The notes under the pieces: generated by a model | Told to the model about the DNA's origin: nothing | What the model saw: the letters and a program-made list of their open reading frames with translations, nothing else | Database searches by the model: none | Shown here: positions 1 to 64,000 of the stretch, one piece after another | How positions within the stretch are numbered: position 1 is the first letter of the stretch | Layout: the number at the start of each line of letters is the position of its first letter | Source of the DNA: Candidatus Daviesbacteria bacterium | Lineage (GTDB): Bacteria; Patescibacteriota; Microgenomatia; Daviesbacterales; UBA10151 | NCBI GenBank assembly: GCA_021731695.1 | Contig: JAKFWZ010000078.1 | Span: 25,073-89,072 of the forward strand | Length of the DNA: 64,000 nt | Direction of reading: 5' to 3' | Position numbers and translations under genes: made by a program

Positions 1-255
1 TATGGAATTTCAACAATTTCCTCAGCTGTCTCGGAAGGCCAGTTTATTGCCTTAGACTCTCTGGCATACCACCGGGGCCGGGAAAGCAACATAGTTGCAA
101 TTATAGTGCAAAGAGAGGTAGGATTAGCGTTAGGAAGATTTATTTTCCTGATTATTTTAGGATTATTGTTTTGGTTTGGATTACCTATAGCAGTAGTTTT
201 TGTGATTGCAGCTCTAACATCACTTCTAACCAGGCTTTATCCGGAAAAGATATAA
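1..255 (+). CDS. 3' end of a membrane-protein gene truncated by the window edge
   Basis: Frame-1 ORF runs from the window start to a TAA at 253-255. It has a hydrophobic C-terminus (...FIFLIILGLLFWFGLPIAVVFVIAALT...). Its stop abuts the ATG of the next gene. Confidence 0.3.
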   Translation, partial: YGISTISSAVSEGQFIALDSLAYHRGRESNIVAIIVQREVGLALGRFIFLIILGLLFWFGLPIAVVFVIAALTSLLTRLYPEKI

Positions 256-1020
256 ATGGAAATTTTAGGCTATATTTTATTTTTTACATTTTTAGGAAGT
301 ATGGGTTCCTTACTCGGAGGACTGGTTTTACTTAGGAGTAAGTCAATCGCCGAAAAAGTCTCGCACTATCTTTATTCGTATGCAGCGGGTGTTTTATTGG
401 GCACCGCATTTTTAGATCTGCTTCCTGAGGCAAGTGCCGAATCAGGAGATACAAATATTTTTCTTTGGACATTAGTCGGCATGCTTTCTTTTTTTCTTCT
501 GGTAAGATTTATTCATTGGTTTCATCATCATGATGATCACACGAAAGGGGGAACTGAATCGACAGTTCCTTTAATAATAATTGGTGATACAATTCATAAT
601 TTTATTGACGGGGTGGCAATTGCAGCAACATTTTTAGTCAGTATTCCCCTGGGGATTTTAACTACAATTGCGGTTGCAGTTCATGAGATTCCTCAGGAAA
701 TTGGTGATTTTGCAATTTTACTAAGAAAAGGGCTAAAGCGAAGTCGCGTTTTATGGATTAATATTTTAAGCGCCTGTGCTGCATTTGCAGGTGCAATTTT
801 AATGTTTTATCTTCAGGATTATCTTGAGGGGTCGCTGCCCATATTTCTGGCTTTAACTGCCGGATTTTTTATATATATCGCTTCATCAGACTTAATTCCT
901 GAAATCCATAAACAGGATAATCAGAGATTGGCATTTATTGAAAGTATATTATTGATTTTGGGGTCTGGTACGGTTTTTATTGTCGCAAAAGTTATAGAAA
1001 GTTTTGGTCTTCATGTCTGA
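256..1020 (+). CDS. ZIP family divalent-metal (Zn/Fe) permease
   Basis: Carries the HEIPQEIGDFAILL motif and a His-rich loop (HWFHHHDDH). It is a multi-TM hydrophobic protein, typical of ZupT/ZIP transporters. Confidence 0.75.
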   Translation: MEILGYILFFTFLGSMGSLLGGLVLLRSKSIAEKVSHYLYSYAAGVLLGTAFLDLLPEASAESGDTNIFLWTLVGMLSFFLLVRFIHWFHHHDDHTKGGTESTVPLIIIGDTIHNFIDGVAIAATFLVSIPLGILTTIAVAVHEIPQEIGDFAILLRKGLKRSRVLWINILSACAAFAGAILMFYLQDYLEGSLPIFLALTAGFFIYIASSDLIPEIHKQDNQRLAFIESILLILGSGTVFIVAKVIESFGLHV

Positions 1021-1552
1021 GCAGATAATTTCAGAAGTTGACGATAACGGTAAGTTTATAAAGTATATCCCCAGAATGTTGGGGCATACAGGAAATGGCA
1101 GAAGACATTTAGGAATAACAATTTTAGTTTATAACTCGGAGGGCCAGTTACTTCTTCAAAAAAGAAAACACATGGTGTTTGATAATGTTTGGTGTTTTAC
1201 TGCGGATACACATCCTTACAGACTTAGAAGCGGTGAAGCTGAAACTGTTGATGAAGCTTCAAAAAGAGCACTAAAAGAAGATTTTAATATTGAAAATATT
1301 TCTTTGGAAGATCTTGGATCATTTAATTATTTTGCGATTGATGGGAAGTATTGTGAGAATGAATACTGTGCAATGATGATTGGGGAGTATGATGGTGAAA
1401 TTAAAATGAACCCTGAAAATGGATATGATTTTGAATGGATGGATAAAAAAGATTTTATTAGAGACTTTAAAGAAAATCCGGATAAATGGGCGCCATGGGT
1501 TTTGGGCGGAATAGAAATATTAAAAGAAAAGGGATTTTTTGATGGAGTATGA
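1004..1552 (+). CDS. idi: Nudix hydrolase, type-1 isopentenyl-diphosphate delta-isomerase-like
   Basis: Nudix fold with an IDI-like core (ILVYNSEGQLLLQKRK...SGEAE...RALKEDFNI). It sits directly upstream of the mevalonate operon. Confidence 0.55.
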   Translation: MVFMSEQIISEVDDNGKFIKYIPRMLGHTGNGRRHLGITILVYNSEGQLLLQKRKHMVFDNVWCFTADTHPYRLRSGEAETVDEASKRALKEDFNIENISLEDLGSFNYFAIDGKYCENEYCAMMIGEYDGEIKMNPENGYDFEWMDKKDFIRDFKENPDKWAPWVLGGIEILKEKGFFDGV

Positions 1553-2078
1553 CGGCGAGCTCATTGATATTGTCAGTGAAAATAATGAAGTTATTGGAAA
1601 AGCTACAAGAGGAGAAGCTCACAGAAAAGGATTAATTCACCGGGCACTTTCTGTTTTAGTTATAAGCTCAAAAGGTGAGCTATTGCTTCAGCAAAGATCT
1701 GCAAGTAGATCAATTCATGCTCTCTCTTGGGATCTTTCAACCTCTGAACATGTTCAATCAGGTGAAGCATTTGAAAGTGCAGGAGAAAGATCTTTAAAAG
1801 AAGAGCTTGGAATCACTGCGAATGTTATTAAAGCCAGTAGTCCAAAATTGCAAAAAAGAGAATACCATTTGAAAAGCGAAATGGTTTATGAGAATGAGAT
1901 AGTTCTATCTTTAACAGCAAATCATGAAGGTCCTTTTAAACCAGATCCGAATGAAGTTGCACAGGTTAGTTTTTTTTCTGTTGATGAAATAGAAAAAATA
2001 ATTGAATCCGGAGAAAAATTTACACCTTGGTTTATTGACGAATGGGAGAATGTTAAATCGTTAATCGTTAATCGTTAA
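1539..2078 (+). CDS. Nudix hydrolase, second IDI-like paralog
   Basis: Region ALSVLVISSKGELLLQQRS...SGEAFESAGERSLKEELGI is paralogous to the preceding gene. Its last 6 codons and the stop are encoded by the heptamer tract. Confidence 0.5.
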   Translation: MMEYDGELIDIVSENNEVIGKATRGEAHRKGLIHRALSVLVISSKGELLLQQRSASRSIHALSWDLSTSEHVQSGEAFESAGERSLKEELGITANVIKASSPKLQKREYHLKSEMVYENEIVLSLTANHEGPFKPDPNEVAQVSFFSVDEIEKIIESGEKFTPWFIDEWENVKSLIVNR

Positions 2079-2128
2079 TCGTTAATCGTTAATCGTTAAT
2101 CGTTAATCGTTAATCGTTAATCGTTAAT
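2059..2128. repeat. Tandem heptamer (CGTTAAT) x10 with stop codons in all six frames, between convergent genes
   Basis: Ten perfect 7-nt units. TAA occurs in every + and - frame. The tract lies between the stops of the Nudix gene and mvaD. Confidence 0.9.
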
Positions 2129-2133
2129 CAGTT

Positions 2134-3111
2134 TTAGAATAAATGCTTATCTGAAAGTTTCGTCCCATCTCCCGGTTCGTTTATTATAATTTGTTTTACT
2201 TCAGGAATTTCTTTAAGTTTCTTTCCTAATTTTTTTACATCCCTCTTTTTAGTTATTAAATGAACATCCTGACCGGTGTTGACAGTAAAGTATACTGTGA
2301 GACCTTCATCCCGCCACTTTTTTGTAAGCTTCATGATTAAAAGCGAGTTAGGGTTCAAATAAATTAACGGTGGGTTTTGAGTCATATAAATCGAGTGGAG
2401 CTCTAATGCTTCCTGCTCAATAAATTCCCCTAATTTGGTAAAGTCTTTTTTCTCTATAATTCTTTTTAGTTCTTCGTTTTTCTTTTTCATTCTCGCAACT
2501 CTTAACTTGAGAAAAGGAGAAGAGTCGGCATTTTCCTGTCCCTCAGAAGTCGGGACTTCTTTTCGGTTTCTCGAAACAACGGCGACTACATCTGCGATAT
2601 CCCAATGATCTTTAGGAAAAATTGTTTTAGCGTAAGAAGTTTCACTTGTATCTCCGTCCATCCATTCTACAATTCCAGACGGAATTGATCTGCAAGATGA
2701 TCCAGATCCCTGGCGGGCTAAAATAGATAATTCTTTTTCAGATAAATTGAGAGCTGCTGCGCTAGCTGCTGCGACAGTCAAAGCAGCAAAACCAGAAGCG
2801 GATGATGATAAGCCGGTTCCGGTAGGGAAAGAATTAACTGAAATCACTTTTGCAAATGTTTCAATTCCGGCGAGGTTTCTGATCCGGTCTAAATGCTTTG
2901 AAACTTTTGCTGCTTCTGTATCAAGTTTTTCATTGTTTATTATTATATCATCTGCTTTTAATTTTTCATCAAACTGCACTGTTGTAGTTGTTAGTAAATT
3001 TGATAAAGTCATGGAAATTGAACCATTTATAGGAAGACGCAAAATTTCATCTTTGCGTCCCCAGTATTTTGTAAAAGCAATATTTGACGGCGCAATCGCA
3101 GTTGTTTTCAT
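2134..3111 (-). CDS. mvaD: Diphosphomevalonate decarboxylase (GHMP kinase superfamily)
   Basis: N-terminus is AIAPSNIAFTKYWGRKDE. Carries the GHMP ATP-binding motif PTGTGLSSSAS. Confidence 0.85.
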   Translation of the reverse strand: MKTTAIAPSNIAFTKYWGRKDEILRLPINGSISMTLSNLLTTTTVQFDEKLKADDIIINNEKLDTEAAKVSKHLDRIRNLAGIETFAKVISVNSFPTGTGLSSSASGFAALTVAAASAAALNLSEKELSILARQGSGSSCRSIPSGIVEWMDGDTSETSYAKTIFPKDHWDIADVVAVVSRNRKEVPTSEGQENADSSPFLKLRVARMKKKNEELKRIIEKKDFTKLGEFIEQEALELHSIYMTQNPPLIYLNPNSLLIMKLTKKWRDEGLTVYFTVNTGQDVHLITKKRDVKKLGKKLKEIPEVKQIIINEPGDGTKLSDKHLF

Positions 3112-4082
3112 TTTTCTATTCTAACTCCTTCTGCATTTACTTCAACTTTTAAAACTTGTCCGCCGACTTTTTTAATAGCATTTTCAATCGCAGATTTTTT
3201 TGATGGGGAAGTGAGAGCAATCATACAATCACCAACTCCAGCTCCTGATAATTTTGCACCAAACGCACCGGCATCTCTTGCGGCATTAATCATATCGTCC
3301 AATTTTTTAGAACTGACCCCTATTTTGAAAAGATGAGTCTGGTTTAGATTCATAAAATCGCCTGCCTTTTTGTAGTTTTCATCAACTAATGCATTTTTCC
3401 CAAGCATCACGACCTTTTCTATTTCGTTAAATATATGAGTATAAAATTCAGGCTTCTTCTTAATTTTTTCCTGAAGCTGTTTAACTATTGTGGGTGTATC
3501 CGCCTTAGTTCCTGAGTATCCAACTACAAGGGAAAAGTTTTTTAAATGAAGCGGCTTTATCGCTTTTCCGCCAGTTAGAAAATAGATGGTTCCGCCATAA
3601 ATGGCAGCGGCTATATCAAATCCTGAACCAACTCCGGCAATTTCCAGAACTGTCTTATACGATAAATCAAAAATTTCTTTGTTAGACAGATTTAAATTTG
3701 AAATTTCAGATAGTGCTTTAATTGCACAAACCGTAGAAGCAGAGGAGGAGCCAAATCCAAAAGTGGATTTAAAATCAGAAATTGTTTTAAATTTAAAGCC
3801 TGACTTTTGAGGATATTCTTTAATGAAATTTTTTAATGCAATCTCTGTAAATTTTGCTCCTTTTGGAATGTCGCCTTTGCCTAAATCAAAAATCTTTTTT
3901 TTGTAACCATCTATTCCAACATCTGGCGCATCTAATTCGAAATATGGTGCTTCAATAGTTGTTAGTTGAAGCTTCAGCCTTTGATCAACAGCAGTAACGA
4001 TACAAGGTCTATTGTAAACAACAGCATGTTCTCCAAAAAGCATTAATTTGCCGGGTGCTGAAACAGTAATTTGGTTTTTCAT
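3108..4082 (-). CDS. GHMP kinase, probable phosphomevalonate kinase (mevalonate-kinase-like)
   Basis: Motifs APGKLMLFGEHAVVY and GFGSSSAS. Overlaps its neighbours by 4 nt within the operon. Confidence 0.6.
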   Translation of the reverse strand: MKNQITVSAPGKLMLFGEHAVVYNRPCIVTAVDQRLKLQLTTIEAPYFELDAPDVGIDGYKKKIFDLGKGDIPKGAKFTEIALKNFIKEYPQKSGFKFKTISDFKSTFGFGSSSASTVCAIKALSEISNLNLSNKEIFDLSYKTVLEIAGVGSGFDIAAAIYGGTIYFLTGGKAIKPLHLKNFSLVVGYSGTKADTPTIVKQLQEKIKKKPEFYTHIFNEIEKVVMLGKNALVDENYKKAGDFMNLNQTHLFKIGVSSKKLDDMINAARDAGAFGAKLSGAGVGDCMIALTSPSKKSAIENAIKKVGGQVLKVEVNAEGVRIEK

Positions 4083-4996
4083 ATTGTGATTGAATAATAA
4101 TCGTATTTGTTTTTCTTTGCAAATTCTACTATGGTATTTGGATCTTCGTGAAAGGCTAAAATCATTCCCGAACCTTCTTTGATTCCACCAGCGCCAGATA
4201 TTTTTCCTGCTCCGCCTAGCGTTTCGATATTGTGAATAATCTGTTTAGCGGCCTCACCAACAACTCCAAGTTTTTCCAGATTTCTTTCAGCTTTTTTTAT
4301 TATTTTAATAAACTTCTCCTGATCTCCCTTTTTTAAAACTTTTGCCATTCGAGTTGCTAATGCTCCCTGGGATTGAAAAATACCAATTATTTCTGATTGC
4401 GACCTTGCATAATTATCTTTGACTAATTGAAGCATTTCAGCTGTTGTCTCAGCTGGTTTTCCTGAATTAATCAAAACCAGATTCGCTATCTCTTCCGGGA
4501 TTTTAAATCCAAGCGGTTTAATTTTATTTGTGGTCTTACCCTTTCTGAATAGAATAATTCCTGATTGTAAAACTGCGGCCAAATCTCCACCAGACGGATT
4601 GCCGTGAAATATTTTTTCTCCCTCGATAGCGATGTCAAAAATATCTTTTTCTGTATAATCAATTTTTAAAAACTTTAGTAAACAAATTGCAAAAGCTGAA
4701 GAAAGCGAGGCGGAAGTTCCGAGACCGGAGCCGACTGGTATTTGTGTTTTATCTATTTCTATTTTATACATGGGAATTTCCACCCCAAATTTTTCTTTGA
4801 TCTTTTTCTCAATAGAATTTTGCAATCTATAAATTGCATCATCATAATGAACAATCCCTAAAATTTCTTTAGTCTTTGATTTAGTTATTTTTGCTGAAAG
4901 ATATAAATTAACCGAAGCTAAAATTGCTGGTTTTCCGTATACAACACTATGCTCACCGATCAAATGAATTTTCCCTGGGATTGATATTTTAATCAT
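4079..4996 (-). CDS. mvk: Mevalonate kinase
   Basis: Motifs IPGKIHLIGEHSVVYG and PVGSGLGTSAS. The start was moved to the ATG at 4994-4996. The 5185 start in the ORF track is a TTG extension through a GC-rich structured element. Confidence 0.65.
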   Translation of the reverse strand: MIKISIPGKIHLIGEHSVVYGKPAILASVNLYLSAKITKSKTKEILGIVHYDDAIYRLQNSIEKKIKEKFGVEIPMYKIEIDKTQIPVGSGLGTSASLSSAFAICLLKFLKIDYTEKDIFDIAIEGEKIFHGNPSGGDLAAVLQSGIILFRKGKTTNKIKPLGFKIPEEIANLVLINSGKPAETTAEMLQLVKDNYARSQSEIIGIFQSQGALATRMAKVLKKGDQEKFIKIIKKAERNLEKLGVVGEAAKQIIHNIETLGGAGKISGAGGIKEGSGMILAFHEDPNTIVEFAKKNKYDYYSITI

Positions 4997-5130
4997 ATTA
5001 ATGAAGCACCACGGGCTTACGCCCGTGGTTTCTTCTAGCTTCAAGCGGCTAAGGTCGCTTGTCCTCACACTACGTGTTCGGAAAATCTTCATCCGCGAGC
5101 TAATGCTCGTGGTTTTAAGATTTGTCGCTA
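4997..5130 (+). ncRNA. GC-rich structured element A, a candidate small RNA or terminator cassette homologous to 11830-11935
   Basis: One hairpin is CCACGGGC-TTAC-GCCCGTGG followed by TTTCTTCT (5009-5036). A second is CGAGC-TAAT-GCTCG followed by TGGTTTT (5096-5117). The shared motif CTTCATCC..CGTGGTTTT is also present in element B. Confidence 0.3.
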
Positions 5131-5230
5131 TAAACCAATAACCCAATATAACAAATAAAGCCAATGTCCAATAAAGTCGCAACAAAAATAATTAGGAATT
5201 GGTTTATTGGGTTATTTATATATTGGTTTA
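5131..5230. repeat. Partial copy of the dyad CCAAT/ATTGG intergenic element
   Basis: Contains aaaccaataacccaat...ccaatgtccaat...aattggtttattgggttat...attggtttatt. It shares motifs with 7791-7915 and 50297-50425. Confidence 0.5.
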
Positions 5231-5581
5231 TTATTTTATGGCGGGCCTCACTTTAACTATATATTCAATAATTTCCGATGGATTAACTTTTTTACCTCTT
5301 CTTATAACAGTCACAACTTTTAAATTTGGTTTTAATGAAGATTCTTCACAATCAACAATTTGAGCTGGCATTTTTTCTCCGTTTTCAAATTCAACAATAC
5401 CAGAAATATACGGAATAAAATCTTCAAAGCCTAAAGGAGGTACTGAAATTTTTGTCCACACCAAAAGTTTACCCGTTCTATTAAGGTACTTATTTAAAGT
5501 TTTATGGTGTCTCCAGACTTGTGATGGGTTAGTCATTTTGTAATATATGTACGGCGACTGTTGCACCTGTTCCTCCGACAT
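5231..5581 (-). CDS. DUF35-type OB-fold protein, partner of the thiolase/HMG-CoA synthase pair
   Basis: 116-aa protein with a C-terminal OB-fold-like region. It lies immediately downstream of the thiolase and HMGCS genes, as in archaeal operons. The true start may be Met16 at about 5536. Confidence 0.5.
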   Translation of the reverse strand: MSEEQVQQSPYIYYKMTNPSQVWRHHKTLNKYLNRTGKLLVWTKISVPPLGFEDFIPYISGIVEFENGEKMPAQIVDCEESSLKPNLKVVTVIRRGKKVNPSEIIEYIVKVRPAIK

Positions 5582-6662
5582 TTTGCGTTAATCCGATTTT
5601 CGGATTCTTAATTTGTCGGTTTACCGCAGTGCCTTTTAATTGTTCATAAACTTCAATAATTTGTTTCACACCAGTTGCACCAACCGGGTGACCGCAGCCC
5701 TTAAGGCCTCCTGAGGTGTTAACTGGCAGATTGCCGCCAAGCTTTGTTATTCCGCTCTCAATAAATTTTCCGCCATCACCTTTTTTGCAAAACCCTAAGT
5801 CTTCCATTGCCAGAATTTCAGCGATTGTAAAACAATCATGCACTTCGAGTAAGTCAACTTCTTTTTGAGTAATGCCTGCTTGTTCGAAGGCTTTTTTAGA
5901 AGCCCTTATTGTTGCTGATATTTCATTCAAGTTTTTTCTTTCTGATAGTCCGACAGAATCACTTGCGACAGCACTGGCACTGATGTAGACATCTGATGGT
6001 TTGGAAGAGCTTAATACAACAGCAGCAGCCCCGTCAGTAATGGGTGATGAATCAAAAAGTGTTAAAGGGTCAGCGATCATTGAAGAATTCAAAACTTTAT
6101 CAACAGAAATTTCAAAAGAGTATTGGGCTTTAGGATTTAAAGAAGCATGATAGTGATTTTTTACTGCAACCGAAGCCAGCTGTTCTCTCGTTGTTCCATA
6201 TTTTTTCATATGAGATTTTGACATCAATGCATAAAGAGCGGGAAAAGTTAGACCGGATTGTCTCTCGGCTTCCGAGGCTGCTCCCATTAGAGCTGTACCG
6301 ATTTCTGAAGTTGATAAATCTGTCATTTTTTCAACACCAATAACTAAAACATTTTCATAAAGTCCGGATAAGACTCCGGTAACTGCCTGATGAACCGCAA
6401 CGCCCCCTGAAGCACAGGCTGCTTCAACATGAGCGCTCGATGTATTAATTCCGAGCTTTTGTGCAACAAGCGCCCCCAGATGATCCTGACCGCTGGCTTT
6501 TCCATATAACATGTTTCCGACAATCACTGCATCAATCTGACCTGCTTTTAATCCAGAATCTTTTAAAGCTTCTGATCCCGCATCATATGCCAGATCCAAA
6601 AGTCCTTTATCCCAAAGTTCGCCAAATTTTGTAATACCGGAACCAAGTATGTTTACTTTCAT
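5529..6662 (-). CDS. Acetyl-CoA C-acetyltransferase (archaeal-type thiolase)
   Basis: N-terminus MKVNILGSGITKFGE. Thiolase Cys motifs (VEAACASGG; CGHPVGATG). Confidence 0.8.
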   Translation of the reverse strand: MKVNILGSGITKFGELWDKGLLDLAYDAGSEALKDSGLKAGQIDAVIVGNMLYGKASGQDHLGALVAQKLGINTSSAHVEAACASGGVAVHQAVTGVLSGLYENVLVIGVEKMTDLSTSEIGTALMGAASEAERQSGLTFPALYALMSKSHMKKYGTTREQLASVAVKNHYHASLNPKAQYSFEISVDKVLNSSMIADPLTLFDSSPITDGAAAVVLSSSKPSDVYISASAVASDSVGLSERKNLNEISATIRASKKAFEQAGITQKEVDLLEVHDCFTIAEILAMEDLGFCKKGDGGKFIESGITKLGGNLPVNTSGGLKGCGHPVGATGVKQIIEVYEQLKGTAVNRQIKNPKIGLTQNVGGTGATVAVHILQND

Positions 6663-6674
6663 AATTTAAAATTT

Positions 6675-7772
6675 TTAAACGTACCCTTTCGACATTAATA
6701 TTTTTAGTAGATAAGAGTAGTTAATATATTCTTTATTTTTGATTTGATCTGCAACCTTTGTTTTTTTCTTCTTTTGATAAGCAGTGATTAGGGGAGTAGC
6801 TTCCAGGATAAAAGCGTCGGATCCGGCTCCTGATCCGTAACTACATAAAAATATTTTTTGGTTTGGTTTAGCGATATCTAAAACTGCAGCTAATCCTAAA
6901 AGAGAAGAGGCAGAGTAGGGGTTGCCGATATCCTCAACTTTAAAACCTGCTTCTAATTGTTCTTTTTTAAAGCCTAATTTTTTTGCCACCTCTTTTGGGA
7001 ACTTACTGTTTGGCATATGAAAAACAACATAATCAAAATCTGAGGGTTTCGTCTTGGTTTTTTCCATCAAATGAGTTGATGCACTCATTACATGAGTGAA
7101 ATACGCCGGATCTCCGGTGAATCTGCCTCCGTGTGAGGGAAATTTTTGTCCGTCGCGTCTCCAAAAATCCGGTGTATCGGATGAATAGGATGTTGATTCG
7201 ATTACATTGGCGATGACTTTCTTGCCGCTTCCTAAAACGGATCCTTCAGCTCCTTTTGGGTTCTTGCTAGTTGAATCGGAACCCAAAATAAAAGCGGCGG
7301 ACGCAGAAGCTGCCGTGTATTCTAAAGCATCCCCGGGTTTTGCTTGTGCAACATCGGACCCAATCACTAAACCGTATTTATTTTTCTTAAGTTCATCCAT
7401 CATGGAGATAAGCCTCATCGCTGCGGTTGCGGCTTTGCAGGCAAATTGAGTGTCGATAGCCAAATAGTTGTGCGGAAGACCCAATATTTCGCCAACGATA
7501 GTAGAAGTAGGTTTTACTGCATATGGGTGAGATTCTGAACCAACCGCTAAAGCTTTAATGTCGGCCAAGGGGATTTGACCAGATTCGATTGCAGCCATAC
7601 CTGCTTCGACAGCAAGTGTCGTGGCGTCCTCGTCCAGTGAAGCTACGGATTTTTCACTGAGCCCTAAACCTCTTTCGATTTCTCCGGCATTCTTATTCCA
7701 GAAATTCGCAATTTCAGAAATCTTAACGCGATATTTAGGAATGTAAGTTCCGTATGAAATTATTCCAATCAT
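6675..7772 (-). CDS. mvaS: Hydroxymethylglutaryl-CoA synthase (archaeal type)
   Basis: N-terminus MIGIISYGTYIPKYRV. Motifs FACKAAT and GSGAGSDAF. Confidence 0.8.
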   Translation of the reverse strand: MIGIISYGTYIPKYRVKISEIANFWNKNAGEIERGLGLSEKSVASLDEDATTLAVEAGMAAIESGQIPLADIKALAVGSESHPYAVKPTSTIVGEILGLPHNYLAIDTQFACKAATAAMRLISMMDELKKNKYGLVIGSDVAQAKPGDALEYTAASASAAFILGSDSTSKNPKGAEGSVLGSGKKVIANVIESTSYSSDTPDFWRRDGQKFPSHGGRFTGDPAYFTHVMSASTHLMEKTKTKPSDFDYVVFHMPNSKFPKEVAKKLGFKKEQLEAGFKVEDIGNPYSASSLLGLAAVLDIAKPNQKIFLCSYGSGAGSDAFILEATPLITAYQKKKKTKVADQIKNKEYINYSYLLKILMSKGYV

Positions 7773-7790
7773 GTTTAATATTTAATAAAC

Positions 7791-7915
7791 CAATAAACCA
7801 ATAAACCAATTTCAAATAAAATTGCCTTGGGACTTCGTCTAAAACCAATTCCCAATGCGCTCCAATCTTATTGAAATTTGTATATTTGACATTGGTTTAT
7901 TTGTATATTCTAGCG
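7791..7915. repeat. Dyad CCAAT/ATTGG intergenic element, copy 2
   Basis: Structure is (aaaccaat)x3, then gacttcgtctaaaaccaattcccaat, then tttgacattggtttatttg. The core is 24/26 identical to 50348-50373. The arms are inverted (aaaccaatgtcaa vs ttgacattggttt). Confidence 0.6.
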
Positions 7916-9055
7916 TCCTTTCCTTCCAAGTTTAACATGCGAACTTGCCAGGGTGCCTTCTGAAAGTGAAGCAAGTAGTGAGAGTTCGCCGGCTAAAACT
8001 GAAGCGGCTATAACTTCAGAAAATTCTAGCACATCTTGAGCACCAATTATATTTAGAGCCTCTTTTTGCGAAGGCAGATTGGTTCCTCCGCCGACGGTCC
8101 CAACCATTAAGGAGGGGAGATAGACAGAGAAATATAAATCACCTTTTTCTGTAACTTCTGCACTGGTTACTCCTAAACTTCCTTCAACAATTTGTCCCAG
8201 GTCCTGTCCCGTTGCAGCAAAAATTGCAGCAATTATATTTGCAAAATGTGCATTAAATCCAATAGATCCGGCCATTGCCGAACCCGTTAGAACTTTTCTA
8301 TAAACTAAGTCAGCTATTTTTTCAGGTGTGGTTTTTAAAATCTCGCGAACGACAGATTTTTTAAGTGTGCAATCTGCCCAAACCATTTTTCCCCGACCTT
8401 CTATAAAATTCAGCCAAGCCGGTTTTTTATCAATATCATAATTTCCTGAAATAGAAATGCAACTTGATCCGGTATTTTTTTCAATAAACGGGATAACATC
8501 AGTAACAGCGATAGTTGCCATATTCATTCCCATTGCGTCTTTTGAATCAAAAGAAAATCTCACAAATAAATTTTTCCCTGCAAGGCTGGAAGTGATTGTA
8601 TTAAGTTTTAAATGAGAAGAGGTGCTTTCGCAAATCTTGGCAATTTTTCCGAAATTTCTCCCCAACCATTTTTTTATTTCAAAAGAGTGAGTGATGCCAC
8701 GGGTTTTAAAAACCGGACTTCTGGTTACACCAACATTTTGGATTTCGACAGAAGCTCCTCCTGAAAGAGCTACGGCTTTGCAGCCTCTTGAAACGGAAGC
8801 AACTAAAGCGCCTTCTGTTGTGGCGAGGGGAATGTAATATTTGCGCGTGGCTTGTGGCGCGTGGCGAATGGAAATTGGACCTGCAATTCCCAGAGGAATC
8901 TGAACAGAACCGATTAAGTTTTCAATATTTTTACCATTTACAGATTCCTCTGAAAAGTTAAAACCGGAAATTGCATTAAGATTTATTTTAAGCTCTGATT
9001 CTAAAAAATCTTTCCTACTCGCAGCTGTTTTAAAATCGCGAAGACTTTTGCTCAT
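7910..9055 (-). CDS. mvaA: HMG-CoA reductase
   Basis: Motifs ENLIGSVQIPLGIAGP, DAMGMNM and GTVGGGT. Confidence 0.85.
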   Translation of the reverse strand: MSKSLRDFKTAASRKDFLESELKINLNAISGFNFSEESVNGKNIENLIGSVQIPLGIAGPISIRHAPQATRKYYIPLATTEGALVASVSRGCKAVALSGGASVEIQNVGVTRSPVFKTRGITHSFEIKKWLGRNFGKIAKICESTSSHLKLNTITSSLAGKNLFVRFSFDSKDAMGMNMATIAVTDVIPFIEKNTGSSCISISGNYDIDKKPAWLNFIEGRGKMVWADCTLKKSVVREILKTTPEKIADLVYRKVLTGSAMAGSIGFNAHFANIIAAIFAATGQDLGQIVEGSLGVTSAEVTEKGDLYFSVYLPSLMVGTVGGGTNLPSQKEALNIIGAQDVLEFSEVIAASVLAGELSLLASLSEGTLASSHVKLGRKGR

Positions 9056-9081
9056 AAGCGAGATGTCATTCTAACAAATCT

Positions 9082-10218
9082 GTGCGCAAATGGGAAATTT
9101 GTGTTACAGTATCGGGCATGGATTTTACAGAGTTCTTAAAACTAAATTCAAAAAAAATTGATGAAGAAGTTGCAGAAATATTGCAGAATGAATTGGTATT
9201 CACTAAGAGATTAACCCCTCAGCTTAATGAATTTAAAAAAGCATCAATAGGCGGAAAAAGAGTTAGAGGAGCACTGGTATTGCTGGGGTATAGAATTGCC
9301 GGTGGAAAAAATTCTAAAGAAATTCTAAAAGCCTCAGCAGCTTTTGAAATCTTTCAAACTTCAATTCTTGCACAAGATGATGTAATCGATAAATCTTTAA
9401 CCAGAAGAGGGAAAAAATCCTTAGCAGCTTCTTTGGGAAATGATCATAAAGCTTTAGCTGATACGATTTGTCTAACAGATCTGGGATTTTTTATATCATA
9501 TAAAACTCTGGCTCTGCTTAAAATTGAGGAAAAATATAAGAATCAGGCGATAGTGCACTTTTCTGAAATGTCTGTGAGTACTGGTTTAGGTGAAATGCTT
9601 GATGTGGAGATTTCAATGAATAATGACATTAGTGAAGGCGAAATTTTAGAAGTGGCAAAGCTCAAAACTGCAATTTATACAATTTCCGGCCCCTTAGTGT
9701 TAGGGGCAATTCTTGCCGGAGCTAAAGATAAGCTAATTGAAGAACTTGAAAATTTTGGAGAGAATTTAGGAGTTGCATTTCAAATTCAGGACGACATATT
9801 AGGAGTTTTTGGAACTGAAAAAAAAACAGGAAAATCAGATACCTCAGACATAGAAGAAGGGAAGAAAACACTACTCTTAAGTCATGCGCTAGAGAATGCA
9901 AAAGTTGAGTCTAAGAGGACTCTGGTAAAAATCTACGGCAGTAGTAATATTGATAAGTTGGATTTAGAACAGGTTAAAAAGATTTTTACTGAAACAGGAA
10001 GTCTTGATTACGCAAAAGCCAGAGCTGAGGATTATTTTAGCAAGGCAGAAAGCACATTGAAAAATCCGCAACTTGATGTTTTAAGAGATCTGATTGATTT
10101 TATTGCCAAGCGGGAAAGTAGTGGGCTTCAGCTGGCGAATAAACAGAAATCATCCCGCGCCGCAAGAGGAGCCGCGGACTTAATTCCGCGGAGACTCATT
10201 AAAAAAAGGAAAAAATGA
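9082..10218 (+). CDS. trans-Polyprenyl diphosphate synthase (FPP/GGPP synthase family)
   Basis: Two Asp-rich motifs (LAQDDVIDKS and FQIQDDILG). The real start may be Met13 at 9118. Confidence 0.8.
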   Translation: MRKWEICVTVSGMDFTEFLKLNSKKIDEEVAEILQNELVFTKRLTPQLNEFKKASIGGKRVRGALVLLGYRIAGGKNSKEILKASAAFEIFQTSILAQDDVIDKSLTRRGKKSLAASLGNDHKALADTICLTDLGFFISYKTLALLKIEEKYKNQAIVHFSEMSVSTGLGEMLDVEISMNNDISEGEILEVAKLKTAIYTISGPLVLGAILAGAKDKLIEELENFGENLGVAFQIQDDILGVFGTEKKTGKSDTSDIEEGKKTLLLSHALENAKVESKRTLVKIYGSSNIDKLDLEQVKKIFTETGSLDYAKARAEDYFSKAESTLKNPQLDVLRDLIDFIAKRESSGLQLANKQKSSRAARGAADLIPRRLIKKRKK

Positions 10219-10304
10219 CTGAAAATTATATTCCAAAACACATAGCAATAATTATGGATGGAAATGAGTCTTTTTCGAAGCCTCTTTCCTGGCGAATTCT
10301 ATGA
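10215..10304 (+). CDS. 29-codon upstream ORF mimicking the UppS N-terminus, ATGA-coupled on both sides
   Basis: Encodes MTENYIPKHIAIIMDGNESFSKPLSWRIL. Its ATG overlaps the TGA of the prenyl synthase and its TGA overlaps the uppS ATG. It is a degenerate copy of uppS codons 10-25. Confidence 0.3.
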   Translation: MTENYIPKHIAIIMDGNESFSKPLSWRIL

Positions 10305-11047
10305 GTATTAATAAACAACCAAGCGAAGAATTTGTTCCTAGACATATTGCCATCATAATGGACGGAAATAGGCGCTGGGCGCGGGTTAGGGGACTTGAGG
10401 ATATCGAGGGACACGAGAAAGGTTCAGAAACTTTGGAAAAAATTGTAGAAGCCGCAGCCAAAGCGGGTGTTAAAACACTTACGGTTTATGCACTCTCAAC
10501 AGAAAATATAAAGGAGCGAGCTAAAAGGGAGATGGGGGGATTATTTAATTTAATGAAATCTTCTTACAACAAAAAAATAAAGAAGATGATGAAAAACGGG
10601 GTGCGGGTAGAAATCTTAGGAGAATTAAATGGTTTGCCTTCTATAATAAAAAATGTAATTAATGAAATCAGAAAAACATATATAGATAACGAAGCGATTA
10701 AATTAAACATTGCCCTAAATTATGGAGGCAAGAAAGAGCTAGTTGAGGCAGTTAAGGACTTAATAAAAGAAGGAATTGATTTAAATGAGCAAAGCTCGAA
10801 ACTTAAAGAATATGTTTCTAAATTAAGCGAATCTGATATCAGTAAAAAACTTTATACTAAAGGAGATACTGATCCCGAACTTGTCATCAGAACCGGCGGA
10901 AGGATTAGACTTTCAAATTTCTTACTCTGGCAGACTGCATACTCAGAGCTTTATTTTACAAAAACTCTTTGGCCGGATTTTGATGAAAAAGAATTTAAAA
11001 AAGCACTTAGCTGGTACAAAAGACAAAAAAGAAATTTTGGGAAGTAA
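10301..11047 (+). CDS. uppS: Undecaprenyl-diphosphate synthase (cis-prenyltransferase)
   Basis: Motifs PRHIAIIMDGNRRWA and RTGGRIRLSNFLLWQTAYSELYF. Confidence 0.9.
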   Translation: MSINKQPSEEFVPRHIAIIMDGNRRWARVRGLEDIEGHEKGSETLEKIVEAAAKAGVKTLTVYALSTENIKERAKREMGGLFNLMKSSYNKKIKKMMKNGVRVEILGELNGLPSIIKNVINEIRKTYIDNEAIKLNIALNYGGKKELVEAVKDLIKEGIDLNEQSSKLKEYVSKLSESDISKKLYTKGDTDPELVIRTGGRIRLSNFLLWQTAYSELYFTKTLWPDFDEKEFKKALSWYKRQKRNFGK

Positions 11048-11088
11048 AATCCATTGACATAGTGTACGCTTGTCAATATTATTAACTC

Positions 11089-11373
11089 ATGAACACTGTA
11101 AAAGTATCCGCCACCAAAGCTAGGAATAATTTCTTCGAACTTTTAAATCAGGTCGTACTTGGTGCCCGCATAATCATTGTGAAAGATAGAAAGGAGATTG
11201 CAGTCCTATCTCCTAAAAAAAACAAAACTGACTGGAAAGCGCTTCGCCTGGCGACCAAAAAATCACACGGAGCTTTAAAAGACTACGATCCAGAAGATAA
11301 CCCGCTTAGGAAAACAGGAGCGGCTGACTTCTTGGGTAAATGGGACACCAAAGATTACAAAATAGGAGGTTAG
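11089..11373 (+). CDS. Phd/YefM-family antitoxin
   Basis: N-terminus TKARNNFFELLNQVVLGARIIIV. Overlaps the downstream PIN gene. Confidence 0.6.
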   Translation: MNTVKVSATKARNNFFELLNQVVLGARIIIVKDRKEIAVLSPKKNKTDWKALRLATKKSHGALKDYDPEDNPLRKTGAADFLGKWDTKDYKIGG

Positions 11374-11762
11374 TTTCACTGAAATTAGTACTGGACACTA
11401 GTATATTGATTGACCATCTAAGAGGTGGTGATAAGTGGAAACGCATTCTAAGCGAGCTCGAAGAAGATACCGAAATCTATATATCTTCCATAGTGCTCTT
11501 TGAATTATATTCAGGAAAAAGTAGTCAGAATCCACAAATTTCCAGCAAAATCCAACAACTGGTCAAAAATTTTCAAAAAATAGAAATTGATGCCTATTTG
11601 GCGCAAAAAGCTGGAGAGCTTTATCGGGATATGAAACAGACTATTCAAATCCCAGATTATATAATAGCTGCCAGTGCATTGGAAATTGGTGCTCAAGTTG
11701 CAACTTTAAACAACAAAGACTTTGAACAGATCCCCGGTCTTAAACTATATTCAGTAACATAA
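11340..11762 (+). CDS. vapC: PIN-domain toxin (VapC-like)
   Basis: Motif LVLDTSILIDHLRGGD and later acidic residues. The start is uncertain: the ATG at 11340 overlaps the antitoxin, and the alternative lies near an AGGAGG at 11365. Confidence 0.65.
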   Translation: MGHQRLQNRRLVSLKLVLDTSILIDHLRGGDKWKRILSELEEDTEIYISSIVLFELYSGKSSQNPQISSKIQQLVKNFQKIEIDAYLAQKAGELYRDMKQTIQIPDYIIAASALEIGAQVATLNNKDFEQIPGLKLYSVT

Positions 11763-11767
11763 AATCC

Positions 11768-11822
11768 TCTGGCTGGATTTTGATGAAAAGGAATTCAAAA
11801 AAGCCCTAAGTTGGTATGAGCC
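11768..11822 (+). repeat. Direct repeat of the uppS 3' end (orphan fragment), about 85% identical to 10968-11025
   Basis: ctctggctggattttgatgaaaaggaattcaaaaaagccctaagttggtatgag matches the uppS C-terminal codons LWPDFDEKEFKKALSWY. Confidence 0.75.
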
Positions 11823-11829
11823 TCTGGGG

Positions 11830-11935
11830 ACTCCTCTTCGCTTCGCCCGTAGTTTCTCTTCCTGCCCGCCTTCGGCGGGATTCGCCTACCGGCGAAGCAA
11901 ACTTCATCCAGGACGCACATCCGTGGTTTTCGTTT
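11830..11935 (+). ncRNA. GC-rich structured element B, a candidate sRNA or terminator homologous to element A
   Basis: Outer stem gcttcgcc/ggcgaagc encloses a cccgcc-TTCG-ggcggg tetraloop hairpin. Then comes CTTCATCC and a weak hairpin plus CGTGGTTTT. Confidence 0.3.
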
Positions 11936-11995
11936 GAAGGAATAAAAAACAAAAAAGATGGAAATGAGGAACTATAAAAAGAGGTAAAGTTAGGT

Positions 11996-12535
11996 CTAAG
12001 GCTGCTTTGCTGATTTTGAGGATTCGCTTGCTCCCATTTCAGCGGGTCTGAACAAAGCTGCTGACCCGGAGGCGGTTGGGATAGGAGGCGGGGCCTTGTA
12101 TGGGACATTGTATATAATTGAAGATATCGTAAACTTATCCTCAACCATATCTAGGTTTACTGTAAGTTGTGTATTTAAATCAATTGACTCTGGGTCAACG
12201 TCTGGGATTTGTTGGTTATCTGAAGTAGTTTTATTTATATAAAATGTTTTGCCTGTTTCAAATGCTCCTTCAGTGCCGTTTTGGTTTTTGACAGTAATCC
12301 ATTTTCCGTCAACTTTTACAACTTTTCCTTCAATCGCGGCCGATTGTCTGGAAAAAACAGGTTTAGCTTTTAGGTTTTCCGGAGTCAATTTATTAGAACC
12401 TAAATTCATCCCCAAAATAAGACCAAAAATAATTCCTACAATTAACCCAAGTAAAATTTTCGCAATTTGAAAGCTTTTGCTCGATGGAATTTTTTGATTT
12501 ATATTAGGTTGGACATAAGGGCTTTCCGAATTCAT
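11996..12535 (-). CDS. Hypothetical N-terminally anchored protein
   Basis: One TM helix (ILLGLIVGIIFGLILG) followed by a soluble domain. Confidence 0.4.
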   Translation of the reverse strand: MNSESPYVQPNINQKIPSSKSFQIAKILLGLIVGIIFGLILGMNLGSNKLTPENLKAKPVFSRQSAAIEGKVVKVDGKWITVKNQNGTEGAFETGKTFYINKTTSDNQQIPDVDPESIDLNTQLTVNLDMVEDKFTISSIIYNVPYKAPPPIPTASGSAALFRPAEMGASESSKSAKQP

Positions 12536-14019
12536 ATTTTTTTCTCAAGCGCCTCGATCCGAGCTTTTAGCCTGTCGTTTTCAAGTTTAAGCTCTTGGAT
12601 TGCCTTTGTCGTGTATGGAATTACATCTCTATAATCCATAGAATAATATCCGCTGCCCTCCATATGTACACTTCCTGGCAGGATTGGCAAAGCATCCTGG
12701 GCAATAAATCCGCTGGCATTCTTTCTGCCGTCCAGATAATCAAATGTAGCGGGTTTTAGTTGGGCAACTATTTCAAGGCCGCTATTGTCACCTTCCAGAT
12801 AGCGGATATTTTCTTTTAACCTTTTGTCTGAGCCGCAATTCCCCATACTGCCTGAATTTGTGAAACATTGAGGATTGGAACCTGGTGCGTTCATAGCCGG
12901 ATCTTTGAAATCTCCAGTACCTCCAGCTAATATAATACTTCCGACTACAGAGAGTTTTTCAGAGGGATTTGTATCTCCAATCCCTACATTACCCAGTACA
13001 TCATTTAATACAATATTCCTCCAGGCAACACCAGGTTCGTGGTATCTAATGGCAAAATAGGGGGGCACAGGCGACGACGGGGTCACTGCAAACATCTCCA
13101 GCCCTTTTGTATTATTAATAGCAGGGGTTCCTAAAAAGATATTCCCTATTCCGGCACCCGGGTTGATCCTGGCGCTGCCGCAGACCATAAACGTAGCCCC
13201 GCCTCCCAGAGCTCCTCCACACCCCGCTCCTGATGGAGATCCGGAGTCGAATCCGTGCTGCATATACACAGGTTTATTGAATGCACGTACCCAACTAGAA
13301 TCCGTCATCCACCAGCCACCTGCATAAGTTTCGTTATACCAGCCAGCAGCCCCATAACTTCTATGCCAGCCTCCTCCCTGATCGATCACAGTTCCCGCAC
13401 TCATTGTTAAAGCTCCCTGAATAAGTGCATTTCCATTTACATCCAATGGCTGACTGGGGTTTATAGTTCCTATACCGACCCTTTTAGTAGTTGGATCAAC
13501 ATATAAAGTTTCTCCGGCCCTGATTTTTCCGATATTCGTACCCGGATCACCAGGAAAGTTTAAGTAGAGTTCTCCTTGGGCATTAATTACAAGATGAGTA
13601 TTCGTTCCTCTAATATAGTTAGTAGTAGTTGAAAATCCGTTATCAGTGCGTATTTGTAAGAGATTTTGGAGACCAGTCAAGTTAAGTTGTTCAACTGATA
13701 GGGTTTTGAGGACTGAGTTGGCACTGGGATCAAGATTATATGCAGCATTATTTAAATCTATCAGACTGCGGATTCCGGCTGCTCCGCCTGGGGTCAGTTG
13801 AAGGCTCTGCCCACTGGTTGCACCATTCCCCTGAAGGTAAAAATTTAAATTGGGAGGACTCGCAGTATCTCTGCTGGTTACCCAGTCTTGATTGTTGGTC
13901 TGAGCGAAACTCACGCTGCTTAAGCTCAAGACCGCTGCAAATCCCAGAAACAAAATTGAAAAAAAAGCATACATGATTTTAAATGGAAATTTTATATCTA
14001 TAGTTTCGAATTTATACAT
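12532..14019 (-). CDS. Tailspike/fibre-like surface protein with C-terminal S74 intramolecular-chaperone (auto-cleaving) domain
   Basis: Signal/anchor at the N-terminus and a Gly/Asn-rich beta-rich body. The C-terminus reads GSDKRLKENIRYLE...GFIAQDALPILP...AIQELKLENDRLKARIEALEKKI. Confidence 0.6.
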   Translation of the reverse strand: MYKFETIDIKFPFKIMYAFFSILFLGFAAVLSLSSVSFAQTNNQDWVTSRDTASPPNLNFYLQGNGATSGQSLQLTPGGAAGIRSLIDLNNAAYNLDPSANSVLKTLSVEQLNLTGLQNLLQIRTDNGFSTTTNYIRGTNTHLVINAQGELYLNFPGDPGTNIGKIRAGETLYVDPTTKRVGIGTINPSQPLDVNGNALIQGALTMSAGTVIDQGGGWHRSYGAAGWYNETYAGGWWMTDSSWVRAFNKPVYMQHGFDSGSPSGAGCGGALGGGATFMVCGSARINPGAGIGNIFLGTPAINNTKGLEMFAVTPSSPVPPYFAIRYHEPGVAWRNIVLNDVLGNVGIGDTNPSEKLSVVGSIILAGGTGDFKDPAMNAPGSNPQCFTNSGSMGNCGSDKRLKENIRYLEGDNSGLEIVAQLKPATFDYLDGRKNASGFIAQDALPILPGSVHMEGSGYYSMDYRDVIPYTTKAIQELKLENDRLKARIEALEKKI

Positions 14020-14120
14020 GTCTTAATCAAAACAGAAAATTAATACTTATGTCAACTAATCTGTTTTTTGGTCGGTTTCATCTGAATATTCCAGAACTCG
14101 ATTTACCCGGTTAAATAACT

Positions 14121-15122
14121 TCAGGTCCTTTGCCATAGGCAACCTGAGATTATTAAATTGCTTATAGTCCAAGATCTGTCAGGAGGAGGATTTAATAGTA
14201 CTTCCGTACAAATAGGAGGGGGGAGAGGTGTGGCTGAAGGATAGGGGGTGCTGGTAACGCCGGGGATAGTATAATGCTGGTCTTCGGTTGTAATAATCAA
14301 ATCCTTTGTAAATATCCCGCCTCTTAAAAGATATAAATACTTGGCCTGTTTATTTACTACTTCGGCAGGCTGGACATTTACCGCAAGGCTTCTAATGAAC
14401 TGGATTGCACTCGCAGAGCCCAGATCGGTTTTGTTTAGGGAAATTAAGCTGCCGTTGATTACGAGTTGCTGGGTTGAAGGAGTATTTACACAGCCTGGGC
14501 CGGTTACATACGAGGAGCAAATATATCCCGTAGTACTAGGCAGAGGTAGTCCATTCCCGGTTGAAATTAATACAGCATTAACCTGAGTAACGTTTGAATA
14601 AATATTTATATTGTCCCGGACTATAAAGACTAAGCCCGAATTCATATCGGCATTGGCATAGGTGATATTCCCTGTGATGTTTAAATCTCCCTGGACAAAA
14701 ATAACCTGAACTCCTGTTCCCGTACCTGTTACATTATTGATAGTTAGGGTGTTGGGTTGTAAATAAACTCCACTTCCTGCAGGAAAGTTTAAGGTTTGTA
14801 CCGGACTTTGGGGAGGCGCTGTAGTTTTTTTCGCCGCCGATCTGTTTAGAGCATAGAACTGGTCTTCAAGATCCTGATAGGTTGGAACTTTGAAATCCCG
14901 GTATTGAGCATTGTTTCCGGTAACGCAGATCTGCCCTGGATTCCCGGTGTTCCCGGTTGAGCCGCCGACTGCTGAAATTAACCCTTCATTTAAATCACTT
15001 AGGAGGCATTGAGCAAAAACCTTGGAATCAGTTTTTGATAACAGATAAACATTATAAAAAGTGGTCACAGCAAGTACAAAAAGCAGGAAAAATTTTAAAA
15101 TATCAAGCCATTGCCGGTTCAT
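14121..15122 (-). CDS. Secreted/anchored Thr/Gly/Asn-rich beta-helix-like protein
   Basis: N-terminal TM helix. Body rich in NITGNITYANADMNSGLVFIV-type repeats. Confidence 0.4.
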   Translation of the reverse strand: MNRQWLDILKFFLLFVLAVTTFYNVYLLSKTDSKVFAQCLLSDLNEGLISAVGGSTGNTGNPGQICVTGNNAQYRDFKVPTYQDLEDQFYALNRSAAKKTTAPPQSPVQTLNFPAGSGVYLQPNTLTINNVTGTGTGVQVIFVQGDLNITGNITYANADMNSGLVFIVRDNINIYSNVTQVNAVLISTGNGLPLPSTTGYICSSYVTGPGCVNTPSTQQLVINGSLISLNKTDLGSASAIQFIRSLAVNVQPAEVVNKQAKYLYLLRGGIFTKDLIITTEDQHYTIPGVTSTPYPSATPLPPPICTEVLLNPPPDRSWTISNLIISGCLWQRT

Positions 15123-15149
15123 TTTTCAGGAAGTATGAGTCGGTACATT

Positions 15150-18100
15150 TTAAGGTATATTAATAAATTCATTGGTGTGGACATCGCCTCCGGTTGTTTT
15201 AAGGAAAGGCTTCTTAAGCTTAATAAAAAAGTTTCTGGTTGTAAATTGAGTCTTTAAAGGGTGTACTGAGGTCAGATTTGTAAGAAGTTGATTAACTTCA
15301 GCGCCGGATAGTGCTTTGTTATACAATCTAAATTCATCAATTCTTCCGTTAAAGTAACCATTAAAACCATTTCCCAAGTAAACCGTTGCTGCATTAGCCT
15401 GAACCGCAACGCCGCCAGTATAAGTACCTACTAAAGCTCCATTAAGATAAAACGACCAGGTGCTTGAATTTGATAAGGTGACTGCTACATGATTCCATGT
15501 ATTCAGGGGAAAGGCAGTGGTTGCCCTGTAATTACCATCAACATAAAACCTCAAGCTATTATTTGCATTTTGCACCAGTATAAATGGACCGCCCGAAGTT
15601 AGAGAATTAGCCCACTGGAAAATCCCCTTCGTGCCTGATTCTGAAGGTGCATTAAACCAGAAAGATACAGTTGTATTGCTCAGTGAAGTCCCGGAAATAT
15701 TAGCAGAAACATAATCATTCGCTCCATCAAAATTCCCGGCATTGGCAAACCTACCTGTTGTGACAGTATTAGCTCCATTAGCAGCAGTGCCATGATTAGC
15801 ATTAGGTCCCGAATCCTTAACCTCACCAGCAGTTCCGTTCCAGCTGCCCTCATTCATACTCCAGTGAACCATCAGGGGATCAGGAGTGGTATTAATTGTA
15901 GAAGTTTTAAGTACATTAATCTCTGATCCCGTAAGTAATTTGTTATATATTCTGACATCATCAAGTCTTCCCCTGAAAAAGCCGTTGTTAAATTGTTTAC
16001 CAATCTGGGCTGTATCCCCGGGAATGTGAGTAATATTTGCAGTTCCGGTATTCTGGACGCTGCTCAAATTCCCGTCAACGTAAAATGACACTGTTCCTGC
16101 GGCTCTATTCCAAACACCGGCCAGGTGGTACCACTGGTTTAAGTTTAAGGAAGTGGTATCCGTATACCATCCCCTTACGCCGCCGTCGTTATAGGCATAG
16201 GCCAATTTTTGGTCTGAGCTTCCGGTGCCTGAACTTAAAATACCCCATTCATAACCGGCATTGCTTATATTGCTGGATCTGGCAAATATTATTCTGACAC
16301 CGGTGTTATAGTGAGCCGTTAAATAAACCCAGGTTGATAAGGTATGATTCTGAACTTGAAGCGAAGGGCCAGTTCCAAGAGAGATAATATCATTGCTCCC
16401 GTCAAAACTGCCCGCCCGGCCAAATTTACCTGCAGATATGGTTGTAACCCCTCCCTGAGCTGTTCCGTGATTATTATTTGCAGTTGAATCGGGAACTTGT
16501 GGAGCGGTTCCAGTCCAATTAGCTTCATCAAGCGCCCAATAACCTGCGAGTCCGGTAGTTATATCAACGGGTGTGCCTGGAATTGTTGAAATAACATCTC
16601 CGATATTATTATTTGTGCATGTTAGTGTGTATAAAGCACTGTTAGCCGGGGGGTTAACGAATTGCTGGGACAGTATTGAACCAGTCAAGGATGGATTTAC
16701 GCTTAGGTTATTCCAGTTGGGGTCTGGACCGGGAGCAGTAGGATTATTTGTAATAGCAGATGTCCCGGTGCAAACATCAGCATGAGATACGTTCCAGGTG
16801 AGATTAACTTTATTACCGGAATCTACATCGGGAAGAAATGAAAGTTCATCCCTGCCATCAACCAAAAGAGAGACGTTGGGTTTATTGCAGTCTTTTATTA
16901 AGGTAGGGGTGGCGGTATTAGACATCCTGGATGCGCCGCTGAAATCGTTGATTGCTTCAACAGAGTATTCAATATTGTGAGTTAAGTCTAAAGGGTCAAG
17001 AGGGAAGGATGGATTGTAAGTATCATCAAAATAATCATAAGTTCCGCCTGCGAACGGGAGAATATTTGAATTTATATCTACGGGGGCAGAGTCCAATCCT
17101 ATTCTCTTTCTGCTGATAACATATCGGGTTGCGTTAGCGGAATTAGAAAGAGTTGTTTTCATTAAAGGCGAAGTTCCTGAGCATGAACCGACAGGGCCCG
17201 AGAGAGTAAAAGGACTTGGAGCCGCGCATTCAATGGTTAGAACGGTTCTAGTTATGGGAGCTGACCAAACGCCACTTACCCGACGCCTTAGGCTATAGGT
17301 GTAGGATTGTCCGCCTGTATTTACGACACTTGGAGTTGTTTGAGTCATGGACAAGTTAGGTCCTGTATAGATTGGACTGGCAATATCACTTCTTGATAAT
17401 TCATATTCTGTAGCTCCCGTTACCGGATCCCATGCCAGTGTAATTTGGCCATTTTCAGTATTGGGTTGGCATCCAGGCGCTGCCACGAAAGCAGTTGAGG
17501 AACTATTGGGGTTAAGTCCAAATCTGACTCTGGTATCTATGTCTAAAGCAAAATATACTCCTTGAGGCGTGGTTCTGTGAAACCCCGTCGCTGCATCGTC
17601 GTGGACCACCAAATAATATCCCCCGGGTACATTGCTGAACCTATATGTTGGCGGTTCACCCGGATTTTGTGGAACTGTTGTTTGCTGTGCGTAAAAAGTA
17701 TATCCGCCGCTAGCTTGTCTCGCCCAAAGGCTTATGCTCTGATTATCTAAAGATACCTCAGTATCCTGATAAAAAGCATCCCCGTTAGGAGGGGGGATAT
17801 CATCTATATAGACCCTGCCGAATACTTCATAGGTAGAGGTTGGATTTGTCGGGGTTATAACCGGATCGTCGACGTATACATATATAGTGTCATTACTTGG
17901 GTCATCATCACTATTTGCAGACCCTCCGGTACCCGACGTTCGTCCATCCTTGTCTCCATTCCCTCCGTAACTATTATCAGCTTCATTAATATCCCCCCCA
18001 TCACCAACATCCTCTTGTACGCCCGAAGGAGAGTCATCTCCTCCATATTGAGCATAAACTTCTTGTACAACGCGTAAATAATCAAATATGGGTATATGAT

Positions 18101-18176
18101 TAAATATAAAAAAACCAACAAAAACTAATGAAGTTGTGATGAAAAATGTGTTGAACAAATGACTTATTTTTTGCAT
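15150..18176 (-). CDS. Giant surface protein with three LamG/concanavalin-like domains
   Basis: N-terminal TM helix. A LamG-like unit (NNHGTA..G...F.G..D....SL..WV......W.HLA.V.....G...FYVDG) recurs three times. Confidence 0.6.
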   Translation of the reverse strand: MQKISHLFNTFFITTSLVFVGFFIFNHIPIFDYLRVVQEVYAQYGGDDSPSGVQEDVGDGGDINEADNSYGGNGDKDGRTSGTGGSANSDDDPSNDTIYVYVDDPVITPTNPTSTYEVFGRVYIDDIPPPNGDAFYQDTEVSLDNQSISLWARQASGGYTFYAQQTTVPQNPGEPPTYRFSNVPGGYYLVVHDDAATGFHRTTPQGVYFALDIDTRVRFGLNPNSSSTAFVAAPGCQPNTENGQITLAWDPVTGATEYELSRSDIASPIYTGPNLSMTQTTPSVVNTGGQSYTYSLRRRVSGVWSAPITRTVLTIECAAPSPFTLSGPVGSCSGTSPLMKTTLSNSANATRYVISRKRIGLDSAPVDINSNILPFAGGTYDYFDDTYNPSFPLDPLDLTHNIEYSVEAINDFSGASRMSNTATPTLIKDCNKPNVSLLVDGRDELSFLPDVDSGNKVNLTWNVSHADVCTGTSAITNNPTAPGPDPNWNNLSVNPSLTGSILSQQFVNPPANSALYTLTCTNNNIGDVISTIPGTPVDITTGLAGYWALDEANWTGTAPQVPDSTANNNHGTAQGGVTTISAGKFGRAGSFDGSNDIISLGTGPSLQVQNHTLSTWVYLTAHYNTGVRIIFARSSNISNAGYEWGILSSGTGSSDQKLAYAYNDGGVRGWYTDTTSLNLNQWYHLAGVWNRAAGTVSFYVDGNLSSVQNTGTANITHIPGDTAQIGKQFNNGFFRGRLDDVRIYNKLLTGSEINVLKTSTINTTPDPLMVHWSMNEGSWNGTAGEVKDSGPNANHGTAANGANTVTTGRFANAGNFDGANDYVSANISGTSLSNTTVSFWFNAPSESGTKGIFQWANSLTSGGPFILVQNANNSLRFYVDGNYRATTAFPLNTWNHVAVTLSNSSTWSFYLNGALVGTYTGGVAVQANAATVYLGNGFNGYFNGRIDEFRLYNKALSGAEVNQLLTNLTSVHPLKTQFTTRNFFIKLKKPFLKTTGGDVHTNEFINIP

Positions 18177-18238
18177 CGGTAGTGAATATAAAGAATACCT
18201 GCAAAAATAGGTTTTATCAACTAAGGATTATGGGGATA

Positions 18239-19423
18239 TTAAAGTATTGAACTTATTTGTTCTGCAGAAATTCTACCTCTATGAACGAAATCGTTTACTA
18301 TTTCAAGCTCTCGACGCCTCTTCTCTTTAGGGTCTTTTAGTACAGCAGCATTGATCCAATCTTGGTAAATCGCTGCTATTCTTCCAGACTCTCCAACCTC
18401 TCCAACCCCAAGTCGAAGTTTTACACTACTGTAAATTCTCATCATGTCTCCTAGCACAAGATGAGAAAATGGGATTTCACCAAGAGGATTATCAATAGAA
18501 AAATAGCCCTGAACGTATTTTGGATTTTTGCCTTCGTTAAGTATTAATTGATCTCCTTTTTTTGAGAAAGCTCGAAGCAATTCAGTATGTAAATACAAAT
18601 TAAATACATCCTCTATTGTTCGACCCGAAGAACTGTCCTCTAGAAGCGCTCCTATTCCATTTAATGCGTAAACCACTTTTGGAAAATTATCAGATGTACC
18701 AATATGAGAGGCTAGCGGTCTACCAGAACTTGGTTGAGATGGATTTTTAGATTCCATTTCAGTCACAAAAACTCCTGTTTTATTAAGTGCTCGATTATTA
18801 TTATCGATTATGAAGTTTATAGTTGCTATTAAATGGGGATCGTTTAAGAAATAAATAGAATCAGATACCCTCTTGAGATGATCTCGCATTCTAAAGCTAT
18901 CCGCAGGCTGAGATTCTAATCTTCTGCCATTTGAAAGCTCGTAAATTTTAATTTTATCTATTCCCTGATGAACGGTATTAACCTCAGAAGGAGCTGTTTT
19001 ACTTAGCTCTGGGCGTGGTGCCGAAAGAATACTTGCGCTTAAATTAGGATCTGTTAAGGGTTTTTCTTCTATAACTTCAGTTGGCGGGATAGTTGGTTCA
19101 ATAATATCGGCAATGCCTGGTGCAGCACCCAATTCGTCAGAGAAGTCATGCTGCCTATCTGGTGCAGCGGCGATGTCGGCGTAAGTGCCTTTTAAATTTA
19201 ATTTTGAAGGATCTCTAAGGGAAATTCTGGCAATCTCAACTGCGCCTTCCGGGATCACAAAATCAACAGCAGGTTTAATAGAACTTGCAGCTCTTATGGT
19301 ATCTGTTGTCGCCTGAGCATTAACATCTCTGCTGTCCAAAAGCATGGCTGCCATGCCCAAACTACCAGCTAGTGGAGCTAATTTTCTAGTTACCCTTGTA
19401 AGAAAATCTCTTTCAGTTAACAT
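18239..19423 (-). CDS. Hypothetical protein
   Basis: 394-aa ORF with no recognised motifs. Confidence 0.4.
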   Translation of the reverse strand: MLTERDFLTRVTRKLAPLAGSLGMAAMLLDSRDVNAQATTDTIRAASSIKPAVDFVIPEGAVEIARISLRDPSKLNLKGTYADIAAAPDRQHDFSDELGAAPGIADIIEPTIPPTEVIEEKPLTDPNLSASILSAPRPELSKTAPSEVNTVHQGIDKIKIYELSNGRRLESQPADSFRMRDHLKRVSDSIYFLNDPHLIATINFIIDNNNRALNKTGVFVTEMESKNPSQPSSGRPLASHIGTSDNFPKVVYALNGIGALLEDSSSGRTIEDVFNLYLHTELLRAFSKKGDQLILNEGKNPKYVQGYFSIDNPLGEIPFSHLVLGDMMRIYSSVKLRLGVGEVGESGRIAAIYQDWINAAVLKDPKEKRRRELEIVNDFVHRGRISAEQISSIL

Positions 19424-19645
19424 TATTGTGTATTATCGCACACTATAAGTCCAAAATCAAATCTTTCGGGCTGAAATCGGCGTATTATTGAGAAAATTGG
19501 ACACAGAAAAGAAGTTGGAGCCTGAGAGTAATCTAATAAATAAGTCTTACTTAGTCTCATTTAGTGATTTATATCTAATGGCATTATACCACCGGCGTCA
19601 ATACTAAAAAAGCCTTAGTTATAAGATATTGCGCTTGGTACTGTT

Positions 19646-20158
19646 TTAAGGGGCTGTTGCTGAGGCGGATGCAGATTTAGGCGGCTGGTTTTTTAGGATT
19701 ACAACTGCGGTAGTCTGATATGTTTTTTGTTTTAACCCTTTTCGTGTAGTTAACTCTATTGTTTGTCCCTTTTGCAAATCTGAGGATGAAGCTGCAATGG
19801 TTTTATCCGCCTCTTTTATGCTAATTTTTGTCTTTGAATCTAGATAAAAAACTGATGGTATCCGTTTTCCCTTCAAATCTGTTGATAGCTGAATCATGTT
19901 TTGTTTATCAACTACTACATTTTCCAAATCCGTTACTTTTGCTTTAAGCGTGTAAACGAACCCGGCGCTTATTACAGCCGGATGATCCGGATCAATTGGC
20001 ACCAAATCATTTAAATTAGCAGATTTATCCGGGTTATTGGATTTTACCTGAGGGGAGGCTGTTTTTGGGGGATTACTGCCGTAAAAAAAGTAAATTCCGG
20101 CAAGAAAAGCAATAATAAGAACAACTAAAACCGCAAAAAAAAGCTTATTTCGGCTCAT
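19646..20158 (-). CDS. Small N-terminally anchored protein (family shared with 28868-30629)
   Basis: Signal-anchor MSRNKLFFAVLVVLIIAFLAGIYFF. Confidence 0.4.
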   Translation of the reverse strand: MSRNKLFFAVLVVLIIAFLAGIYFFYGSNPPKTASPQVKSNNPDKSANLNDLVPIDPDHPAVISAGFVYTLKAKVTDLENVVVDKQNMIQLSTDLKGKRIPSVFYLDSKTKISIKEADKTIAASSSDLQKGQTIELTTRKGLKQKTYQTTAVVILKNQPPKSASASATAP

Positions 20159-20215
20159 GATTTATTTTCTGCTTATTTATTCCTCAATGTCAAGTTATAT
20201 AATTGCACTAATAAA

Positions 20216-21415
20216 ATGTATTTTTATAAAGCCATTATTCTGGCTCTGCTATTTAGTATTCCGTTTGTTCCCATTCAACTAGACCCAATCATAAACTATC
20301 TAATTCATTTTTTAGCCATAATCCTTCTACCAATATTCCTGCCTCAACTTAAAAAAGACCTCCAGTCAAAAAATCTAATCACCATTTTTTTTATTGTTTT
20401 TCTGCTTTCCTCACTAATCTCCACATTTTTCTCCATTAACCCGGGAATAAGTCTTCGGATATTTTTTCTTTATCTATCTTATTTTGTGATATTTACCGCT
20501 TCAAAAAAGATTTTTAGCGAAAGATCTGATCAAAAACTTTTGGTAAGTTTATTAATACTGGCAACCTTATTTTTATCGCTTATATCCTTTTACAATACAG
20601 TTTTTCTAAACTACGTTAATAAAGATTTAATAGGATCAAGTTTTATGTGGCTTTATTATGGACACAACACACTGGCAAATCTGCTTCTTTATATAATCCC
20701 CTTATCGGTTTATTTCCTTCACTTAACATGGGAAAACTCTGTTAAAAGATATTTACTTTCCTTAATAACTGTTTTTTTGCTAATAAGCTTTTATTTGACA
20801 TTTGCCAGGGGAGCTTATCTGGCTCTTATCTTTTCCTTAATAATTACCATACTGCTATTCATAGATTTTTCTAAGAGCAATGTTAGATTGAGTTTAGTTA
20901 TTTTTTTATGGTTGTTAATGATCTCCTTCTTTTCCATAAATCTAATAGCATCAAATTTGAATTTGCATAAATCTGCTAATTTAATATCTGGTAGAGATAT
21001 CTACTGGCAGGAGGCTTTGAAAAATTTTCAGACAAAACCTTTAACCGGAACGGGTCTTAATACTTATAAAATTGTAAGCTTTAAGCAAACAAAAAAAGGT
21101 ATATTAAAAACCGACTCCGCTCATAACTTTTTCCTGCAAATGCTTTCTGATGGGGGAATATTGCTATTTTTATCGAGTATAGGATTAGTCGTAAGCTTAA
21201 TTATTTCAATCTTCAAAAAAATCAAACAAGTTTGTCGCTTCGCGATAAAAGAGCAAAAAAAAGATTATTTCTTACTATCGCTTTGGGTAGGATTTGTAAG
21301 TTCAATCTTGTATAATCTGGTGGATATTGGCTGGCAACTGCCTTTCTGTTTTCTCATTTTCTGGATAATCTCTGCCATTTTAATTCAAGATGAAAACCAT
21401 CTCAAACAAAGCTAA
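20216..21415 (+). CDS. O-antigen ligase/polymerase-family membrane protein
   Basis: About 10 TM segments and the Wzy_C-like loop YWQEALKNFQTKPLTGTGLNTY. Confidence 0.65.
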   Translation: MYFYKAIILALLFSIPFVPIQLDPIINYLIHFLAIILLPIFLPQLKKDLQSKNLITIFFIVFLLSSLISTFFSINPGISLRIFFLYLSYFVIFTASKKIFSERSDQKLLVSLLILATLFLSLISFYNTVFLNYVNKDLIGSSFMWLYYGHNTLANLLLYIIPLSVYFLHLTWENSVKRYLLSLITVFLLISFYLTFARGAYLALIFSLIITILLFIDFSKSNVRLSLVIFLWLLMISFFSINLIASNLNLHKSANLISGRDIYWQEALKNFQTKPLTGTGLNTYKIVSFKQTKKGILKTDSAHNFFLQMLSDGGILLFLSSIGLVVSLIISIFKKIKQVCRFAIKEQKKDYFLLSLWVGFVSSILYNLVDIGWQLPFCFLIFWIISAILIQDENHLKQS

Positions 21416-22379
21416 ATTTACAATTGTTATTCCAACAATCAGAGAAAATAATATTAATGAATTTCTCTCTAAGTGGCAGCATGAGTTCAAAGGTCAAGAC
21501 ATATTAATTATAGAAGACAACCCAACTAAAACTTTTAATCTCCCTAGTTGGGTAGCTCACTTTTCTTGGGAGGACATAGACAAAGAGTTAGGTAAAGATT
21601 CCTGGATAATCCCCAGAAGAGTTGCTGGCATCAGATCTTACGGCTTTTTAAAAGCCTGGCAAAAAAAATCTCAATATATTTTAACTTTAGATGATGACTG
21701 TCTTCCTGAAAAATATGAAGAAAAGTTTCTATCTCTAGTAGAAAAAGCTTTAGAAACAAAATGGGATTCAGATCAGTGGTGGAATACAGTTAAAGGCTTC
21801 TACCCTAGGGGTTACCCCTACAAAATTAGAAAACTAAAACAGGAAACTATTATTCATCATGGACTTTGGTCAAATATCCCAGACCTAGATGGCATCACCC
21901 AAAAACAAAATCCAAACTTAAGAACTGAGCCATTCGCTAAAGTTGAAAAAGTACCTTTTGGAAAGTTTTATTCAATGTGTTCAATGAACTTAAGCTTTAA
22001 AATAAAAGCTGTTCCCATGCTGTACTTTCTTTTAATGAGTGAAGATAGACAAGGGAATAAGTGGGAATATGATAGGTTTGATGATATCTGGGCGGGAATT
22101 TTTTCCAAAAAAATAGCAGACCACTTAGGGTTCGCTATCTCCTCAGGTGCCCCATCTGTTATTCATACCAGGGCATCAAATGTTGATACTAATATTCAAA
22201 AAGAAAAAAAGGGTATAGAGGTAAATGAATGGATATGGGAAAAAATTTCCAAAATCAAATTTCACTCAAATGATCTTAAAGGTTGTTATCTTGAGGTTGC
22301 AGAAGAGATAGAAAATATAAATCCATATTTCAAAAAATTATCACAGGCCATGAAGACCTGGATTAGTCTACTAAAATAA
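21390..22379 (+). CDS. GT-A glycosyltransferase, reversibly-glycosylated-polypeptide (GT75)-like
   Basis: Motif LTLDDDCLPE (DDD). N-terminus FTIVIPTIREN. Confidence 0.45.
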   Translation: MKTISNKAKFTIVIPTIRENNINEFLSKWQHEFKGQDILIIEDNPTKTFNLPSWVAHFSWEDIDKELGKDSWIIPRRVAGIRSYGFLKAWQKKSQYILTLDDDCLPEKYEEKFLSLVEKALETKWDSDQWWNTVKGFYPRGYPYKIRKLKQETIIHHGLWSNIPDLDGITQKQNPNLRTEPFAKVEKVPFGKFYSMCSMNLSFKIKAVPMLYFLLMSEDRQGNKWEYDRFDDIWAGIFSKKIADHLGFAISSGAPSVIHTRASNVDTNIQKEKKGIEVNEWIWEKISKIKFHSNDLKGCYLEVAEEIENINPYFKKLSQAMKTWISLLK

Positions 22380-23149
22380 TGAAAAAAAGATTTTTTAAAA
22401 CTAAGCAAATATTTGATATACCTGTTGCCAATACCTCACTTAAAGAAATAATACCTTTGATTAATACCCTAATTGAAACTTCTAATAAAAAAACTTTTTT
22501 TGGTTTGAACTCACATAATTTATCAGTAAGTCTAAAGAACAAAGGTTATAAGCAAGCCCTGCAAAAAGCAACTATGGTTTATCCTGAAGGGATAGGGACT
22601 ATTATAATTTCAAATATAGTGGGTAGCAAACTAAAGGGAAAAACCACTCTAATGGATTTTATTTATGAAATTTTGTCATCTGCCGAAAAAAATAAATGGT
22701 CAGTTTATTTGCTGGGAGGCAAACCTAATATCGCAAAAGAGGCTGTAGCTGAAATAAAAAAAAAATTTCCTAAAATTAAAATTTCAGGATCAGATCATGG
22801 CTATTTTAAACCCAATCAGGAAAGCAGTATTATTGGTAAAATCAATAAAACCAACACGGATATTCTATTCGTGGCGTTAGGGTCTCCAACCCAGGAACTA
22901 TGGATTGACAGAAATTTAGAAAAAATAAAAGCAAAAGCATTCTTTGGGATTGGGGGATCAATAGATCATCTGTCAGGCAAAATTCCCAGAGCTCCAGCAT
23001 GGATGCACAAGCATGGTTTGGAATGGATTTTTCGCTTAATCAAAGAACCAAAAAGATTATGGAGACGCTATTTATTGGAAAACTTCATTCTTTTAGGAAT
23101 AGTTATGAAAGAAGTTTTGAGTGATAATAATAATGAAGAGAGTTTTTGA
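22379..23149 (+). CDS. WecB/TagA/CpsF-family glycosyltransferase (GT26)
   Basis: Motif LLGGKPNIAKEA...ILFVALGSPTQELWI. Confidence 0.8.
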   Translation: MKKRFFKTKQIFDIPVANTSLKEIIPLINTLIETSNKKTFFGLNSHNLSVSLKNKGYKQALQKATMVYPEGIGTIIISNIVGSKLKGKTTLMDFIYEILSSAEKNKWSVYLLGGKPNIAKEAVAEIKKKFPKIKISGSDHGYFKPNQESSIIGKINKTNTDILFVALGSPTQELWIDRNLEKIKAKAFFGIGGSIDHLSGKIPRAPAWMHKHGLEWIFRLIKEPKRLWRRYLLENFILLGIVMKEVLSDNNNEESF

Positions 23150-23759
23150 TATTTCCATAAGTTTTTTGCTACTAATTTTTCTGATTCCCCTCTGGCTGAT
23201 TTTATTTCTAGTTTTAAAAATTTTTTCACCAGGACCCTTCATCTTTACTCAGCTGCGAATGGGCAAAAATAGCAAGCCCTTTAAAATTTATAAAATCAGG
23301 ACCATGATAAGGGACGCTGAGGAAAAAAAGAAGTCACTCCTGAAATTTAATGAAGTCCAAGCACCAGTTTTTAAAATTAAGAACGATCCAAGGTTCATTA
23401 AATTTGGCAAAGTCTTATCCAGTACCGGCCTTGATGAGTCTATTCAAGTATTGAATGTTTTAAAAGGGGAGATGTCCTTAGTTGGTCCTCGACCATTGCC
23501 TATTAGTGAAGCCAAAAAACTGCCTATTAAATATAAAAAACGCTTTTCCTCACTCCCAGGAATTACCTCAGAATGGGTGATTGAAGGGGCTCACCATATG
23601 AGCTTAAAGCAATGGATGAATTTAGATTTAGAATATGTTAAAAAGGGAAATATCTTTTTTGATTGTTACATTTTATTTGCAACTCTTGAAATAATCTCAA
23701 AAAAACTTATAAACTATGGAAAAGAAATTAATAAAAAACCCAGTCCCCCTAAAGATTAA
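23121..23759 (+). CDS. Undecaprenyl-phosphate sugar phosphotransferase (bacterial sugar transferase)
   Basis: Motifs RVFDISISFLLL and LNVLKGEMSLVGPRP. Confidence 0.8.
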   Translation: MIIIMKRVFDISISFLLLIFLIPLWLILFLVLKIFSPGPFIFTQLRMGKNSKPFKIYKIRTMIRDAEEKKKSLLKFNEVQAPVFKIKNDPRFIKFGKVLSSTGLDESIQVLNVLKGEMSLVGPRPLPISEAKKLPIKYKKRFSSLPGITSEWVIEGAHHMSLKQWMNLDLEYVKKGNIFFDCYILFATLEIISKKLINYGKEINKKPSPPKD

Positions 23760-25746
23760 AAACATTATTTTTATTATTGCTGACACCTTAAGGTTTAAAA
23801 GCACTGGCCTTAGTGGTCTCAACCCATCGCCAACCCCGTTTATAGATTATTTAGCCAGCATGGGTATCAATTTTACTAATGCTTATGCATCCATCACCTG
23901 CACAGATCCTTCTATCACATCTTTGATGAGTGGGAAATATCCCTTATCAATTGGTCTTGTAAACCATGCTAGATTTGTCACGGAAGAAGAAAAAAGCAAT
24001 ATTCATAATTTAGTTTTACTCCCAGAAATATTGAGTAAAAATGGATTTAAAACCATAGCTATAGATTGGGTAGGAAGATGGCATAAAAAAGGTTATCAAT
24101 TCTACTCAAATGGATTAAGCAGTTCTACAAGAAGCGACTTTATTATGGATAAAATTCCCTCACTAGCTATTTTAATGAGAAGTTTTGATAAAATTTCTCT
24201 GAGAACTTTAAACAGAGAATTTTTCATCAACGGTTATTATGCTTTTTACCCAAATCCCAAAATACCGTATGATCCCGCTGATAGAGTAGTTGATGAAGCT
24301 ATTATTAAGTTAAAAAAAAATGAAAAACAAAAAAAATTTATTTATCTTCACCTTTGGGATGCACATTGGCCACACACAAGGTCAACAGGATTGAGCTCTT
24401 ATTTAAAAAACTCTATTGAAGATACATATTTAGCTGAAGTTAGTTTTCTAGATCAGCAATTAGCTCGGCTATTCGCTTATCTAAAACAGTCTGATAAGTT
24501 GAGTGAAACTTTAATAATTTTTACAGCCGACCATGGAGAGAATTTTTACGAACATGATAACCCCCTAACTCATCAAAATTTATATGAGGATGTTGTAAAA
24601 ATTCCTTTAATTCTCTATCATCCCAATCTCAAGCAAAAAAAAACTTCTTCTTTAGTCCAACATACCGATATTTTCCCCACAATACTTGAATTTCTAAAGA
24701 TAAAGTTTAATCAAAAAATTGATGGAGTCAGTCTATTACCACTAATCAATTCCACCAAACAAAGTATTCATAAAGTCGTTTTTTTTGAAGATATAGTTTA
24801 TAGAAGAATAAAATTTAGCAATTTTGTTAAAAGAAGAAGGGGATTAAGAAACAAAAAATATAAATACATCGCCACCTATAAAGGCTCGGAAAAAGAGATA
24901 TATAAAATTAACCTCAGGGAAGACCAGAAAATTTATTCTGAAGAACTTTATGATCTGAGTAAAGATCCTTTAGAGCAATTAAATATAGCAAATATTAAGC
25001 CCAACATAATTAAATCATTAAGAAAAGATTTAACAAAAACTGTACTCCACCAAAATTTTAATAGAATAATAAATGATCCTCTAATCGGTTCAAAAGTTAA
25101 GAATTCAGTTTCAATTCTTAAACAGGCATTTAGAAAATATCCAAGCAAAAAACTAATCATAGCCTGGAAAGGAGGTAAAGATACCACAGTTATGATGCAT
25201 ATTATTCGTTGCATCTTTAAAGAGGAAATACCTATCAGGGTTTTTTTTAATGATACAACTTTGGAGTTTAAGGAGACGTATCAATTTATTGAAAAAATAA
25301 AAAAACTATGGAACCTTAATTTAGTAGTAATCAAACACGATAAAAAAGAACTTTTAGAGTACTACAAAACTAAAGATTTAAATAAAAAGAAAGAACTTTC
25401 CAGAATAATGAAAATTACAGTAATAAATAAAGCTCTTGAAAAATACAAATTAAAAGGTTTCTTGCTTGGGATAAGGAAAGATGAAAATCCAGCTAGGAAA
25501 AACGAAAAATACTTTTCAAAAAGAAAAAACCATATTAGAATCCATCCCTTACTTGATTGGACTGAATCAGACATCTGGTACTACACCCAAAATATGGGAG
25601 TCCCATACTCGGTACTTTATGATCAAGGATATCGTTCAGTTGGAGAACAACCCTTTACTTCTAAATCTTACTCAAATGAAAGATCTGGAAGAGAGCAAGA
25701 AAAAGAAGCATCAATGGGAAGACTCAGAAAACTCGGGTATTGGTAA
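23716..25746 (+). CDS. Fusion protein: sulfatase-family domain (degenerate FGly signature) plus PAPS-reductase/PP-loop domain
   Basis: N-terminal half has CTDPSITSLMSGKYP (sulfatase signature with R changed to I) and TADHGE. C-terminal half has IAWKGGKDTTVMMH, a PP-loop of the PAPS reductase family. Confidence 0.55.
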   Translation: MEKKLIKNPVPLKIKNIIFIIADTLRFKSTGLSGLNPSPTPFIDYLASMGINFTNAYASITCTDPSITSLMSGKYPLSIGLVNHARFVTEEEKSNIHNLVLLPEILSKNGFKTIAIDWVGRWHKKGYQFYSNGLSSSTRSDFIMDKIPSLAILMRSFDKISLRTLNREFFINGYYAFYPNPKIPYDPADRVVDEAIIKLKKNEKQKKFIYLHLWDAHWPHTRSTGLSSYLKNSIEDTYLAEVSFLDQQLARLFAYLKQSDKLSETLIIFTADHGENFYEHDNPLTHQNLYEDVVKIPLILYHPNLKQKKTSSLVQHTDIFPTILEFLKIKFNQKIDGVSLLPLINSTKQSIHKVVFFEDIVYRRIKFSNFVKRRRGLRNKKYKYIATYKGSEKEIYKINLREDQKIYSEELYDLSKDPLEQLNIANIKPNIIKSLRKDLTKTVLHQNFNRIINDPLIGSKVKNSVSILKQAFRKYPSKKLIIAWKGGKDTTVMMHIIRCIFKEEIPIRVFFNDTTLEFKETYQFIEKIKKLWNLNLVVIKHDKKELLEYYKTKDLNKKKELSRIMKITVINKALEKYKLKGFLLGIRKDENPARKNEKYFSKRKNHIRIHPLLDWTESDIWYYTQNMGVPYSVLYDQGYRSVGEQPFTSKSYSNERSGREQEKEASMGRLRKLGYW

Positions 25747-27214
25747 CTTTACTAGATCTCGATTTAGACAGGATATTTATTAGTAAACCGAGCATTAGAA
25801 AAAAAAGTATTCCAACTCTATCTCCAAATGATCTCATTGTCATAAGGCTGTTGAAAAAAAACGTTATATAAGACGCAAATAGAACAAGTGAAAGTTGCTT
25901 TTTCTCCTCAGGAACGAAGCGAATAAAATGCAATATAAAAAAGAAAGATGTCACTGAAAAAACGGACACTATCAATAGTCCAGTTAATCCTTGTTCTGTG
26001 GCAATTAGCAGCTGAAAGTTATGCACAGCAGCAAGAAATTTTGTTGAAGTATCTGACTCTGTAAAGTCATAATTTGCAAAATAATACAAAAACCCACCTC
26101 CGCCAACTCCCAACAAAGGATTACTTCTAATAATCTGAACAGATTGATCCACTAATTCTTCTCTAGTCAAAAGACTATTATCTTCCAAACTGAAGCTTAG
26201 AAATCGATTAGTTCCAAAGCCACTAATTACCATTACTGAAAAAATCAACACTATAGCCAAAAAGTCAATTTTTATCTCCTCAAAAATTTTTCTAATACTT
26301 ATGACTCCGTATCTCCAAAGTAAAAAAATTGTAGTCGCATAAGCAAAAATACAGCTCACTAAGCCCCATCTAGATAAAGCAATAAGTGAAGTAAAAATAC
26401 AAGCAAAAAATGCTAAGTGACCACCAGTCCTATACCATTTATTAGGTGATAAAAACGATAAAACAGCAATGGGTAAAAGAAGAGCTAAATAATTGGTCAA
26501 ATAATTAGGATGAGATAATGTACCGACAACTCTAAACGATGCATATTGAATAGGTCGATTAACTGCTTGATGAGCGTAATTTAAACGGTCGACGCTCTCT
26601 AAAGGTATTCCAATAACCCCACCATATATAAACTGAAAAAAAGAAATAATCCCTTCCAAGAAAATTGTTCCAAGTAAGCCAACTACAATAAAAGAGATTG
26701 CCTGTCTATTAAGGTTGAGCCGGGAGAACACAAAGTAAACTGATAAACTCAAAATAAATTTTAATAACCAAACTGAAGAAGCATCCAAATCAACCCCATT
26801 TAAAATAGAAATTTCCGAAATAATTAAAAAGAATAGTAGTACTAACTCAAAAAAGAAAAGCCTTATTTTTTGATGACTTAAATTGTATTGTCTCACCAAA
26901 AAAAAAGCTAAAAAAACCAGTAACAAGTTAGCAAATGATAAAAAAACAATTCCATATTGACTTTGACTTAAATTAATCTTTTGAGAGGATATGTTAGATA
27001 ATTGGATCTGAGAACTAGGAGCAATTGGTAAAAAAATAATAAATAAAAACAAAACAAGAGGTAGCAAGTTAACCTTATAAATTAAAAATCTTGATAAAAC
27101 TCTAGAAAATAACTTGTAGGACTTGCTTGAAATGGAATTTGTTAAAAAAGCATTGATAATAAAACTGGAATATTCATGGTCAATGGATAAACTTTTGGTT
27201 TTTTTAATTATCAT
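25724..27214 (-). CDS. Polytopic membrane protein, O-antigen ligase/polymerase-like
   Basis: At least 10 TM helices, in glycan-cluster context. Confidence 0.45.
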   Translation of the reverse strand: MIIKKTKSLSIDHEYSSFIINAFLTNSISSKSYKLFSRVLSRFLIYKVNLLPLVLFLFIIFLPIAPSSQIQLSNISSQKINLSQSQYGIVFLSFANLLLVFLAFFLVRQYNLSHQKIRLFFFELVLLFFLIISEISILNGVDLDASSVWLLKFILSLSVYFVFSRLNLNRQAISFIVVGLLGTIFLEGIISFFQFIYGGVIGIPLESVDRLNYAHQAVNRPIQYASFRVVGTLSHPNYLTNYLALLLPIAVLSFLSPNKWYRTGGHLAFFACIFTSLIALSRWGLVSCIFAYATTIFLLWRYGVISIRKIFEEIKIDFLAIVLIFSVMVISGFGTNRFLSFSLEDNSLLTREELVDQSVQIIRSNPLLGVGGGGFLYYFANYDFTESDTSTKFLAAVHNFQLLIATEQGLTGLLIVSVFSVTSFFFILHFIRFVPEEKKQLSLVLFASYITFFFNSLMTMRSFGDRVGILFFLMLGLLINILSKSRSSKVTNTRVF

Positions 27215-28050
27215 TTAACACCAACTATATAAGCCTCAGTAATCTTTGTCCCATTGCTCACAAAAGAAACTTTTTCGCCTATAATTATTGCCTGATCCTT
27301 TTTAAAAACGATGGTATTGCCAAATTTTTGAACTAGCATCTTAACTCTTAAAGTTATGTCAACTTTTTGAGGATCAGTAGTTAGAATCTTCTGTCCATTA
27401 GCATCATCCACTGTAATTTCAGCAGGTACTACTTTTTTTTCTAAAATCTCGACCCTTGCTTGTGGATTCTCTAGATTAGTCATAACGCCAGGTTTAATGC
27501 TATCTGCATACCATGGCCACTGACCATAAATCTTAAGTGCTACTTCAATAGGTTCAAACTTTTCCTCAGTACTACTATCTTCTCTAATTTCAGAAATAGT
27601 TCCATTAATTTGTCCATTAGTCAGCCTTAGCTCAATAGGGGAACCAACTTTAATTATTTTATTTTTATATTCATATTCACCAGTTCTGGAATTAATCTTT
27701 GTTTTAAGCTTTAACTGAACCCTAATATCTTTATTAGAAGTTGGTCCATTAGTTGCATTAACAGAAGATTGTAAATTGCTATAAGTAATTACATCTGAAA
27801 CTTCAGCTATAGTCTCCCCAGTTGGACTTTTCTCAATATCTCCCTCTTTTACAGAATAAGCTCTAAATACTGGAATATTTGCGTCCATCACCTCAACATT
27901 TATCCATTTTTCTTCAGGATTCAGAAACTTATATAATATAAACCCACCCAAAATAACTATGATAATAATCAAATAATCCAGCAGCTTTAGTTTTCTAAGT
28001 AGGGAAGTGAGTTTCATCAAGTGTAAACCTATCTTAAATAGATTTCCCAA
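27211..28050 (-). CDS. N-terminally anchored hypothetical protein
   Basis: One TM helix then a soluble domain. The gene overlaps the upstream gene by 4 nt. Confidence 0.4.
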   Translation of the reverse strand: MGNLFKIGLHLMKLTSLLRKLKLLDYLIIIIVILGGFILYKFLNPEEKWINVEVMDANIPVFRAYSVKEGDIEKSPTGETIAEVSDVITYSNLQSSVNATNGPTSNKDIRVQLKLKTKINSRTGEYEYKNKIIKVGSPIELRLTNGQINGTISEIREDSSTEEKFEPIEVALKIYGQWPWYADSIKPGVMTNLENPQARVEILEKKVVPAEITVDDANGQKILTTDPQKVDITLRVKMLVQKFGNTIVFKKDQAIIIGEKVSFVSNGTKITEAYIVGVK

Positions 28051-28079
28051 AAAGTCAACTTATCTGTTAAAATCACAAA

Positions 28080-28871
28080 ATGAAAAAAGATCTAAAACTT
28101 ACCTCATCATTATTTGTTGGCAGGTTCCAACCCTTTCACAAGGGGCATCAAACTTTAATAGAAACAGTTTTAAAAAAAGGCAAACCTGTGGTTATTGCTT
28201 TAAGAGATACAGAAATCTCTCATAAAAATCCTTATACAGTTCATGAAAGATGGTCCATGATTCAGAAAGCCCTTAAAAAATATGGCGAGCTTGTCAAAAT
28301 TGTAGTAATACCTGATATTGATGAAATTTGTTACGGCAGGGAAGTGGGCTATGACATCAGAAAAATAGATCTGGACGAGAGAACCGAAAGTATCTCCGGG
28401 ACAAAAACCAGAGAAAAAAACCCACCCACAAAACCCATCATCTGGCTGACTGGTCAATCAGGTGCAGGCAAATCAACTTTAGCTAATGCTCTCCAAAAAG
28501 AAATTGGGGGAGTAATCTTAGATGGGGATGAAATGAGGGAAACTATCTCTCAAGGCCTAGGCTTTTCAAAGATAGACAGGGAAACTCATAACTTAAAAGT
28601 AGCAAGTCTTGCTTTGATGCTTGCAAAAAAAAATATAGTTATAGTCTCAGTCATAGCTCCCTTTGCAGATACCAGAGTAAAAATAGATAAATTAATTAAA
28701 CCAATCTGGGTTTATGTTAAAAGAAAATTACCTAAAGATTCGAGTAAGCCTTATGAAGAACCTCGCGATCCTGATATAGGAGTCGAATCTGACAAACAAA
28801 CTACAGCTAAACAGGTAGCAGTAATAACTGAATTTCTTAAAAAAACTAACCATAAATTTGGTAACCTCTAA
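28080..28871 (+). CDS. Fusion: small HxGH nucleotidyltransferase domain plus adenylylsulfate (APS) kinase
   Basis: N-terminal domain has GRFQPFHKGH (cytidylyl/adenylyl-transferase superfamily). C-terminal domain has IWLTGQSGAGKST...LDGDEMR..GLGFS..DR..N..., the CysC signature. Confidence 0.7.
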   Translation: MKKDLKLTSSLFVGRFQPFHKGHQTLIETVLKKGKPVVIALRDTEISHKNPYTVHERWSMIQKALKKYGELVKIVVIPDIDEICYGREVGYDIRKIDLDERTESISGTKTREKNPPTKPIIWLTGQSGAGKSTLANALQKEIGGVILDGDEMRETISQGLGFSKIDRETHNLKVASLALMLAKKNIVIVSVIAPFADTRVKIDKLIKPIWVYVKRKLPKDSSKPYEEPRDPDIGVESDKQTTAKQVAVITEFLKKTNHKFGNL

Positions 28872-29329
28872 GGCGATACGGATGGCTGGACTTTAGTTGC
28901 TAAACTAGGTGCAGGTCTTGGTGAGGATTGCGGAGTCGTGTATTGAATAGAAACTACCTGGTATTTTCCATCCAACATCTCAAGACCTATAACCGCCTCT
29001 TTGTTAAGCTCGATAGTTGATAAATCTCCTTTAGATACCTTATTTGCGGGTGAAATAATTACTAATCCATATGCAGCTCCAAAGGTTTCAGATAAATTAT
29101 TGTTTGTGCTGGTAATTTTTAACTCTTCACTCAAAACTTGGATTATTTTGCCCCGAATATAGGCGTTTTGAGTAAAAAATAGTCTAGTGTCAACTTCAGG
29201 TTGTGCTTGCGGAGTTAGATTGACTGGAGCTGAATTATTACCCCAAATCAAAAATCCAATAATAACTCCGGCGAGAAAAAAAATTACAGATAAAAAATAA
29301 GGCATGCCTCTCTTTATTACATTTACCAT
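28868..29329 (-). CDS. Small anchored protein, paralog of 30174-30629
   Basis: Shared EAVIGLEMLDGKYQVVSIQY block. Confidence 0.45.
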   Translation of the reverse strand: MVNVIKRGMPYFLSVIFFLAGVIIGFLIWGNNSAPVNLTPQAQPEVDTRLFFTQNAYIRGKIIQVLSEELKITSTNNNLSETFGAAYGLVIISPANKVSKGDLSTIELNKEAVIGLEMLDGKYQVVSIQYTTPQSSPRPAPSLATKVQPSVSP

Positions 29330-29419
29330 ACTATATTTTTGCGCTAATTAGTTTTAGTTGTCAACCAAGGCCTTATTTATTATTCTAATGTAATGCTACA
29401 TCGTCTTAGATTGAGTAGT

Positions 29420-30085
29420 TCATGGGACTACTATTTGGGAAGAACTGGTTGCCTGTTGATTCGCGGTTGTGGCATTGCGGTTTAGTTTATGCATAATATT
29501 AATCCTATCCAGCTTTATAACTCCGGACTTTAGCCCCTTGCTGATTGTTATCCTAATTTGTTGGTATTGTTTTAGATCAGTAAGCTTAGCTTTAGCATAG
29601 TACTCTTTGCCTGGTATAACCTGGCCATTGATAGAAAATTTGGCATTTTGACCAAGAGCATAAAACTGAGTTTTACTATCTATTATAAATTTCTGGATCT
29701 CAGGATTTTTCTCCTGCAGGTCAGTTTTAAGTTCTGTTTGGTCACCGGCTTTTACAATATCTTTAACCACAGCATCTAGTATGTAAGTTGTGCGGGCTGA
29801 CTGAACATAAGATTCGTCTAGCGGAAATAGATATTGACCAGAATCAGTTTGATCATCTTTATTAAGAGTGGACGACTCAGGATAAAAATTTCTAACGATA
29901 ATAAAAGAGATTATCCCAGCTAATATTAACCCAATCAGAGTAAAGACTATAGCGAATATAACTTTATATTGTGATTTAGGAGCTTGTCCGATTTGTGTTT
30001 GTTCCGGATGAGAAGCGGGTAGGTTTGGCTGAATATTGGTAGTAGCAGGTTGCAAGACGCCGGAGGCAGAATTCTGATCAGCCAT
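29420..30085 (-). CDS. Small anchored protein
   Basis: TM helix VIFAIVFTLIGLILAGIISFIIV. Confidence 0.4.
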   Translation of the reverse strand: MADQNSASGVLQPATTNIQPNLPASHPEQTQIGQAPKSQYKVIFAIVFTLIGLILAGIISFIIVRNFYPESSTLNKDDQTDSGQYLFPLDESYVQSARTTYILDAVVKDIVKAGDQTELKTDLQEKNPEIQKFIIDSKTQFYALGQNAKFSINGQVIPGKEYYAKAKLTDLKQYQQIRITISKGLKSGVIKLDRINIMHKLNRNATTANQQATSSSQIVVP

Positions 30086-30173
30086 AATTTATTATGCTAT
30101 TAAGGTTAAGTTAAAATCAACTTTGTAGAATATTTGTAGCAGGGATCTGAAGTCTGAAGGCACAAGATTGACA

Positions 30174-30629
30174 TTAAAGGCTTTGTAACTGGGAGGATTG
30201 AGTTGCTGGTTTTAAGGCGGGCCTAAGAAGAGGTGGGGAAGCAGAAATATATTGTATAGTTACTGCCTGATAAGTTCCGTTAATCATTTCGAGCCCAATT
30301 AAAACCTCCTTACCTGCCTCAAGTACTGATAAATCTGATGTGGGCTTATTGTTTCCAGGGATGGTGATAATTATTCTGTCGGAGACTGCAACATTCCCGG
30401 AGATATTATTGTTCAAATTGGTAACTGCAAGATTTTTACCATTAATTTGATCAATTCTGCCACGGATATTTGCAATTTGCGAAGAATACAGAGGATTATC
30501 TATATTTATTTTAGTCTCCTGAATTACAGGCTGAGAAGGTGCGGGTTTGTTGTTTGCAAAAAAGCCCAAACCTATTCCGGCTAAGAATACAATTCCTGTG
30601 AATAAATAAAATCTAATATCTTTTGGCAT
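30174..30629 (-). CDS. Small anchored protein, paralog of 28868-29329
   Basis: Shared EVLIGLEMINGTYQAVTIQY block. Confidence 0.45.
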   Translation of the reverse strand: MPKDIRFYLFTGIVFLAGIGLGFFANNKPAPSQPVIQETKINIDNPLYSSQIANIRGRIDQINGKNLAVTNLNNNISGNVAVSDRIIITIPGNNKPTSDLSVLEAGKEVLIGLEMINGTYQAVTIQYISASPPLLRPALKPATQSSQLQSL

Positions 30630-30807
30630 AATATAATTCTTGCCTTAATTTCTAATGTTGTCAACCTTTAAAAGTAAGGTTCGTAGATAATTGAGTGAAG
30701 CAGAAAACTACGGATTTTAATTCGTGGGTTAAGTGAGTTTCCCCTGGAGAGGAGACTGTCCCGCTCGAGGTTTTAATTTCGCAAAATAAGCTGTTTTCGG
30801 GTAAAAT

Positions 30808-31020
30808 ATGCAGATGAAATTAAATGCAAAACAACTTCGTAATTCGTTATTAGTTAAGTCGTTAAAAAACAAAACGAAAAACGAAACAACGAAAAACGAG
30901 ATCTATATAATCTTAGACAATATTGTAGACACTTATAATATTGGTGCGATTTTCAGGCTGGCTGATGCAGTTGCAACTAAAAAAGCTTACCCTTGGGGAA
31001 AAATGGATTATTCTTCCTAG
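30808..31020 (+). pseudogene. Orphan 5' fragment of a SpoU/TrmH methyltransferase gene, about 88% identical to 31792-31965
   Basis: Encodes MKLNAKQLRNSLLVKSLKNKTKNETTKNEIYIILDNIVDTYNIGAIFRLADA, then diverges and stops. It is interrupted by the TA module. Confidence 0.65.
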
Positions 31021-31433
31021 GGTTCTTTGCGGATTATGTTAGTAATTTTATCAAAATCCTCATCGTAAGAGTAAATTGTCTTGGCTGTTGATTGTTGGGT
31101 AAGCACAGCGAGTATTGCATCTGTGAAGTCGATATTTTTATCAACATAATAATCCAATGCTTGAATGATGACTTGTTTATTCTCAACTTTAAAGTTTGGA
31201 TATCGCAACAGAGGAACTAATAAATCCCTTATCTTGTGTTTGGGCAAATTGTAGAGATTGGGGGATGAAAGTACAAAAACTGCATCAGCAATGACAGTTT
31301 CAGGCGCAGATAAAATTAATTCACCTCCTGAGGCCTTTTCAAAAAGAACTGTCGAATCTTTACGTCTACGCTCATCATCACCGGTTAGAAGTCTAATAAT
31401 TACATTTGTATCAACATATGAATCATTTGCCAT
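31017..31433 (-). CDS. vapC: PIN-domain toxin (VapC-like)
   Basis: Motifs YVDTNVIIRLL...TDAILA...YDEDFD. Confidence 0.7.
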   Translation of the reverse strand: MANDSYVDTNVIIRLLTGDDERRRKDSTVLFEKASGGELILSAPETVIADAVFVLSSPNLYNLPKHKIRDLLVPLLRYPNFKVENKQVIIQALDYYVDKNIDFTDAILAVLTQQSTAKTIYSYDEDFDKITNIIRKEP

Positions 31434-31740
31434 ATTTCTCTTTTAAATAATCCTCACGGGCTATATTTCGCACTTGCTTCCAAGGAAGGGGTTTTTTGAG
31501 TTTTCCTGCACCACCACTTAAGGATTTAATGTCAGGATATTTGGCAGGTGTCACCTGGACTAAGCCGCCTGGGCTGATAACAAAAGCCACTTTATCATTA
31601 GTATCTACTCCTAAATGTTTACGTACCTCAATAGGAATAGTTATTTGTCCTTTACTGCTTAATGTAGTGACTAATTGTTTAGAATGGGTATTTTGTAGCA
31701 TGAGTAAGAATATATTATCATTGTCCTTACTTACCGTCAA
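31423..31740 (-). CDS. AbrB/MazE/SpoVT-fold antitoxin
   Basis: Motif SSKGQITIPIEVRKHLGV. The likely start is Met14. Confidence 0.6.
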   Translation of the reverse strand: MTVSKDNDNIFLLMLQNTHSKQLVTTLSSKGQITIPIEVRKHLGVDTNDKVAFVISPGGLVQVTPAKYPDIKSLSGGAGKLKKPLPWKQVRNIAREDYLKEKYGK

Positions 31741-31789
31741 TAGGTAAAGAATTTGATAAAATTATGCTATTATACAATTTACAATATTT

Positions 31790-32332
31790 ATGAAACTTAA
31801 TGCAAAACAACTTCGTAATTCGTTATTCGCTAAGTCGCTGAAAAAGAAAACGAAAAACGAAACAACGAAAAACGAAATTTATATTGTTTTAGATAATATT
31901 CTGGACACTTATAATATTGGTGCGATTTTCAGGCTGGCTGATGCTATTGCCGCAAAAAAAGTTATGATTTGTGGTGATTCAGAAATTCCGCCAAACCACA
32001 GAATTAAAAAAGCCTCAATTAATACTACAGAAGTTGTGGACTGGAGCTATTCAGAAACAACGGCTGAGGCCATAAAAAATTTGCGTAAAACTGTTTCAGG
32101 GATTCAAATTGTAGCTATAGAGCAGGCGGAAAATTCAATTCGTTATGATGAATTTGAATATAAATTTCCGATAGCTTTAATCGTGGGGCATGAAACCGAC
32201 GGTATTTCTAAAGAGGTTTTGGATGAGTGCGATGGGATTGTAGAAATGCCAATGTATGGAATAAATATCAGTTTAAATGTAATGGTTTCACTGGCGATTG
32301 TTCTGTATAAAGCACTGGAGAAAATTCAGTAA
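31790..32332 (+). CDS. SpoU/TrmH-class RNA 2'-O-methyltransferase
   Basis: Motifs IVLDNILDTYNIGAIFRLADA and IVGHETDGIS. Confidence 0.7.
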   Translation: MKLNAKQLRNSLFAKSLKKKTKNETTKNEIYIVLDNILDTYNIGAIFRLADAIAAKKVMICGDSEIPPNHRIKKASINTTEVVDWSYSETTAEAIKNLRKTVSGIQIVAIEQAENSIRYDEFEYKFPIALIVGHETDGISKEVLDECDGIVEMPMYGINISLNVMVSLAIVLYKALEKIQ

Positions 32333-32363
32333 ATCTGGATTAGTACTATGGTACAATCCCGTT

Positions 32364-32603
32364 ATGACAAGAATTATTATAGATCCCAAGATTATGCTGG
32401 GTAAACCAATAGTAGCCGGGACCAGAATAACAGTAGAGCAGATTCTGAGGCTGTTAGCGCAGAAATTAACTATTAAAGATATTTTAGAAGATTTCCCCCA
32501 GCTTAAAGAAGCTGATGTTAAAGCAGCTGTAGAATATGCTGCAAAAAGAGTTGCAGAGCCGGAGCCCGACGCTATACGCTACCTGCATGAAATTCATCAC
32601 TGA
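32364..32603 (+). CDS. DUF433 antitoxin-like protein
   Basis: Motif IIIDPKIMLGKPIVAGTRITVEQIL. Confidence 0.55.
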   Translation: MTRIIIDPKIMLGKPIVAGTRITVEQILRLLAQKLTIKDILEDFPQLKEADVKAAVEYAAKRVAEPEPDAIRYLHEIHH

Positions 32604-32910
32604 TGAAAACCTGGGGGTCCGGATACCCCGATTCCTTAAGAGTCTGGGCTTCGATATTATCTCCGTAACGGAAGTTGCATTAAGTCACCCTGACACTGAT
32701 GTTTTGGCACTAGCCAATAAAGAAAATAGAATTCTTCTGACGACAGATAAAGATTTTGGCGAACTGGTTTTCAAAGAAAAACTGATTCATTCCGGCGTAA
32801 TACTGCTTAGGTTAAAAGATGAATCGGTTGAGAATAAAAAAAGGGTGTTGTTGCGGGAGTTAAAATCAGGTAAAAATTTTGAAGGAAAATTTACTAGAGT
32901 TAGGGATTAA
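32587..32910 (+). CDS. DUF5615 PIN-like toxin partner
   Basis: Motif MKFITDENLGVRIPRFLKSLGFDI...ILLTTDKDF. Confidence 0.55.
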   Translation: MKFITDENLGVRIPRFLKSLGFDIISVTEVALSHPDTDVLALANKENRILLTTDKDFGELVFKEKLIHSGVILLRLKDESVENKKRVLLRELKSGKNFEGKFTRVRD

Positions 32911-32983
32911 ATGATTTTAAACCCGGAGTCAAAAATATATCCGGCTGGTATATTGCGTATCCGATCAGGAAAAACAGCGAGAT

Positions 32984-33991
32984 TTAACGGATAATCAATT
33001 TTTCGGATAAAGAATTACCTGATTCAATTCTTAAAATTGCCTCAGCGACTAATTCTGCAATGCTAACAACTTCAACTTTAGGGCAATCTAAAACTTTTTC
33101 TGGTTGAGGAAGAGTATCAGTGATTAATATTTTTTCAATCGGGGAATTAACTATTTTTTCTAAAGCGCCTTCGGTAAATACTCCGTGAGTAACAGCAGCC
33201 CAGATTTTGCTTGCACCCTTATCTTTAATTAATTGTGCAGCATTACATAAAGTTCCGGCGGTTGTAACCATATCATCAGCAAGTAAAACTTCCTTTCCGG
33301 CAACATCTCCGATAATATCTAATGCTTCTGATTGATCCTGACTCATGACATCGCGGACTTTATAAACAATCGCAACGCCTTTGGCATCAAGCCTTTTTGC
33401 ATAGGCTGTAGCAGTTGGCACGCCGCCTTTATCTGGAGAGGCAACAACTAAGTCGTTAAATTTTTCTTTTTCGAGCCTTGGGATCATGGAATAACTTGAA
33501 TAAAGATTATCCCAGGGAGCTTTTACAAATCCCTGAAGCTGTTCTGAGTGAATATCAATTGTACAGATTTTATCAGCGCCTGCAAATTCAATAGCCCTTG
33601 CCATAACAGAAGAGCTGATTGGGACCCTCGGACGATCTTTTCGGTCTTGTCTTGCGTATCCAAAATAGGGAATCATTACGATAATTTCTTGAGCTGAAGC
33701 TCTTTTTGCTGCATCAATCATCAGTAAAAGTTCAACAATATGGCTATTGATGTCCGGAGGACAAGTCGATTGCAAAATTACAACACTTCCTCTTCTGATA
33801 TTAATTGGGATCTGAACTCTGATTTCACCGTCTGCAAATTTGGTAATAGGGTTATAAACCGCAGTGTTTAAAAGTTTTGCGACTTTTTTTGCAAGTTCAG
33901 GATTGGAGTTACCAGAAAGGAGAACGAAATCTCCGTTGCCTTTTAGAAGTTCTTCGTCAGAAATTATTGTTACATCAGAGTTCTGAGGCAT
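32984..33991 (-). CDS. prs: Ribose-phosphate pyrophosphokinase
   Basis: Motifs LLSGNSNPELAKKVAK, MIPYFGYARQDRK and VVASPDKGGV. Confidence 0.9.
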   Translation of the reverse strand: MPQNSDVTIISDEELLKGNGDFVLLSGNSNPELAKKVAKLLNTAVYNPITKFADGEIRVQIPINIRRGSVVILQSTCPPDINSHIVELLLMIDAAKRASAQEIIVMIPYFGYARQDRKDRPRVPISSSVMARAIEFAGADKICTIDIHSEQLQGFVKAPWDNLYSSYSMIPRLEKEKFNDLVVASPDKGGVPTATAYAKRLDAKGVAIVYKVRDVMSQDQSEALDIIGDVAGKEVLLADDMVTTAGTLCNAAQLIKDKGASKIWAAVTHGVFTEGALEKIVNSPIEKILITDTLPQPEKVLDCPKVEVVSIAELVAEAILRIESGNSLSEKLIIR

Positions 33992-34134
33992 GTTGCGATA
34001 TTATATTACACTTATGCCTAGCTTTCAAATTGACAAATCAGATTAAAATTTCAAAATCTGATTTGTCATCCCGAACTTAAGAGTGCAACTCGCAAGCTTT
34101 GCTTATTTCGGGATCCCATAGGATTAGCCCGTAA

Positions 34135-35028
34135 CTATGGTTTTAAGTTCGGAAGAAATAGCGCGTAATCGAGTCCGTTAACAGTACCGTCGCCGTTTAA
34201 ATCCGCTTTTTTCTTTAAATCTGTATCAAGCTCATTGCCCCATGCGCTATAAACAACAGAGAGATCGATGCTATTAATTAACGAGTCAGAATTGAAATCA
34301 AACGATGCGGCAGAGGAACTTGCTACAGGATTACGGGAGGCTAAAGGGCGTGAGGTAGCAAGTGGTTTTATTGAGGCTGAAGCAGAGGCTTGAAGAGATT
34401 GAGGGGGGTTTGGGGCTGCGCTTTTAACAGAGACTATGGCATTTTGGACAGGAGCTAAAGAGTTTGTCGTGCTGCCAAGAATATTTATCTGTGTTTGGGA
34501 ATTGTCCAGTGAGATAATTGTTGAGGGCGCTGCTTTTTTTGAAGTAAAACTCAAAGTTGCGACTACTCCGGAACCTGAAATTCCGGCATTGCCATCTGTC
34601 CCCAAGGAAACTGATGCAGAGCCCGGGGCCATTACCGGCGCAATTAAAACTTTGGGCAAAAACTCTTTGGGTGTTATGCTTGTCAACTCTAAAATTTCAG
34701 GATCATATTTTATGGCCAGCTTAGCGCTGGTGATTTGATTGTTATTGGCGTTTGCAAAAATATCAATGCTAAATTTATCTCCAACTTTAGTGTCCGTAGC
34801 CGGTGGTTTAAAGGAGAGATCTGTAGGAGTTAAGTTTGCCTGGGTTTGAGTCTGCTGAGGTCTCTGGGTCAAATAGACTCCTGCTCCAACCCCGACAACC
34901 AATAAAAATACAGCAGTTAAGGAGCCTAAAATTTTGGGATTTAAAATACTGTTTTTAAAAATGCTTTTATTTTTATAGCTTTCAGCTGAGATGACGATTG
35001 GTTTATCTTTGGAAGGTATGATTTGCAT
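34135..35028 (-). CDS. Anchored surface protein with cohesin-like domain and C-terminal dockerin-like EF-hand pair
   Basis: N-terminal TM helix. Block DKFSIDIFANANNNQITSAKLAIKYDPEILEL. C-terminus DLNGDGTVNGLDYALFL. Confidence 0.5.
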   Translation of the reverse strand: MQIIPSKDKPIVISAESYKNKSIFKNSILNPKILGSLTAVFLLVVGVGAGVYLTQRPQQTQTQANLTPTDLSFKPPATDTKVGDKFSIDIFANANNNQITSAKLAIKYDPEILELTSITPKEFLPKVLIAPVMAPGSASVSLGTDGNAGISGSGVVATLSFTSKKAAPSTIISLDNSQTQINILGSTTNSLAPVQNAIVSVKSAAPNPPQSLQASASASIKPLATSRPLASRNPVASSSAASFDFNSDSLINSIDLSVVYSAWGNELDTDLKKKADLNGDGTVNGLDYALFLPNLKP

Positions 35029-35112
35029 AAATCCAGTATAGCCCTAAAAAAAATGAACTGCCAGATATTAAGAATCTCCGGTATCTTTCGGAATAAAATG
35101 AAAAGAGGGGAA

Positions 35113-35220
35113 GGGTCTTGACCCCGTACGAAGCATGTTCATTAATTTAGAGTGTTAATGATTTGTTAAGCCAACATTTAGCGCATTATTTTAAATGCAT
35201 AAACTTCGTACGGGGTTGAC
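35113..35220 (+). promoter_or_regulatory. Long imperfect hairpin H1 (about 20-bp stem, about 60-nt loop) ending in TTGACA
   Basis: Left arm cttgaccccgtacgaagcatg. Right arm cataaacttcgtacggggttgaca. Confidence 0.4.
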
Positions 35221-35251
35221 AGGTGGATGCATAATAATAATGTAATTCTCT

Positions 35252-35659
35252 ATGCCAAACCAATCCCAAAAACTAAGTCAGTCTGGAATCGATCATACAA
35301 TCATTGTGGTTTACAGTCTGCCTGTTAACGAAATGCGTTTAGGGGGCGCTGTGATAAAAGCCGGACATTCTGCGGGAATGGAACTTTCGGGAACTGCTGC
35401 TACAATTTTTCGAAATAGAGGGCATCGGGTCGAGATTGTAAAAACTTCAAGAATGCTGGTTTCAAATCCTGACCCAAATCTTGTAGGAGTTTACCTGGAA
35501 ACTGAGAATACCTTTGTTTCTTCTCAGGAAGAAGTTAATCATGAAACAAGAAAAGGAAGTGGTAGATTTATAACAACGATACTCACGACTTTAGAGAGGG
35601 TTGAAGGAATGGACGAATTGAGAGGCTTATCCGAGCAGCAATTATTGAAAGCAGTATAA
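35252..35659 (+). CDS. Hypothetical 135-aa ORF bracketed by hairpins H1 and H2
   Basis: ORF with no motif. It may be non-coding. Confidence 0.25.
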   Translation: MPNQSQKLSQSGIDHTIIVVYSLPVNEMRLGGAVIKAGHSAGMELSGTAATIFRNRGHRVEIVKTSRMLVSNPDPNLVGVYLETENTFVSSQEEVNHETRKGSGRFITTILTTLERVEGMDELRGLSEQQLLKAV

Positions 35660-35682
35660 TTCAATCTTCTTGATGAGGCAGT

Positions 35683-35790
35683 GTGTGCCTGACCCCGTTA
35701 GAAGTATAGTCATGATATTGAAAAAGTTGATCAACGTAATCAGTTCTTATTTCGGATTATGTTAAGTCAACATACTTCGAACGGGGTTGA
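35683..35790 (+). promoter_or_regulatory. Hairpin H2 homologous to H1, ending in a TTGACA-N17-TTAAAAT promoter-like box
   Basis: Left arm cctgaccccgttagaagtatag. Right arm atacttcgaacggggttgaca, followed by tagcttgcgagcctctg and ttaaaat. Confidence 0.4.
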
Positions 35791-35997
35791 CATAGCTTGC
35801 GAGCCTCTGTTAAAATCTACTTTACCTTTAAATCCATGAGGATTAGGTTAGACTGGAGAAAGTTTCTATCAAGTAATACTACTTACAGTTGAATATTTAG
35901 TTATGGGTAATGAGTTATGAGTGATGAGTTTTCTCGTAACACATAACTCAAAGCAAGCCATAAGGCTAGCGCACTCATCACTAAAAAGCACCTTAAC

Positions 35998-36031
35998 AAC
36001 CGAAAGACAACATTCACTCTTTCGGTTTTTT
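35998..36031 (+). terminator. Rho-independent terminator
   Basis: accgaaag(acaacattcact)ctttcggt followed by TTTTTT. Confidence 0.55.
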
Positions 36032-36341
36032 CTTGCGTAAAAGTAGGAAAAAGACCTGTCGATACTATCTAACCGGATAGCTTCGACTCCAAAAGAGTGG
36101 TGGGAAAAAACACGATCAATTAAATGATTGTGAGACAAGAGTATAAGTTTCATGAAAGTGAAGCCAAGCTCTGTCAATTCCAAATTTTAGTAAGCAAAGC
36201 TTGCGATAGTTCCGGCTAACGCCGTGTAACTATCTAAGTAATACTTACTTCGAAAACAATAAATCGAAATTTCACTTTCACAAGTGATACAGCGTTTTAG
36301 AGTTGGAAAAACTTTTTAAGTGTTTTAAAAACACTTTATTT

Positions 36342-36384
<43 letters not shown>

Positions 36385-36589
36385 TAAGCATGCAAGTCGA
36401 ACGATCTGTAGCAATACAGGTAGTGGCGGACGGTCGAGTAACGCGTGGGGATCTGCCTTAAAGTTGGACATAGCTCATCGAAAGGTGGGGTAATTTCCAA
36501 TGTGAACGTAAGTTCAAAGCCGCAAGGCGCTTTAAGATGAACCCGCGTCCTATCAGCTAGTTGGTGGGGTAAAAGCCTACCAAGGCATC

Positions 36590-36621
<32 letters not shown>

Positions 36622-37159
36622 GGAATAGCACTGAGACACGGGCTATACATCTACGGATGGCAGCAACTGGGAATCTTGCGCAATGGGGGAAACCCTGACG
36701 CAGCGACGCCGCGTGGAGGATTGAAGGCCCTCGGGTTGTAAACTCCTTTTGACTGGGAAGATTATGACTGTACCAGTAGAATAAGCACCTGCTAACTACG
36801 TGCCAGAAGCCTCGGTAATACGTAGGGTGCAAGCGTTATCCGGATTTATTGGGCGTAAAGTGTTGCGTAGGCTGATTTGCGCATTTTGTTTAAAAGGCTA
36901 AGGCTTAACCTTAGTTTTGGGCAAAATATGGCAAATCTTGATGGTTTAAGAGGGTACTGGAACTTAACATGTAGCAGTGAAATGCGTTGATATGTTAAGG
37001 AACACCAAAGGCGTAGGCAGGTACCTGGGAAACTCATGACGCTGAGGCACGACAGCTAGGGGAGCGAAGCAGATTAGAGACCTGCGTAGTCCTAGCCGTA
37101 AACGATGAATGCTAGTTAGTCCCTCTTTTGGGACCGACGTAAGGTAACCCGTTAAGCAT

Positions 37160-37210
<51 letters not shown>

Positions 37211-37671
37211 AGGCGCACAAGCAGTGGAGCATGTGGTTTAATTCGATACAAAGCGAAAAACCTCACCAGGGTTTGACATGTAGTTGCTAAGCCTAAGAAA
37301 CTAGGCCTCCTTCGAGGGTACTACACAGATGGTGCATGGCTGTCGTCAGCTCGTGGCGTGAGCTGTACCGTTAAGTCGGGTAACGAGCGCAACCCGCATC
37401 GTATGTTAAATAATTCATACGAAACAGCCCCAATTTTTGGGGAGGAAGGCGCGGATGACGTCAAGTCAGCACGCCTCTTACACCCTGGGCTACACACATC
37501 CTACAATGGCGAATAACAACGAGTTGCAAGCCGGTAACGGCAAGCTAATCTCTAAAATTTCGCCCCAGTTCAGATTGAGGGCTGCAATTTGCCCTCATGA
37601 AGTCGGAATTGCTAGTAATCGCGAATCAGCAGGTCGCGGTGAATACGTTCTCGCCTCTTGTACACACCGCC

Positions 37672-38603
37672 TTATAGTATTTAACATAATGCTATAAAAA
37701 AACGCGCGTGGCAGCGTAAATATCTAGTTGGTTAAAGTCCAACCTATACTTAATAGTAGTCAAAAAAATTTGGCAGATCCGATAGAGTAATTTATCGATT
37801 TGGAGGGCCTGAGACAAATAGCAGTCCTCAGATAAAAAAATCTTTTAATAAGTGATCTCAGCCGGGCGGTTTGAGAGAAATTTAACGATTAGGAAAAGAT
37901 TTTTGAGGAATGTTAGGAATAGATATTAACGTGACCCATGGAGATCCTACTGGGAAGAAGGTAATTGCCCAGAGGAAGTCAGCAGATTCATAGTAGGTAT
38001 TATTGACATTTGGGTTAGATTCGGGTTAATCTGAATTTATACCAAATAAATACTGAAGGGATCTACGAAATGTTAACACCAGACTATATTGTTGGTTTAA
38101 CCGATGGAGAAGGCTGTTTTCTGGTTCAGATAAGAACCGATTGTCGAATAGTCTTGAGATATTTTATTACACAACGTTTTGATAATGTCGAACTTTTAAA
38201 CAAAGTTTATGGCTTTTTCAAAATAGGCTATGTATATCGAAAATTTCAGGGAAATGACAAAAAGAAAATGACCTTTGTCTATGAGGTAACGAAACAAAAC
38301 GATATTCAAAATGTGATTATTCCTTTCTTTAGGAAATATCCATTAGAAGGTATCAAAAATGAGTCTTTTAGAAGGTTTGCCCGTATTGCTGAGATTGTAA
38401 AAAATCGACAGGATACACGTAAATTATCTGAAGATGAATTAAAAGAAGTCTGGCATTTGAAGCTCTCTATGAATTCTCTTCATAATGAGCCAAAGGATCG
38501 TCTGAGCGGAGCTCGTAATGATCCCAGAAACATTTCGGCTCGCTTAGTGCCGGAAATCGGCTCGCTAAGTGGGAACGGAAAACAACCTTAAGTTATTCCA
38601 ATC
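37672..38603 (+). mobile_element. Self-splicing intron (probably group I) in 16S near E. coli position 1400, carrying a homing-endonuclease ORF
   Basis: Insertion between ACACCGCC and CGTCA. Contains the LAGLIDADG ORF. Boundaries are good to about 2 nt. Confidence 0.65.
38070..38591 (+). CDS. LAGLIDADG homing endonuclease (intron-encoded)
   Basis: Motif YIVGLTDGEGCF. It lies inside the 16S insertion. Confidence 0.75.
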   Translation: MLTPDYIVGLTDGEGCFLVQIRTDCRIVLRYFITQRFDNVELLNKVYGFFKIGYVYRKFQGNDKKKMTFVYEVTKQNDIQNVIIPFFRKYPLEGIKNESFRRFARIAEIVKNRQDTRKLSEDELKEVWHLKLSMNSLHNEPKDRLSGARNDPRNISARLVPEIGSLSGNGKQP

Positions 38604-38785
38604 CGTCAAGGCAGCAAAGTTGGGGGCGCCCGAACTTCTTTTATTAGGAGGAAGGCGAAACCAGCGATGAAGCTTAAGTCGTAACAAGGTATCCCTAGCC
38701 GAAGCTGGGGATGGATCACCTCCTTTCTGGAGACGTTATGTGGCTGAGGATTCCTGTAAAATTTGTTGGTAGAAAGGTCGAAAGA

Positions 38786-38805
38786 CCTGCCTGCCGGCAG
38801 GCAGG
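38786..38805. repeat. Perfect 20-nt GC palindrome CCTGCCTGCCGGCAGGCAGG, copy 1 (58 nt after the 16S 3' end)
   Basis: An exact copy lies at 61412-61431. It is preceded by a ggtc-GAAA-gacc hairpin. Confidence 0.85.
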
Positions 38806-39080
38806 TAGCCTGGCGCACATACATAAACCTTTCACGCGCTTGGAGTTTAACCGCTTCAAGTTCAAGGTTGAGAAGTTCTAAAGTTCTTCTTTAAAAAAAC
38901 TTCCGGGTGAAACCGGAAAACATTCCCACCACTCTTTTGTAAAAAAGGTCAATAATGAAAAGGGTTAAGATCAGCTGTTGATAGTTCTGTTTCGCAGATA
39001 AGCAAACCTTGCGACTTTCAGTCTAAAGCAAACCTTAAAATAGTGCTTAACCCGTTTAAATGTCATTCAGACATTCAAAC

Positions 39081-39103
39081 TCCCCTTTAAAAGGGGATTT
39101 TTA
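39081..39103 (+). terminator. Rho-independent terminator downstream of 16S
   Basis: tcccctt-taaa-aagggga followed by TTTTT. A TATAAT box follows at 39098-39103, ahead of the next gene. Confidence 0.55.
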
Positions 39104-39116
39104 GTATAATCGCTAA

Positions 39117-39662
39117 ATGATGAAACCAAAATCAAAGCCAGTAGTCATCTTATATCCTGAAATTGCCGATAAAATATCACAGATGGTTAAAAGTGATCAG
39201 GAAATGAGAGTAAGAATGCAGGATGATCCAAAAGCTTACAAATCTGATATAGATACGAGGAATACAGATCAATTGAGAAAAATTGTTGAGGAAATTGGCT
39301 GGCCAATTTTTTCTAAAGTTGGTGAAGAAGCGTCAGGGAGTGCATGGCTTCTTATCCAGCATGCCGATCATGATGTTGTCTTTCAGGAAAAGTGTTTGAA
39401 GCTAATGAAAAAAGCTCCTAAAAAACAAATACAAATCCAAAATATTGCGTATCTTGAAGATAGAGTGAGGATTAATCAGGAAAAACCTCAAATTTACGGA
39501 ACACAATTTGAATTAGTCGGGGAGAACGACTGCAAGCCAAAAAACCTTGAGGATCCAAAAAACGTTGACAAAAGAAGGAAATCTATGGGGTTGAATACGA
39601 TTGAGGAATATAAAAAAGAATTTATGGAGTTTTATCAGCTAAAAGCAAAACACCACGGATGA
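39117..39662 (+). CDS. Hypothetical protein
   Basis: 181-aa ORF with a -10 box upstream. Confidence 0.4.
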   Translation: MMKPKSKPVVILYPEIADKISQMVKSDQEMRVRMQDDPKAYKSDIDTRNTDQLRKIVEEIGWPIFSKVGEEASGSAWLLIQHADHDVVFQEKCLKLMKKAPKKQIQIQNIAYLEDRVRINQEKPQIYGTQFELVGENDCKPKNLEDPKNVDKRRKSMGLNTIEEYKKEFMEFYQLKAKHHG

Positions 39663-39795
39663 ATCCGTGGGTGAAAGCTTTACCGCGGAGCGGTCAGCGA
39701 ACAGCTTTTAGCTGTGAAGCTGTATTGAGAAGCTCGCTGCTTTAGCAGTGCAGCTTCATAGAGTCGGCAAGTAAGGCTTTTGATATACTTAAGTT

Positions 39796-40626
39796 ATGGT
39801 TTTGTGGCTAATTAATATTCTTCTCTGGGTTTCAGCAATCCTTGTCTATAAAAAAAGATTTACGTCTCAAGGCAGGATAAGCGGGATGTATTTTGTTCAG
39901 CTCTATTATTTTATTTTGGCAATTGCTGATTCTTTACTGATGATTATGATTGCTCTGAATATTTTTCAAAGGCCAGAACTTCATAACCTGCAGATCTCCT
40001 CATCTTTTGTCTTTGGACTATTTTCAGCGTCTGTGATTACTGCGGCTATTGGCGTTGGAATTCATTCAACTGCGACTTCGGTTTATCAGGCTCTGATAAA
40101 AGAAAAACAAACTGAACTTAAAAGTTTTCGTATCAATGAAATTTTTCATCTTAATTTAAGTCACAATTTAATCTTTATTAGCGTGATTTTAGCTTCTTTT
40201 TTTCTTGCAGTTTTAGAGATAAATCATCCGTCAACGCGTGATTCAATGTTTTTAAACGCAGGCTCAACAATTACGCTAGGTGTAATGATTGGGTTAATTG
40301 AAACAATCGCAATTTTAAGAAGTTCCGGAACAACATTTTCTTCGCATTTGAATTACTGTATTTTAGGGACGTTTTTGGGAAGTGTAGCGATATTTATTTT
40401 TTGCCGGCCTTTTATGACGAGCGTTGATGCGTATCCTGTGGCTTATATTATGTTTGCTTCATTAGTGACCGTATTTTTGTCTTTGATAATTACAACTGCA
40501 ATTTTTATGACATCACATACTTTGAGTTCAAAGATTGTTAAAAGAACTTTTCCCGAAGGTCATCCCTTTAGGGAAGTGTTAAAGCTAAAGGTTTTTTTGA
40601 TAAAAATTGAGAGAGAATGGCTCTAA
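39796..40626 (+). CDS. Polytopic membrane protein
   Basis: Seven or more hydrophobic segments. Confidence 0.4.
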   Translation: MVLWLINILLWVSAILVYKKRFTSQGRISGMYFVQLYYFILAIADSLLMIMIALNIFQRPELHNLQISSSFVFGLFSASVITAAIGVGIHSTATSVYQALIKEKQTELKSFRINEIFHLNLSHNLIFISVILASFFLAVLEINHPSTRDSMFLNAGSTITLGVMIGLIETIAILRSSGTTFSSHLNYCILGTFLGSVAIFIFCRPFMTSVDAYPVAYIMFASLVTVFLSLIITTAIFMTSHTLSSKIVKRTFPEGHPFREVLKLKVFLIKIEREWL

Positions 40627-40630
40627 GGCT

Positions 40631-41866
40631 TTAGCTGTTCGATTGGCATTCTACCTTCAGGTTTTCCGGAAGTCTTGAGCAATAATTTTTGTATTCTTCT
40701 GATCCCTTATTAAAAACTTTGTTAGGATAGTTAATAAGAAATTCATCACATTTTTTGCCGTTTTCTGGTGAAGTTTTAGCTGCTTCCCGGCACATAAAAA
40801 TAGCCTTATCCGTTAGATTAATACTTGTTTGAAGAATTCTACTGGTAGTTTGTAAAAAACATAGCGACTGAAAATTTGTAGGAAGTTTAGTGCAGAAATC
40901 AGCAAGAAAAGGCAAATTATTTTTTTTAAAAGCAAAATGATTTGCAACAGCATTCATAAGAGTTTTGTAGCATTTGGTTTGTTGAGGAAAATCAGACGTG
41001 TATGAACAAAAGTTAGTCAGCCCTTCGGGAGTGCTGATGTCATTCCAAAAATATGGCCAGGATTCTCTATGACATACATAATAGGGTATACCTGTAAAGC
41101 TATCGCAAAACTTATCGATACTTTGTTTGTTCTTCTGAGGAGCAATATTTTCTATAAGTGTAAAATCGTCAGGCTCTAGAGGTTGGAAGAGTTGCATAAA
41201 AACCCCGGAGATACAATTTTCTATATATTCGCGACCTTCAGTTTCCTTACCTATATCTTCGCAAATCTCAACCGATTTTGAGATATTTGCATTTGTTAGA
41301 AACATACTTAAATGACCAAGTCCATGATTGCAGTTATAGACATCAACTTCTTTAGGGTGCCAATCTTCTCTAGGTTCACATATAGTTGCCAGTTCTGATT
41401 TTAAAGAATCTGCTTGACCTTCAGCTATAGTTTCGGTTTTAAATTTCTCGATAAAAGCTCCATGAGAACAGCCGCCGCTACAAAGATTCGAAGGGCATCT
41501 GGCTGCGACATCTTTCCAATTGGCAGGATTCTTTGTGACTTCCGCTGAACCCAAATCGTGAGCTAGAGTATGACAATAGGCAAAAGTGGGATCTTTCTCC
41601 CGGACATTTTCAAGAATTTGGAAGGCCTCTTCCATAGTTAAATTCACTGGATCTTTAGTAAGTTTAAAAATCTTATCACTATAACATTTATCCTTACCTT
41701 TAAATTCCTTACAAGTTTCAAAGATTTTTTCTGCATACTGAGTGAGGGTTGGGGCTGGTGGACTAAGTTTTCTCGAAAGAAATATTGAGAGCATGTAAAT
41801 TAAACCAATAAATATAAAGCAAATTACGAGCTTAAGTAATTGGTTTTTCTTAATGGTTTTTCTCAT
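40631..41866 (-). CDS. Anchored Cys/His-rich protein with repeated C-x-H-x-x-x-H motifs
   Basis: Recurrent motifs YCHTLAHDLG, GCSHGAF and NCNHGLGHL, plus about 20 Cys. Confidence 0.4.
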   Translation of the reverse strand: MRKTIKKNQLLKLVICFIFIGLIYMLSIFLSRKLSPPAPTLTQYAEKIFETCKEFKGKDKCYSDKIFKLTKDPVNLTMEEAFQILENVREKDPTFAYCHTLAHDLGSAEVTKNPANWKDVAARCPSNLCSGGCSHGAFIEKFKTETIAEGQADSLKSELATICEPREDWHPKEVDVYNCNHGLGHLSMFLTNANISKSVEICEDIGKETEGREYIENCISGVFMQLFQPLEPDDFTLIENIAPQKNKQSIDKFCDSFTGIPYYVCHRESWPYFWNDISTPEGLTNFCSYTSDFPQQTKCYKTLMNAVANHFAFKKNNLPFLADFCTKLPTNFQSLCFLQTTSRILQTSINLTDKAIFMCREAAKTSPENGKKCDEFLINYPNKVFNKGSEEYKNYCSRLPENLKVECQSNS

Positions 41867-41966
41867 ACTGAATTGTAGATTTAATATATAGCGGAATTTA
41901 TAACAGAATAATAGTTAACAAAACTTGAGGAGTGGGAAGATCTCAATTTCTTTCAGAAATTATCTC

Positions 41967-42180
41967 ACCAAATCGAAGATTTGTTGATTCCTAATCTCGT
42001 CTAATTTTTCAAATCAAACCACAGGGGTTTGCTTCAAAAAATGAGGCACGAAGGGGATAGCACACCCTCCGCCAAGGCGGAGCCGAACCAAATCAGAGAT
42101 TTGTTTTGATTCCCAATCTCGCTTTAATTTTTAAGCCCAATCTTTGAGATTGGCCCTAAAAATCTGAGGCACGAAGGGGA
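41967..42180. repeat. Tandem duplication (two units of about 92 nt) of the tRNA-Cys 3' end plus its downstream flank
   Basis: accaaatc[ga]agatttgtt..gattcc.aatctcg...taatttttaa....aaaaatgaggcacgaagggga occurs at 41967-42057 and 42087-42180. Confidence 0.7.
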
Positions 42181-42238
42181 ATCGAACCCCTGCATCGAGG
42201 TTTTGCAGACCCCAGCGTTTCCACTTCGCCATCGTGCC
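42167..42238 (-). tRNA. tRNA-Cys (GCA)
   Basis: Cloverleaf with acceptor ggcacga/tcgtgcc, anticodon loop cTGCAaa and T-arm ggttcgattcc. No encoded CCA. Confidence 0.8.
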
Positions 42239-42292
42239 GGTTACATGAGCGAGCAAGTGAATTTTAGCACAAAAGAGTCTTAAAAAATGAAT

Positions 42293-43327
42293 CTAAGCCG
42301 CTTTTTCATATAACTTGGCGACATTTCTAGCTTCATCTATTGTTACAAACGATAAGGCATTCAATGCCGGGAACACTGAGTCACGGCCAATTCGATCTCT
42401 CTCAAACGCGCCTATCTTTACCAAATTTCTGAGAGACCTTATAGGGTTTTCCAGGAGAGTTTGTGCGGGCATCTCAAAATTGGTACTGACATAAAAGACA
42501 TCTTGTCTTGTGCCCTCAGGATCTATCTTATACTCTTCTTCCAAAAGCCTTCTAAAAACTCCGTGGTGGTAATTTTCATCCCGTCCTATTAAGTCAAAAA
42601 TAGCAGCTACTGTAAGTGCACCTTCTCTTAAAGCAGCCTCTTTAATCCTTTCATAATTATTAGCTGTCACTTTTTCTTGAATATTCGCATAAGCTGCAAT
42701 TTGCCGTCTCGTTTTAAAAGGAGGAACCCATGTGTGAGCTAAATTTTTATAATACTCTGCTTCAATTTGCTCGAGAGTCTTAAAAGAATTTTTATCGGGA
42801 GCTTGCTCTTGAGAGTCTGCGTTTACTCCTAGGGGTCTTTTAACACTTGTTAGAATTAAGCCGAATGCATTACCATGTTGATTTTCTTCTGTATCCCACA
42901 TGCCATATACATCGTTATATCCCCAAACTGTTTGAGAAAATTCTTTAGCCCATCTCATGTAAAAGGGTAGCTTATCTTCAACCATTTTTACATCTACAAT
43001 AACTCCCGCGAGAGGTTCAGAAATAGTTTCGTTTGCTAGATTGTCTGTAATTATGATTCTTGACCGAAGATCAGCTTTTCCTTTTTCACCGGGGATACGT
43101 TCTACTTCTCCATCCTTAAGTGGTCTATCTATAGTAATTACTCCATTGCGATAAACCCAAGGCAGGGGTCGTTTTAGTTTGGTGTTAAAAAGTCTATGTG
43201 TTTCAATACCCAGTGCTCGTTCTTGGTGGGTTATAACTAAAGTTTCAGAAGTGTGATCATATCCAGGTCCCAATTCTTTATATTTAAGCATTGGGTTATC
43301 TGCGTGTCTTTCCAGTTGAGTCATAGT
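42293..43327 (-). CDS. Acyl-ACP desaturase-like di-iron protein
   Basis: Motifs EENQHGNAFG and GRDENYHHGVF. The start was trimmed to Met58 so the gene does not run through tRNA-Ile. Confidence 0.65.
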   Translation of the reverse strand, partial: TMTQLERHADNPMLKYKELGPGYDHTSETLVITHQERALGIETHRLFNTKLKRPLPWVYRNGVITIDRPLKDGEVERIPGEKGKADLRSRIIITDNLANETISEPLAGVIVDVKMVEDKLPFYMRWAKEFSQTVWGYNDVYGMWDTEENQHGNAFGLILTSVKRPLGVNADSQEQAPDKNSFKTLEQIEAEYYKNLAHTWVPPFKTRRQIAAYANIQEKVTANNYERIKEAALREGALTVAAIFDLIGRDENYHHGVFRRLLEEEYKIDPEGTRQDVFYVSTNFEMPAQTLLENPIRSLRNLVKIGAFERDRIGRDSVFPALNALSFVTIDEARNVAKLYEKAA

Positions 43328-43435
43328 TAAGGGTATTACTAAAGTAGCCTGGCGTTGTAAACATTTAGTAAACCTAAAGTAGAATCCTAGCTTCGGGCAT
43401 GTTAAAATACCTAGGTTTGGAATGAAAATTTTTTT

Positions 43436-43507
43436 GGGCGCGTAGCTCAGCGGTAGAGCGCGTCTCTGATAAAGACGAGGCCCTTGGTTCGACACCAAGC
43501 GCGCCCA
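43436..43507 (+). tRNA. tRNA-Ile (GAU)
   Basis: GGGCGCGTAGCTCAGCGGTAGAGCG, anticodon loop cTGATAa and T-arm GGTTCGA. Confidence 0.85.
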
Positions 43508-43627
43508 CCCCTAAAATTAATTCCTTGCAATTTCAACCGAAATTGTAAAAACGCAACGCTAGGGGTTCGACACAATCACCGCCCACATTGATACTTTTTG
43601 GTTTCTTCTGTTTAAATTTTCCAAAAA

Positions 43628-44071
43628 TTATGGGCTAGAGGAGGGCGCTGCTGATGCTTCTGGACTTGAAGATGCAGTGGGCGATTCAGCAGGGGATGAG
43701 CTTGGTGAGGATGTTGCAGATGCAGAGGGACTTGGGGTAGGCGTAGGAGTTGAGATTGTTGATGCAGATGGGGAAGGTAAAGCACTTGCCGAAGGAGAAG
43801 GGGTTGCGCTTGGTTTTACAGAAGGCTTTGGTGTGGCTTTAACTGCTGGTTTTATTGAAGCTTTAGCTGAAGCGGACGGACTTGGTGAGGGTTCTGGAGT
43901 GGGTGTAGCGGTCGCAGAAGGTGATGGACTGGATGTTTCCCCTAATACTTCAGGCGAAGGGAAAAAGGTATTTTTAACGAATATTCCACCACCTACGAGC
44001 ATTAGTACTAAAAAAGAAGCTAGCCCTACTGTAAGTTTTGAGGGCTTATTCGCAAAGAGTCTTTGGAACAT
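43628..44071 (-). CDS. Anchored Ser/Pro/Thr/Ala-rich low-complexity protein
   Basis: TM helix followed by (SPSPSASA)-type repeats. Confidence 0.4.
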   Translation of the reverse strand: MFQRLFANKPSKLTVGLASFLVLMLVGGGIFVKNTFFPSPEVLGETSSPSPSATATPTPEPSPSPSASAKASIKPAVKATPKPSVKPSATPSPSASALPSPSASTISTPTPTPSPSASATSSPSSSPAESPTASSSPEASAAPSSSP

Positions 44072-44552
44072 GTAAACATTATATACATAAATTAAATATT
44101 TGCGCTTTCAGGCTCAGAGCAAACAGTTTTTACATAATTCTTTCTCTATTTATATTTGAACTTTCACACTACTTTCGTAAATTACGTGTTATGGATGATG
44201 AAGTTATTGCTGGTCACCAGGCAGATATAGAGGATGCTCAGAATCAGATTCAGGAACAGCAAACCCGGGTTGAAACTGCTCAGGCTGCGATTGACCAGAG
44301 AATGAGTGATTTGCAAAGTCAAGCTGATCAGGCTCAGTCACAGGCTGCTCAAACTCCTTAGGTAGTGTAAAACCTCTTTGTGCGGGTCTTTACGCTTCTT
44401 CAGACAGACTATTAAATTAAGCAGAAAAAGTCCGGATCCGCTAGGATCAAGAATTTTTTAATGACTAAAATCCCTAATTTGGGAAAAATTATAGCAAAAA
44501 AGCAAAAAAAGTTGACTAATTTAGGCCTGGTGAGTTAAACTACTTTTTTGAA

Positions 44553-45488
44553 TTGGCTTCTAAGTTAAAACACATCCTAAAGTCTCAACAATTCAGCCGG
44601 GAATGGCTGGAGAATGAATTTTTCCCTTTATCTTCGGAAATGAAACAATCAGTTTTGAATGGAGAAAGACGCCATGATCTGGACGGAAAAATTGTTTCCC
44701 TTTTATTTTATGAGCCCTCAACCAGAACCAGAACTTCATTTCAACAGGCTGCTTTAAAACTCGGCGCGCTAACTGTTGCCACAGAAAACGCCAAAGAATT
44801 CTCTTCGGCTGTAAAAGGCGAGACTATGAAAGATACAACGCGGATTATGAATGCATATCACTTTGACGCGGTCGTGATCCGCGCAGATTACGAGGGAGCC
44901 GCGGAAGAAGCAGCTTCTGTTTCGGATTCTCCGATTATTAATGCCGGAGACGGTGCAGGGCAGCATCCAACTCAATCTCTTCTCGATATATTCACAATTT
45001 ATGAAAAGTTCGGAAAAATCGATGGGCTTAAAGTTGCCTTTGTCGGAGATCTGAAGTATGGAAGAACTGTGCGGTCTTTATGTTATTTGCTGGGAAAATT
45101 TAAGGATGTTGAGGTTCATTTTGTCGCACCGGATTCGCTTCAGATGAGAGAGGATATTTTGGAATATCTAAAAGAAAGCGGAATTAAATACGAGTTGCAT
45201 TCTGATATCAATGAAGTTGCAGAGATTGCAGATGTTTTTTATATGACCAGAGCTCAAAAAGAGAGGATGAAAGAAGGAGAGGAATTTTCGCCTGACGGTT
45301 ATAGAATTACGGAAGCTTTGCTGAAAAAAATCAGAAAAGAAGCGATTATCTTGCATCCTTTGCCTCGTTCAAATGACTTTAATGAAATTCCGGAGGAGTT
45401 AACCGATGATCCGAGAATTTTAATTTTCAGACAGGCAGAAAACGGATTATTCACCCGCATGGCGCTTTTGAAAATGGTTATTGAGTAG
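44553..45488 (+). CDS. pyrB: Aspartate carbamoyltransferase catalytic subunit
   Basis: Motifs STRTRTSF, HPTQSLLD and HPLPR. Confidence 0.85.
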   Translation: MASKLKHILKSQQFSREWLENEFFPLSSEMKQSVLNGERRHDLDGKIVSLLFYEPSTRTRTSFQQAALKLGALTVATENAKEFSSAVKGETMKDTTRIMNAYHFDAVVIRADYEGAAEEAASVSDSPIINAGDGAGQHPTQSLLDIFTIYEKFGKIDGLKVAFVGDLKYGRTVRSLCYLLGKFKDVEVHFVAPDSLQMREDILEYLKESGIKYELHSDINEVAEIADVFYMTRAQKERMKEGEEFSPDGYRITEALLKKIRKEAIILHPLPRSNDFNEIPEELTDDPRILIFRQAENGLFTRMALLKMVIE

Positions 45489-45786
45489 TTTTTTCTTCTA
45501 CCACTGAATCGCAAATTTTCTCTTTGCAACTTTGGCAGCAAAGTTGCGCAAACTGGGCTCGCTGGAAAGTCGACCTAATTTTACTCAGTCGCTGATCGGG
45601 GAGGCTGCCCCTTCGGCTTTTTTGCTAATCGCAAAAAACCGAAATCCCCTGATAGCTCCTTCATAAAATCTAATACACCCTTTGCTTCGCAAAGCAACGG
45701 TCTTTGTTTCTAAGCTCGCTCTCTAAAAAGCAGCTGCGTTCATGCTCGCAAATAAGACGATTGCTTTATGTGTTAGAATTTAATTC

Positions 45787-46782
45787 ATGCAGGTTGTTGC
45801 CCCGGAATTAATCCAAAACAAGCGCGTACTTCTTCGTTTAGATCTTGATGTTCCTTTAAAAGAAGTTAATGGTGTTATGACTATCGAAGATGATACCCGG
45901 CTGATGGCTGGTATGGAAACTCTCGGTCTTTGTTTAGAATTTGCTTCATCTGTAACTATCTGTGGCCATCTAGGACGGCCTAATCCGCCGGCTGGCGGAG
46001 AAGATCCAAAATTATCAGTTAAACCAATCGTCGATTGGCTTGAGGAAGGATACGGTCATATTCAGCTTCCTGTCGGAAAATTACATATATTGGAGAATTT
46101 AAGATTTGAACCGGGCGAAGATTCCTCGGATCCTGAATTTGCAAAAGAGTTAGCTTCGCATGGTGACTTTTATATATATGAAGCTTTTGCAACTCATCGG
46201 CCTTCAGCTTCCACGACAGTAGTCCCAACACTTTTACCTCATGCAGCAGGTTTGCGGTTTACCAGGGAGGTGGACGAACTGAAACAGGTTAGAGAAAATC
46301 CAATCAGACCTCAAGTTGTAATTTTGGGAGGAGCGAAAGTTGAGGATAAAATGCCGGTTATAAAAGCCATGGCTTCTAAAGCAGATGTGGTTTTAGTCGG
46401 CGGAAAATTAGCCAAAGAAATTAAAGAGCAGGGAATTGAAAACCTTGGAGCAAATGTGATGGTAGGGAAGCTAACTGAGGATGGGTTTGATATTTCGGAC
46501 GAAACAGCAAGTGCATGGGCAAATCTTTTAAAAACAGCAAAAGAAGTCGTCTGGAATGGACCTTTAGGAAAATTTGAAGATGATAAATATTCCAACACTA
46601 AAAAAGTTGCTCAAGCGATTATTGATTCCGGAGCGAAAAGTATAATCGGCGGAGGAGATACTATTTCTGCTGTTACAAAATATGGAATGATTGAAAAATT
46701 TACATTTGTCTCAACCGGTGGCGGGGCAATGCTTAACTTTTTAGCTGATGGTACACTTCCGACTATCGAAGCGCTAAAATAG
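45787..46782 (+). CDS. pgk: Phosphoglycerate kinase (short form)
   Basis: Motifs RVLLRLDLDVPL, LENLRFEPGE and GGGAMLNFL. Confidence 0.8.
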   Translation: MQVVAPELIQNKRVLLRLDLDVPLKEVNGVMTIEDDTRLMAGMETLGLCLEFASSVTICGHLGRPNPPAGGEDPKLSVKPIVDWLEEGYGHIQLPVGKLHILENLRFEPGEDSSDPEFAKELASHGDFYIYEAFATHRPSASTTVVPTLLPHAAGLRFTREVDELKQVRENPIRPQVVILGGAKVEDKMPVIKAMASKADVVLVGGKLAKEIKEQGIENLGANVMVGKLTEDGFDISDETASAWANLLKTAKEVVWNGPLGKFEDDKYSNTKKVAQAIIDSGAKSIIGGGDTISAVTKYGMIEKFTFVSTGGGAMLNFLADGTLPTIEALK

Positions 46783-46844
46783 CCCTCTTTCGAGTAACTT
46801 CACTCAATTGACAATAACCTCGGGGTGAAATACGCTAGAAATCT

Positions 46845-49079
46845 ATGTGGAATGAGTTAATGGGGGATGAAACTCCTAAAAACAGACACAAACTTTATAT
46901 AAAAATTGGTATTTTGGCAATTCTGCTAGTACTAATTCCGTTGGGTGTTTACTTAGTAAGGCAAACTCAAATTTTTAGACCCAAAGCTGTTGATGAGCAA
47001 ATAAACCCGGAAACTAGTTTTAGTCTTGAAGGACCTTTAGAGCAAGTTATATGTGTTAGGGCTCCCTGTCCGCCGGTGCCTGTTTCTACTTTAAATATAG
47101 GTTCAGAATTCGAGGTTAATGTTTTGGTAAGGTCTGATTTTGATTCAGCAAATGTCTTTAAAGCGAATGTTAATTTTCCAAAAGACCTTTTAGAAGTAAT
47201 AGCCATTGACACTCCCATAATAACAAACCCTCCGATTTGTGGAGGGATTGCCGGTTTAAGCTGTCCTAGCGGTTACTATTGCCGTATGAGCGAGCCTGCA
47301 AATATGCCGGACCAATCAGGTGTATGTTTGCCTGAAGATCAAATCACCTGTAATACCAGTGCCCGGGAATCAGGTTGTCCGAGAGGTTACAGTTGCGAAC
47401 AATACTGTCCTCCAGGCTCTGGAGACTGCTCTTTAACTGCAGGAGTATGTAAGGCAATTTCTTCAGAACCTCAAGCTTGTGGCGGGTATCCAGATGAAAA
47501 CGGAAATTCTCCAACCTGTCCTCAGGGTTATACATGTGATTATTCGGGAAATGACGAGCAGGTTGCTGATCAGATGGGAGTCTGTATTCCGTCGGATACA
47601 GCGCCCAAGTCCTGTTCAGGTCCCACCGATAATTCCTGTCCCGCAAATTACACCTGTTATCAGGATTGCGGGCCGCCTGTTGTCCGAGGAGGTGATCCGG
47701 AACCAGGCTATACCTGTTTAAGCCAGGCTCAAATAGCTTCGCGCGAAGTTAGTGGGTGCCCCATATGTCTTTCTTCATCAACGAAAATCTCCACGCCAAA
47801 AGGTTCTGTTTATGTCTCGGAGCTAAAGGAAGGAATGGAAGTTTATTCTCAAGATAAATCTGGAAAGCAAACAATTGCTAAAATCTTAAAAACCTCATCA
47901 GTTAAAGCACCTCTAACTCATAAAGTGGTACATCTGTCATTAAAAGATGGCAGAAATGCATATATATCCCCAAATCACCCAACCATAAGCGGTGTAACCG
48001 TTGGAGAACTAAAAGCAGGTGATAGCTATGACGGTTCTGTTGTAAAAAGCGCAGAACTTGTGCCCTACACCAGAGGTAGAACTTATGATCTTCTCCCCGA
48101 GGGAGAAACAGGTTTCTATTACGCGGACGGGGTTTTAATGGCCTCAACCCTAAAAGGCTCGGTTAAAGGACTCACAGCCAATGCTCAAAATACAGAGAGC
48201 TCGTGCCGGGAAGACGCTCAATGTGCAGAAGGTTTTTACTGTAAGAGCAGGACGCGCTGCCGAACCCTTCCTGATGGGACAGCCCAGTGTACAAATGTAA
48301 TTGGTGGTGATTGTTATCCTAAACCCAGTGAGGGGGAGTGTGCTCAGGTTATCACTAGGGCCTGTTCCAATACAGCCCCCCAGGTTTGCAGGGATTTTCC
48401 AACGCCTTGTGATGTTCCGGATGGTTGGGTAGTTCCGGGATTAAACTCTAGAAATTCCAACTACTTCATAGTAGATTGGGTTCAAAAGTCCTTTGATAAT
48501 GGTGCTGGGACGATCACTTTAAACGGGAAAAGCCAGGGAACTAAAACCAACCTTACACCTCTCACTATGGTCACTATTAAATTTAAGGCTAAAAAAGCTG
48601 GTACGGGGACAATCTCATTTGGGGACTCCACACAAATACTAAGGCTTTCAGATTCACAAAACATACTCCAGACTAAGAGAAACTTGGAGTTCACAGTTGC
48701 CGGAGCAACGCCTTCAGCTTCTGTTATAGGTGATCCTTGTGGGCCTGGTGGGATAGCCCCTTGTCCTTCCGCATCGGCTTCACCTTTGGCAGGCACTTGT
48801 CATACCACACCAGATTGTTCAGCTAATCAATATTGTCAATACGTTGAGGCGGAATGTTCGGTGGGAAATTGTCCCCGATACGGATACTGCGTGGCAAATA
48901 ATGGAGGCAAGGGCGATGCCAACAATGACGGATTTATTGATCTGGCTGATTTATCGATTCTTTATTCCAGCTTTCTTAAGAATGTAGCAAAACTTGACTT
49001 TAATAATGACAATAAAATTAACAGTATTGATTTTGGGTACATGATTTTACTTCTGCGTTCACTGCGCGTTATTAATTAA
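46845..49079 (+). CDS. Cys-rich surface protein with Hint (bacterial intein-like) domain, cohesin-like modules and C-terminal dockerin-like motif
   Basis: Hint module CPICLSSSTKISTPKGSVYV..LKEGMEVYS...SPNHP...TYDLLPE..GFYYADGVLMAS. C-terminus DANNDGFIDLADL...DFNNDNKINSIDF. Confidence 0.6.
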   Translation: MWNELMGDETPKNRHKLYIKIGILAILLVLIPLGVYLVRQTQIFRPKAVDEQINPETSFSLEGPLEQVICVRAPCPPVPVSTLNIGSEFEVNVLVRSDFDSANVFKANVNFPKDLLEVIAIDTPIITNPPICGGIAGLSCPSGYYCRMSEPANMPDQSGVCLPEDQITCNTSARESGCPRGYSCEQYCPPGSGDCSLTAGVCKAISSEPQACGGYPDENGNSPTCPQGYTCDYSGNDEQVADQMGVCIPSDTAPKSCSGPTDNSCPANYTCYQDCGPPVVRGGDPEPGYTCLSQAQIASREVSGCPICLSSSTKISTPKGSVYVSELKEGMEVYSQDKSGKQTIAKILKTSSVKAPLTHKVVHLSLKDGRNAYISPNHPTISGVTVGELKAGDSYDGSVVKSAELVPYTRGRTYDLLPEGETGFYYADGVLMASTLKGSVKGLTANAQNTESSCREDAQCAEGFYCKSRTRCRTLPDGTAQCTNVIGGDCYPKPSEGECAQVITRACSNTAPQVCRDFPTPCDVPDGWVVPGLNSRNSNYFIVDWVQKSFDNGAGTITLNGKSQGTKTNLTPLTMVTIKFKAKKAGTGTISFGDSTQILRLSDSQNILQTKRNLEFTVAGATPSASVIGDPCGPGGIAPCPSASASPLAGTCHTTPDCSANQYCQYVEAECSVGNCPRYGYCVANNGGKGDANNDGFIDLADLSILYSSFLKNVAKLDFNNDNKINSIDFGYMILLLRSLRVIN

Positions 49080-49104
49080 TTTTCGGTATAATGATTTTAT
49101 CGCG

Positions 49105-50298
49105 ATGGATCAAAATACCCAGCAATTACCTCATCTTGTAGTCGAAGACGAACACAAAAGAAGTCCCTGGGCGATTGTCGGAATTGTGACCTTGTCGATT
49201 ACACTTCTCGCGATACCTTTAGGCATTTACTTAGTTGGACAGCGAACTCAGCTTGCTCCGCAAGCTGCAGTAGCAACACCTGCGCCCGAAGCGCCAACCT
49301 CGATTTTTTTAGAATCAAGACTTTCACCTGATTCGGGCGGAGGAGTAATTCCAGTTGACGTCTTTATCAAGTCAACTCAGGATCCACTTAATCTCGCAAA
49401 TGTAAAATTTAAATTTGATCCCTCGTTTTTATCAGTTGATAATATTGCAACTGGTGCTGCTGAACCGGGAAAAAATCAGATTTTTACTAAATGGTTAGAA
49501 GCTTCATCGAATGATGAAAAAGGGGAGATTTCGATTATTGCAGGAGTGCCAAATCCGGGTATTTTATCTTCAGATGTGCCTGAGGGAAAAGTTTATCTTG
49601 CTACATTGAATCTAAGACCAAAAAAATCAGGGACTGCAGTTTTACAAATTGGCAGTAATTCCGAGCTCTTAAGAAATTCAGATAACCAAAATATTTTTCA
49701 GTCAGCTACGGATTTAGTTCTAAATTTACCGAATCAGGTCCCCTCAGCGACTCCTGTGCCTTCTGCAAAATCCCAAAACAATCAGCCATTAATTGTGATC
49801 ACAAATCCGGTAACGGCGGCTAATTATTCCTATTTCACCCCACTAGATATTATCTGGAGCTCATTCAATGTCGAGATTATTTCGCAGATAAATCTTCTCG
49901 TTAACGGTGTTTTATATGGTCCGATTGGAGAAAATGTTGATCCTGCAACAGGTAAATATACATGGAATCCGCAGGATAGTCTGTCCATTCCTTATATTCA
50001 AAGCGCGAATACTTTTTCAATTGAAATTGTCGGACTCGGAAAAGACGGAGAAACAGTCAGAGCACATACCGGACCTTTTGGATTAGTTGGTTCGGATACA
50101 GTTTCTGGTTTAGCACCAAATCTAACCCTGTTCTTACAGAATCAGCTTTCGGTCGCCGATGCCTCAAAACTTCTTGCAAACTATTTAGGTTCTCCTGTTG
50201 CTGATAAAGCTTTAGATTTTAATCGTGACGATATTATTAATGAGCTTGATTTTTATTTGTTAAAGCAAAACCTTACGGGTCGGGGGATAATTAAATAA
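49105..50298 (+). CDS. Anchored surface protein with cohesin-like domain and dockerin-like C-terminus
   Basis: TM helix. Block VIPVDVFIKSTQDPLNLANVKFKFDP. C-terminus LDFNRDDIINELDFYLL. Confidence 0.5.
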   Translation: MDQNTQQLPHLVVEDEHKRSPWAIVGIVTLSITLLAIPLGIYLVGQRTQLAPQAAVATPAPEAPTSIFLESRLSPDSGGGVIPVDVFIKSTQDPLNLANVKFKFDPSFLSVDNIATGAAEPGKNQIFTKWLEASSNDEKGEISIIAGVPNPGILSSDVPEGKVYLATLNLRPKKSGTAVLQIGSNSELLRNSDNQNIFQSATDLVLNLPNQVPSATPVPSAKSQNNQPLIVITNPVTAANYSYFTPLDIIWSSFNVEIISQINLLVNGVLYGPIGENVDPATGKYTWNPQDSLSIPYIQSANTFSIEIVGLGKDGETVRAHTGPFGLVGSDTVSGLAPNLTLFLQNQLSVADASKLLANYLGSPVADKALDFNRDDIINELDFYLLKQNLTGRGIIK

Positions 50299-50425
50299 AC
50301 CAATGAGTAAACTCGCGCTTTGCGCTAAACCAATGAGCAGAGCTTGCGACTTCGTCTTAAACTAATTCCCAATATTGTCTTTTGTGTTTTAATTGGACAT
50401 TTGTTTATTTGGCATTGGGTTATTG
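50297..50425. repeat. Dyad CCAAT/ATTGG intergenic element, copy 3 (upstream of gap)
   Basis: Structure is aaaccaatgag x2, then gacttcgtcttaaactaattcccaat, then ttggacatttgtttatttggcattgggttattgg. Confidence 0.6.
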
Positions 50426-50503
50426 GTTTATTCAAAATTAGAATAATTTTGTTTATTTCTTGTCTGGAATTGCTTAAATATTTATGTTAGGTTTAATTAG
50501 TAG

Positions 50504-51694
50504 ATGATAAAAGTTGCGATTAATGGATTCGGAAGAATTGGGAGAAATGCCTTCAAAGTAGCAGTTGAGTACCACACAGATGCTTTAGAGATAGTAGCTA
50601 TTAACGACCTCTCAAAACCTGAAGTTCTGGCCCATCTTTTGAAATACGACACATCCTATGGAATATGGAATAAAAAAATTGGATTTGATGAGACCAATCT
50701 TATTATTGATGGAAAACCTTACCCTGTTGTAGGTGAAAAAGAACCGGCTAACTTACCCTGGAAAAGGTACGAAATAGATGTGGTTATCGAATCAACCGGC
50801 AGATTTACCGACGCGGAAGGAATGAGGCAGCATTTGTCAGCCGGTGCAAAAGCGGTTGTTTTATCGGCTCCGGCAAAAGGCGATGGGGTTCAAACATTTT
50901 TGATTGGTGTAAATCATGGCCAGTATAAAGGCGAACAGCTGATTAATAACGCTTCGTGTACAACAAATTGTATTGCGCCTGTTGCGGCAATTCTTGAGGG
51001 AAAATTTGGAATCCTAAAAGCCTTGATGACAACAGTTCATTCCGTTACCGCGGAGCAAAATTTAGTTGACGGGCCGCCTCCAGGAGGTAAATCAGGGGAT
51101 TTAAGACGTGCCAGATCAGGGTTTATGAATATGATTCCGACGACAACAGGCGCAGCGATCGCCACAACCGAAGTTATGCCTCAGCTAAAAGGACTTTTCG
51201 ATGGACGTTCAATCAGAGTTCCCACCTTAGTGGGATCCATTACTGACTTTACTCTTTTGCTTAAATCCAAGACAACGGTTGAGGAAGTGAATGAAACATT
51301 TAAACAGGCAGCTGCGTCAGAGCAGTGGAAGGGAATTGTAGCGGTAACTGAGGAGCCCTTAGTCTCGTCGGACATTATCGGTAGGAGTGAGTCTTCAATT
51401 GTTGATCTTGGCTTAACTCAATTGATTGATGGCGATTTTCTTAAAGTTTTTGCCTGGTATGATAACGAATGGGGTTATTCCAATCGCTTAGTAGAGCAGG
51501 TGATTAATGTAGGAAATAATCTTCCGTCTGTTGTGATTCCCGGACCTGAGCATGCTGAAGCTGCATCTCCTGTATCTGAGCCTGAGCAAGCTGAAACTGC
51601 AGAAAAAGAGCCTGAAGCTCCGAAGGATGAGCTAAAAGAATATGATGTGAATCCAGTTGTTCACAAAGCTGAGGATTTAGAAAAAACTTCCTAA
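50504..51694 (+). CDS. gap: Glyceraldehyde-3-phosphate dehydrogenase with an acidic C-terminal extension of about 60 aa
   Basis: Motifs KVAINGFGRIGRN and SCTTNCIAP. The tail reads PEHAEAASPVSEPEQAETAEKEPEAPKDE. Confidence 0.9.
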   Translation: MIKVAINGFGRIGRNAFKVAVEYHTDALEIVAINDLSKPEVLAHLLKYDTSYGIWNKKIGFDETNLIIDGKPYPVVGEKEPANLPWKRYEIDVVIESTGRFTDAEGMRQHLSAGAKAVVLSAPAKGDGVQTFLIGVNHGQYKGEQLINNASCTTNCIAPVAAILEGKFGILKALMTTVHSVTAEQNLVDGPPPGGKSGDLRRARSGFMNMIPTTTGAAIATTEVMPQLKGLFDGRSIRVPTLVGSITDFTLLLKSKTTVEEVNETFKQAAASEQWKGIVAVTEEPLVSSDIIGRSESSIVDLGLTQLIDGDFLKVFAWYDNEWGYSNRLVEQVINVGNNLPSVVIPGPEHAEAASPVSEPEQAETAEKEPEAPKDELKEYDVNPVVHKAEDLEKTS

Positions 51695-52341
51695 GAGATT
51701 TCTTTGAGAGCGGAAAAAGCCCGGTCAATATCTTTTTTATCCAGAAAAATAGTTAGTTCAGTATATGAGGATGCAACCTCAATAATACTAATTCCTTCCC
51801 AGGCTAATTTTTTCAAGATTGCATAATAAACTCCGCTAATATGAGGGGCCTCTTCAGGCAGCATTATTGTTATTGAGGAAAGATTTTCATGCTTTATTTT
51901 TATCCGTTCCTGTTTAAAAACCTCTTCAATTTTATTTTGCAAATTTGTTGAGGCAAATATGGAGCTTTCAAAAATACCGTTAGTTACTGTTAAGAAGCTA
52001 TTAGGTACAGTTAAGATGTGCTCTGAAATCATAGCGACATTTTTCGGTAGAGTAGGAGATTTGCTATAAGTAAATTCGACAATATTTGATCTTACCGTTA
52101 TATCAGTGATTCTGGTAAGGATATTCCGCAAGGGTTTATTTTTACCCTGAGCTTCCCCGGAAAATCTTTTTAGAGCCATGATAATAGCTCCGGTTTGGAC
52201 TTTTTTATAGAGCTTTTCTTCGAGTTCCGGTTTAATTTTTCTGGCGAGTGCGGATAGATTTATTAAATTTTGCGAAAGTCCTTCTTCGAGAAAAGGGGAT
52301 TGGCTAATCAGCTCTTTGACAGCCTCTGGGATAGTAATCAT
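51691..52341 (-). CDS. Hypothetical protein, possibly with tandem ACT-like domains
   Basis: 216-aa ORF with weak ACT-like beta-alpha-beta-beta-alpha-beta periodicity. Confidence 0.35.
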   Translation of the reverse strand: MITIPEAVKELISQSPFLEEGLSQNLINLSALARKIKPELEEKLYKKVQTGAIIMALKRFSGEAQGKNKPLRNILTRITDITVRSNIVEFTYSKSPTLPKNVAMISEHILTVPNSFLTVTNGIFESSIFASTNLQNKIEEVFKQERIKIKHENLSSITIMLPEEAPHISGVYYAILKKLAWEGISIIEVASSYTELTIFLDKKDIDRAFSALKEIS

Positions 52342-52425
52342 GTTAAGAATTTAACAAATTGTATTAAATTTGTCAAAAATATTTAAAAATTTGTTAAATT
52401 CAGATCTGCATAGTATATTCACGTA

Positions 52426-52713
52426 ATGAGATCAGAAATTTTAGGACTTAGGCTTAATCCCCGACAAAGAAGGAATTTAATGCATAAACCAAGTGAGGTG
52501 TACGCTACTGATGAGGGAGAGAGCAGGATTCATTTTACAAGGAGCGGAGATGGTAGGTTGCGCTGGATTGGGATGCAGGAAAATCCTGATGGTCGCTGGG
52601 TTTTTGATCCCTCCAAGGCGGGATTCGCAATTGGTCCTAAAGGTCATACCTCAATTCAGCATATTGCTGAATCAGCAGGTTATAAGAAAAGATTAGTTGC
52701 CGCATCTTCCTAA
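52426..52713 (+). CDS. Hypothetical small protein
   Basis: 95-aa ORF with no motif. Confidence 0.25.
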   Translation: MRSEILGLRLNPRQRRNLMHKPSEVYATDEGESRIHFTRSGDGRLRWIGMQENPDGRWVFDPSKAGFAIGPKGHTSIQHIAESAGYKKRLVAASS

Positions 52714-52754
52714 AAGTAGCAAAGAAATTGATTCTTTAGTACTATTACTCCTGA

Positions 52755-53885
52755 ATGTTAAGTGTTTTAAGCGAATTCTTAAGTAGAAAATTCACTCCTT
52801 TAAATTTAATTACAATATCAAAATCCAGGCTAATCCAGAATTACGAAAGCTTGAGCAAAATTAATCCGGAAATAAAAGTTGCACCGGTTTTAAAATCAAA
52901 TGCTTATGGTCACGGGATAAAACTCGCGGGTAAAATTCTTGATGAAGTTGACGCACCGTTTTTATGCGTAGATTCCTTATACGAAGCCTTTCAGTTAAGA
53001 ACTCACGCCAAAGTAAAAACTCCTATTTTGATTATGGGTTATATTCATCCGGAAAGCTTAAAGATAAAACAGCTTCCTTTTTCTTTTGCTGTTTACGATC
53101 TGGAGCATGTAAAAGCTTTGAATAAGTATCAGGAAAAAGCCCGGGTTCATATCTTTGTCGATACAGGAATGCACAGAGAGGGAATTGATTTGGATAATCT
53201 TGAGGAATTTTTAGAAAGACTAAAAAAACTTGAAAATATTGAAGTCGAAGGCTTGATGTCGCATCTTGCAGAAGCATCAAAACCAGAGTCTCTATTAACT
53301 AAAAAGCAGATAGAAAATTTTGCAAAAGCTAAAGAGATAGTTTTAAAGAAGGGCTTTAAGCCAAAATGGTTTCATATTGGCGGAACTTACGGACTTTTGA
53401 ACAATTTAGCTGCCGGATGTAATTTAGTCCGGATTGGCAGAGCTGTTTACGGGATAGAAGAAAAAGGGGTGGCGGGAATAAATCTCGAACCTGCTTTAAA
53501 ACTGACTACAACTTTGGTTCAGATAAAAAAAGTTAAAAAGGAGGAAAAGATTGGTTATAGCGGAACTTTTACAGCAGATAAAAATATGAGCATAGGGATT
53601 TTGCCATTAGGCTATAACGAAGGTGTAGACCGGAGGCTTTCAGATAAGGGGGTGGTGCTGATTGACGGTATTAAATGTCCCATTGTCGGGCTTGTTAGTA
53701 TGAATATCACGACTATTGATATATCGAACGTAAAAAGACCTGTTTTGGGGCAGGAAGTGGTTGTTTTTTCGGATAATGATGAAGATCCAAACTCTTTAAT
53801 TAAAGCCTGTAAAGCCGGAGGAATTTTGCCGCATGAGATGTTAATTCATATCGCAGAATCAACCAAGAGAGTTATTATTTCCTAG
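52755..53885 (+). CDS. alr: Alanine racemase
   Basis: PLP motif VLKSNAYGHG. C-terminal barrel region. Confidence 0.8.
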   Translation: MLSVLSEFLSRKFTPLNLITISKSRLIQNYESLSKINPEIKVAPVLKSNAYGHGIKLAGKILDEVDAPFLCVDSLYEAFQLRTHAKVKTPILIMGYIHPESLKIKQLPFSFAVYDLEHVKALNKYQEKARVHIFVDTGMHREGIDLDNLEEFLERLKKLENIEVEGLMSHLAEASKPESLLTKKQIENFAKAKEIVLKKGFKPKWFHIGGTYGLLNNLAAGCNLVRIGRAVYGIEEKGVAGINLEPALKLTTTLVQIKKVKKEEKIGYSGTFTADKNMSIGILPLGYNEGVDRRLSDKGVVLIDGIKCPIVGLVSMNITTIDISNVKRPVLGQEVVVFSDNDEDPNSLIKACKAGGILPHEMLIHIAESTKRVIIS

Positions 53886-53953
53886 TGATTAGTGATTAGT
53901 GATTAGTGATTAGTGATTAGTGATTAGTGATTAGTGATTAGTGATTAGTGATT
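53883..53953. repeat. Tandem heptamer (TAGTGAT) x10 with six-frame stops, between convergent genes
   Basis: The first unit supplies the alr TAG stop. The minus-strand neighbour has its TAA stop at 53945-53947, inside the tract. Confidence 0.9.
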
Positions 53954-54487
53954 TAGGGAGTTGAGGGCTTGGTTAAATTTACCGTTTGATTCGATCCTGA
54001 CCTTTAAAACTTTTATTGCGCCAATCTCTCCGTTTCTGTCGCTTGCGATAATAAGTTGATATGAATCAGGGATTGTTTCTGTCGGGATCTGAAAACTGAA
54101 ATTTCCTTCATAATCCGGAGTTATGCCATGCTTTAATCCATCCGGTGCCAGCCATATTTGAAGTGTTGTGCCGGCAGTAGTTGTCCCGCTGATAAAATCG
54201 CCCTGTTTCATTAAATATTGCCTATCAGGATCAAGAGAATCAATCGCGTAATTGTTGGGTTGGACAGCCAGATATTTTTGATAGAGAGGAATTCTTAAAA
54301 ACCAAATTAAAACAAGAATGCCGATAATTTCTGTGATAATTAGCGGAAAGATAAGTTTTTTTCGTTTAGCGCGGGTTAAACCGAATTGATAAGTAATAGC
54401 ATTCATATAAATTTGACGGTAGACGATTGAAGATGGAAGATTGTGGGAGATGGTAGAGAATGGAAAGTAGATAAAATCTATCTTCAA
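53945..54487 (-). CDS. Anchored hypothetical protein
   Basis: TM helix ILVLIWFLRIPLY followed by a soluble domain. Confidence 0.4.
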   Translation of the reverse strand: MKIDFIYFPFSTISHNLPSSIVYRQIYMNAITYQFGLTRAKRKKLIFPLIITEIIGILVLIWFLRIPLYQKYLAVQPNNYAIDSLDPDRQYLMKQGDFISGTTTAGTTLQIWLAPDGLKHGITPDYEGNFSFQIPTETIPDSYQLIIASDRNGEIGAIKVLKVRIESNGKFNQALNSLNH

Positions 54488-54539
54488 TTTTCTATCATCA
54501 AAATACTATCCTCCATTTTCTACCGTCTATAGTCTAAGA

Positions 54540-54842
54540 TTAATTCCCCTCAAGTGCTCTCTGTATTTCTTCAGGAGTTAGGTCTTCAGGATCGCTATTA
54601 ATGGTTTCACAATCTGCGTTATAAGGGTCATTGCATGCAGTATCATCCTCAACCGGATCGGAGACTGGAATAGGGGAAACCGGAATTTTACCGTCACCAA
54701 TTTTAATTACCCCCGTTCCGATCAATGCAAGAGTTGTGGCTAAAATAAGTCCAATCATAGTTAAAACCGCAAGAGCAGAAAAACCTCTGAAAGTGATGAG
54801 TGATGAGTGATGAGTGATGAGTCGGGCAGATTTTTTTATCAT
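54540..54842 (-). CDS. Small single-pass protein with acidic C-x8-C tail and a (GTGATGA)x4 tract in codons 8-17
   Basis: ATGA overlap with the upstream gene. Codons 8-17 (LITHHSSLIT) are encoded by the heptamers. C-terminal motif ACNDPYNADC. Confidence 0.45.
   Translation of the reverse strand: MIKKSARLITHHSSLITFRGFSALAVLTMIGLILATTLALIGTGVIKIGDGKIPVSPIPVSDPVEDDTACNDPYNADCETINSDPEDLTPEEIQRALEGN
54793..54820. repeat. Heptamer tract (GTGATGA) x4 inside the 5' coding region
   Basis: Four perfect units. One unit is 7 nt, not a multiple of 3. Confidence 0.85.
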
Positions 54843-55765
54843 TGTTGTAGGGCTTTTACGGTGATCTCGTTAATTTTGCGTCCGAGTGAATAAAGTATAA
54901 AAGTCTGACCATTTGGCCCGATGTCGAGAATATCTTCACTGCCGTTTCTTGATCTTTCAACAAATTTGCCATCTTTTGTTTTTACTTCAACCGGATCAGA
55001 TGTTTCATCAGAAACATCCCATTCAATTTCAACTTCTCCGCAAGTTGATGTGCCTGCAGGAATTATGCACGGATTAGGATTTGCAGAAATTACGCCTGAA
55101 GGTTGCGTCAAACCCATTTTTTTAACCAGAATATCAAAAGCATCTTTTGGTGGTATATTTTTCATCTGGAGATCTTCTCTTTTAGCATCGGCTTCGCTAA
55201 TTGGCAATAATTTCCCCTTGTATGAAACCCTTAAAATCTTTTCGCCCGAATCATTTGTACAAAGATAAACGGTCGCATCGTCTTTTATGCTTTCTCCGGT
55301 GCCGTCTTCTAAAGGAACATCGATCATAACTTTAAGCGATGTGTTTACTCCTAAATCAGCTTTAACGCAAAGATTTGGTTTTCCTTCTTCAATTTGTAAA
55401 TACTTTAAAACACGGTTGAATTTTTTAGCCAGTTTATAGTCAAACTTAATTTTTCCGCGGCAGGTTCTTAAAGCATCTGGGTCCTGAGACTGCAAACAGG
55501 TACTGTCTTCGGAAACCACCCGGCTTAAATATGATTTGAATTCCTGTGCAGTTCTTATTCCCAGATCTTTTTTAAATACACCATATTGTCCTTTTTCACT
55601 CCAGTCTAAATATGTCTGCATAACTTTGAGTCTTTCCTGGCTAACCTGGACTTTGTTTGCAGAATCCTGTGCAAAAACAGCCTGATTTATTGAGATAATG
55701 ATTATGAGAAATAAAAGAGTTAATAGATAAACTTTAGAAGTAGTGGACAGTGAGAAAAATTTCAT
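54839..55765 (-). CDS. Secreted protein of the CV[KP]ADLG-domain family
   Basis: Signal peptide. Block YLQIEEGKPNLCVKADLGVNTS is shared with 56445-58817 and 59337-60071. Confidence 0.5.
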   Translation of the reverse strand: MKFFSLSTTSKVYLLTLLFLIIIISINQAVFAQDSANKVQVSQERLKVMQTYLDWSEKGQYGVFKKDLGIRTAQEFKSYLSRVVSEDSTCLQSQDPDALRTCRGKIKFDYKLAKKFNRVLKYLQIEEGKPNLCVKADLGVNTSLKVMIDVPLEDGTGESIKDDATVYLCTNDSGEKILRVSYKGKLLPISEADAKREDLQMKNIPPKDAFDILVKKMGLTQPSGVISANPNPCIIPAGTSTCGEVEIEWDVSDETSDPVEVKTKDGKFVERSRNGSEDILDIGPNGQTFILYSLGRKINEITVKALQQ

Positions 55766-55829
55766 GGCTCATTCTCTAGAATATAACCTTTGCTCAGGAG
55801 TTTGCAACATTTTCTGTAGGATTCTTACA

Positions 55830-56039
55830 CTAAGGAAGAAGGAAAACATCATTGCTATCGTTGCAATTTCCTTCTTCTCCTGACTCACAAATAACCTGAG
55901 GCTGATTTGCCTGCTCAATTTTTTTTTGTTTATCCACCTCGGAAAAATAGGTGAATGTCTGGGTAAATTCCCACATTATAAAGATGCCGATTACCACAAT
56001 GAAAAGTAACGATAGGGGTGATATGCCTTTTTGATTCAT
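55830..56039 (-). CDS. Small single-pass protein with acidic C-x8-C tail
   Basis: N-terminus MNQKGISPLSLLFIVVIGIFIMW. C-terminal motif ICESGEEGNC. Confidence 0.35.
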   Translation of the reverse strand: MNQKGISPLSLLFIVVIGIFIMWEFTQTFTYFSEVDKQKKIEQANQPQVICESGEEGNCNDSNDVFLLP

Positions 56040-56196
56040 AATTTATGGACGCTTGAAGATAGAAAATGGAAGATAGTGGTAGAGAATGGAAAATTGAGAA
56101 TGGACGTCTTAGACGAAGTCGCAAGCCTCGCTTATCTTCGATTCTCAATCTTCAAAATACTATGTTCTATCCTCGATAATCTATCGTCTAATATTT

Positions 56197-56442
56197 CTAA
56201 TTATTATCATCCTGATTAACAGTCGAAAGTATTTCAAGCTGTTCCTGATCAAGTTGGTATTTTTCCTGAACAGGTGCGTATTTTGGATCATTGGAAATGT
56301 TATAAGGGGTAGACTCGGGTGAGGGAGTTACCGAAGCAATTGGAGATTGTTTAAAAAAACCCATGTAAAATGCAAAGCCTAAAAAGGCAAGAAAAAGTAT
56401 TCCGATTATTATAAAAATTCCACTTGATGCTTTTTGGTTCAT
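56197..56442 (-). CDS. Small single-pass protein (MNQK paralog)
   Basis: N-terminus MNQKASSGIFIIIGILFLAFLGF. It starts 2 nt after the upstream gene's stop. Confidence 0.35.
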   Translation of the reverse strand: MNQKASSGIFIIIGILFLAFLGFAFYMGFFKQSPIASVTPSPESTPYNISNDPKYAPVQEKYQLDQEQLEILSTVNQDDNN

Positions 56443-56444
56443 AC

Positions 56445-58817
56445 TTAATTAATAGGACACGTATCTATAGCATTAGGTGTTCCCGGATATATTTGATTTG
56501 ATGAATTCCTGCACTGTCCACATGAGTCGCAAGTTGGATAATTCCCGGGGCAACTGTGAGAGTATTCTGAGTCAGGGCTAAGCTTATTGCAGTAGAAATC
56601 CTTATTAAAGACTCCTTTAATAGTACAGTATAAGTTGTCGTCAATTCTCGATAAGTTGCATGCACCTGTAGAAAGAGAGCAGGTGAAATTGGATTCATAA
56701 CATCTTGGCAGTGATGAATTCGACGGTGAGGAAGTGGAATTGGAAGTTAGGGAGGTGTCATTTCCTGACTCGACTGAAGTTTTGCCGTCACAGAAGGTGT
56801 TTTGGATAAACCCGGGCTGATTTTTGAAAAGAGTTTCCGCGTTTCGGTAGTGGGTTATGACATCCGTTGGCAGGGTTGCGCAGGTTGGATTCGGTTTAAA
56901 CTTTTGATCTGTTGAAAGAATCGGCGTAAAAGTACCGCCTGCAAAAATCATCCAAATTTTTTGCGGGACCCGCCTGTCGTTACAAATATTAACTCTTCCG
57001 GTTGTGTTGTTTGCGGAAGTTGCAGTGAATAGCGGATTTAAACCTAAATCAGCTTTAACGCAAATTCCCGGAATGTCATTAAAAACTGCATAAAATGCGG
57101 ATAATCTGGCGGCGGTTTTAGCCAGATCAAATCTGGTTCTGAATTTTGAATCGATACATTGTCCGACGTTTGCATTATCCGGGCATGTAGGTAATTCGTT
57201 GACGATTGAAGTTAATTCATTCTTGGCGAGGGTTGAGACGATTCGGAGATTGCCGCTTGGAGAAGCGGGCAACCTTTGGTTTAATGCATCAAAACTTGAT
57301 TTAAATCCAATAATTTCTGCCTTAGTTAAGCTAATTGGAATTGTACCTCCTCCGCCGGAACTTGCAGATGGAGCAGGGCTTGTGCTTGCAGCGGGAGAAG
57401 CACTTCCTGATGGAGATGCTGATGCACTGCCTGAGGGTGAAGATGAAGCAGAGGATGATGGGGATGGTGAGGAGGAAGGTGAAGCAGCAGCACACTGATT
57501 ATTAACGCATTTGTTGGATGCACAATCTTTGTTTTCGTTACAGGCTCTTCCTGTGGCTGTGGTGCCTCCTGCGCATTTATTGTTTGTGCAGGTTCCCGAC
57601 TGGCACTCCGACCCGCTGGTGCAGGAAGAGCTGCCGGTTTTCGTGCCTGTTGAATCACATTTTCCGTTAGTGCAGGATCCTGATGCGCAATCGGTGCCTT
57701 TAGTGCATGATGAACCTGAGGTTTTCGCTCCTCCGACGCATTTTCCTCCCGAACAATCGCCGGATTTACACTGGGAGTCCTTACCGCAAGACTTTCCTGC
57801 ATCCAATAGACTGCCGGTGCTGTCGTTTTTGCTTCCCGGGGCGCATTTTATATTCTGGTTTTCCGGATCCTTAGGAACAAAAGCCACGATTTCGCTGGGG
57901 GTTATCTGTAGAATTGCCGGGAAAGGTGTCCAGCCGTTATATGAGACAGCGTCTGGGGTCCCGATGGTATTCGGCACGCCCGAATCATTTTGCCCCGAAC
58001 CGCCGGTTACATAGTTCGTATAGATGACAATTCGGTCATTATCATAGCCTGTGGCTACATAACCGCTGGTTGACTGTTTATCGTTCCCGGTTCCTCTTTG
58101 CTGGAATTTTTCTCCGTTTGGATCCTTGACCGATGTTTCGATCATCGTTCCCCGGTCAAAATGAGACATTGTGGCTAGAGGGAATTTTCCGTTTGCCGGG
58201 CTTGCGGTCCCCGGGTTTTCGGTTAAGCATGAATTAGAGTTTGCATCATAACCTAAATTTTCGCATTTATAATATTGGTTCCAATCTTTAACTTTGAGAT
58301 ATTCATCCTTATACGGGTCCTCTTTTAAAGTATCGTTGGGGTTTTTGCCCTTTCTTATTGTATATATCCATTCATCACCGTCCGCGCTAAATTTATAAAC
58401 CACATCCTTAAACTCCTTTGCTCTTAGCTCTTCGCCTTTTTTACCATCGAATCCGCTGTCCCGGCCGAATTGTTCATATTCGGGACCTGAACTTTTCTTT
58501 GGTTCAATATTGTCTTCGTTGGAATTTTTAAACGCCACATAGCGGTTACTCTCACTAAGACCAACCTTTACGCATCCGTCGGGCGGGGTGGGGAGAGTGG
58601 CCGCGAACGGGACTATGTTTGTCCTTTGCTGGACTAAGTAAACCGTCAGGCCGATTGCCGCAACTAAAAATAAGGGAAGGAGTATCTGGGAAATGCCCCG
58701 CTGGTTCAGCGTTATTCGTTGTTCGTTATTCGTTGTTCGTGATTCGTTATTCGCTGCAGACAGAGGCTGTTTTTTTTGATGAACGATGAACGAAAAACGA
58801 TTAACCAGATCGGGCAT
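56445..58817 (-). CDS. Large N-terminally anchored Cys-rich surface protein (CxxGxxCxSGxCxxGKC x5 and CVKADLG domain) with heptamer tract in its 5' end
   Basis: Cytoplasmic tail KKQPLSAANNESRTTNNEQRIT, then a TM helix. Five Cys-knot-like repeats, a Ser/Pro linker, and the block SAFYAVFNDIPGICVKADLG. Confidence 0.55.
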   Translation of the reverse strand: MPDLVNRFSFIVHQKKQPLSAANNESRTTNNEQRITLNQRGISQILLPLFLVAAIGLTVYLVQQRTNIVPFAATLPTPPDGCVKVGLSESNRYVAFKNSNEDNIEPKKSSGPEYEQFGRDSGFDGKKGEELRAKEFKDVVYKFSADGDEWIYTIRKGKNPNDTLKEDPYKDEYLKVKDWNQYYKCENLGYDANSNSCLTENPGTASPANGKFPLATMSHFDRGTMIETSVKDPNGEKFQQRGTGNDKQSTSGYVATGYDNDRIVIYTNYVTGGSGQNDSGVPNTIGTPDAVSYNGWTPFPAILQITPSEIVAFVPKDPENQNIKCAPGSKNDSTGSLLDAGKSCGKDSQCKSGDCSGGKCVGGAKTSGSSCTKGTDCASGSCTNGKCDSTGTKTGSSSCTSGSECQSGTCTNNKCAGGTTATGRACNENKDCASNKCVNNQCAAASPSSSPSPSSSASSSPSGSASASPSGSASPAASTSPAPSASSGGGGTIPISLTKAEIIGFKSSFDALNQRLPASPSGNLRIVSTLAKNELTSIVNELPTCPDNANVGQCIDSKFRTRFDLAKTAARLSAFYAVFNDIPGICVKADLGLNPLFTATSANNTTGRVNICNDRRVPQKIWMIFAGGTFTPILSTDQKFKPNPTCATLPTDVITHYRNAETLFKNQPGFIQNTFCDGKTSVESGNDTSLTSNSTSSPSNSSLPRCYESNFTCSLSTGACNLSRIDDNLYCTIKGVFNKDFYCNKLSPDSEYSHSCPGNYPTCDSCGQCRNSSNQIYPGTPNAIDTCPIN
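58711..58752. repeat. Heptamer tract (GTTATTC/GTTGTTC/GTGATTC) x6 inside the 5' coding region
   Basis: Six 7-nt units encode NNESRTTNNEQRIT. Confidence 0.85.
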
Positions 58818-58991
58818 ATAAATTAACTATATAAATTGAAGGAGCGTTTGTCCAGTTAATGATGAGGGATAGGTTTAGAGTTATACGGTTAGGAGGCTGG
58901 TATCGTGAGGAGGTTAGGAAGATGGTGCCTAATACCAAAAACCCTTTAACCCTAAACCATACGAGCTTCGTTACCCTTTAACTCTAAGCTA

Positions 58992-59333
58992 TCATTTAGC
59001 GTAAATAGTAGATTCGGACTCTGTAGGATTTCTTTCACCGTCATCTGTCCAGGTCATAAATTGAGACGAAGTGTCGCATCCTGTGTAATCAGTATCAGGA
59101 CACTCAGGATCAGCAGGGTGAATGATAGCAGTAGAAGAGTTTTGGTTTTGAACAGGAACTTCAGAAGCTGCCTCTTTAGGTTTAGATTGCGCAGCCCAAA
59201 AACCATAAAAAATTACTCCTGAAACGAAAATTACAGCAACTGAAATAAATATAATTAACGATGTAATACCTTTTTCTGAGTTTGGCATTTGCTTGTACTG
59301 AGTAAAGCGAACGCTAAGTTTGACATTTTTCAT
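58992..59333 (-). CDS. Small single-pass protein with acidic C-x8-C tail
   Basis: TM helix LIIFISVAVIFVSGVIFYGFW. C-terminal motif ECPDTDYTGC. Confidence 0.35.
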   Translation of the reverse strand: MKNVKLSVRFTQYKQMPNSEKGITSLIIFISVAVIFVSGVIFYGFWAAQSKPKEAASEVPVQNQNSSTAIIHPADPECPDTDYTGCDTSSQFMTWTDDGERNPTESESTIYAK

Positions 59334-59336
59334 TTT

Positions 59337-60071
59337 TTACAGCCCCACCTTTTCTTTGGCTAGTTTGATTTGTTCCGCAAAACCCTGCTCAATAGTATCT
59401 CTTGAAGGATCTTCCTTACCTGTGGCTGGCTTTAGCTGATTGTTAACAACAACTCTCCAAACTAAAGCACCATCATTGCCGGAGCATAGCAGCAATCTTC
59501 CTGAACCTCCGCCTGCTGCATTTGCAGGGATTTGTGTGCCTACTCCTAAGTCTGCAGGAACACATAGTCCTGCGACACCTTCTTTAATAGCATAAAATCT
59601 TGCTAAGTTATTAGCAACTTTTGCATCATAATAGGAAGTTGCAACTGTTGTTTTATCTTCAGGTGTTTCTTTGCAGACAGGGGAAGAGGTTGAAGTTGAT
59701 GTTGACGAAGAAGATCCGGAGCCTTTATAAGCTTTTTCACCTTTACCGATTCCGGGAGCATATCCACCAGGATCTTTGCAGGGAATTCCTTTTGTAATAA
59801 GTTCTTTTTCGTGCTCAGCAACCCACTCTTCAACAGCGTTTGGTCCGTAAACAGCTGCAAAGTCAGCTTTAGACTGCTCGCTTTGTCCGCCTAGAGTTTG
59901 TCCGTCGCAGGCTACAGTTTTTCCCGCGGCCCACGGTAAAAAGCCCGTGCCGCTTTGAACTAAAAGAGTTCCGGCAATAATGCCTACTGCCACTAAAGCT
60001 AAAATTAAAACAGGGGAAAATCCTGATTGTTTATTAATATAGTATGTTTTGTTTTTCATTTTGCTATACAC
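59337..60071 (-). CDS. Anchored protein of the CV[KP]ADLG-domain family
   Basis: Block RFYAIKEGVAGLCVPADLG. The gene overlaps the upstream gene by 16 nt. Confidence 0.5.
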   Translation of the reverse strand: MYSKMKNKTYYINKQSGFSPVLILALVAVGIIAGTLLVQSGTGFLPWAAGKTVACDGQTLGGQSEQSKADFAAVYGPNAVEEWVAEHEKELITKGIPCKDPGGYAPGIGKGEKAYKGSGSSSSTSTSTSSPVCKETPEDKTTVATSYYDAKVANNLARFYAIKEGVAGLCVPADLGVGTQIPANAAGGGSGRLLLCSGNDGALVWRVVVNNQLKPATGKEDPSRDTIEQGFAEQIKLAKEKVGL

Positions 60072-61537
60072 GCGTTTGCTTTAGCTTTTGCAGCTTCAAG
60101 TTTTTCTTTAGCCTTTGCTTCGATTTCGCTGTTAATTTTTCCTTTAACATTGCTTAAGATTTGATTAAATTCATCGTATCTCGTAAGCGCGATTTTTGCA
60201 TCTGCCTCAGTTGCGGCCAGATCTTCAGGAGTAAATACACCGATTGCATAGCAGGGGATATTAAGACCATTTGAATCAACTCCGCAGGTACCTGAAGATG
60301 AAGATTTGCCTGGAGCTGATTGAGAAGCGGGGGCTTCACCGCCTGTTGATTGTGCTGACGGAGCTTTATTTGTACTTGCTCCAGTACTTCTACTGCCTGA
60401 ATTGGTCACAGCTAATTTAGCCGCTGTGCAGCGTGTGTATTGAACAGCAACAGCCGCACCATTTTTTATCACAGAGGTTTCGCCTATCTCGCACCCTTCT
60501 CTTTTGTCTGTATCAGTTGGATCGTTATCGCCTCTACACCAGGAGGTTTCTACTTGTGTACACTTAGCAGTCGTATAAGTACATCTGGCTTTCTTTTCAA
60601 TTACGTAACAGCCCAGTGTATTTCCAGCACATTCGTCACTGCATTGCTGCGTATCAGTTGCTGAAGCAGCTGATTGCCCCTTAGGTGAGCAGCCGTCGGC
60701 ATAAGGGCCAGTATAACCTCCCCGACATTCAAGATTGGTCTGGCTGTGTTTTTTATTGCACCAGTTTAGATCATCAGAATTAAATTCTTCACAGCTTGTC
60801 TGATTTGCTTTTACAACGCAGCCATCGTTAAACGGTCCTCCGGATCCACCAAAGCATTCATAATTGGCACCATGTGATTTACAGAATGAAGTTGGTTCTC
60901 CTTCGCAGGTGTTAGTCATAGTATTGATCTGCGGTACATTCGTGAGAGTGCAGAGACCGGTATTAATATTAATTGAAGTATTCACTCCATAACCTGCGCA
61001 ATCATCAAGATTACGGGGTGGTGCACAGCGGGCCTCACTTGAAGAGATATTTATACAGATTTTCCCAAAATTGCTACCCTGACTGCAATTTTCAACTATT
61101 TGACCATTTTGATTCCGGATTTCATTGCCACCACCACAATGTGTTTGGTTTAGATTAGTTGGGGAATTAATACAACTTGCCTGACCGGCAGCTTCAACGC
61201 ATACATAATCTGCACCATAATCTGCGCAATTCTCTTTAAAACCATTATTAGCCTTGAACCTGACAGATGCGCCATTACAATAGGTGTCGAAAGAATTTGT
61301 AGGATTGGAGGCATCATCTGCTCTAGGTAAAAAGTTAACACCATTCTGAATAAGTAAAACGCCTGCGGCAATGCCGAAGAGGAGCAAAACTAAAACGGGG
61401 ATGGGGGCGAAACCTGCCTGCCGGCAGGCAGGGCCTTTTTCGTGATTCGTTATTCGTTCATCGTTTGTCGTCAGCGCAGGTCGCTTTTTGCTATGAACTA
61501 ATAACCAATAACGACGAACTATTTTCGGCAGGTTCAT
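60056..61537 (-). CDS. Anchored Cys-rich surface protein. Its 5' coding region carries degenerate heptamers and the 20-nt GC palindrome
   Basis: Tail KKRPALTTNDERITNHEKGPACRQAGFAP, then a TM helix, then a domain with about 40 Cys. Confidence 0.5.
   Translation of the reverse strand: MNLPKIVRRYWLLVHSKKRPALTTNDERITNHEKGPACRQAGFAPIPVLVLLLFGIAAGVLLIQNGVNFLPRADDASNPTNSFDTYCNGASVRFKANNGFKENCADYGADYVCVEAAGQASCINSPTNLNQTHCGGGNEIRNQNGQIVENCSQGSNFGKICINISSSEARCAPPRNLDDCAGYGVNTSININTGLCTLTNVPQINTMTNTCEGEPTSFCKSHGANYECFGGSGGPFNDGCVVKANQTSCEEFNSDDLNWCNKKHSQTNLECRGGYTGPYADGCSPKGQSAASATDTQQCSDECAGNTLGCYVIEKKARCTYTTAKCTQVETSWCRGDNDPTDTDKREGCEIGETSVIKNGAAVAVQYTRCTAAKLAVTNSGSRSTGASTNKAPSAQSTGGEAPASQSAPGKSSSSGTCGVDSNGLNIPCYAIGVFTPEDLAATEADAKIALTRYDEFNQILSNVKGKINSEIEAKAKEKLEAAKAKANACIAK
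61412..61431. repeat. 20-nt GC palindrome, copy 2 (inside the coding region, followed by a T-run on the + strand)
   Basis: CCTGCCTGCCGGCAGGCAGG followed by GCCTTTTTC. It encodes PACRQAG on the minus strand. Confidence 0.85.
61443..61470. repeat. Degenerate heptamer tract (GTGATTC GTTATTC GTTCATC GTTTGTC)
   Basis: Four related 7-nt units encode TNDERITNH. Confidence 0.7.
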
Positions 61538-61790
61538 TTTTGTATTCTTACATTAATATTAAGTAATTTTTCAGCTTGACACAAGTGTGAATAATCTAGT
61601 AGAATTGCTTACTGATGTTTTCTAAGAGAAACAACGTATTTAATTTAGCTTCCGTTTAAGCTTGGCAACCGTTCGTCCGCCAGCTGGCGGAGGCGGATAG
61701 TCCCAAGCGTTGCACCCCTCGAATTTAAAAGTGAATAAATTAGTTAATGACAAGTCTAAACCGCTTGTTGGTTTTGTGGAGCAGAGGTTC

Positions 61791-61862
61791 GGGCCCGTAG
61801 TTCACCGGTAGAACGCTTCATTTGCAATGAAGATGCAGGAGGTTCGACTCCTCTCGGGTCCA
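61791..61862 (+). tRNA. tRNA-Ala (UGC)
   Basis: GGGCCCGTAGTTCACCGGTAGAACG, anticodon loop tTTGCAa and T-arm GGTTCGACTCC. Confidence 0.85.
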
Positions 61863-62254
61863 CAGGTTTAATGATTAAAGAATGATGATTAAGGATTAAT
61901 GAATAAAATCATTAATCGTAAATCTTTAATCACTAATCAATCTTTTTTTGACTTGGATATGGATTTTTGACGAAGAATAGTTGAAAGTCCATATCCGGGC
62001 CGAAGATATGGCTTTAATTCTATTAATTCCCACTAGGGAAAGAGGAATAAAGTTTAAGTCCTTGGAGTTTGTACTTTGAAATGTGAATACGACATAAATG
62101 AAGAGCAATCAGCTCTCAGTCAACAGTCGTCAGCCAATCGCAAGAAAAGCTGAAGTCTGAAAGCTGAAGTCTGAAAGCTCTTTTATGAGAAGGCCAATAA
62201 GGGTCAGATTTAACATCTGATCCATGAGCGTCGTCGAGACGCTCAAAATAGTCA

Positions 62255-64000
<1,746 letters not shown>

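Follow-up and report, generated by a model that had tools for sequence, protein, structure and literature searches.

Perfect heptamer arrays at two convergent gene junctions of a Candidatus Daviesbacteria contig, probable in-place expansions within a clade-wide class of period-7 repeats

Within a 64,000-nt stretch of a Candidatus Daviesbacteria genome (contig JAKFWZ010000078.1, positions 25,073 to 89,072; hereafter the window), two long perfect heptamer arrays lie between convergent genes, and both fall within a class already known from bacteria, the heptanucleotide simple repeats. The most probable reading (about 0.6) is that these tracts are lineage-specific heptanucleotide simple sequence repeat (SSR) expansions that arose in place, through slippage or misalignment by 7 nt that would homogenise unconstrained DNA, with selection against in-frame stops acting as a filter. 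The new lead lies in in-frame cassettes at orthologous protein sites, not in the junction arrays.

The two arrays and their flanking genes are listed below.

2056-2129, no strand assigned: perfect heptamer array (direct reading and TRF, AATCGTT x10.6), with ten exact CGTTAAT copies at 2059-2128
1539-2078, plus strand: Nudix-family gene, copy 2 of a tandem pair, ORF ending ...KSLIVNR-stop
2134-3111, minus strand: mvaD, diphosphomevalonate decarboxylase, with an intact C-terminus (...SDKHLF-stop)
53883-53953, no strand assigned: perfect heptamer array, (TAGTGAT)x10.1 (TRF and period scan)
52755-53885, plus strand: alr, alanine racemase, its stop TAG provided by the first TAGTGAT unit
53945-54406, minus strand: conserved small membrane protein convergent with alr, with a probable ATG at 54406 (mechanical ORF to 54487) and an ortholog in the related contig L206

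At the first junction, the Nudix gene probably encodes a type 1 IPP isomerase, as suggested by its position in the mevalonate cluster. Its TAA stop is located in the third CGTTAAT unit, and the array holds its last seven codons together with the stop, giving a tail SLIVNR where the relative L120 ends in RVLREKN. The left edge of the array, GTTAAAT, belongs to the conserved ENVK codons, and the mvaD stop (2134-2136, minus strand) is situated 5 nt past the last full unit. The original prediction, which described ten perfect CGTTAAT copies at 2059-2128 that supply the last Nudix codons and stop and end 5 nt short of the mvaD stop, is borne out in each of these respects by direct reading, TRF, the period scan and the ORF itself. 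In relatives at 77-79% identity, the same junction measures +8, +52 or -23 nt and is devoid of an array. The TAGTGAT tract, which had been expected to play a like role between alr and its convergent neighbor, does so for the stops of both genes: the membrane protein gene ends ...SLNH, with its TAA 8 nt inside the far end of the array, and beyond that end the degenerate units TAGGGAG and TTGAGGG run on into the last codons of this minus-strand gene. In relatives, the alr junction is a 20- or 4-nt overlap that carries no array.

At both junctions, relatives at 71-79% protein identity have genes that overlap or abut with the array absent, and the seven other convergent junctions of the window are mostly tight, five measuring -23 to +73 nt and the remaining two 209 and 233 nt. 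Because the arrays are absent in relatives and their edges grade into local coding sequence, both are regarded as lineage-specific, in-place expansions and not as mobile elements. Absence from orthologous junctions in relatives, which the original prediction had named as a result that would count against it, was thus encountered twice; it argues against a conserved junction function and not against the arrays being real. Translation in six frames revealed 3-8 stops per frame in both tracts, and the gene context places both between convergent genes, as had been claimed. The two units match at only 4 of 7 positions, which we estimate, rather than compute, to be the chance level given 14 rotations and strands.

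The feature that unites these arrays with others is the period, not a sequence motif. No period other than 7 is represented by two or more long perfect arrays in the 64-kb window, in which six segments were detected at lag 7, six at lag 14 and 0-1 at each other period, with none in shuffles; the degenerate 14-mer GTKAWTMGTKAWTM has 19 matches in the window, against 0.07 expected from shuffles. Related contigs of the Candidate Phyla Radiation (CPR; about 0.9 Mb) contain 90 lag-7 and 29 lag-14 segments, and among the remaining lags between 4 and 18 none exceeds 7. When lags up to 35 were considered for the window and these contigs together, 97 segments were found at lag 7 and 35 at lag 14, and lags 21 and 28 gave only 5 and 4, not above other lags. 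The same detector applied to 100 kb of E. coli K-12 returned no periodic segment at periods 4-15. Across this CPR clade the density is approximately one 7-periodic segment per 10 kb, the majority translated, and 64 of the 90 lag-7 segments in related contigs lie in frame within genes, at recurrent orthologous sites and with lineage-specific units. The 91 distinct periodic segments resolve into 65 canonical units. The suggested genome-wide heptamer family therefore stands as a genome- and clade-wide class of period-7 repeats and falls as a single 7-mer sequence family; the family cGT[GT]A[AT]T was rejected in view of the diversity of units, the class being defined by its period. Some units do recur at several sites, for example ATTAACG and ATCACT(A/C) variants.

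A comparable preference is found beyond the CPR. Contigs of many phyla (119, among the matches listed) hold at least 222 period-7 arrays and at most 7 of any other period, and the window has no BLAST match to them. Among the matches listed, 18 of 87 convergent junctions in these contigs carry an array, compared with 3 of 57 divergent ones (Fisher p=0.014), so that the preference for convergent junctions, proposed as a check on the original prediction, is observed there. Among the same listed matches, two-strand stops are present in none of 20 in-ORF arrays and in approximately 40-54% of intergenic ones.

The remaining heptamer sites of the window are as follows.

54792-54822, minus strand: perfect, in-frame (AGTGATG)x4.4 occupying codons 8-17 of the gene for a 100-aa membrane protein (MIKKSARLITHHSSLITFRG...)
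58704-58807, minus strand: two degenerate heptamer arrays in inverted orientation, GTTNATC-type and GAATAAC-type around an A-rich loop, within the opening ~35 codons of the gene for a 790-aa membrane protein
61436-61515, minus strand: inverted degenerate heptamer pair, like that at 58704, within the opening ~35 codons of the gene for a 493-aa membrane protein
31808-31877, plus strand: inverted degenerate heptamer pair (TTCGTAA-type and AAAACGA-type) in the N-terminal extension of a SpoU/TrmH-like methyltransferase, assigned by motif only
35899-35990, no strand assigned: degenerate array of heptamers and 14-mers (AGTTATG/AGTGATG), its inverted partners located at 35933-35950 and 35973-35987
61864-61941, no strand assigned: inverted degenerate heptamer pair (TTAATGA-type and TCATTAA-type) with 30-nt arms that are 83% complementary
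8831-8872, minus strand: in-frame 7-periodic cassette, CGCCACG-like with a lag-7 match of 0.57, in the HMG-CoA reductase loop SIRHAPQATRKYYI between IPLGIAGPI and PLATTEG

The further sites at which the repeats had been said to recur (54792-54822, 58704-58756, 61436-61472, 35899-35932 and 61864-61941) are all 7- or 14-periodic. The AGTGATG unit is a stop-free, one-base variant of TAGTGAT, and the N-terminal tail that it encodes varies in the L206 and L207 orthologs. Among the GAATAAC units at 58704-58807, a pair whose RNA folds at -34.5 kcal/mol (z=-3.3), TAA is replaced (TCA, CAA) in exactly the two units in which it would fall in frame. The pair at 31808-31877 has a truncated duplicate at 30834-30899, and the L146 and L195 orthologs of the methyltransferase gene carry different heptamer units in the same place. 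The array at 35899-35990 precedes the 16S rRNA gene by about 400 nt, and the pair at 61864-61941 has a tRNA gene on one side and the 23S rRNA gene on the other, and is followed by (AAAGCTGAAGTCTG)x2.4 at 62146-62179. The inverted array pairs share period and arrangement, with no conserved sequence.

In-frame cassettes are borne by several conserved proteins, namely HMG-CoA reductase, thiolase, a GHMP kinase, a SYNC...YAH-motif protein and the SpoU-like methyltransferase. The HMG-CoA reductase loop is 7-periodic with different units in 14 of 18 related lineages, compared with none of 108 flanking windows. Such sites remain 7-periodic in lineages whose flanks are only 55-79% identical, each with its own unit and some with arrays that are 100% pure, and the loops keep a constant length (13-14 aa in HMG-CoA reductase, 15 aa at the GHMP kinase site and 10 aa in thiolase). 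In relatives, the thiolase cassettes are built from ATTAACG, which is the junction unit read on the opposite strand, and have TCA in place of TAA (INDSRLTINDI). Isolated examples of in-frame repeats whose unit length is not a multiple of three are on record (neuO, PMC13001214); no published description of in-frame heptamer repeats kept at orthologous sites of housekeeping enzymes was found.

The original prediction had stated that this repeat class lacks an obvious described counterpart, which is incorrect: LSSR5-11, cyanobacterial STRR, TAACTGA, GGGAATC, the GTGATTA repeats of H. pylori and neuO have all been described. According to the summaries in PMC4679880 and PMC4692102 of the work of Mrazek, Guo & Shah (2007), heptamers are the commonest long SSRs in bacteria, and polymerase slippage has been proposed for them. 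Several attributes of LSSR5-11 are evident in the present arrays, namely unit copies beyond chance (10.6 and 10.1 perfect copies), over-representation of period 7 in the window and in relatives, and a locus-specific origin, the arrays being absent in relatives and units not being shared between loci. As far as such secondary summaries convey, LSSR5-11 likewise consist of head-to-tail 7-nt units that are locus-specific, with period 7 far exceeding neighboring periods and slippage as the proposed origin, and are mostly unlinked to pathogen antigen genes; they are portrayed there as mainly intergenic and from large free-living genomes, whereas the lineage considered here is a small-genome CPR lineage in which 64 of 90 segments are in frame in genes.

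TAACTGA repeats occur in Beggiatoaceae, cyanobacteria and Bacteroidetes (MacGregor 2015, PMC4679880). They reach up to 43 copies, are mixed with other heptamers, contain stops that limit overlap with coding ends, and are missing from orthologous intergenic regions of close relatives, with indels in 7-nt steps (PMC4679880), as in Cyanothece strains. A stop-rich heptamer unit is common to that family (PMC4679880) and to the arrays described here; however, TAACTGA has stops on one strand and is mostly located just upstream of start codons, whereas the present units have stops on both strands and occupy 3' ends between convergent genes. Membership of the TAACTGA family was rejected on the location of the long arrays, between convergent stops and not before start codons, and on the absence of the unit from the window, where the dimer TAACTGATAACTGA has no match with one mismatch allowed. 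Dispersed intergenic heptamer arrays are also characteristic of the short tandemly repeated repetitive (STRR) heptamers of heterocystous cyanobacteria and of the GGGAATC and GGGGA(T/C)T repeats found in Xanthomonas and Nostoc (Rehm 2015, PMC4692102), in which copy number varies between relatives and some inverted pairs lie between convergent genes (PMC4692102); those units are G-rich and G-quadruplex-capable, in contrast to the diverse, AT-rich and stop-rich units described here, STRR being compared by description.

In neuO, 5'-AAGACTC-3' repeats in the 5' coding region, present in 3-53 perfect copies, mediate ON/OFF switching (PMC13001214). The in-frame 5' arrays at 54792, 58704, 61436 and 31808 resemble it in that three units specify seven residues, but they have about 4 copies or are degenerate, carry stop-avoiding substitutions and have counterparts at sites in essential enzymes. 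A long perfect array in a 5' coding region, as in neuO, was not found in the window, where the long arrays are at 3' ends. Borg tandem repeats (PMC9879509) are similar in being perfect, both intergenic and within ORFs, and from uncultivated organisms, and they give rise to amino-acid repeats, have partial-repeat flanks, are A-rich and have been proposed to originate from replication errors (PMC9879509). The present repeats differ in that their unit measures 7 nt, total length preserves the reading frame, and periodicity recurs at the same sites in orthologs that have diverged deeply.

These observations can be accommodated by a generator combined with a filter. Slippage or misalignment that sharply favors an offset of 7 nt, with 14 nt as a higher-order unit, would keep making unconstrained DNA 7-periodic. 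Inside genes, the survivors would be short, stop-free, frame-preserving cassettes placed in loops and N-terminal tails that tolerate them. Convergent genes of this lineage normally overlap or lie a few bases apart, and an array between them could grow long only if neither frame were extended or destroyed. Long junction arrays would for this reason need stops on both strands, and two-strand stops in a heptamer array mean stops in all six frames. The mutation of TAA only in the in-frame units near 58.7k and the change of TAA to TCA in thiolase favor slippage with such a filter. The arrays themselves are probably without a dedicated function. Slippage is not fast at the consensus level, and the hypermutability suggested in the original prediction finds no support among 3-5-copy arrays, which are identical in conspecific contigs recovered from separate samples (L122-125, L133/134, L166/167, and L135/136 outside a recombined tract). 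Simple slippage leaves unexplained both the sharp preference for 7 over 5, 6 and 8 and the constant loop length of 13-14 aa with the unit replaced lineage by lineage; constant-length loops would need cycles of +/-21-nt expansion and contraction, or length-preserving templated misalignment.

It is conceivable, though doubtful, that a dedicated period-7 process rewrites unconstrained DNA into heptamer arrays at constant length, with the junction arrays as the unconstrained extreme; a candidate cause is some property of the lineage's replicase or repair set, for instance transient misalignment by 7 nt or the lack of exonucleases that would otherwise suppress template switching. Such a process would refine the slippage-and-filter explanation and does not exclude it. 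It is favored by protein sites that have stayed 7-periodic from lineage to lineage, at constant length although every lineage has a unit of its own, and by inverted repeats, also a template-switch product, that replace heptamers in the same loops of L189, L195, L142, L153 and L162. The perfect (AGTATCA)x5 of L136, from which the related allele in L135 differs by six substitutions at the same length, would point the same way, but this difference falls within a recombined tract of ~15% divergence and not in a clean hotspot, and cycles of +/-21-nt gain and loss, with length held by selection, could look identical. Selection for the junction arrays as elements in their own right, either all-frame, ribosome-stopping bidirectional insulators or RNA 3' structures that end or stabilize plus-strand transcripts, is unlikely. 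A random heptamer unit has two-strand stops with a frequency of 0.20, and six-frame stops in both long units have a chance probability of ~0.04; this fits a selective filter and fits positive selection for stops equally. The enrichment at convergent junctions in other phyla, among the matches listed, is in line with such elements, as is the self-folding of plus-strand RNA through G.U pairs, with -27.8 kcal/mol (z=-8.2) for (UAGUGAU)10 and -14.7 kcal/mol (z=-4.7) for (CGUUAAU)10, the plus strand being the sense strand of the upstream gene at both arrays. Against them, relatives need no spacer at either junction, the stops there coming from the genes' own codons; minus-strand transcripts are almost unstructured; and the hairpins consist of A.U and G.U pairs with a mismatch every 7 nt and no U-run, no terminator-like site (G+C-rich hairpin plus U run) being found in 1800-2400 or 53650-54250. 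Among the matches listed from other phyla, moreover, the units of 78 arrays self-fold no better than shuffled ones, and 48 co-directional contexts show no sense/antisense bias (17 vs 19, p=0.87). A hairpin or terminator role as a general property was rejected on these grounds.

Contingency (phase-variation) loci, whose copy number would switch or tune flanking genes as in neuO (5' coding region) or hmw1A/hmw2A (promoter), make a decidedly improbable explanation. Ten perfect copies can slip appreciably, as neuO with 21 repeats yields 7% variants in culture, and three membrane-protein genes of the window carry arrays in their first ~35 codons, where a change of one unit shifts the frame. However, any copy number at the junctions gives the same short C-terminal tail and stop, the junction genes are housekeeping ones (IPP isomerase-like, mvaD, alr), arrays in 5' coding regions are either degenerate or only 4.4 copies long, the same-species contigs are free of length differences, and ON/OFF switching is implausible for orthologous cassettes in the essential enzymes HMG-CoA reductase and thiolase. 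Insertions of a MITE- or REP-like mobile element, or footprints left by insertion and excision of a transposon with 7-bp target duplications, are very improbable. A period equal to the target-site duplication length is a possibility raised in PMC4679880, inverted array pairs able to form hairpins look like small palindromic elements, and small palindromic inserts occur within the HMG-CoA reductase cassette of some relatives. Units nevertheless vary by site, edges grade into local coding sequence and no terminal sequence is shared; 14-nt units made of two diverged heptamers indicate unequal slippage and not footprints, and a general cause is suggested by the preference for period 7 in so very broad a range of phyla. 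The long arrays are pure, have edges seeded from local sequence and are flanked by neither terminal inverted repeats nor target duplications, and a MITE/REP-like element was accordingly rejected. Least credible of all is that the assembler made the arrays or their copy number. At 71 and 74 nt the two arrays are nearly equal in length and shorter than a typical read, as might result from a ceiling imposed by assembly, and in other assemblies many contigs terminate in a heptamer array of exactly 53-55 nt (L015, L047, L048, L090, L101; also L206, at 11899-11930). The arrays nonetheless fit the reading frames on either side, the in-frame cassettes keep the ORFs of conserved enzymes open, and equivalent arrays appear in independent NCBI, ENA, JGI and Logan assemblies and in isolate or complete genomes, including (GTTAATC)x12.7 in Pseudochryseolinea flava and the complete chromosomes of Methylomicrobium and Petroclostridium.

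The two junction arrays are thus ordinary members of a known, poorly understood class, and the claim of a new element is withdrawn. In practical terms, heptamer arrays break short-read assemblies: many contigs end in them, so the arrays disturb assembly, and longer arrays are under-represented inside contigs. For Microgenomates-type CPR, and probably more widely, it may tentatively be proposed that mutation in a fixed 7-nt register homogenises unconstrained DNA at constant length, so that loops would stay 7-periodic while their units and peptides are replaced, with the junction arrays as the end-state. If this is true, the 7-nt-register process would constitute a new mode of protein-loop evolution. 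If the periodicity is kept by length-preserving 7-nt misalignment, it would offer a measurable handle on the predominance of heptamers among long bacterial repeats, and mutation bias, not selection, would be writing the sequences of protein loops.

Two long perfect arrays of period 7 lie in the window (38.8% G+C), each at the junction of two convergent genes:

1539-2078: second of two tandem Nudix genes (Pfam)
2056-2129: perfect period-7 array, with ten exact CGTTAAT copies at 2059-2128 (direct reading and TRF)
2134-3111, minus strand: mvaD, diphosphomevalonate decarboxylase (Pfam)
52755-53885: alr, alanine racemase (Pfam)
53883-53953: perfect (TAGTGAT)x10.1 array (direct reading and TRF)
53945-54406, minus strand: membrane-protein gene convergent with alr, C-terminus SLNH*

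A heptamer array is read as the same seven-codon cycle in all three frames, because seven is not a multiple of three, and a stop triplet on a strand therefore closes the three frames of that strand. On translation, either array carries three to eight stop codons per frame in all six frames. The Nudix reading frame ends in KSLIVNR*, with its TAA within repeat unit 3, while the mvaD stop lies 5 nt past the tenth CGTTAAT unit; the first unit of the second array provides the alr stop TAG, and the stop TAA of the membrane-protein gene also falls within that array. The original prediction of six-frame-stop arrays between convergent genes is thereby confirmed in coordinates, copies, stops and gene ends. 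An exact-run scan of the window found more than one long array for period 7 alone, and the degenerate dimer GTKAWTMGTKAWTM has 19 matches there against 0.07 expected. On the minus strand at 54410-54545, between a 100-aa membrane-protein gene and the probable ATG of the next gene (54406), period-14 degenerate units form a long imperfect hairpin (-42.9 kcal/mol, z=-7.3).

The same prediction held that such tracts had no obvious described counterpart, a view that the literature contradicts. Among long simple repeats (LSSR), heptanucleotide units have been reported as the most abundant in the majority of bacterial genomes, and the cause put forward is polymerase slippage (Mrazek et al. 2007, as cited in PMC4679880 and PMC4692102). 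TAACTGA arrays reach up to 43 copies, contain stops that restrict their overlap with coding ends, are missing from orthologous spacers of close relatives, and vary in 7-nt steps (PMC4679880); some Xanthomonas GGGAATC arrays form inverted pairs between convergent genes (PMC4692102); and neuO contains a translated, phase-variable heptamer array (PMC13001214). Three repeated heptamers have been published for Calothrix, as has GTGATTA for H. pylori, the latter a rotation of TAGTGAT. A scan for four consecutive GTKAWTM units, with one genome per species, matched at least 119 contigs. Among the matches listed are Saprospiraceae and other Bacteroidota, cyanobacteria, Chloroflexota, Ignavibacteria, gamma- and other proteobacteria, Nitrospirota, CPR lineages and one DPANN archaeon, including isolate genomes and a (GTTAATC)x12.7 array in Pseudochryseolinea flava. 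The 8-kb stretches of the contigs listed hold 222 period-7 arrays, versus at most 7 for any other period. Both long arrays are thus ordinary additional members of a known repeat class. In many public contigs a heptamer array of 53-55 nt forms the contig end (L015 1-55, L047 1206-1260, L048 1-55, L090 5093-5145, L101 4006-4060), with one of 32 nt in L206 (11899-11930); such arrays thus interrupt short-read assembly, and inside contigs the long ones are under-sampled.

A mevalonate-pathway cluster with conserved synteny in relatives has the first array at its end. The nearest named relatives of the mvaD and alr proteins are in Candidatus Daviesbacteria, the Microgenomates group and Patescibacteria, which places the organism among CPR bacteria of the Microgenomates type. 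The cluster (1-9055) comprises two GHMP kinases, mvaD, the two tandem Nudix (IPP-isomerase-like) genes and an archaeal-style trio of thiolase, HMG-CoA synthase and OB-fold (DUF35-like) protein; some relatives carry a fused kinase or three Nudix genes. In relatives whose mvaD is 77-79% identical, the Nudix/mvaD junction has no heptamer array, being a gap of 8 nt in contig L120, a gap of 52 nt with a small hairpin in L121, and an overlap of 23 nt in L122-125. The alr junction is an overlap of 20 nt in L206 (79% identity) and of 4 nt in L207 (71%), and of the seven other convergent junctions in the window, two measure 209 and 233 nt while five lie between -23 and +73 nt. From these near-zero junctions it follows that the arrays added about 60-80 nt. 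The array-encoded SLIVNR* stands where the L120 Nudix tail has RVLREKN*. At its left edge the first array (GTTAAAT) belongs to conserved ENVK codons, and on the right the second array degenerates through TAGGGAG and TTGAGGG into the C-terminal codons of the minus-strand gene; neither long array has inverted termini or target duplications. These features point to recent expansion of a local seed in this lineage rather than to insertion of an element.

The placement of arrays raises the question of function. Among the diverse-phyla contigs listed, arrays of at least four copies occupy 18/87 convergent, 35/311 co-directional and 3/57 divergent junctions (convergent versus divergent, Fisher p=0.014), and a second tally of the contigs listed gave 25 convergent versus 5 divergent (binomial p=0.0003). 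A convergent preference is therefore supported in this set, and avoidance of promoter regions fits it equally well as a positive role. A dedicated function at junctions once seemed suggested by the plus-strand RNA of the two arrays, which forms long quasi-hairpins through G.U pairs (-27.8 kcal/mol, z=-8.2, and -14.7 kcal/mol, z=-4.7), while the minus strands barely fold. However, among the contigs listed, array units of other phyla gain no folding stability over shuffled ones, the stabler strand in 48 co-directional contexts of these contigs is sense in 17 and antisense in 19, a hairpin-plus-T-run terminator was found at neither junction, and relatives manage without any spacer, so that a dedicated function is improbable. 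Phase variation at the two junctions is also unlikely, as the short tail and the stop stay the same whatever the number of copies, and the genes flanking both arrays are housekeeping genes. Stops on both strands occur in none of 20 in-ORF arrays versus about 40-54% of intergenic arrays (contigs listed), the probability for a random unit of such composition being 0.20. The long arrays probably have no function of their own, and their six-frame stops are best read as a condition for array survival between two abutting genes.

Periodic segments were counted with a lag-autocorrelation detector.

Periodic segments by lag
Window (64 kb): lag 7, 6; lag 14, 6; other lags, 0-1
Window shuffles: lag 7, 0; lag 14, about 0; other lags, about 0
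E. coli K-12 (100 kb): lag 7, 0; lag 14, 0; other lags, 0
86 related CPR contigs (0.9 Mb): lag 7, 90; lag 14, 29; other lags, at most 7

Nearly all lag-14 segments overlap lag-7 segments and are higher-order repeats, namely dimers of two diverged heptamers. The common feature of the arrays is their period: 91 distinct periodic segments have 65 canonical units, and the best alignment of CGTTAAT with TAGTGAT over the 14 combinations of rotation and strand has 4/7 identical positions, a level judged unremarkable by estimate rather than computation. Certain units are nevertheless found more than once: at least nine relatives have a thiolase whose INDSRLTINDI is encoded by ATTAACG (the reverse complement of CGTTAAT), TCA standing wherever TAA would fall in frame, and AGTGATG at 54792 is a stop-free one-base variant of TAGTGAT. 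A second, rarer period is represented by octamer arrays in inverted pairs (AATAAACC / GGTTTATT) at 5126-5243 and 7784-7909, in two spacers between co-directional genes of the mevalonate operon, with a perfect (AATAAACC)x3.4 at 7784-7810 and a hairpin arrangement like that of the heptamer pairs.

Of the 90 lag-7 segments in related contigs, 64 are in frame within long ORFs, and these cassettes recur at orthologous sites with a unit that differs from lineage to lineage. In HMG-CoA reductase (HMGR), the cassette is the loop between IPLGxAGPL and PLATTEG, which is a perfect array in three relatives:

L121 3968-3997: TCCAAAT x4.3
L131 3633-3663: AACTACG x4.4
L147 3695-3725: AGCGAAA x4.4

Most other lineages, including the window (8831-8872, CGCCACG-like), show degenerate heptamer or 14-mer periodicity, and loop length is steady at 13-14 aa. 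Across the 18 distinct orthologs compared, lag-7 match averages 0.58 in the loop and 0.24 in flanking coding windows, with values of at least 0.5 in 14/18 loops versus 0/108 flanking windows (Mann-Whitney p=5e-8). Sites in a GHMP kinase (15 aa in 7/8 lineages), a thiolase (10 aa in 14/14 lineages) and a conserved protein with a SYNC...YAH motif are likewise 7-periodic, as are two kinds of N-terminal segment: the extension of a SpoU-like methyltransferase (window 31808-31877, L146, L195) and the tails of membrane proteins. Further cassettes at conserved sites in Microgenomates lineages lie at:

L131 7615-7646
L136 8004-8039
L147 8187-8218
L135 6936-6967
L166 3700-3721

In the array at 58.7k of the window, the GAATAAC unit carries TAA to TCA and TAA to CAA substitutions precisely in the two units that place TAA in frame, which is the signature of a stop-containing repeat kept in a coding frame. 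Degenerate arrays also form hairpin-forming inverted pairs at:

58704-58807
61436-61515
31808-31877
35899-35990
61864-61941

The 23S gene, of which the window holds the start (62260-64000), is preceded by a tRNA gene (61791-61862) and repeat hairpins, and is unlinked to the bacterial 16S gene (36336-37743), about 25 kb away, whose match spans just 1408 nt of the 1533-position model. About 1 kb upstream of the intact SpoU/TrmH-like methyltransferase gene (31790-32332), its 5' part, heptamer-encoded extension included, is present a second time in truncated form (30816-31017). The HMGR loop measures 20-35 aa in L142, L153, L162, L189 and L195, where it holds small palindromes (e.g. CACCTCGAAGG...CCTTCGAGGTG) or a hairpin-like insert inside an AGAGTCA array, so that template switching or insertion in frame may have taken place at the cassette; in some relatives the loop is a perfect small palindrome, not a direct array. 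Homologs of alr (proteins P0121-P0166) have lengths of 368-424 aa, the differences being due to insertions at a small number of fixed loops; DKGEGLRVKEKDL-type and DKHSLSDNADKHSLRSDD-type segments after RAVYGI are examples, and such insertions resemble translated short-period repeats.

The best-supported mechanism is slippage or misalignment with a sharp 7-nt register, which would act wherever sequence is unconstrained, with selection then sorting the resulting arrays. A periodic loop of constant length with unit turnover may arise through +21/-21 nt cycles, in which only repeats expand while anything can be deleted, and the repeat would come to fill the tolerant segment; alternatively, templated misalignment at a 7-nt offset would preserve length. 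At convergent junctions, arrays would reach ten copies or more because length is unlimited there. L135 and L136, the sole close pair compared for cassette change, show 4 differences in about 11 kb outside one 850-nt tract covering the GHMP kinase gene (L135 1571-2424), where divergence is about 15%, indicating a recombination import. The cassette difference, a perfect (AGTATCA)x5 in L136 and a degenerate version of equal length in L135, lies within this recombined tract.

In Borg elements, every in-ORF repeat is divisible by three and position is seldom conserved (PMC9879509), whereas the Microgenomates cassettes have 7-nt units at orthologous sites; neuO is one phase-variable gene, whereas these cassettes occupy several conserved enzymes. 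The part of the literature covered yielded no account of 7-nt cassettes kept at orthologous positions in essential enzymes, and the novel lead is the clade-wide occurrence of in-frame, orthologous 7-periodic cassettes.

Follow-up and report, generated by a model that had tools for sequence, protein, structure and literature searches.

Seven co-oriented minus-strand genes lie between positions 2134 and 9055 of the window (the whole 64-kb stretch of DNA analysed), and encode a decarboxylase (mvaD), two GHMP kinases (K1 and K2), a DUF35 protein, a thiolase, an HMG-CoA synthase (HMGCS) and an HMG-CoA reductase (HMGR). All seven have a family match, and the inventory and co-orientation given in a preliminary description of this DNA are correct. 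A trans-prenyl synthase and UppS form one flank of the operon and two IDI-1-like Nudix genes, Nud1 and Nud2, the other; the Nudix genes had been described as upstream and are instead convergent with the 3′ end of the operon. Overlaps of 4 nt at K2/K1 and at K1/mvaD suggest translational coupling. Translation of DUF35 probably starts at 5536, at an ATG inside the thiolase stop context (ATGACTAA), and comparison with homologues indicates that K2 probably starts at M64 (4996).

Table 1. Features of the mevalonate cluster and its flanks (cut-offs follow the scores they apply to).
Feature	Position	Strand	Model scores and remarks
Nud1, IDI-1-like Nudix, 182 aa	1004..1552	+	NF002995 67.7 < 127
Nud2, IDI-1-like Nudix, 179 aa	1539..2078	+	NF002995 87 < 127
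Mevalonate (di)phosphate decarboxylase, 325 aa, Asn278 for catalytic Asp	2134..3111	-	PF22700 192 bits; TIGR01240 255.6 vs cut-off 171
K1, GHMP kinase, 324 aa, probable phosphomevalonate kinase, archaeal-MVK-like backbone	3108..4082	-	TIGR00549 192 vs 163
K2, GHMP kinase, 305 aa, probable bacterial/eukaryal-type mevalonate kinase	4079..4996 (ORF to 5185)	-	TIGR00549 155.7
~235-nt insert, DUF35/K2	4997..5230		Strong fold, inverted motif copies, GC-rich GNRA hairpin
Minimal DUF35 putative scaffold protein (N-terminal helix + OB fold, no zinc ribbon), 101 aa	5231..5536 (ORF to 5581)	-	PF01796 39.9 > 27.1
SCP2/archaeal-type acetoacetyl-CoA thiolase, 377 aa	5529..6662	-	NF004720 488 > 420
Archaeal-type HMG-CoA synthase, 365 aa	6675..7772	-	TIGR00748 395 > 353; NF003274 460
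137-nt insert, HMGR/HMGCS	7773..7909		Inverted motif copies
HMG-CoA reductase, class I (NADPH type), soluble, 381 aa	7910..9055	-	PF00368 399 bits
Trans-isoprenyl diphosphate synthase (short chain, GGPP/FPP class), divergent from HMGR	9082..10218	+	PF00348 182 bits
Undecaprenyl diphosphate synthase (cis-IPPS, UppS)	10301..11047	+	PF01255 253 bits; TIGR00055 238 > 110

The operon also contains two intergenic inserts, 235 nt and 137 nt long, that are absent from relatives. Copies of the motif TTGG[GT]TTATTGGTTTAT are found around the longer insert at 5130-5146 (-), 5199-5215 (+) and 5223-5239 (+), and in the shorter one at 7785-7809 (-) and 7892-7908 (+). The longer insert has a fold z-score of -7.2 and gave no match in an Rfam search. 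In most relatives the DUF35/K2 gap is -4 to ~80 nt, and in loci L001/L002 the HMGR and HMGCS genes overlap (3824-3827).

Named homologues nearest to the cluster proteins come from Daviesbacteria and Patescibacteria, and the window carries a 16S gene of bacterial type at 36336-37743, ~24 kb away from a 23S gene running from 62260. The order UppS<-tIPPS / HMGR-HMGS-Thl-DUF35-K2-K1-(Nudix)-MvaD / <-Nudix<-ZIP was found in ~45 of 66 loci (species representatives), and the same order is present on one ~1.1 Mb genome-sized contig. The reading we favour, with moderate confidence, is that a Daviesbacteria-like Microgenomates (CPR/Patescibacteria) bacterium carries its standard mevalonate-pathway supercluster here, with K2 as the mevalonate kinase (MVK), K1 as the phosphomevalonate kinase (PMK or PMVK) and a decarboxylase that acts on the diphosphate.

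Upper pathway and the DUF35 protein

The best solved structures for the thiolase, HMGCS and DUF35 are chains A, I and E of 6ESQ/6ET9, the complex of M. thermolithotrophicus, in agreement with the archaeal style earlier attributed to these first three proteins. The thiolase matches 6ESQ_A with 319 bits, compared to <=50 for thiolase II, scores 456 with the M. thermolithotrophicus model NF053570 and has all of the motifs CAS, HDCF and GHP. HMGCS matches 6ESQ_I with 318 bits as opposed to ~71 for the Gram-positive (E. faecalis/S. aureus) enzymes, reaches just 127 with the bacterial model TIGR01835, and its conserved active-site segments GSESHPY, FACKA and FHxPN align. HMGR scored 415.9 with TIGR00533 (cut-off 441.8) and 57 with the class II model. 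Condensation of acetyl-CoA would fall to the archaeal-type thiolase and HMGCS, and the class I HMGR would reduce the HMG-CoA to mevalonate.

The DUF35 call holds in both profile and fold searches. The sequence matches 6ESQ_E (E = 9e-8), and an AF2 model (pLDDT 83) has the same chain as its top Foldseek match (TMq 0.69), followed by other thiolase-complex DUF35 subunits. Translated from 5536, the protein has one Cys and no zinc ribbon, and all 47 homologues (47/47) are 98-125 aa long and consist of the OB domain alone; the ribbon has been lost clade-wide. The archaeal thiolase-HMGCS-DUF35 arrangement proposed in the preliminary description therefore stands in part: each protein matches its own 6ESQ chain, but a DUF35 without the ribbon differs from the two-domain form of archaea. 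This minimal, zinc-free protein would hold thiolase and HMGCS together, by analogy with the two-domain DUF35 of the archaeal channeling complex. Since every DUF35 protein with a characterised structure binds zinc (PMC6996347), scaffolding by a ribbon-less one is putative, which counts against our preferred explanation.

Because these three proteins are most similar to the archaeal complex, and bacteria also have HMGS/ACAT/DUF35 complexes that serve other functions (PMC12960953), we considered whether the triad could be a recent horizontal gain from archaea or a PhlABC/MucABC-like C-acyltransferase with no part in mevalonate synthesis. Either seems highly improbable. The GC content is unremarkable, identity to the archaeal proteins is only moderate, and the triad occupies the same operon position in ~45 CPR species with 45-77% identity among them, which indicates long vertical residence. 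The thiolase keeps the HDxF motif that is absent from PhlC/MucB, scores to PhlA, PhlB and PhlC are far below those to the archaeal chains, and the triad genes sit between HMGR and the mevalonate kinases.

From mevalonate to isoprenoids

In the preferred assignment, the three translationally coupled GHMP-fold genes would take mevalonate to IPP, with K2 as the MVK, K1 as a PMK with an archaeal-MVK-like backbone and PMK-type active-site motifs, and a decarboxylase acting on mevalonate diphosphate despite the Asn in place of its family's catalytic Asp. Both kinases had been described as MVK-like and the curated HMMs agree, K2 falling slightly below the TIGR00549 cut-off (163). Conventional HMM naming would make K1 an archaeal-type MVK, K2 a divergent MVK-derived PMK and the decarboxylase a DMD. 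Since K1 is globally nearest to archaeal MVKs, a point against our own assignment, we regard this as possible though rather unlikely. K1 passes the MVK cut-off, has archaeal MVK structures as its nearest (136 bits to that of M. mazei), scores 185 with the MVK HMM vs 107 with the PMK HMM, and groups with M. mazei MVK at 98% NJ bootstrap; in Hoshino and Gaucher (PMC6107057) the CPR MVK falls near its archaeal counterpart, and a CPR PMVK is listed separately. However, the canonical MVK motif HGNPSGxD is found in K2 (HGNPSGGD), whereas K1 has GVGSGFDIAAAIYGG and GAGVGDC, which fit PMKs but not MVKs. The K1 family reads GSGFD[IV]AAAxYGG, with SGAGxGD in 52/53 members; these motifs are common to five bona fide PMKs, while in nine MVKs the motif III position in question is Gly. 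The Gram-positive PMK model (cut-off 166) also gives K2 a lower score than K1 (54 and 94 bits). Furthermore, the Peribacteria cluster, where an MVK must be present, has a single GHMP kinase of the K2 family (256 bits with the K2 HMM vs 18 with the K1 HMM); K1 is absent there, the decarboxylase is PMD-like and Asp-containing, and Peribacteria genomes are reported to lack the PMVK step (PMC4736985). The K1 gene was found only alongside the Asn-type decarboxylase. Judged by these motifs, the HMM-named "mevalonate kinase" K1 carries the PMK signature and the true MVK is probably K2.

The decarboxylase also leaves room for the order of steps known from Chloroflexi and haloarchaea, in which one kinase makes mevalonate 5-phosphate, a PMD converts it to isopentenyl phosphate, and the second GHMP kinase or an amino-acid-kinase-fold IPK encoded elsewhere in the genome yields IPP. 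In the PDB it matches A. thermophila PMD best (6N0X/6N0Z; PMC9254496 identifies this enzyme as a PMD), with 297 bits and 45.6% identity, vs 212 bits and 39.8% for S. aureus MDD. It has MPD-like Arg27 and Thr192 and lacks Arg193, which speaks against the diphosphate reading, and passing the DMD HMM does not discriminate between the activities, as a proven PMD is also above the cut-off. Among the nearest relatives outside the CPR is an archaeal contig that has the homologue ~650 nt from an IPK, and some Microgenomates have an IPK (PMC6107057). We nevertheless consider this order improbable. Position 21 is always Lys/Arg, as in DMDs, while wild-type PMD has Asn and the engineered 6N0Z has Lys; K1 has PMK motifs; and the second GHMP kinase is constant with this type of decarboxylase and missing where the wild-type PMD signature occurs, in the Peribacteria cluster. 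No IPK homologue was found in the 64-kb window, nor did any CPR locus have one within 10 kb of the decarboxylase, though an IPK or IDI-2 could lie elsewhere in the genome. We know of no GHMP-fold isopentenyl phosphate kinase, which also counts against this order. The enzyme has NTGQD in place of DAGPN, and Asn occupies the catalytic Asp position in 119 of its 120 closest homologues. A Sulfolobus DMD D281N mutant kept decarboxylase activity (quoted in PMC9254496).

Isomerisation of IPP and DMAPP may fall to the Nudix proteins, which are candidates for this step. Nud1 matches IDI structures (E = 2e-11), is conserved beside mvaD in ~35 loci and retains the metal ligands, Glu116, Tyr104 and Trp161, with Asp at the catalytic Cys position; Nud2, whose PDB matches are human and E. 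coli IDI, has Ser there and Leu for Tyr104. Both therefore lack the IDI-1 catalytic Cys (Cys67) and fall below the IDI-1 model cut-offs, which argues against an isomerase role. The top NCBIfam matches of the trans-isoprenyl diphosphate synthase are GGPP/IdsA-type, all under cut-off. Together with UppS it would make a polyprenyl carrier lipid, and lipid-carrier autonomy is a reasonable inference, drawn solely from the UppS synteny.

Comparison with known systems

The cluster had been thought notable for a bacterium of reduced metabolism, a view that is not supported. Hoshino and Gaucher presented the CPR mevalonate gene set in 2018 (Mol Biol Evol, PMC6107057), so the cluster is of the complete type already described for Microgenomates and not new; a 2016 report describes mevalonate-based isoprenoid synthesis in Peribacteria (PMC4736985), and the gene order recurs in the ~45 species representatives. 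At specific residues, several of its enzymes deviate from textbook versions. DUF35 has no occurrence in the text of PMC6107057, which assigns function by phylogeny only; the sections examined contain nothing on the replacement of Asp by Asn, on Nudix proteins without the Cys or on PMK-type motifs in an archaeal-MVK-like kinase. In the literature examined, we found no description of these features or of the clade-wide loss of the DUF35 zinc ribbon.

Like the M. thermolithotrophicus channeling complex (6ESQ/6ET9; Vogeli et al. 2018, via PMC6996347), the triad consists of three adjacent genes, each with a product closest to the corresponding chain. Thiolase and HMGCS keep their catalytic motifs, and the DUF35 keeps both its OB fold and an N-terminal helix containing a WRxHK motif. 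Differences are found in the CPR DUF35, where a rubredoxin-like zinc ribbon of ~30 residues is missing, there are 0-1 Cys and the length is 98-101 aa vs ~130, and in HMGCS, which has a ~17-residue insertion; the complex here is putative. The Chloroflexi MPD/IPK route (Dellas et al. 2013, PMC3857490) offers the closest solved structure for the decarboxylase, A. thermophila PMD (6N0X), with Arg27 in common and no Arg at 193; Thr192 is shared with Roseiflexus-type MPDs, A. thermophila itself having Ser. At positions 21 and 196 that PMD has Asn and His, where the window enzyme has Arg and Gln; the window enzyme also has Asn for the catalytic Asp. In contrast to that route, its type never occurs without a second GHMP kinase, and no IPK lies close to it.

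The Gram-positive mvaK1-mvaD-mvaK2 operon (S. aureus, E. faecalis, Listeria) also has two GHMP kinases and a decarboxylase co-transcribed, with the same probable reaction order of MVK, PMVK and DMD. Its gene order differs, and it goes with thiolase II, bacterial HMGCS, class II HMGR and IDI-2, where we find an SCP2-type thiolase, archaeal HMGCS, class I HMGR and an IDI-1-like isomerase candidate; the window's PMVK candidate falls well short of the Gram-positive PMK model (94 bits, cut-off 166). The set of Hoshino and Gaucher (PMC6107057) resembles ours in its archaeal-type AACT, HMGS, HMGR-I, two GHMP kinases, DPMD-family decarboxylase and IDI-1-like genes, in its synteny with cis-IPPS and in its lineage, Microgenomates.

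Gene content and layout of the cluster

The preliminary description read positions 2134-9055 as a complete archaeal-style mevalonate operon, which was confirmed as an observation and was right only in part as an interpretation. Its gene inventory was correct: the ORF listing gives seven minus-strand ORFs, all in the same orientation, and their Pfam and NCBIfam identities agree. The two IDI-1-like Nudix genes, Nud1 and Nud2, had been placed upstream and instead converge on the 3′ end of the operon.

Features of the mevalonate cluster and other features of the window
Feature	Position	Strand or orientation	Support or remark
ZIP-family zinc transporter	256-1020	+	
Nudix gene Nud1	1004-1552	converges on operon 3′ end	
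Nudix gene Nud2	1539-2078	converges on operon 3′ end	
Mevalonate (di)phosphate decarboxylase	2134-3111	-	TIGR01240 255.6 bits vs cut-off 171
GHMP kinase K1	3108-4082	-	Pfam/NCBIfam
GHMP kinase K2 (ORF)	4079-5185	-	Pfam/NCBIfam
Insert at the DUF35-K2 junction	4997-5230	-	235 nt
DUF35-type OB-fold protein (ORF)	5231-5581	-	PF01796 39.9 vs 27.1
Thiolase	5529-6662	-	Pfam/NCBIfam
Archaeal-type HMG-CoA synthase (HMGCS)	6675-7772	-	TIGR00748 395 vs 353; bacterial model only 127
Class I HMG-CoA reductase (HMGR)	7910-9055	-	Pfam/NCBIfam
Polyprenyl synthase	9082-10218	divergent from HMGR	Pfam/NCBIfam
UppS	10301-11047	divergent from HMGR	Pfam/NCBIfam
Regions with the 17-nt motif	5130-5239, 7785-7908, 50415-50431		inverted pairs in the two inside the operon
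Phd/YefM-like antitoxin and PIN-domain toxin pair	11089-11762	+	
Peptidase_S74 domain protein	12532-14019	-	495 aa
16S rRNA gene, bacterial	36336-37743		
23S rRNA gene, beginning of the gene	62260-64000		

Comparison with homologues places the start of K2 at M64 (coordinate 4996), and the DUF35 protein most likely starts at 5536, with its ATG lying within the thiolase stop context ATGACTAA. There is a 4-nt overlap at both the K2/K1 and the K1/decarboxylase junctions. Promoter and terminator sites were no commoner in our scan than in shuffled sequence, so the scan does not define transcription units.

We scanned one genome per species and analyzed the 66 loci obtained (given L numbers here) by ORF calling and BLAST. 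The order UppS<-tIPPS / HMGR-HMGS-thiolase-DUF35-K2-K1-(Nudix)-decarboxylase / <-Nudix<-ZIP transporter, in which tIPPS is the trans-prenyl synthase and HMGS is HMGCS, was shared by about 45 species representatives from Microgenomates, among them Daviesbacteria, Shapirobacteria and Dojkabacteria. Rearranged versions were found in Peregrinibacteria, and the gene calls of a JGI contig of about 1.1 Mb follow the same order as the cluster. UppS lies about 1.2 kb from HMGR, an arrangement shared by most of the 66 loci. Among homologues with a named source, those nearest to the decarboxylase and to DUF35 belong to Candidatus Daviesbacteria and other Patescibacteria (CPR); these names, together with the separate 16S and 23S genes described below, are the basis for assigning the window to CPR. 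Many of the closest relatives (L003-L066) were deposited as 'uncultured Gammaproteobacteria bacterium' MAGs (binchicken, SRP co-assemblies); these labels look wrong, since gene content and similarity are clearly Microgenomates-like.

Two junctions of the window operon carry inserts that are missing from relatives. The DUF35-K2 junction holds 235 nt where the genes abut or overlap in most relatives, and the HMGR-HMGCS junction holds 137 nt where the genes of L001 and L002 overlap. Both inserts contain inverted copies of the 17-nt motif TTGG[GT]TTATTGGTTTAT. Its 7 occurrences, where chance predicts 0.1, all fall in three intergenic regions, and the motif could serve as an operator or a promoter element, or be a small repeat. 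The 235-nt insert has a minimum free energy of -79.9 kcal/mol (z = -7.2 against shuffled controls). Some 10 nt before the K2 start it has a GC-rich hairpin whose loop is GUAA (ACCACGGGC-GUAA-GCCCGUGGU). Neither an Rfam search of the insert nor one of the window gave it a known RNA family. L001 and L002, which represent one Microgenomates lineage, have genes of their own within the operon: a SAM-dependent methyltransferase gene between DUF35 and K2 (6314-7138 in these loci) and a gene for a 149-aa protein with no Pfam match between K2 and K1 (8063-8512).

Outside the pathway, the toxin-antitoxin pair directly follows UppS, and the Peptidase_S74 (endosialidase chaperone) domain protein also has a region resembling a shufflon N-terminal domain and may be a tail-fibre-like or pilus-tip-like surface protein. 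The 16S and 23S genes are about 24 kb apart with protein genes and tRNAs between them, and the 16S gene is short, spanning the whole Rfam model in just 1408 nt. Short 16S genes and separated 16S and 23S genes are typical of CPR genomes.

The thiolase, HMGCS and DUF35 triad

The three genes were compared with 6ESQ/6ET9, the archaeal thiolase/HMGCS/DUF35 complex of M. thermolithotrophicus, a heteromer that channels acetoacetyl-CoA through a common CoA site, and for each protein the best solved structure was its own counterpart chain. The thiolase scored 319 bits against its chain and at most 50 against thiolase II, HMGCS scored 318 bits as opposed to about 71 against Gram-positive HMGCS, and DUF35 matched with E = 9e-8. 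As in the archaeal complex, SCP2-type thiolase, archaeal HMGCS and DUF35 are encoded by neighbouring genes (5231-7772), which overlap by 8 nt at one junction and are 12 nt apart at the other. Three motifs that set archaeal ACATs (thiolases) apart from repurposed PhlC/MucB proteins (PMC12960953), CxS, HDxF and GHx, are present in the thiolase translation as CAS, HDCF and GHP. For the Glu, Cys and His residues of HMGCS, the conserved segments GSESHPY, FACKA and FHxPN align to 6ESQ_I.

The DUF35 call of the preliminary description passed the profile search and was borne out by structure comparison. The AlphaFold model (pLDDT 83) has an N-terminal helix and a five-stranded barrel, and its top Foldseek match is 6esq_E (TMq 0.69, 33% identity), all further matches being DUF35 subunits from thiolase-like complexes. 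All the same, the two-domain form of the archaeal DUF35 is absent: the archaeal protein joins a rubredoxin-like zinc ribbon to an OB fold, whereas that of the window is an OB fold only. The window protein has a single Cys, its ribbon of about 30 residues is deleted, and the alignment covers about 82 of the 127 residues of the target. The WRxHK of the N-terminal helix resembles the archaeal WRHMKE, a short alignment that is not significant alone. The reduced form is general among relatives, as all 47 database homologues consist of the OB domain only (98-125 aa) and all 41 copies in the loci have 0-2 Cys, with a Dojkabacteria copy retaining a Cys-free remnant at the ribbon position. DUF35 structures characterised so far all bind zinc (review, PMC6996347). 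It is plausible that the minimal DUF35 acts as a putative scaffold of thiolase and HMGCS. In about 30 loci from Microgenomates, the gene for the ZIP transporter is a neighbour of the mevalonate and Nudix genes; its conservation beside a DUF35 that has lost its zinc site is curious and has no obvious reason.

Kinases, decarboxylase and Nudix proteins

Both kinases had been described as resembling mevalonate kinase (MVK), and the curated models name them so: on TIGR00549 (cut-off 163) K1 scores 192 and K2 155.7. On the phosphomevalonate kinase (PMVK or PMK) models TIGR01220/NF040957, K1 scores 94/93.5 and K2 54/46, below the cut-offs of 166/500, and a true PMK scores 634. We took as references the annotated mvk-mvaD-PMK operons of S. 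aureus, E. faecalis, Streptomyces, Listeria and L. fermentum, and by setting 5 annotated PMKs against 9 MVKs we derived the PMK signatures GSxGD[IL]A..YGG and GAGGGDC. K1 has GVGSGFDIAAAIYGG and GAGVGDC, which match these patterns, and K2 has HGNPSGGD, the MVK catalytic motif. Of 53 members of the K1 family, 52 have the Asp of motif III, a position held by Gly in every MVK examined, including three archaeal ones.

From these motifs and the comparison of loci given below, we lean towards the reading that K2 would be the MVK and that K1 would act as PMVK and supply a diphosphomevalonate decarboxylase. Conventional naming of the two kinases is a serious rival, as MVK HMM scores exceed PMK HMM scores for both the K1 and K2 families and K1 is globally closest to archaeal MVKs, grouping with the M. 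mazei MVK at 98% bootstrap in a rough neighbour-joining (NJ) tree that is not to be over-read (it was built by a distance method from 298 columns, with just one archaeal MVK). Against it, the PMK signature motifs sit in K1 and the MVK motif in K2, and the only GHMP kinase of the Peribacteria cluster L057 is a K2-family member, scoring 256 bits with the K2 HMM and 18 with the K1 HMM. L057 lacks K1 and its decarboxylase has the wild-type signature of a phosphomevalonate decarboxylase (PMD, also MPD) with the catalytic Asp intact, and the Peregrinibacteria loci with an Asn-type decarboxylase carry K1 too; by these patterns, K1 co-varies with decarboxylase type and K2 is the universal kinase. In the same rough tree the pair of K1 and M. 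mazei MVK is sister to the PMKs at 92% bootstrap, and for this reason K1 could represent a surviving intermediate on the way from MVK to PMVK.

The decarboxylase has as its best solved relative 6N0X/6N0Z (297 bits, as opposed to 212 for the S. aureus diphosphomevalonate decarboxylase, MDD or DMD), and 6N0X is the Anaerolinea thermophila PMD according to PMC9254496. The window enzyme is 45.6% identical to this PMD and 48% identical to relatives from Chloroflexi and archaea, with about 40% identity to the MDDs of Firmicutes. An exact-sequence look-up of it matched no contig on record. The proven A. thermophila PMD itself scores 282.6 on the diphosphomevalonate decarboxylase HMM, above the cut-off, and on the PMD model it stays short of the cut-off, so HMM names cannot settle DMD versus PMD. 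We also looked at the specificity positions tabulated by Dellas et al. (PMC3857490), where an MDD has Lys21, Ser192 and Arg193 as ligands of the beta-phosphate and a residue other than Arg at position 27. The window enzyme has Arg21 (basic and MDD-like), Arg27 and Thr192 (MPD-like), and Ser193 in place of Arg193, and the CPR clade as a whole is mixed, with Arg or Lys at position 21, MPD-like Arg27 and Thr192, and no Arg193; at position 21 wild-type PMD has Asn and the 6N0Z variant Lys. The specificity positions also vary in other DMD-family clades (L058), and positions 193 and 196 are unreliable because they vary in a Bacteriovoracaceae cluster with a classical kinase set.

A PMD route, in which phosphomevalonate is decarboxylated and then phosphorylated by isopentenyl phosphate kinase (IPK), is a weaker rival to a pathway through K1 as PMVK, given the MPD-like residues on one side and, on the other, that a motif scan and tblastn seeded with the IPK of locus L050 detected no IPK anywhere in the 64 kb of the window, nor up to 10 kb from the decarboxylase in any of the CPR loci. 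The L057 cluster (7930-15357) combines its one kinase with a decarboxylase of N21/R27/S192/T193/H196/D283 and a canonical, Cys-containing IDI-1, which suggests that the Peribacteria follow the MPD route and would account for the PMVK being 'missing' in the 2016 genome paper.

The catalytic Asp (D283 in S. epidermidis) is described as conserved throughout DMD, PMD and MBD enzymes (PMC9254496). Unexpectedly, its equivalent in the window is Asn278, an Asn shared by 119 of the 120 nearest homologues; NTGQD stands in for the motif DAGPN, and in some members both positions are Asn. This Asn-type clade is an undescribed natural exception to the rule. Decarboxylase activity is still its likeliest function, since the D281N mutant of the Sulfolobus DMD stays active and Thr or Val in its place gives a kinase, as stated in PMC9254496. 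We considered a compensating swap of D283N with N287D and rejected it, because Asn occupies both sites in 7 of the 120 homologues and in 8 loci.

The description of the Nudix proteins as IDI-like is supported, as both match IDI-1 structures; that either is an IDI is not established, with Cys67 absent and IDI-1 model scores of 87 (Nud2) and 68 (Nud1) below the cut-off of 127. In an alignment with 59 homologues, both keep the IDI-1 metal ligands His25, His32, His69, Glu114 and Glu116, including the catalytic Glu116, and Cys67 is replaced by Asp in Nud1 and Ser in Nud2. Nud1 retains Tyr104 and Trp161, and the Tyr104 position of Nud2 is Leu. Microgenomates Nud1 proteins read either W-D...[S/A]-T-H or W-C...D-T-H, and are thus always acidic at one of two neighbouring positions. 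The canonical Cys is kept in Peregrinibacteria, Peribacteria and Micrarchaeota homologues. Decarboxylase-Nudix fusion polypeptides occur in some Microgenomates (P0120, and ORFs of about 500 aa at the decarboxylase position in L025 and L065), which supports a functional tie of the Nudix protein to the last pathway steps.

Significance and comparison with the known CPR pathway

A tentative wider reading, which we hold as possible, is that the lower mevalonate pathway of Microgenomates is a distinct biochemical variant misread by annotation. If so, the PMVK would be K1, with an archaeal-MVK backbone and automatically annotated as mevalonate kinase; the decarboxylase would be the sole natural DMD/PMD/MBD clade without the catalytic Asp; the DUF35 scaffold would function without zinc; and a carboxylate would replace Cys67 in the IDI-1-like enzymes. 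As far as we found in the literature, these residue-level departures from the textbook enzymes are undescribed, and they lift the interest of the cluster slightly over a routine pathway annotation. The Asn-type decarboxylase and zinc-free DUF35 would refine the notion of essential features in their enzyme families, and if the "archaeal-like CPR MVK" is truly a PMVK, published MVK and PMVK trees need re-reading. [quoted passage not shown]

The pathway finding as such is of little weight, as the CPR mevalonate route and its archaeal-like early enzymes are in the literature. The cluster had been thought notable in a reduced bacterium, a view that does not hold given the CPR pathway published in PMC6107057 and PMC4736985. 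The mevalonate route is rare among bacteria outside CPR, and a near-complete pathway was reported in the Peribacteria genome paper (PMC4736985). In Hoshino & Gaucher 2018 (PMC6107057), CPR mevalonate (MVA) enzymes form their own clades, near archaeal ones for the early steps, and the genes are typically syntenic with cis-IPPS. The window cluster is the known CPR-type mevalonate cluster and an already-known feature of the lineage, and it shares with the cluster of Hoshino & Gaucher the archaeal AACT (thiolase), HMGS and HMGR-I, two GHMP kinases, a DPMD homologue, an IDI-1 homologue, and synteny of the MVA genes with cis-IPPS (UppS).

Follow-up and report, generated by a model that had tools for sequence, protein, structure and literature searches.

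GC-rich structured repeats beside a mevalonate kinase gene of Daviesbacteria are probably transposase-less IS200/IS605 derivatives

The question raised by this locus is what kind of element separates two genes of an operon and recurs elsewhere in the window, by which we mean the whole 64,000-nt stretch of DNA that was analyzed. The operon runs on the minus strand in the order HMG-CoA synthase, thiolase, DUF35 (a gene of small OB-fold type), mvk (mevalonate kinase), a second GHMP kinase, and decarboxylase. Element A lies, as the initial annotation had described, where all genes are on the minus strand, between the DUF35 stop (5231) and the mvk ATG (4996). The elevated GC content reported for A and for a second element, B, was borne out: in 100-nt windows it rises up to 0.53 in A and up to 0.60 in B, against ∼0.25 to 0.35 in the surroundings and 38.8% in the AT-rich window as a whole. 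The sequence blocks that the two were said to share are real, too, and an exact search of the window found them in these two places alone, with CGCCCGTRGTTTCT at 5020-5033 and 11844-11857 and CTTCATCC-N-CGTGGTTTT (N = 8-30) at 5087-5116 and 11902-11930; the latter had 0 occurrences in 100 shuffles. Both elements also terminate, as had been observed, in a hairpin followed by TTTT on the plus strand. The predicted fold of A stands out strongly from those of shuffled sequences (z = −9.1 on the plus strand and −7.2 on the minus strand), and that of B is less striking (z = −2.6 and −2.1). These features had been taken to indicate a candidate small RNA family or, as another option, a repeated structured element, and the second option has turned out to be right, A and B being homologous and part of a widespread repeat family whose structure is conserved. 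Our explanation, to which we assign a probability of about 0.9, is that A, B, and a third element, C, are non-autonomous elements of the IS200/IS605 family (PATEs, for palindrome-associated transposable elements), ∼125 to 130 nt in length, that consist of the two transposon ends only. They are a known kind of mobile DNA in a Patescibacteria host and not a new RNA family; their GC-richness, their shared blocks, and the apparent “hairpin plus T-run” are footprints of transposon recognition elements viewed from the opposite strand.

The elements and their parts are as follows, where “top strand” denotes the tnpA-sense strand.

5001..5129, minus strand: element A proper, a probable ORF-less IS200/IS605 derivative (PATE), delimited by alignment of copies in unrelated flanks.
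5130..5133, minus strand: putative target (left cleavage) tetranucleotide TTAT of A (ATAA on the plus strand), outside the element, flanking its left end and conserved in copies.
5001..5004, minus strand: putative right cleavage site TCAT (ATGA on the plus strand), the last 4 nt of A; ATGA is invariant at the 5′ limit in 11 of 11 aligned copies.
5009..5028, minus strand: right-end subterminal hairpin IP_R of A, CCACGGGC-TTAC-GCCCGTGG, from the fold and compensatory changes.
5029..5032, minus strand: complement of the putative right guide G_R, whose top-strand sequence GAAA immediately precedes the IP_R foot; read from the sequence.
5042..5061, minus strand: internal hairpin of the A right end, CAAGCGGC-TAAG-GTCGCTTG, from the fold.
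5088..5116, minus strand: left-end core of A, comprising TTCAT, IP_L, and TTTT on the plus strand, from the fold, the pattern, and covariation across 36 copies.
5093-5112, read on the plus strand: IP_L hairpin of A, CCGCGAGC-TAAT-GCTCGTGG, within the left-end core.
11816..11941, minus strand: element B proper, a second probable PATE, of the “B-like” subfamily, delimited by alignment with six ∼90%-identical copies in unrelated flanks.
11942..11945, minus strand: putative target TTAT of B (ATAA on the plus strand), beside its left end, from the copy alignment.
39636..39759, plus strand: element C, a third probable PATE, absent from the initial annotation, found as a covariance-model match; its top strand is the plus strand of the window.
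39653-39670, plus strand: left-end hairpin of C, from the sequence of the element.
39729-39757, plus strand: right-end hairpin of C, diverged, from the sequence of the element.
39632..39635, plus strand: putative target TTAT of C, within the 3′-terminal part of the DUF6624 gene (39117-39662), from the joining of the flanks.

The top strand of A and B is the minus strand of the window, an assignment based on the orientation of the genes in gene-carrying relatives and on the IS608-like spacing, and the right end (RE) of A lies at low coordinates and its left end (LE) at high coordinates. Read in this sense, both elements follow the layout TTAT, junction, 16 to 18 nt, AAAA, a hairpin with the foot CCACGG..CCGTGG, and ATGAA and, after the interior, GAAA, a second hairpin, 4 nt, TCAT, and the other junction. 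In A, the left-end core thus reads guide G_L (AAAA), IP_L, and the 3′ extension ATGAA; the arm of IP_R ends at 5009, and TCAT, set off from the hairpin foot by 4 nt (5005-5008), ends 8 nt 3′ of it. The LE and RE hairpins of A have different sequences. The shared blocks can all be read in these terms: CGCCCGTRGTTTCT corresponds, on the complementary strand, to G_R together with the right hairpin arm, with 5029..5032 forming the “GTTTC” part of the first block of the initial annotation, CTTCATCC to the hairpin foot together with the ATGAA extension, and CGTGGTTTT to G_L together with the hairpin foot. The T-runs are hence complements of guide tetranucleotides and not terminator tails, and the earlier remark that A is not simply a terminator was a fair one. 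With the flanking target included (ATGA ... ATAA), A in fact extends over 5001-5133 and B over 11816-11945; both had been located before, but B had been drawn too short at both ends. The three elements measure 124 to 129 nt, of which ∼50 to 60 nt are interior. Both hairpins of B depart from the consensus of the B-like subfamily, the RE hairpin (11824-11852) being partly degenerate, with CTGGGG where CTACGG is expected, and the LE hairpin (11908-11926) having a bulge.

A is an insertion. In the closest relatives that were compared (loci L003 and L004, with mvk products 81% and 71% identical to that of the window), the DUF35 stop is separated from the mvk ATG by 1 to 4 nt, the DUF35 and mvk proteins align end to end with those of the window, and the stretch 4997-5230, which is composed of A and a 100-nt AT-rich module, is wholly extra in the window. 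Because the two relatives also lack the adjacent module, the exact pre-insertion sequence is inferred from a paralogous module only. The module beside A has two paralogues in the window, one of which ends in ...GGGTTATTGGTTTAT followed without interruption by TCAAAA (that is, ...GGTTTAT and then TCAAAA), whereas the copy beside A runs from ...GGGTTATTGGTTTAT directly into the element; this comparison indicates that A starts exactly 3′ of TTAT. The top strand of A is the coding strand of the operon, and its hairpin and U-run face the antisense direction and so, judged from this orientation, should not terminate the operon transcript.

Several minor observations concern the same locus. The AT-rich intergenic module, ∼75 to 100 nt in length, occurs three times in the window, at 5134-5230 (read on the minus strand), ∼7783-7905 (plus strand), and ∼50340-50435 (plus strand), with the consensus AAAC(C/T)AATTCC(C/T)AAT ... 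TTGGACATT.G.TTTATTTG ... TTGGGTTATTGGTTTAT, which includes a TTGACA-like hexamer; it may represent a portable promoter or a further small mobile element. The deposited mevalonate kinase (P0001, 368 aa; 4079-5185, minus strand) is called from a TTG start at 5185 and reads across element A, whereas its homologues, which bear Levybacteria and Daviesbacteria names, have 299 to 329 aa and align from the ATG at 4996; the names of these homologues place the host among the Patescibacteria/CPR bacteria of the Microgenomates type. The longer call is an annotation artifact that arises because the frame stays open across the element. Similarly, the DUF35/OB-fold ORF (5231-5581, minus strand) encodes 116 aa, but the 100-aa proteins of relatives align from its internal Met 16, and the true start is probably at about 5536.

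The identity of the elements emerged from their relatives in public genomes, metagenomes, and viral contigs. A scan for the three-block pattern in one genome per species gave nine true copies, from Daviesbacteria, Harrisonbacteria, Jorgensenbacteria, a Patescibacteria MAG, and two AT-rich MAGs labeled Gammaproteobacteria; the other 13 loci were chance matches or unrelated repeats. Six copies from other Patescibacteria-type genomes are ∼90% identical to B in flanks that are unrelated, the similarity extending exactly from ATGA to ATAA, and A-like copies are far more diverged, with stems kept through compensatory changes. A scan for the 3′ module (TTCATCCACGG-N-CCGTGGTTTT) yielded 9 viral and at least 120 metagenome loci, the viral scan with the 5′ module pattern yielded no matches, and the pattern scans together gave more than 130 related sites. 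When the neighboring ORFs were clustered, two recurrent proteins were found to adjoin the 3′ module on the opposite strand, with start codons 30 to 80 nt away. Pfam identified one of them as an IS200-type transposase, TnpA (Y1_Tnp, PF01797; E from 1e-29 to 3e-42), and the other as TnpB (OrfB_IS605, Cas12f1-like_TNB, and HTH_OrfB_IS605). By local HMMs, a TnpA gene, a TnpB gene, or both lie 30 to 80 nt from the module at 17 of 123 distinct sites among the matches listed, and beyond those genes, on the side away from the module, there is an A-type hairpin.

Y1_Tnp or OrfB_IS605 genes are enclosed by an A-type RE hairpin and an LE module at L100, L101, L114, L126, L037, and L028-L032, and a hairpin of the IP_R type is seen past the 3′ end of tnpA or tnpB in L100, L101, L114, L126, L030, and L037. 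The clearest example is L100, a complete 556-nt element carrying tnpA only (AATGAAACTCCACGGCCTGAAGGCCGTGGTTTCTTTTATATCGCAAGCTTCGCTTGTCC ... tnpA ... CTCTTCATCCACGGCCTAAAGGCCGTGGTTTTCTTACATTGAGCATATAA; in full, ATGAAACTCCACGGCC..GGCCGTGGTTTCTTTT..CAAGCTTCGCTTGTCC..tnpA..TTCATCCACGGCC..GGCCGTGGTTTTC..ATAA), which aligns with A in the right-end hairpin, in a CAAGC..GCTTG hairpin, and in the left-end module. The RE of A thus aligns with that of a tnpA-carrying element, and its internal hairpin is homologous to the CAAGC-TTCG-GCTTG hairpin that comes after IP_R in the tnpA-carrying L100 and L101. Given that the A-type hairpin and the module flank tnpA or tnpB in these relatives, A and B can be understood as both ends of such an element without its genes. 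Among the matches listed, 90 sites lack a transposase and have 300 nt or more of sequence upstream, and in 69 of them an RE-type hairpin lies 46 to 297 nt upstream. Short ORF-less elements thus appear to be the commonest form of the family.

The initial annotation had staked its family idea on further copies and covariation, and both were found. Across 36 copies, 88% of the cells in the LE stems are paired, compared with 69% in shuffles, and 99 cells have changed on both sides, compared with 43 in shuffles; slid controls for the pairing all gave values near 36%. The covarying parts are the inner hairpin pairs and a lower stem formed around the guide and the ATGAA extension, and IP_R shows compensatory changes of its own across copies (GGGC/GCCC, GGCC/GGCC, and GGTC/GACC). 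In the 36 diverse left ends, TAA of the flanking ATAA is invariant and the preceding A is nearly so, and the sequence beyond is unrelated. No terminal inverted repeats are present, the ends ATGAAGC... and ...GCTATAA not being reverse complements, nor is there a target-site duplication, the flanks of 11 copies sharing only the fixed ATAA. The reading frames differ among copies: 1-nt indels interrupt them, L025 has a stop after 16 codons, and L019 is read in another frame, so that no frame is conserved and the elements are non-coding. A small protein, which the ATG and TAA at the limits and a 44-codon ORF in B-like copies might have suggested, was ruled out by the same three observations.

The arrangement of these parts agrees closely with that of IS608 from Helicobacter pylori, the mechanistic paradigm of the family, in which the left cleavage site C_L (TTAC) lies 19 nt 5′ of IP_L and outside the IS and the right cleavage site C_R (TCAA) lies 10 nt 3′ of IP_R and inside the element (PMC3201880), and in which the guides are G_L AAAG and G_R GAAT, with C_R TCAA (PMC5934647). 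The order C_L, spacer, G_L, IP_L ... G_R, IP_R, C_R on one strand is the same here, as is the location of C_L outside and C_R inside the element. The first three bases of each pair are identical, TTA with AAA on the left and TCA with GAA on the right, and the fourth bases have changed in pairs, giving TTAT/AAAA against TTAC/AAAG and TCAT/GAAA against TCAA/GAAT, a change that would fit pairing of each guide with its cleavage site. The elements differ from IS608 in their spacers, which are 16 to 18 and 8 nt in A, the B-like copies, and L100 as opposed to 19 and 10 nt, in the covarying lower stem that encloses G_L and the ATGAA extension, and in the lack of genes in the window copies. On the tnpA-sense strand, each element begins just 3′ of its TTAT target, and the left-end hairpin, 16 to 18 nt on, with AAAA as putative guide before it and ATGAA after it, is followed by one or two internal hairpins and by the right-end hairpin, with GAAA as putative guide before it, the element ending with TCAT 8 nt past that hairpin. 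If the mechanism is also that of IS608, a dimer of Y1 (HUH) TnpA, supplied in trans, would bind both hairpins on single-stranded DNA, the guides would pair with TTAT and TCAT, and the strand would be excised as a circle to be re-inserted 3′ of another TTAT.

ORF-less derivatives of IS200/IS605 elements are known as PATEs from Haloquadratum walsbyi, Halanaerobium hydrogeniformans, and Geobacillus stearothermophilus (PMC3119063, PMC7290912, PMC10055086). Like them, the present elements have only two hairpin-bearing ends, no terminal inverted repeats, and a fixed flanking tetranucleotide, share their ends with elements that carry tnpA or tnpB, and outnumber the autonomous copies. Unlike them, they reside in a Patescibacteria/CPR-type host, are very compact (115 to 135 nt), have TTAT as the target and a CCACGG/CCGTGG foot in both hairpins, and lack a partner transposase in the window. 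A further resemblance is to the REP/BIME sequences mobilized by RAYTs (REP-associated Y1 transposases). These, too, are short, GC-rich hairpins outside genes, next to a conserved tetranucleotide and often just after stop codons, and are linked to Y1 HUH enzymes. REPs, however, occur as single palindromes or as inverted pairs and number from tens to hundreds of copies, whereas the elements described here have two hairpins in direct orientation and distinct left and right ends, which also flank ordinary IS200-type tnpA and tnpB.

Element C came from the covariance-model search that the initial annotation had proposed. The LE model (R1), run unfiltered over the whole window, scored A at 46.8 bits and B at 40.6 bits and matched a third site at 39630-39689 (minus strand) with 36 bits and an E-value of about 1e-5, beyond which nothing else was convincing. 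C belongs to a subfamily with L025, L059, L062, and L151 and sits 3′ of TTAT, four codons before the original stop of the DUF6624 gene. With the insertion, the protein ends in ..EFY followed by QLKAKHHG and a stop; with the flanks joined, it would end, in frame, in ..EFY followed by RVGK and a stop, and the closest homolog without the tail ends in ..EFYGK. The same insertion is present in an 85%-identical DUF6624 ortholog (P0122, locus L156, from the same sample as L003), where, however, the copy of C has a 43-nt internal deletion, altered stems, and a different right hairpin. The deletion and the changed hairpin suggest that C is old and decaying, and its decay argues against purifying selection on an RNA product. 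In terms of mobility, A is absent from L003 and L004 and C is common to the window and L156; a true orthologous site without the insertion was not found for B, which lies between a PIN toxin gene (plus strand) and an unannotated ORF (minus strand). A tblastn search with TnpA and TnpB over the 64-kb window found neither tnpA nor tnpB. Of two marginal matches, one, at 35619-35801, lay in frames full of stop codons, and the other, at 41336-41785, fell in an uninterrupted ORF but was at chance level (E = 0.36, 22% identity, 154 aa). The copies in the window are most likely immobile relics, a reading suggested by the lack of a transposase in the window together with the degenerate hairpins of B and C.

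Other traces of mobile DNA were seen around these loci. The ORF at 12532-14019 (minus strand) encodes a 495-aa protein with a shufflon N-terminal-like region and a Peptidase_S74 (endosialidase chaperone) domain; it adjoins a PIN/Phd toxin–antitoxin pair and element B, and this area may be a piece of a mobile or phage-derived patch. In L156, a LAGLIDADG homing-endonuclease gene (1453-2451, minus strand) lies ∼650 nt downstream of the DUF6624 ortholog.

One alternative is that the elements encode an independent sRNA of ∼120 nt, trans-acting or antisense, which is transcribed from the plus strand and ends in an intrinsic terminator. The strong predicted structure of A, the covariation of stems across homologs, and the hairpin followed by a U-run on the plus strand would all suit such an RNA, as would G-U pairs that are slightly more frequent in folds of the plus strand, but a strand test by wobble pairs in the lower stem, with 7 G-T against 9 A-C pairs, revealed no strand bias. 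Moreover, the conserved blocks are transposon-end features that stand beside tnpA or tnpB elsewhere, the similarity among copies begins exactly at ATGA with no conserved promoter upstream, and a promoter scan gave no suitably placed match. A separate hairpin resembling a terminator follows many copies, the stems are broken in several B-like copies, and, as described above, the ortholog of C has lost 43 nt with changes in its stems and A is missing from the orthologous loci. The Rfam scan that had been suggested, which covers the ribozyme, riboswitch, and IS-associated RNA families of that database, gave no match at the gathering score in the window and 20 related loci and none to A or B even at E up to 10. 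The proposal of a small RNA family is therefore unsupported, and we regard it as highly unlikely.

Another possibility accepts the elements as PATEs and supposes that they also carry an omega/reRNA scaffold, in the tnpA sense and ending at TCAT with the flank as guide, that TnpB would use in trans for homing. PATEs are reported to “often encode omegaRNAs” that are acted on in trans (PMC10055086), the LE module is also found on TnpB-carrying elements (L028-L032, L037, L136, L140, and L152), and many ORF-less relatives are 150 to 250 nt in length and have covarying internal stems. The closest full-length relatives of A, however, are tnpA-only elements without tnpB (L100, L101, L114, and L126), and the ∼50 to 60 nt between the ends of A, B, and C leave little interior. 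In tnpB-carrying elements, the tnpB stop lies ∼50 nt before the right end, so that the scaffold region is tnpB coding sequence, which PATEs lack. With the absence of tnpB from the window and of an Rfam match at E up to 10 also taken into account, a guide-RNA function of A, B, and C seems very improbable. A cis-acting host signal, either an mvk leader or riboswitch or a set of domesticated terminators at gene ends, is extremely unlikely and not needed to explain the data: A does lie directly upstream of mvk on its coding strand, and B-like copies do come right after stop codons in gene orientation, with a hairpin and U-run that could terminate transcription, but A is missing from the same operon in the closest relatives, its hairpins have no U-run on the operon strand, the contexts and orientations of A, B, and C are unrelated, one relative lies between tRNAs within an rRNA operon, and the ATAA target accounts for the location just past stop codons.

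Other identities were rejected along the way. No tRNA or tmRNA was found at the elements, and 5S-like motifs were considered by eye and dropped. Also by eye, a hammerhead core was rejected because the invariant U4 is missing and stem III is unclosed in most copies, a K-turn or C/D box because there are no G-A pairs, an integron attC because RYYYAAC/GTTRRRY is absent, and a mini-CRISPR because the two hairpins of one element differ; a TIR-type MITE with TA/TAA duplication would account for no more than a few short viral copies. A search of the literature on Patescibacteria for structured RNAs or MITEs turned up no relevant report.

If the elements are transposon ends, as we consider probable, the geometry of their insertion at stop codons is of some interest. 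On the complementary strand, TTAT reads ATAA and includes the commonest stop codon, and TCAT reads ATGA, with TGA in the same frame; insertion of an element that starts with ATGA directly before ATAA would therefore turn a gene end xxA-TAA into xxA-TGA and leave the protein unchanged. Of the six B-like copies that lie outside the window, four indeed have an upstream ORF ending within the first four bases of the element, at the TGA of ATGA in L012, L013, and L016 and at a TAA overlapping the first A in L026. A broader picture might be that of an IS200/IS605 clade adapted to the compact genomes of Patescibacteria, which lands on gene ends without altering the protein, whose hairpins and U-runs might act as terminators, and whose 150 to 250 nt ORF-less relatives might carry TnpB guide RNAs; taken as a whole, this picture is speculative and rather unlikely. 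The stop-codon-restoring geometry is in itself a small, testable idea on how single-strand transposons are tolerated in gene-dense genomes, and elements of this family do appear to be tolerated in an essential operon (DUF35-mvk), in the last codons of a gene, and in rRNA spacers without obvious damage. For annotation, they are a reminder that GC-rich folding islands in AT-rich Patescibacteria genomes can pass for novel sRNAs when they are, as is probably the case for A, B, and C, transposon ends. Once recognized, such elements can mark reduced genomes in which IS200/IS605 transposons were once active.

Some further observations concern hosts and rRNA loci. The B-like copies L012, L013, and L026 come from MAGs CAYMTV01 and CAYOSW01, which are labeled “uncultured Gammaproteobacteria” and whose loci have 37 to 42% GC; either the label may be wrong or the element may have crossed phyla. 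In a metagenomic rRNA operon (L073), a relative at 2848-2875 (plus strand) lies in the 16S–23S spacer between tRNAs at 2260-2332 and 2921-2994 (minus strand), antisense to the operon. The rRNA genes of the window itself are unlinked, with a 16S gene at 36336-37743 (a match of 1408 nt to a model of 1533 positions), tRNA-Ile at 43435-43510, tRNA-Ala at 61791-61863, and 23S at 62260-64000; the 16S gene lies ∼5.7 kb from tRNA-Ile, which in turn lies ∼18 kb from tRNA-Ala and 23S, with protein ORFs between.
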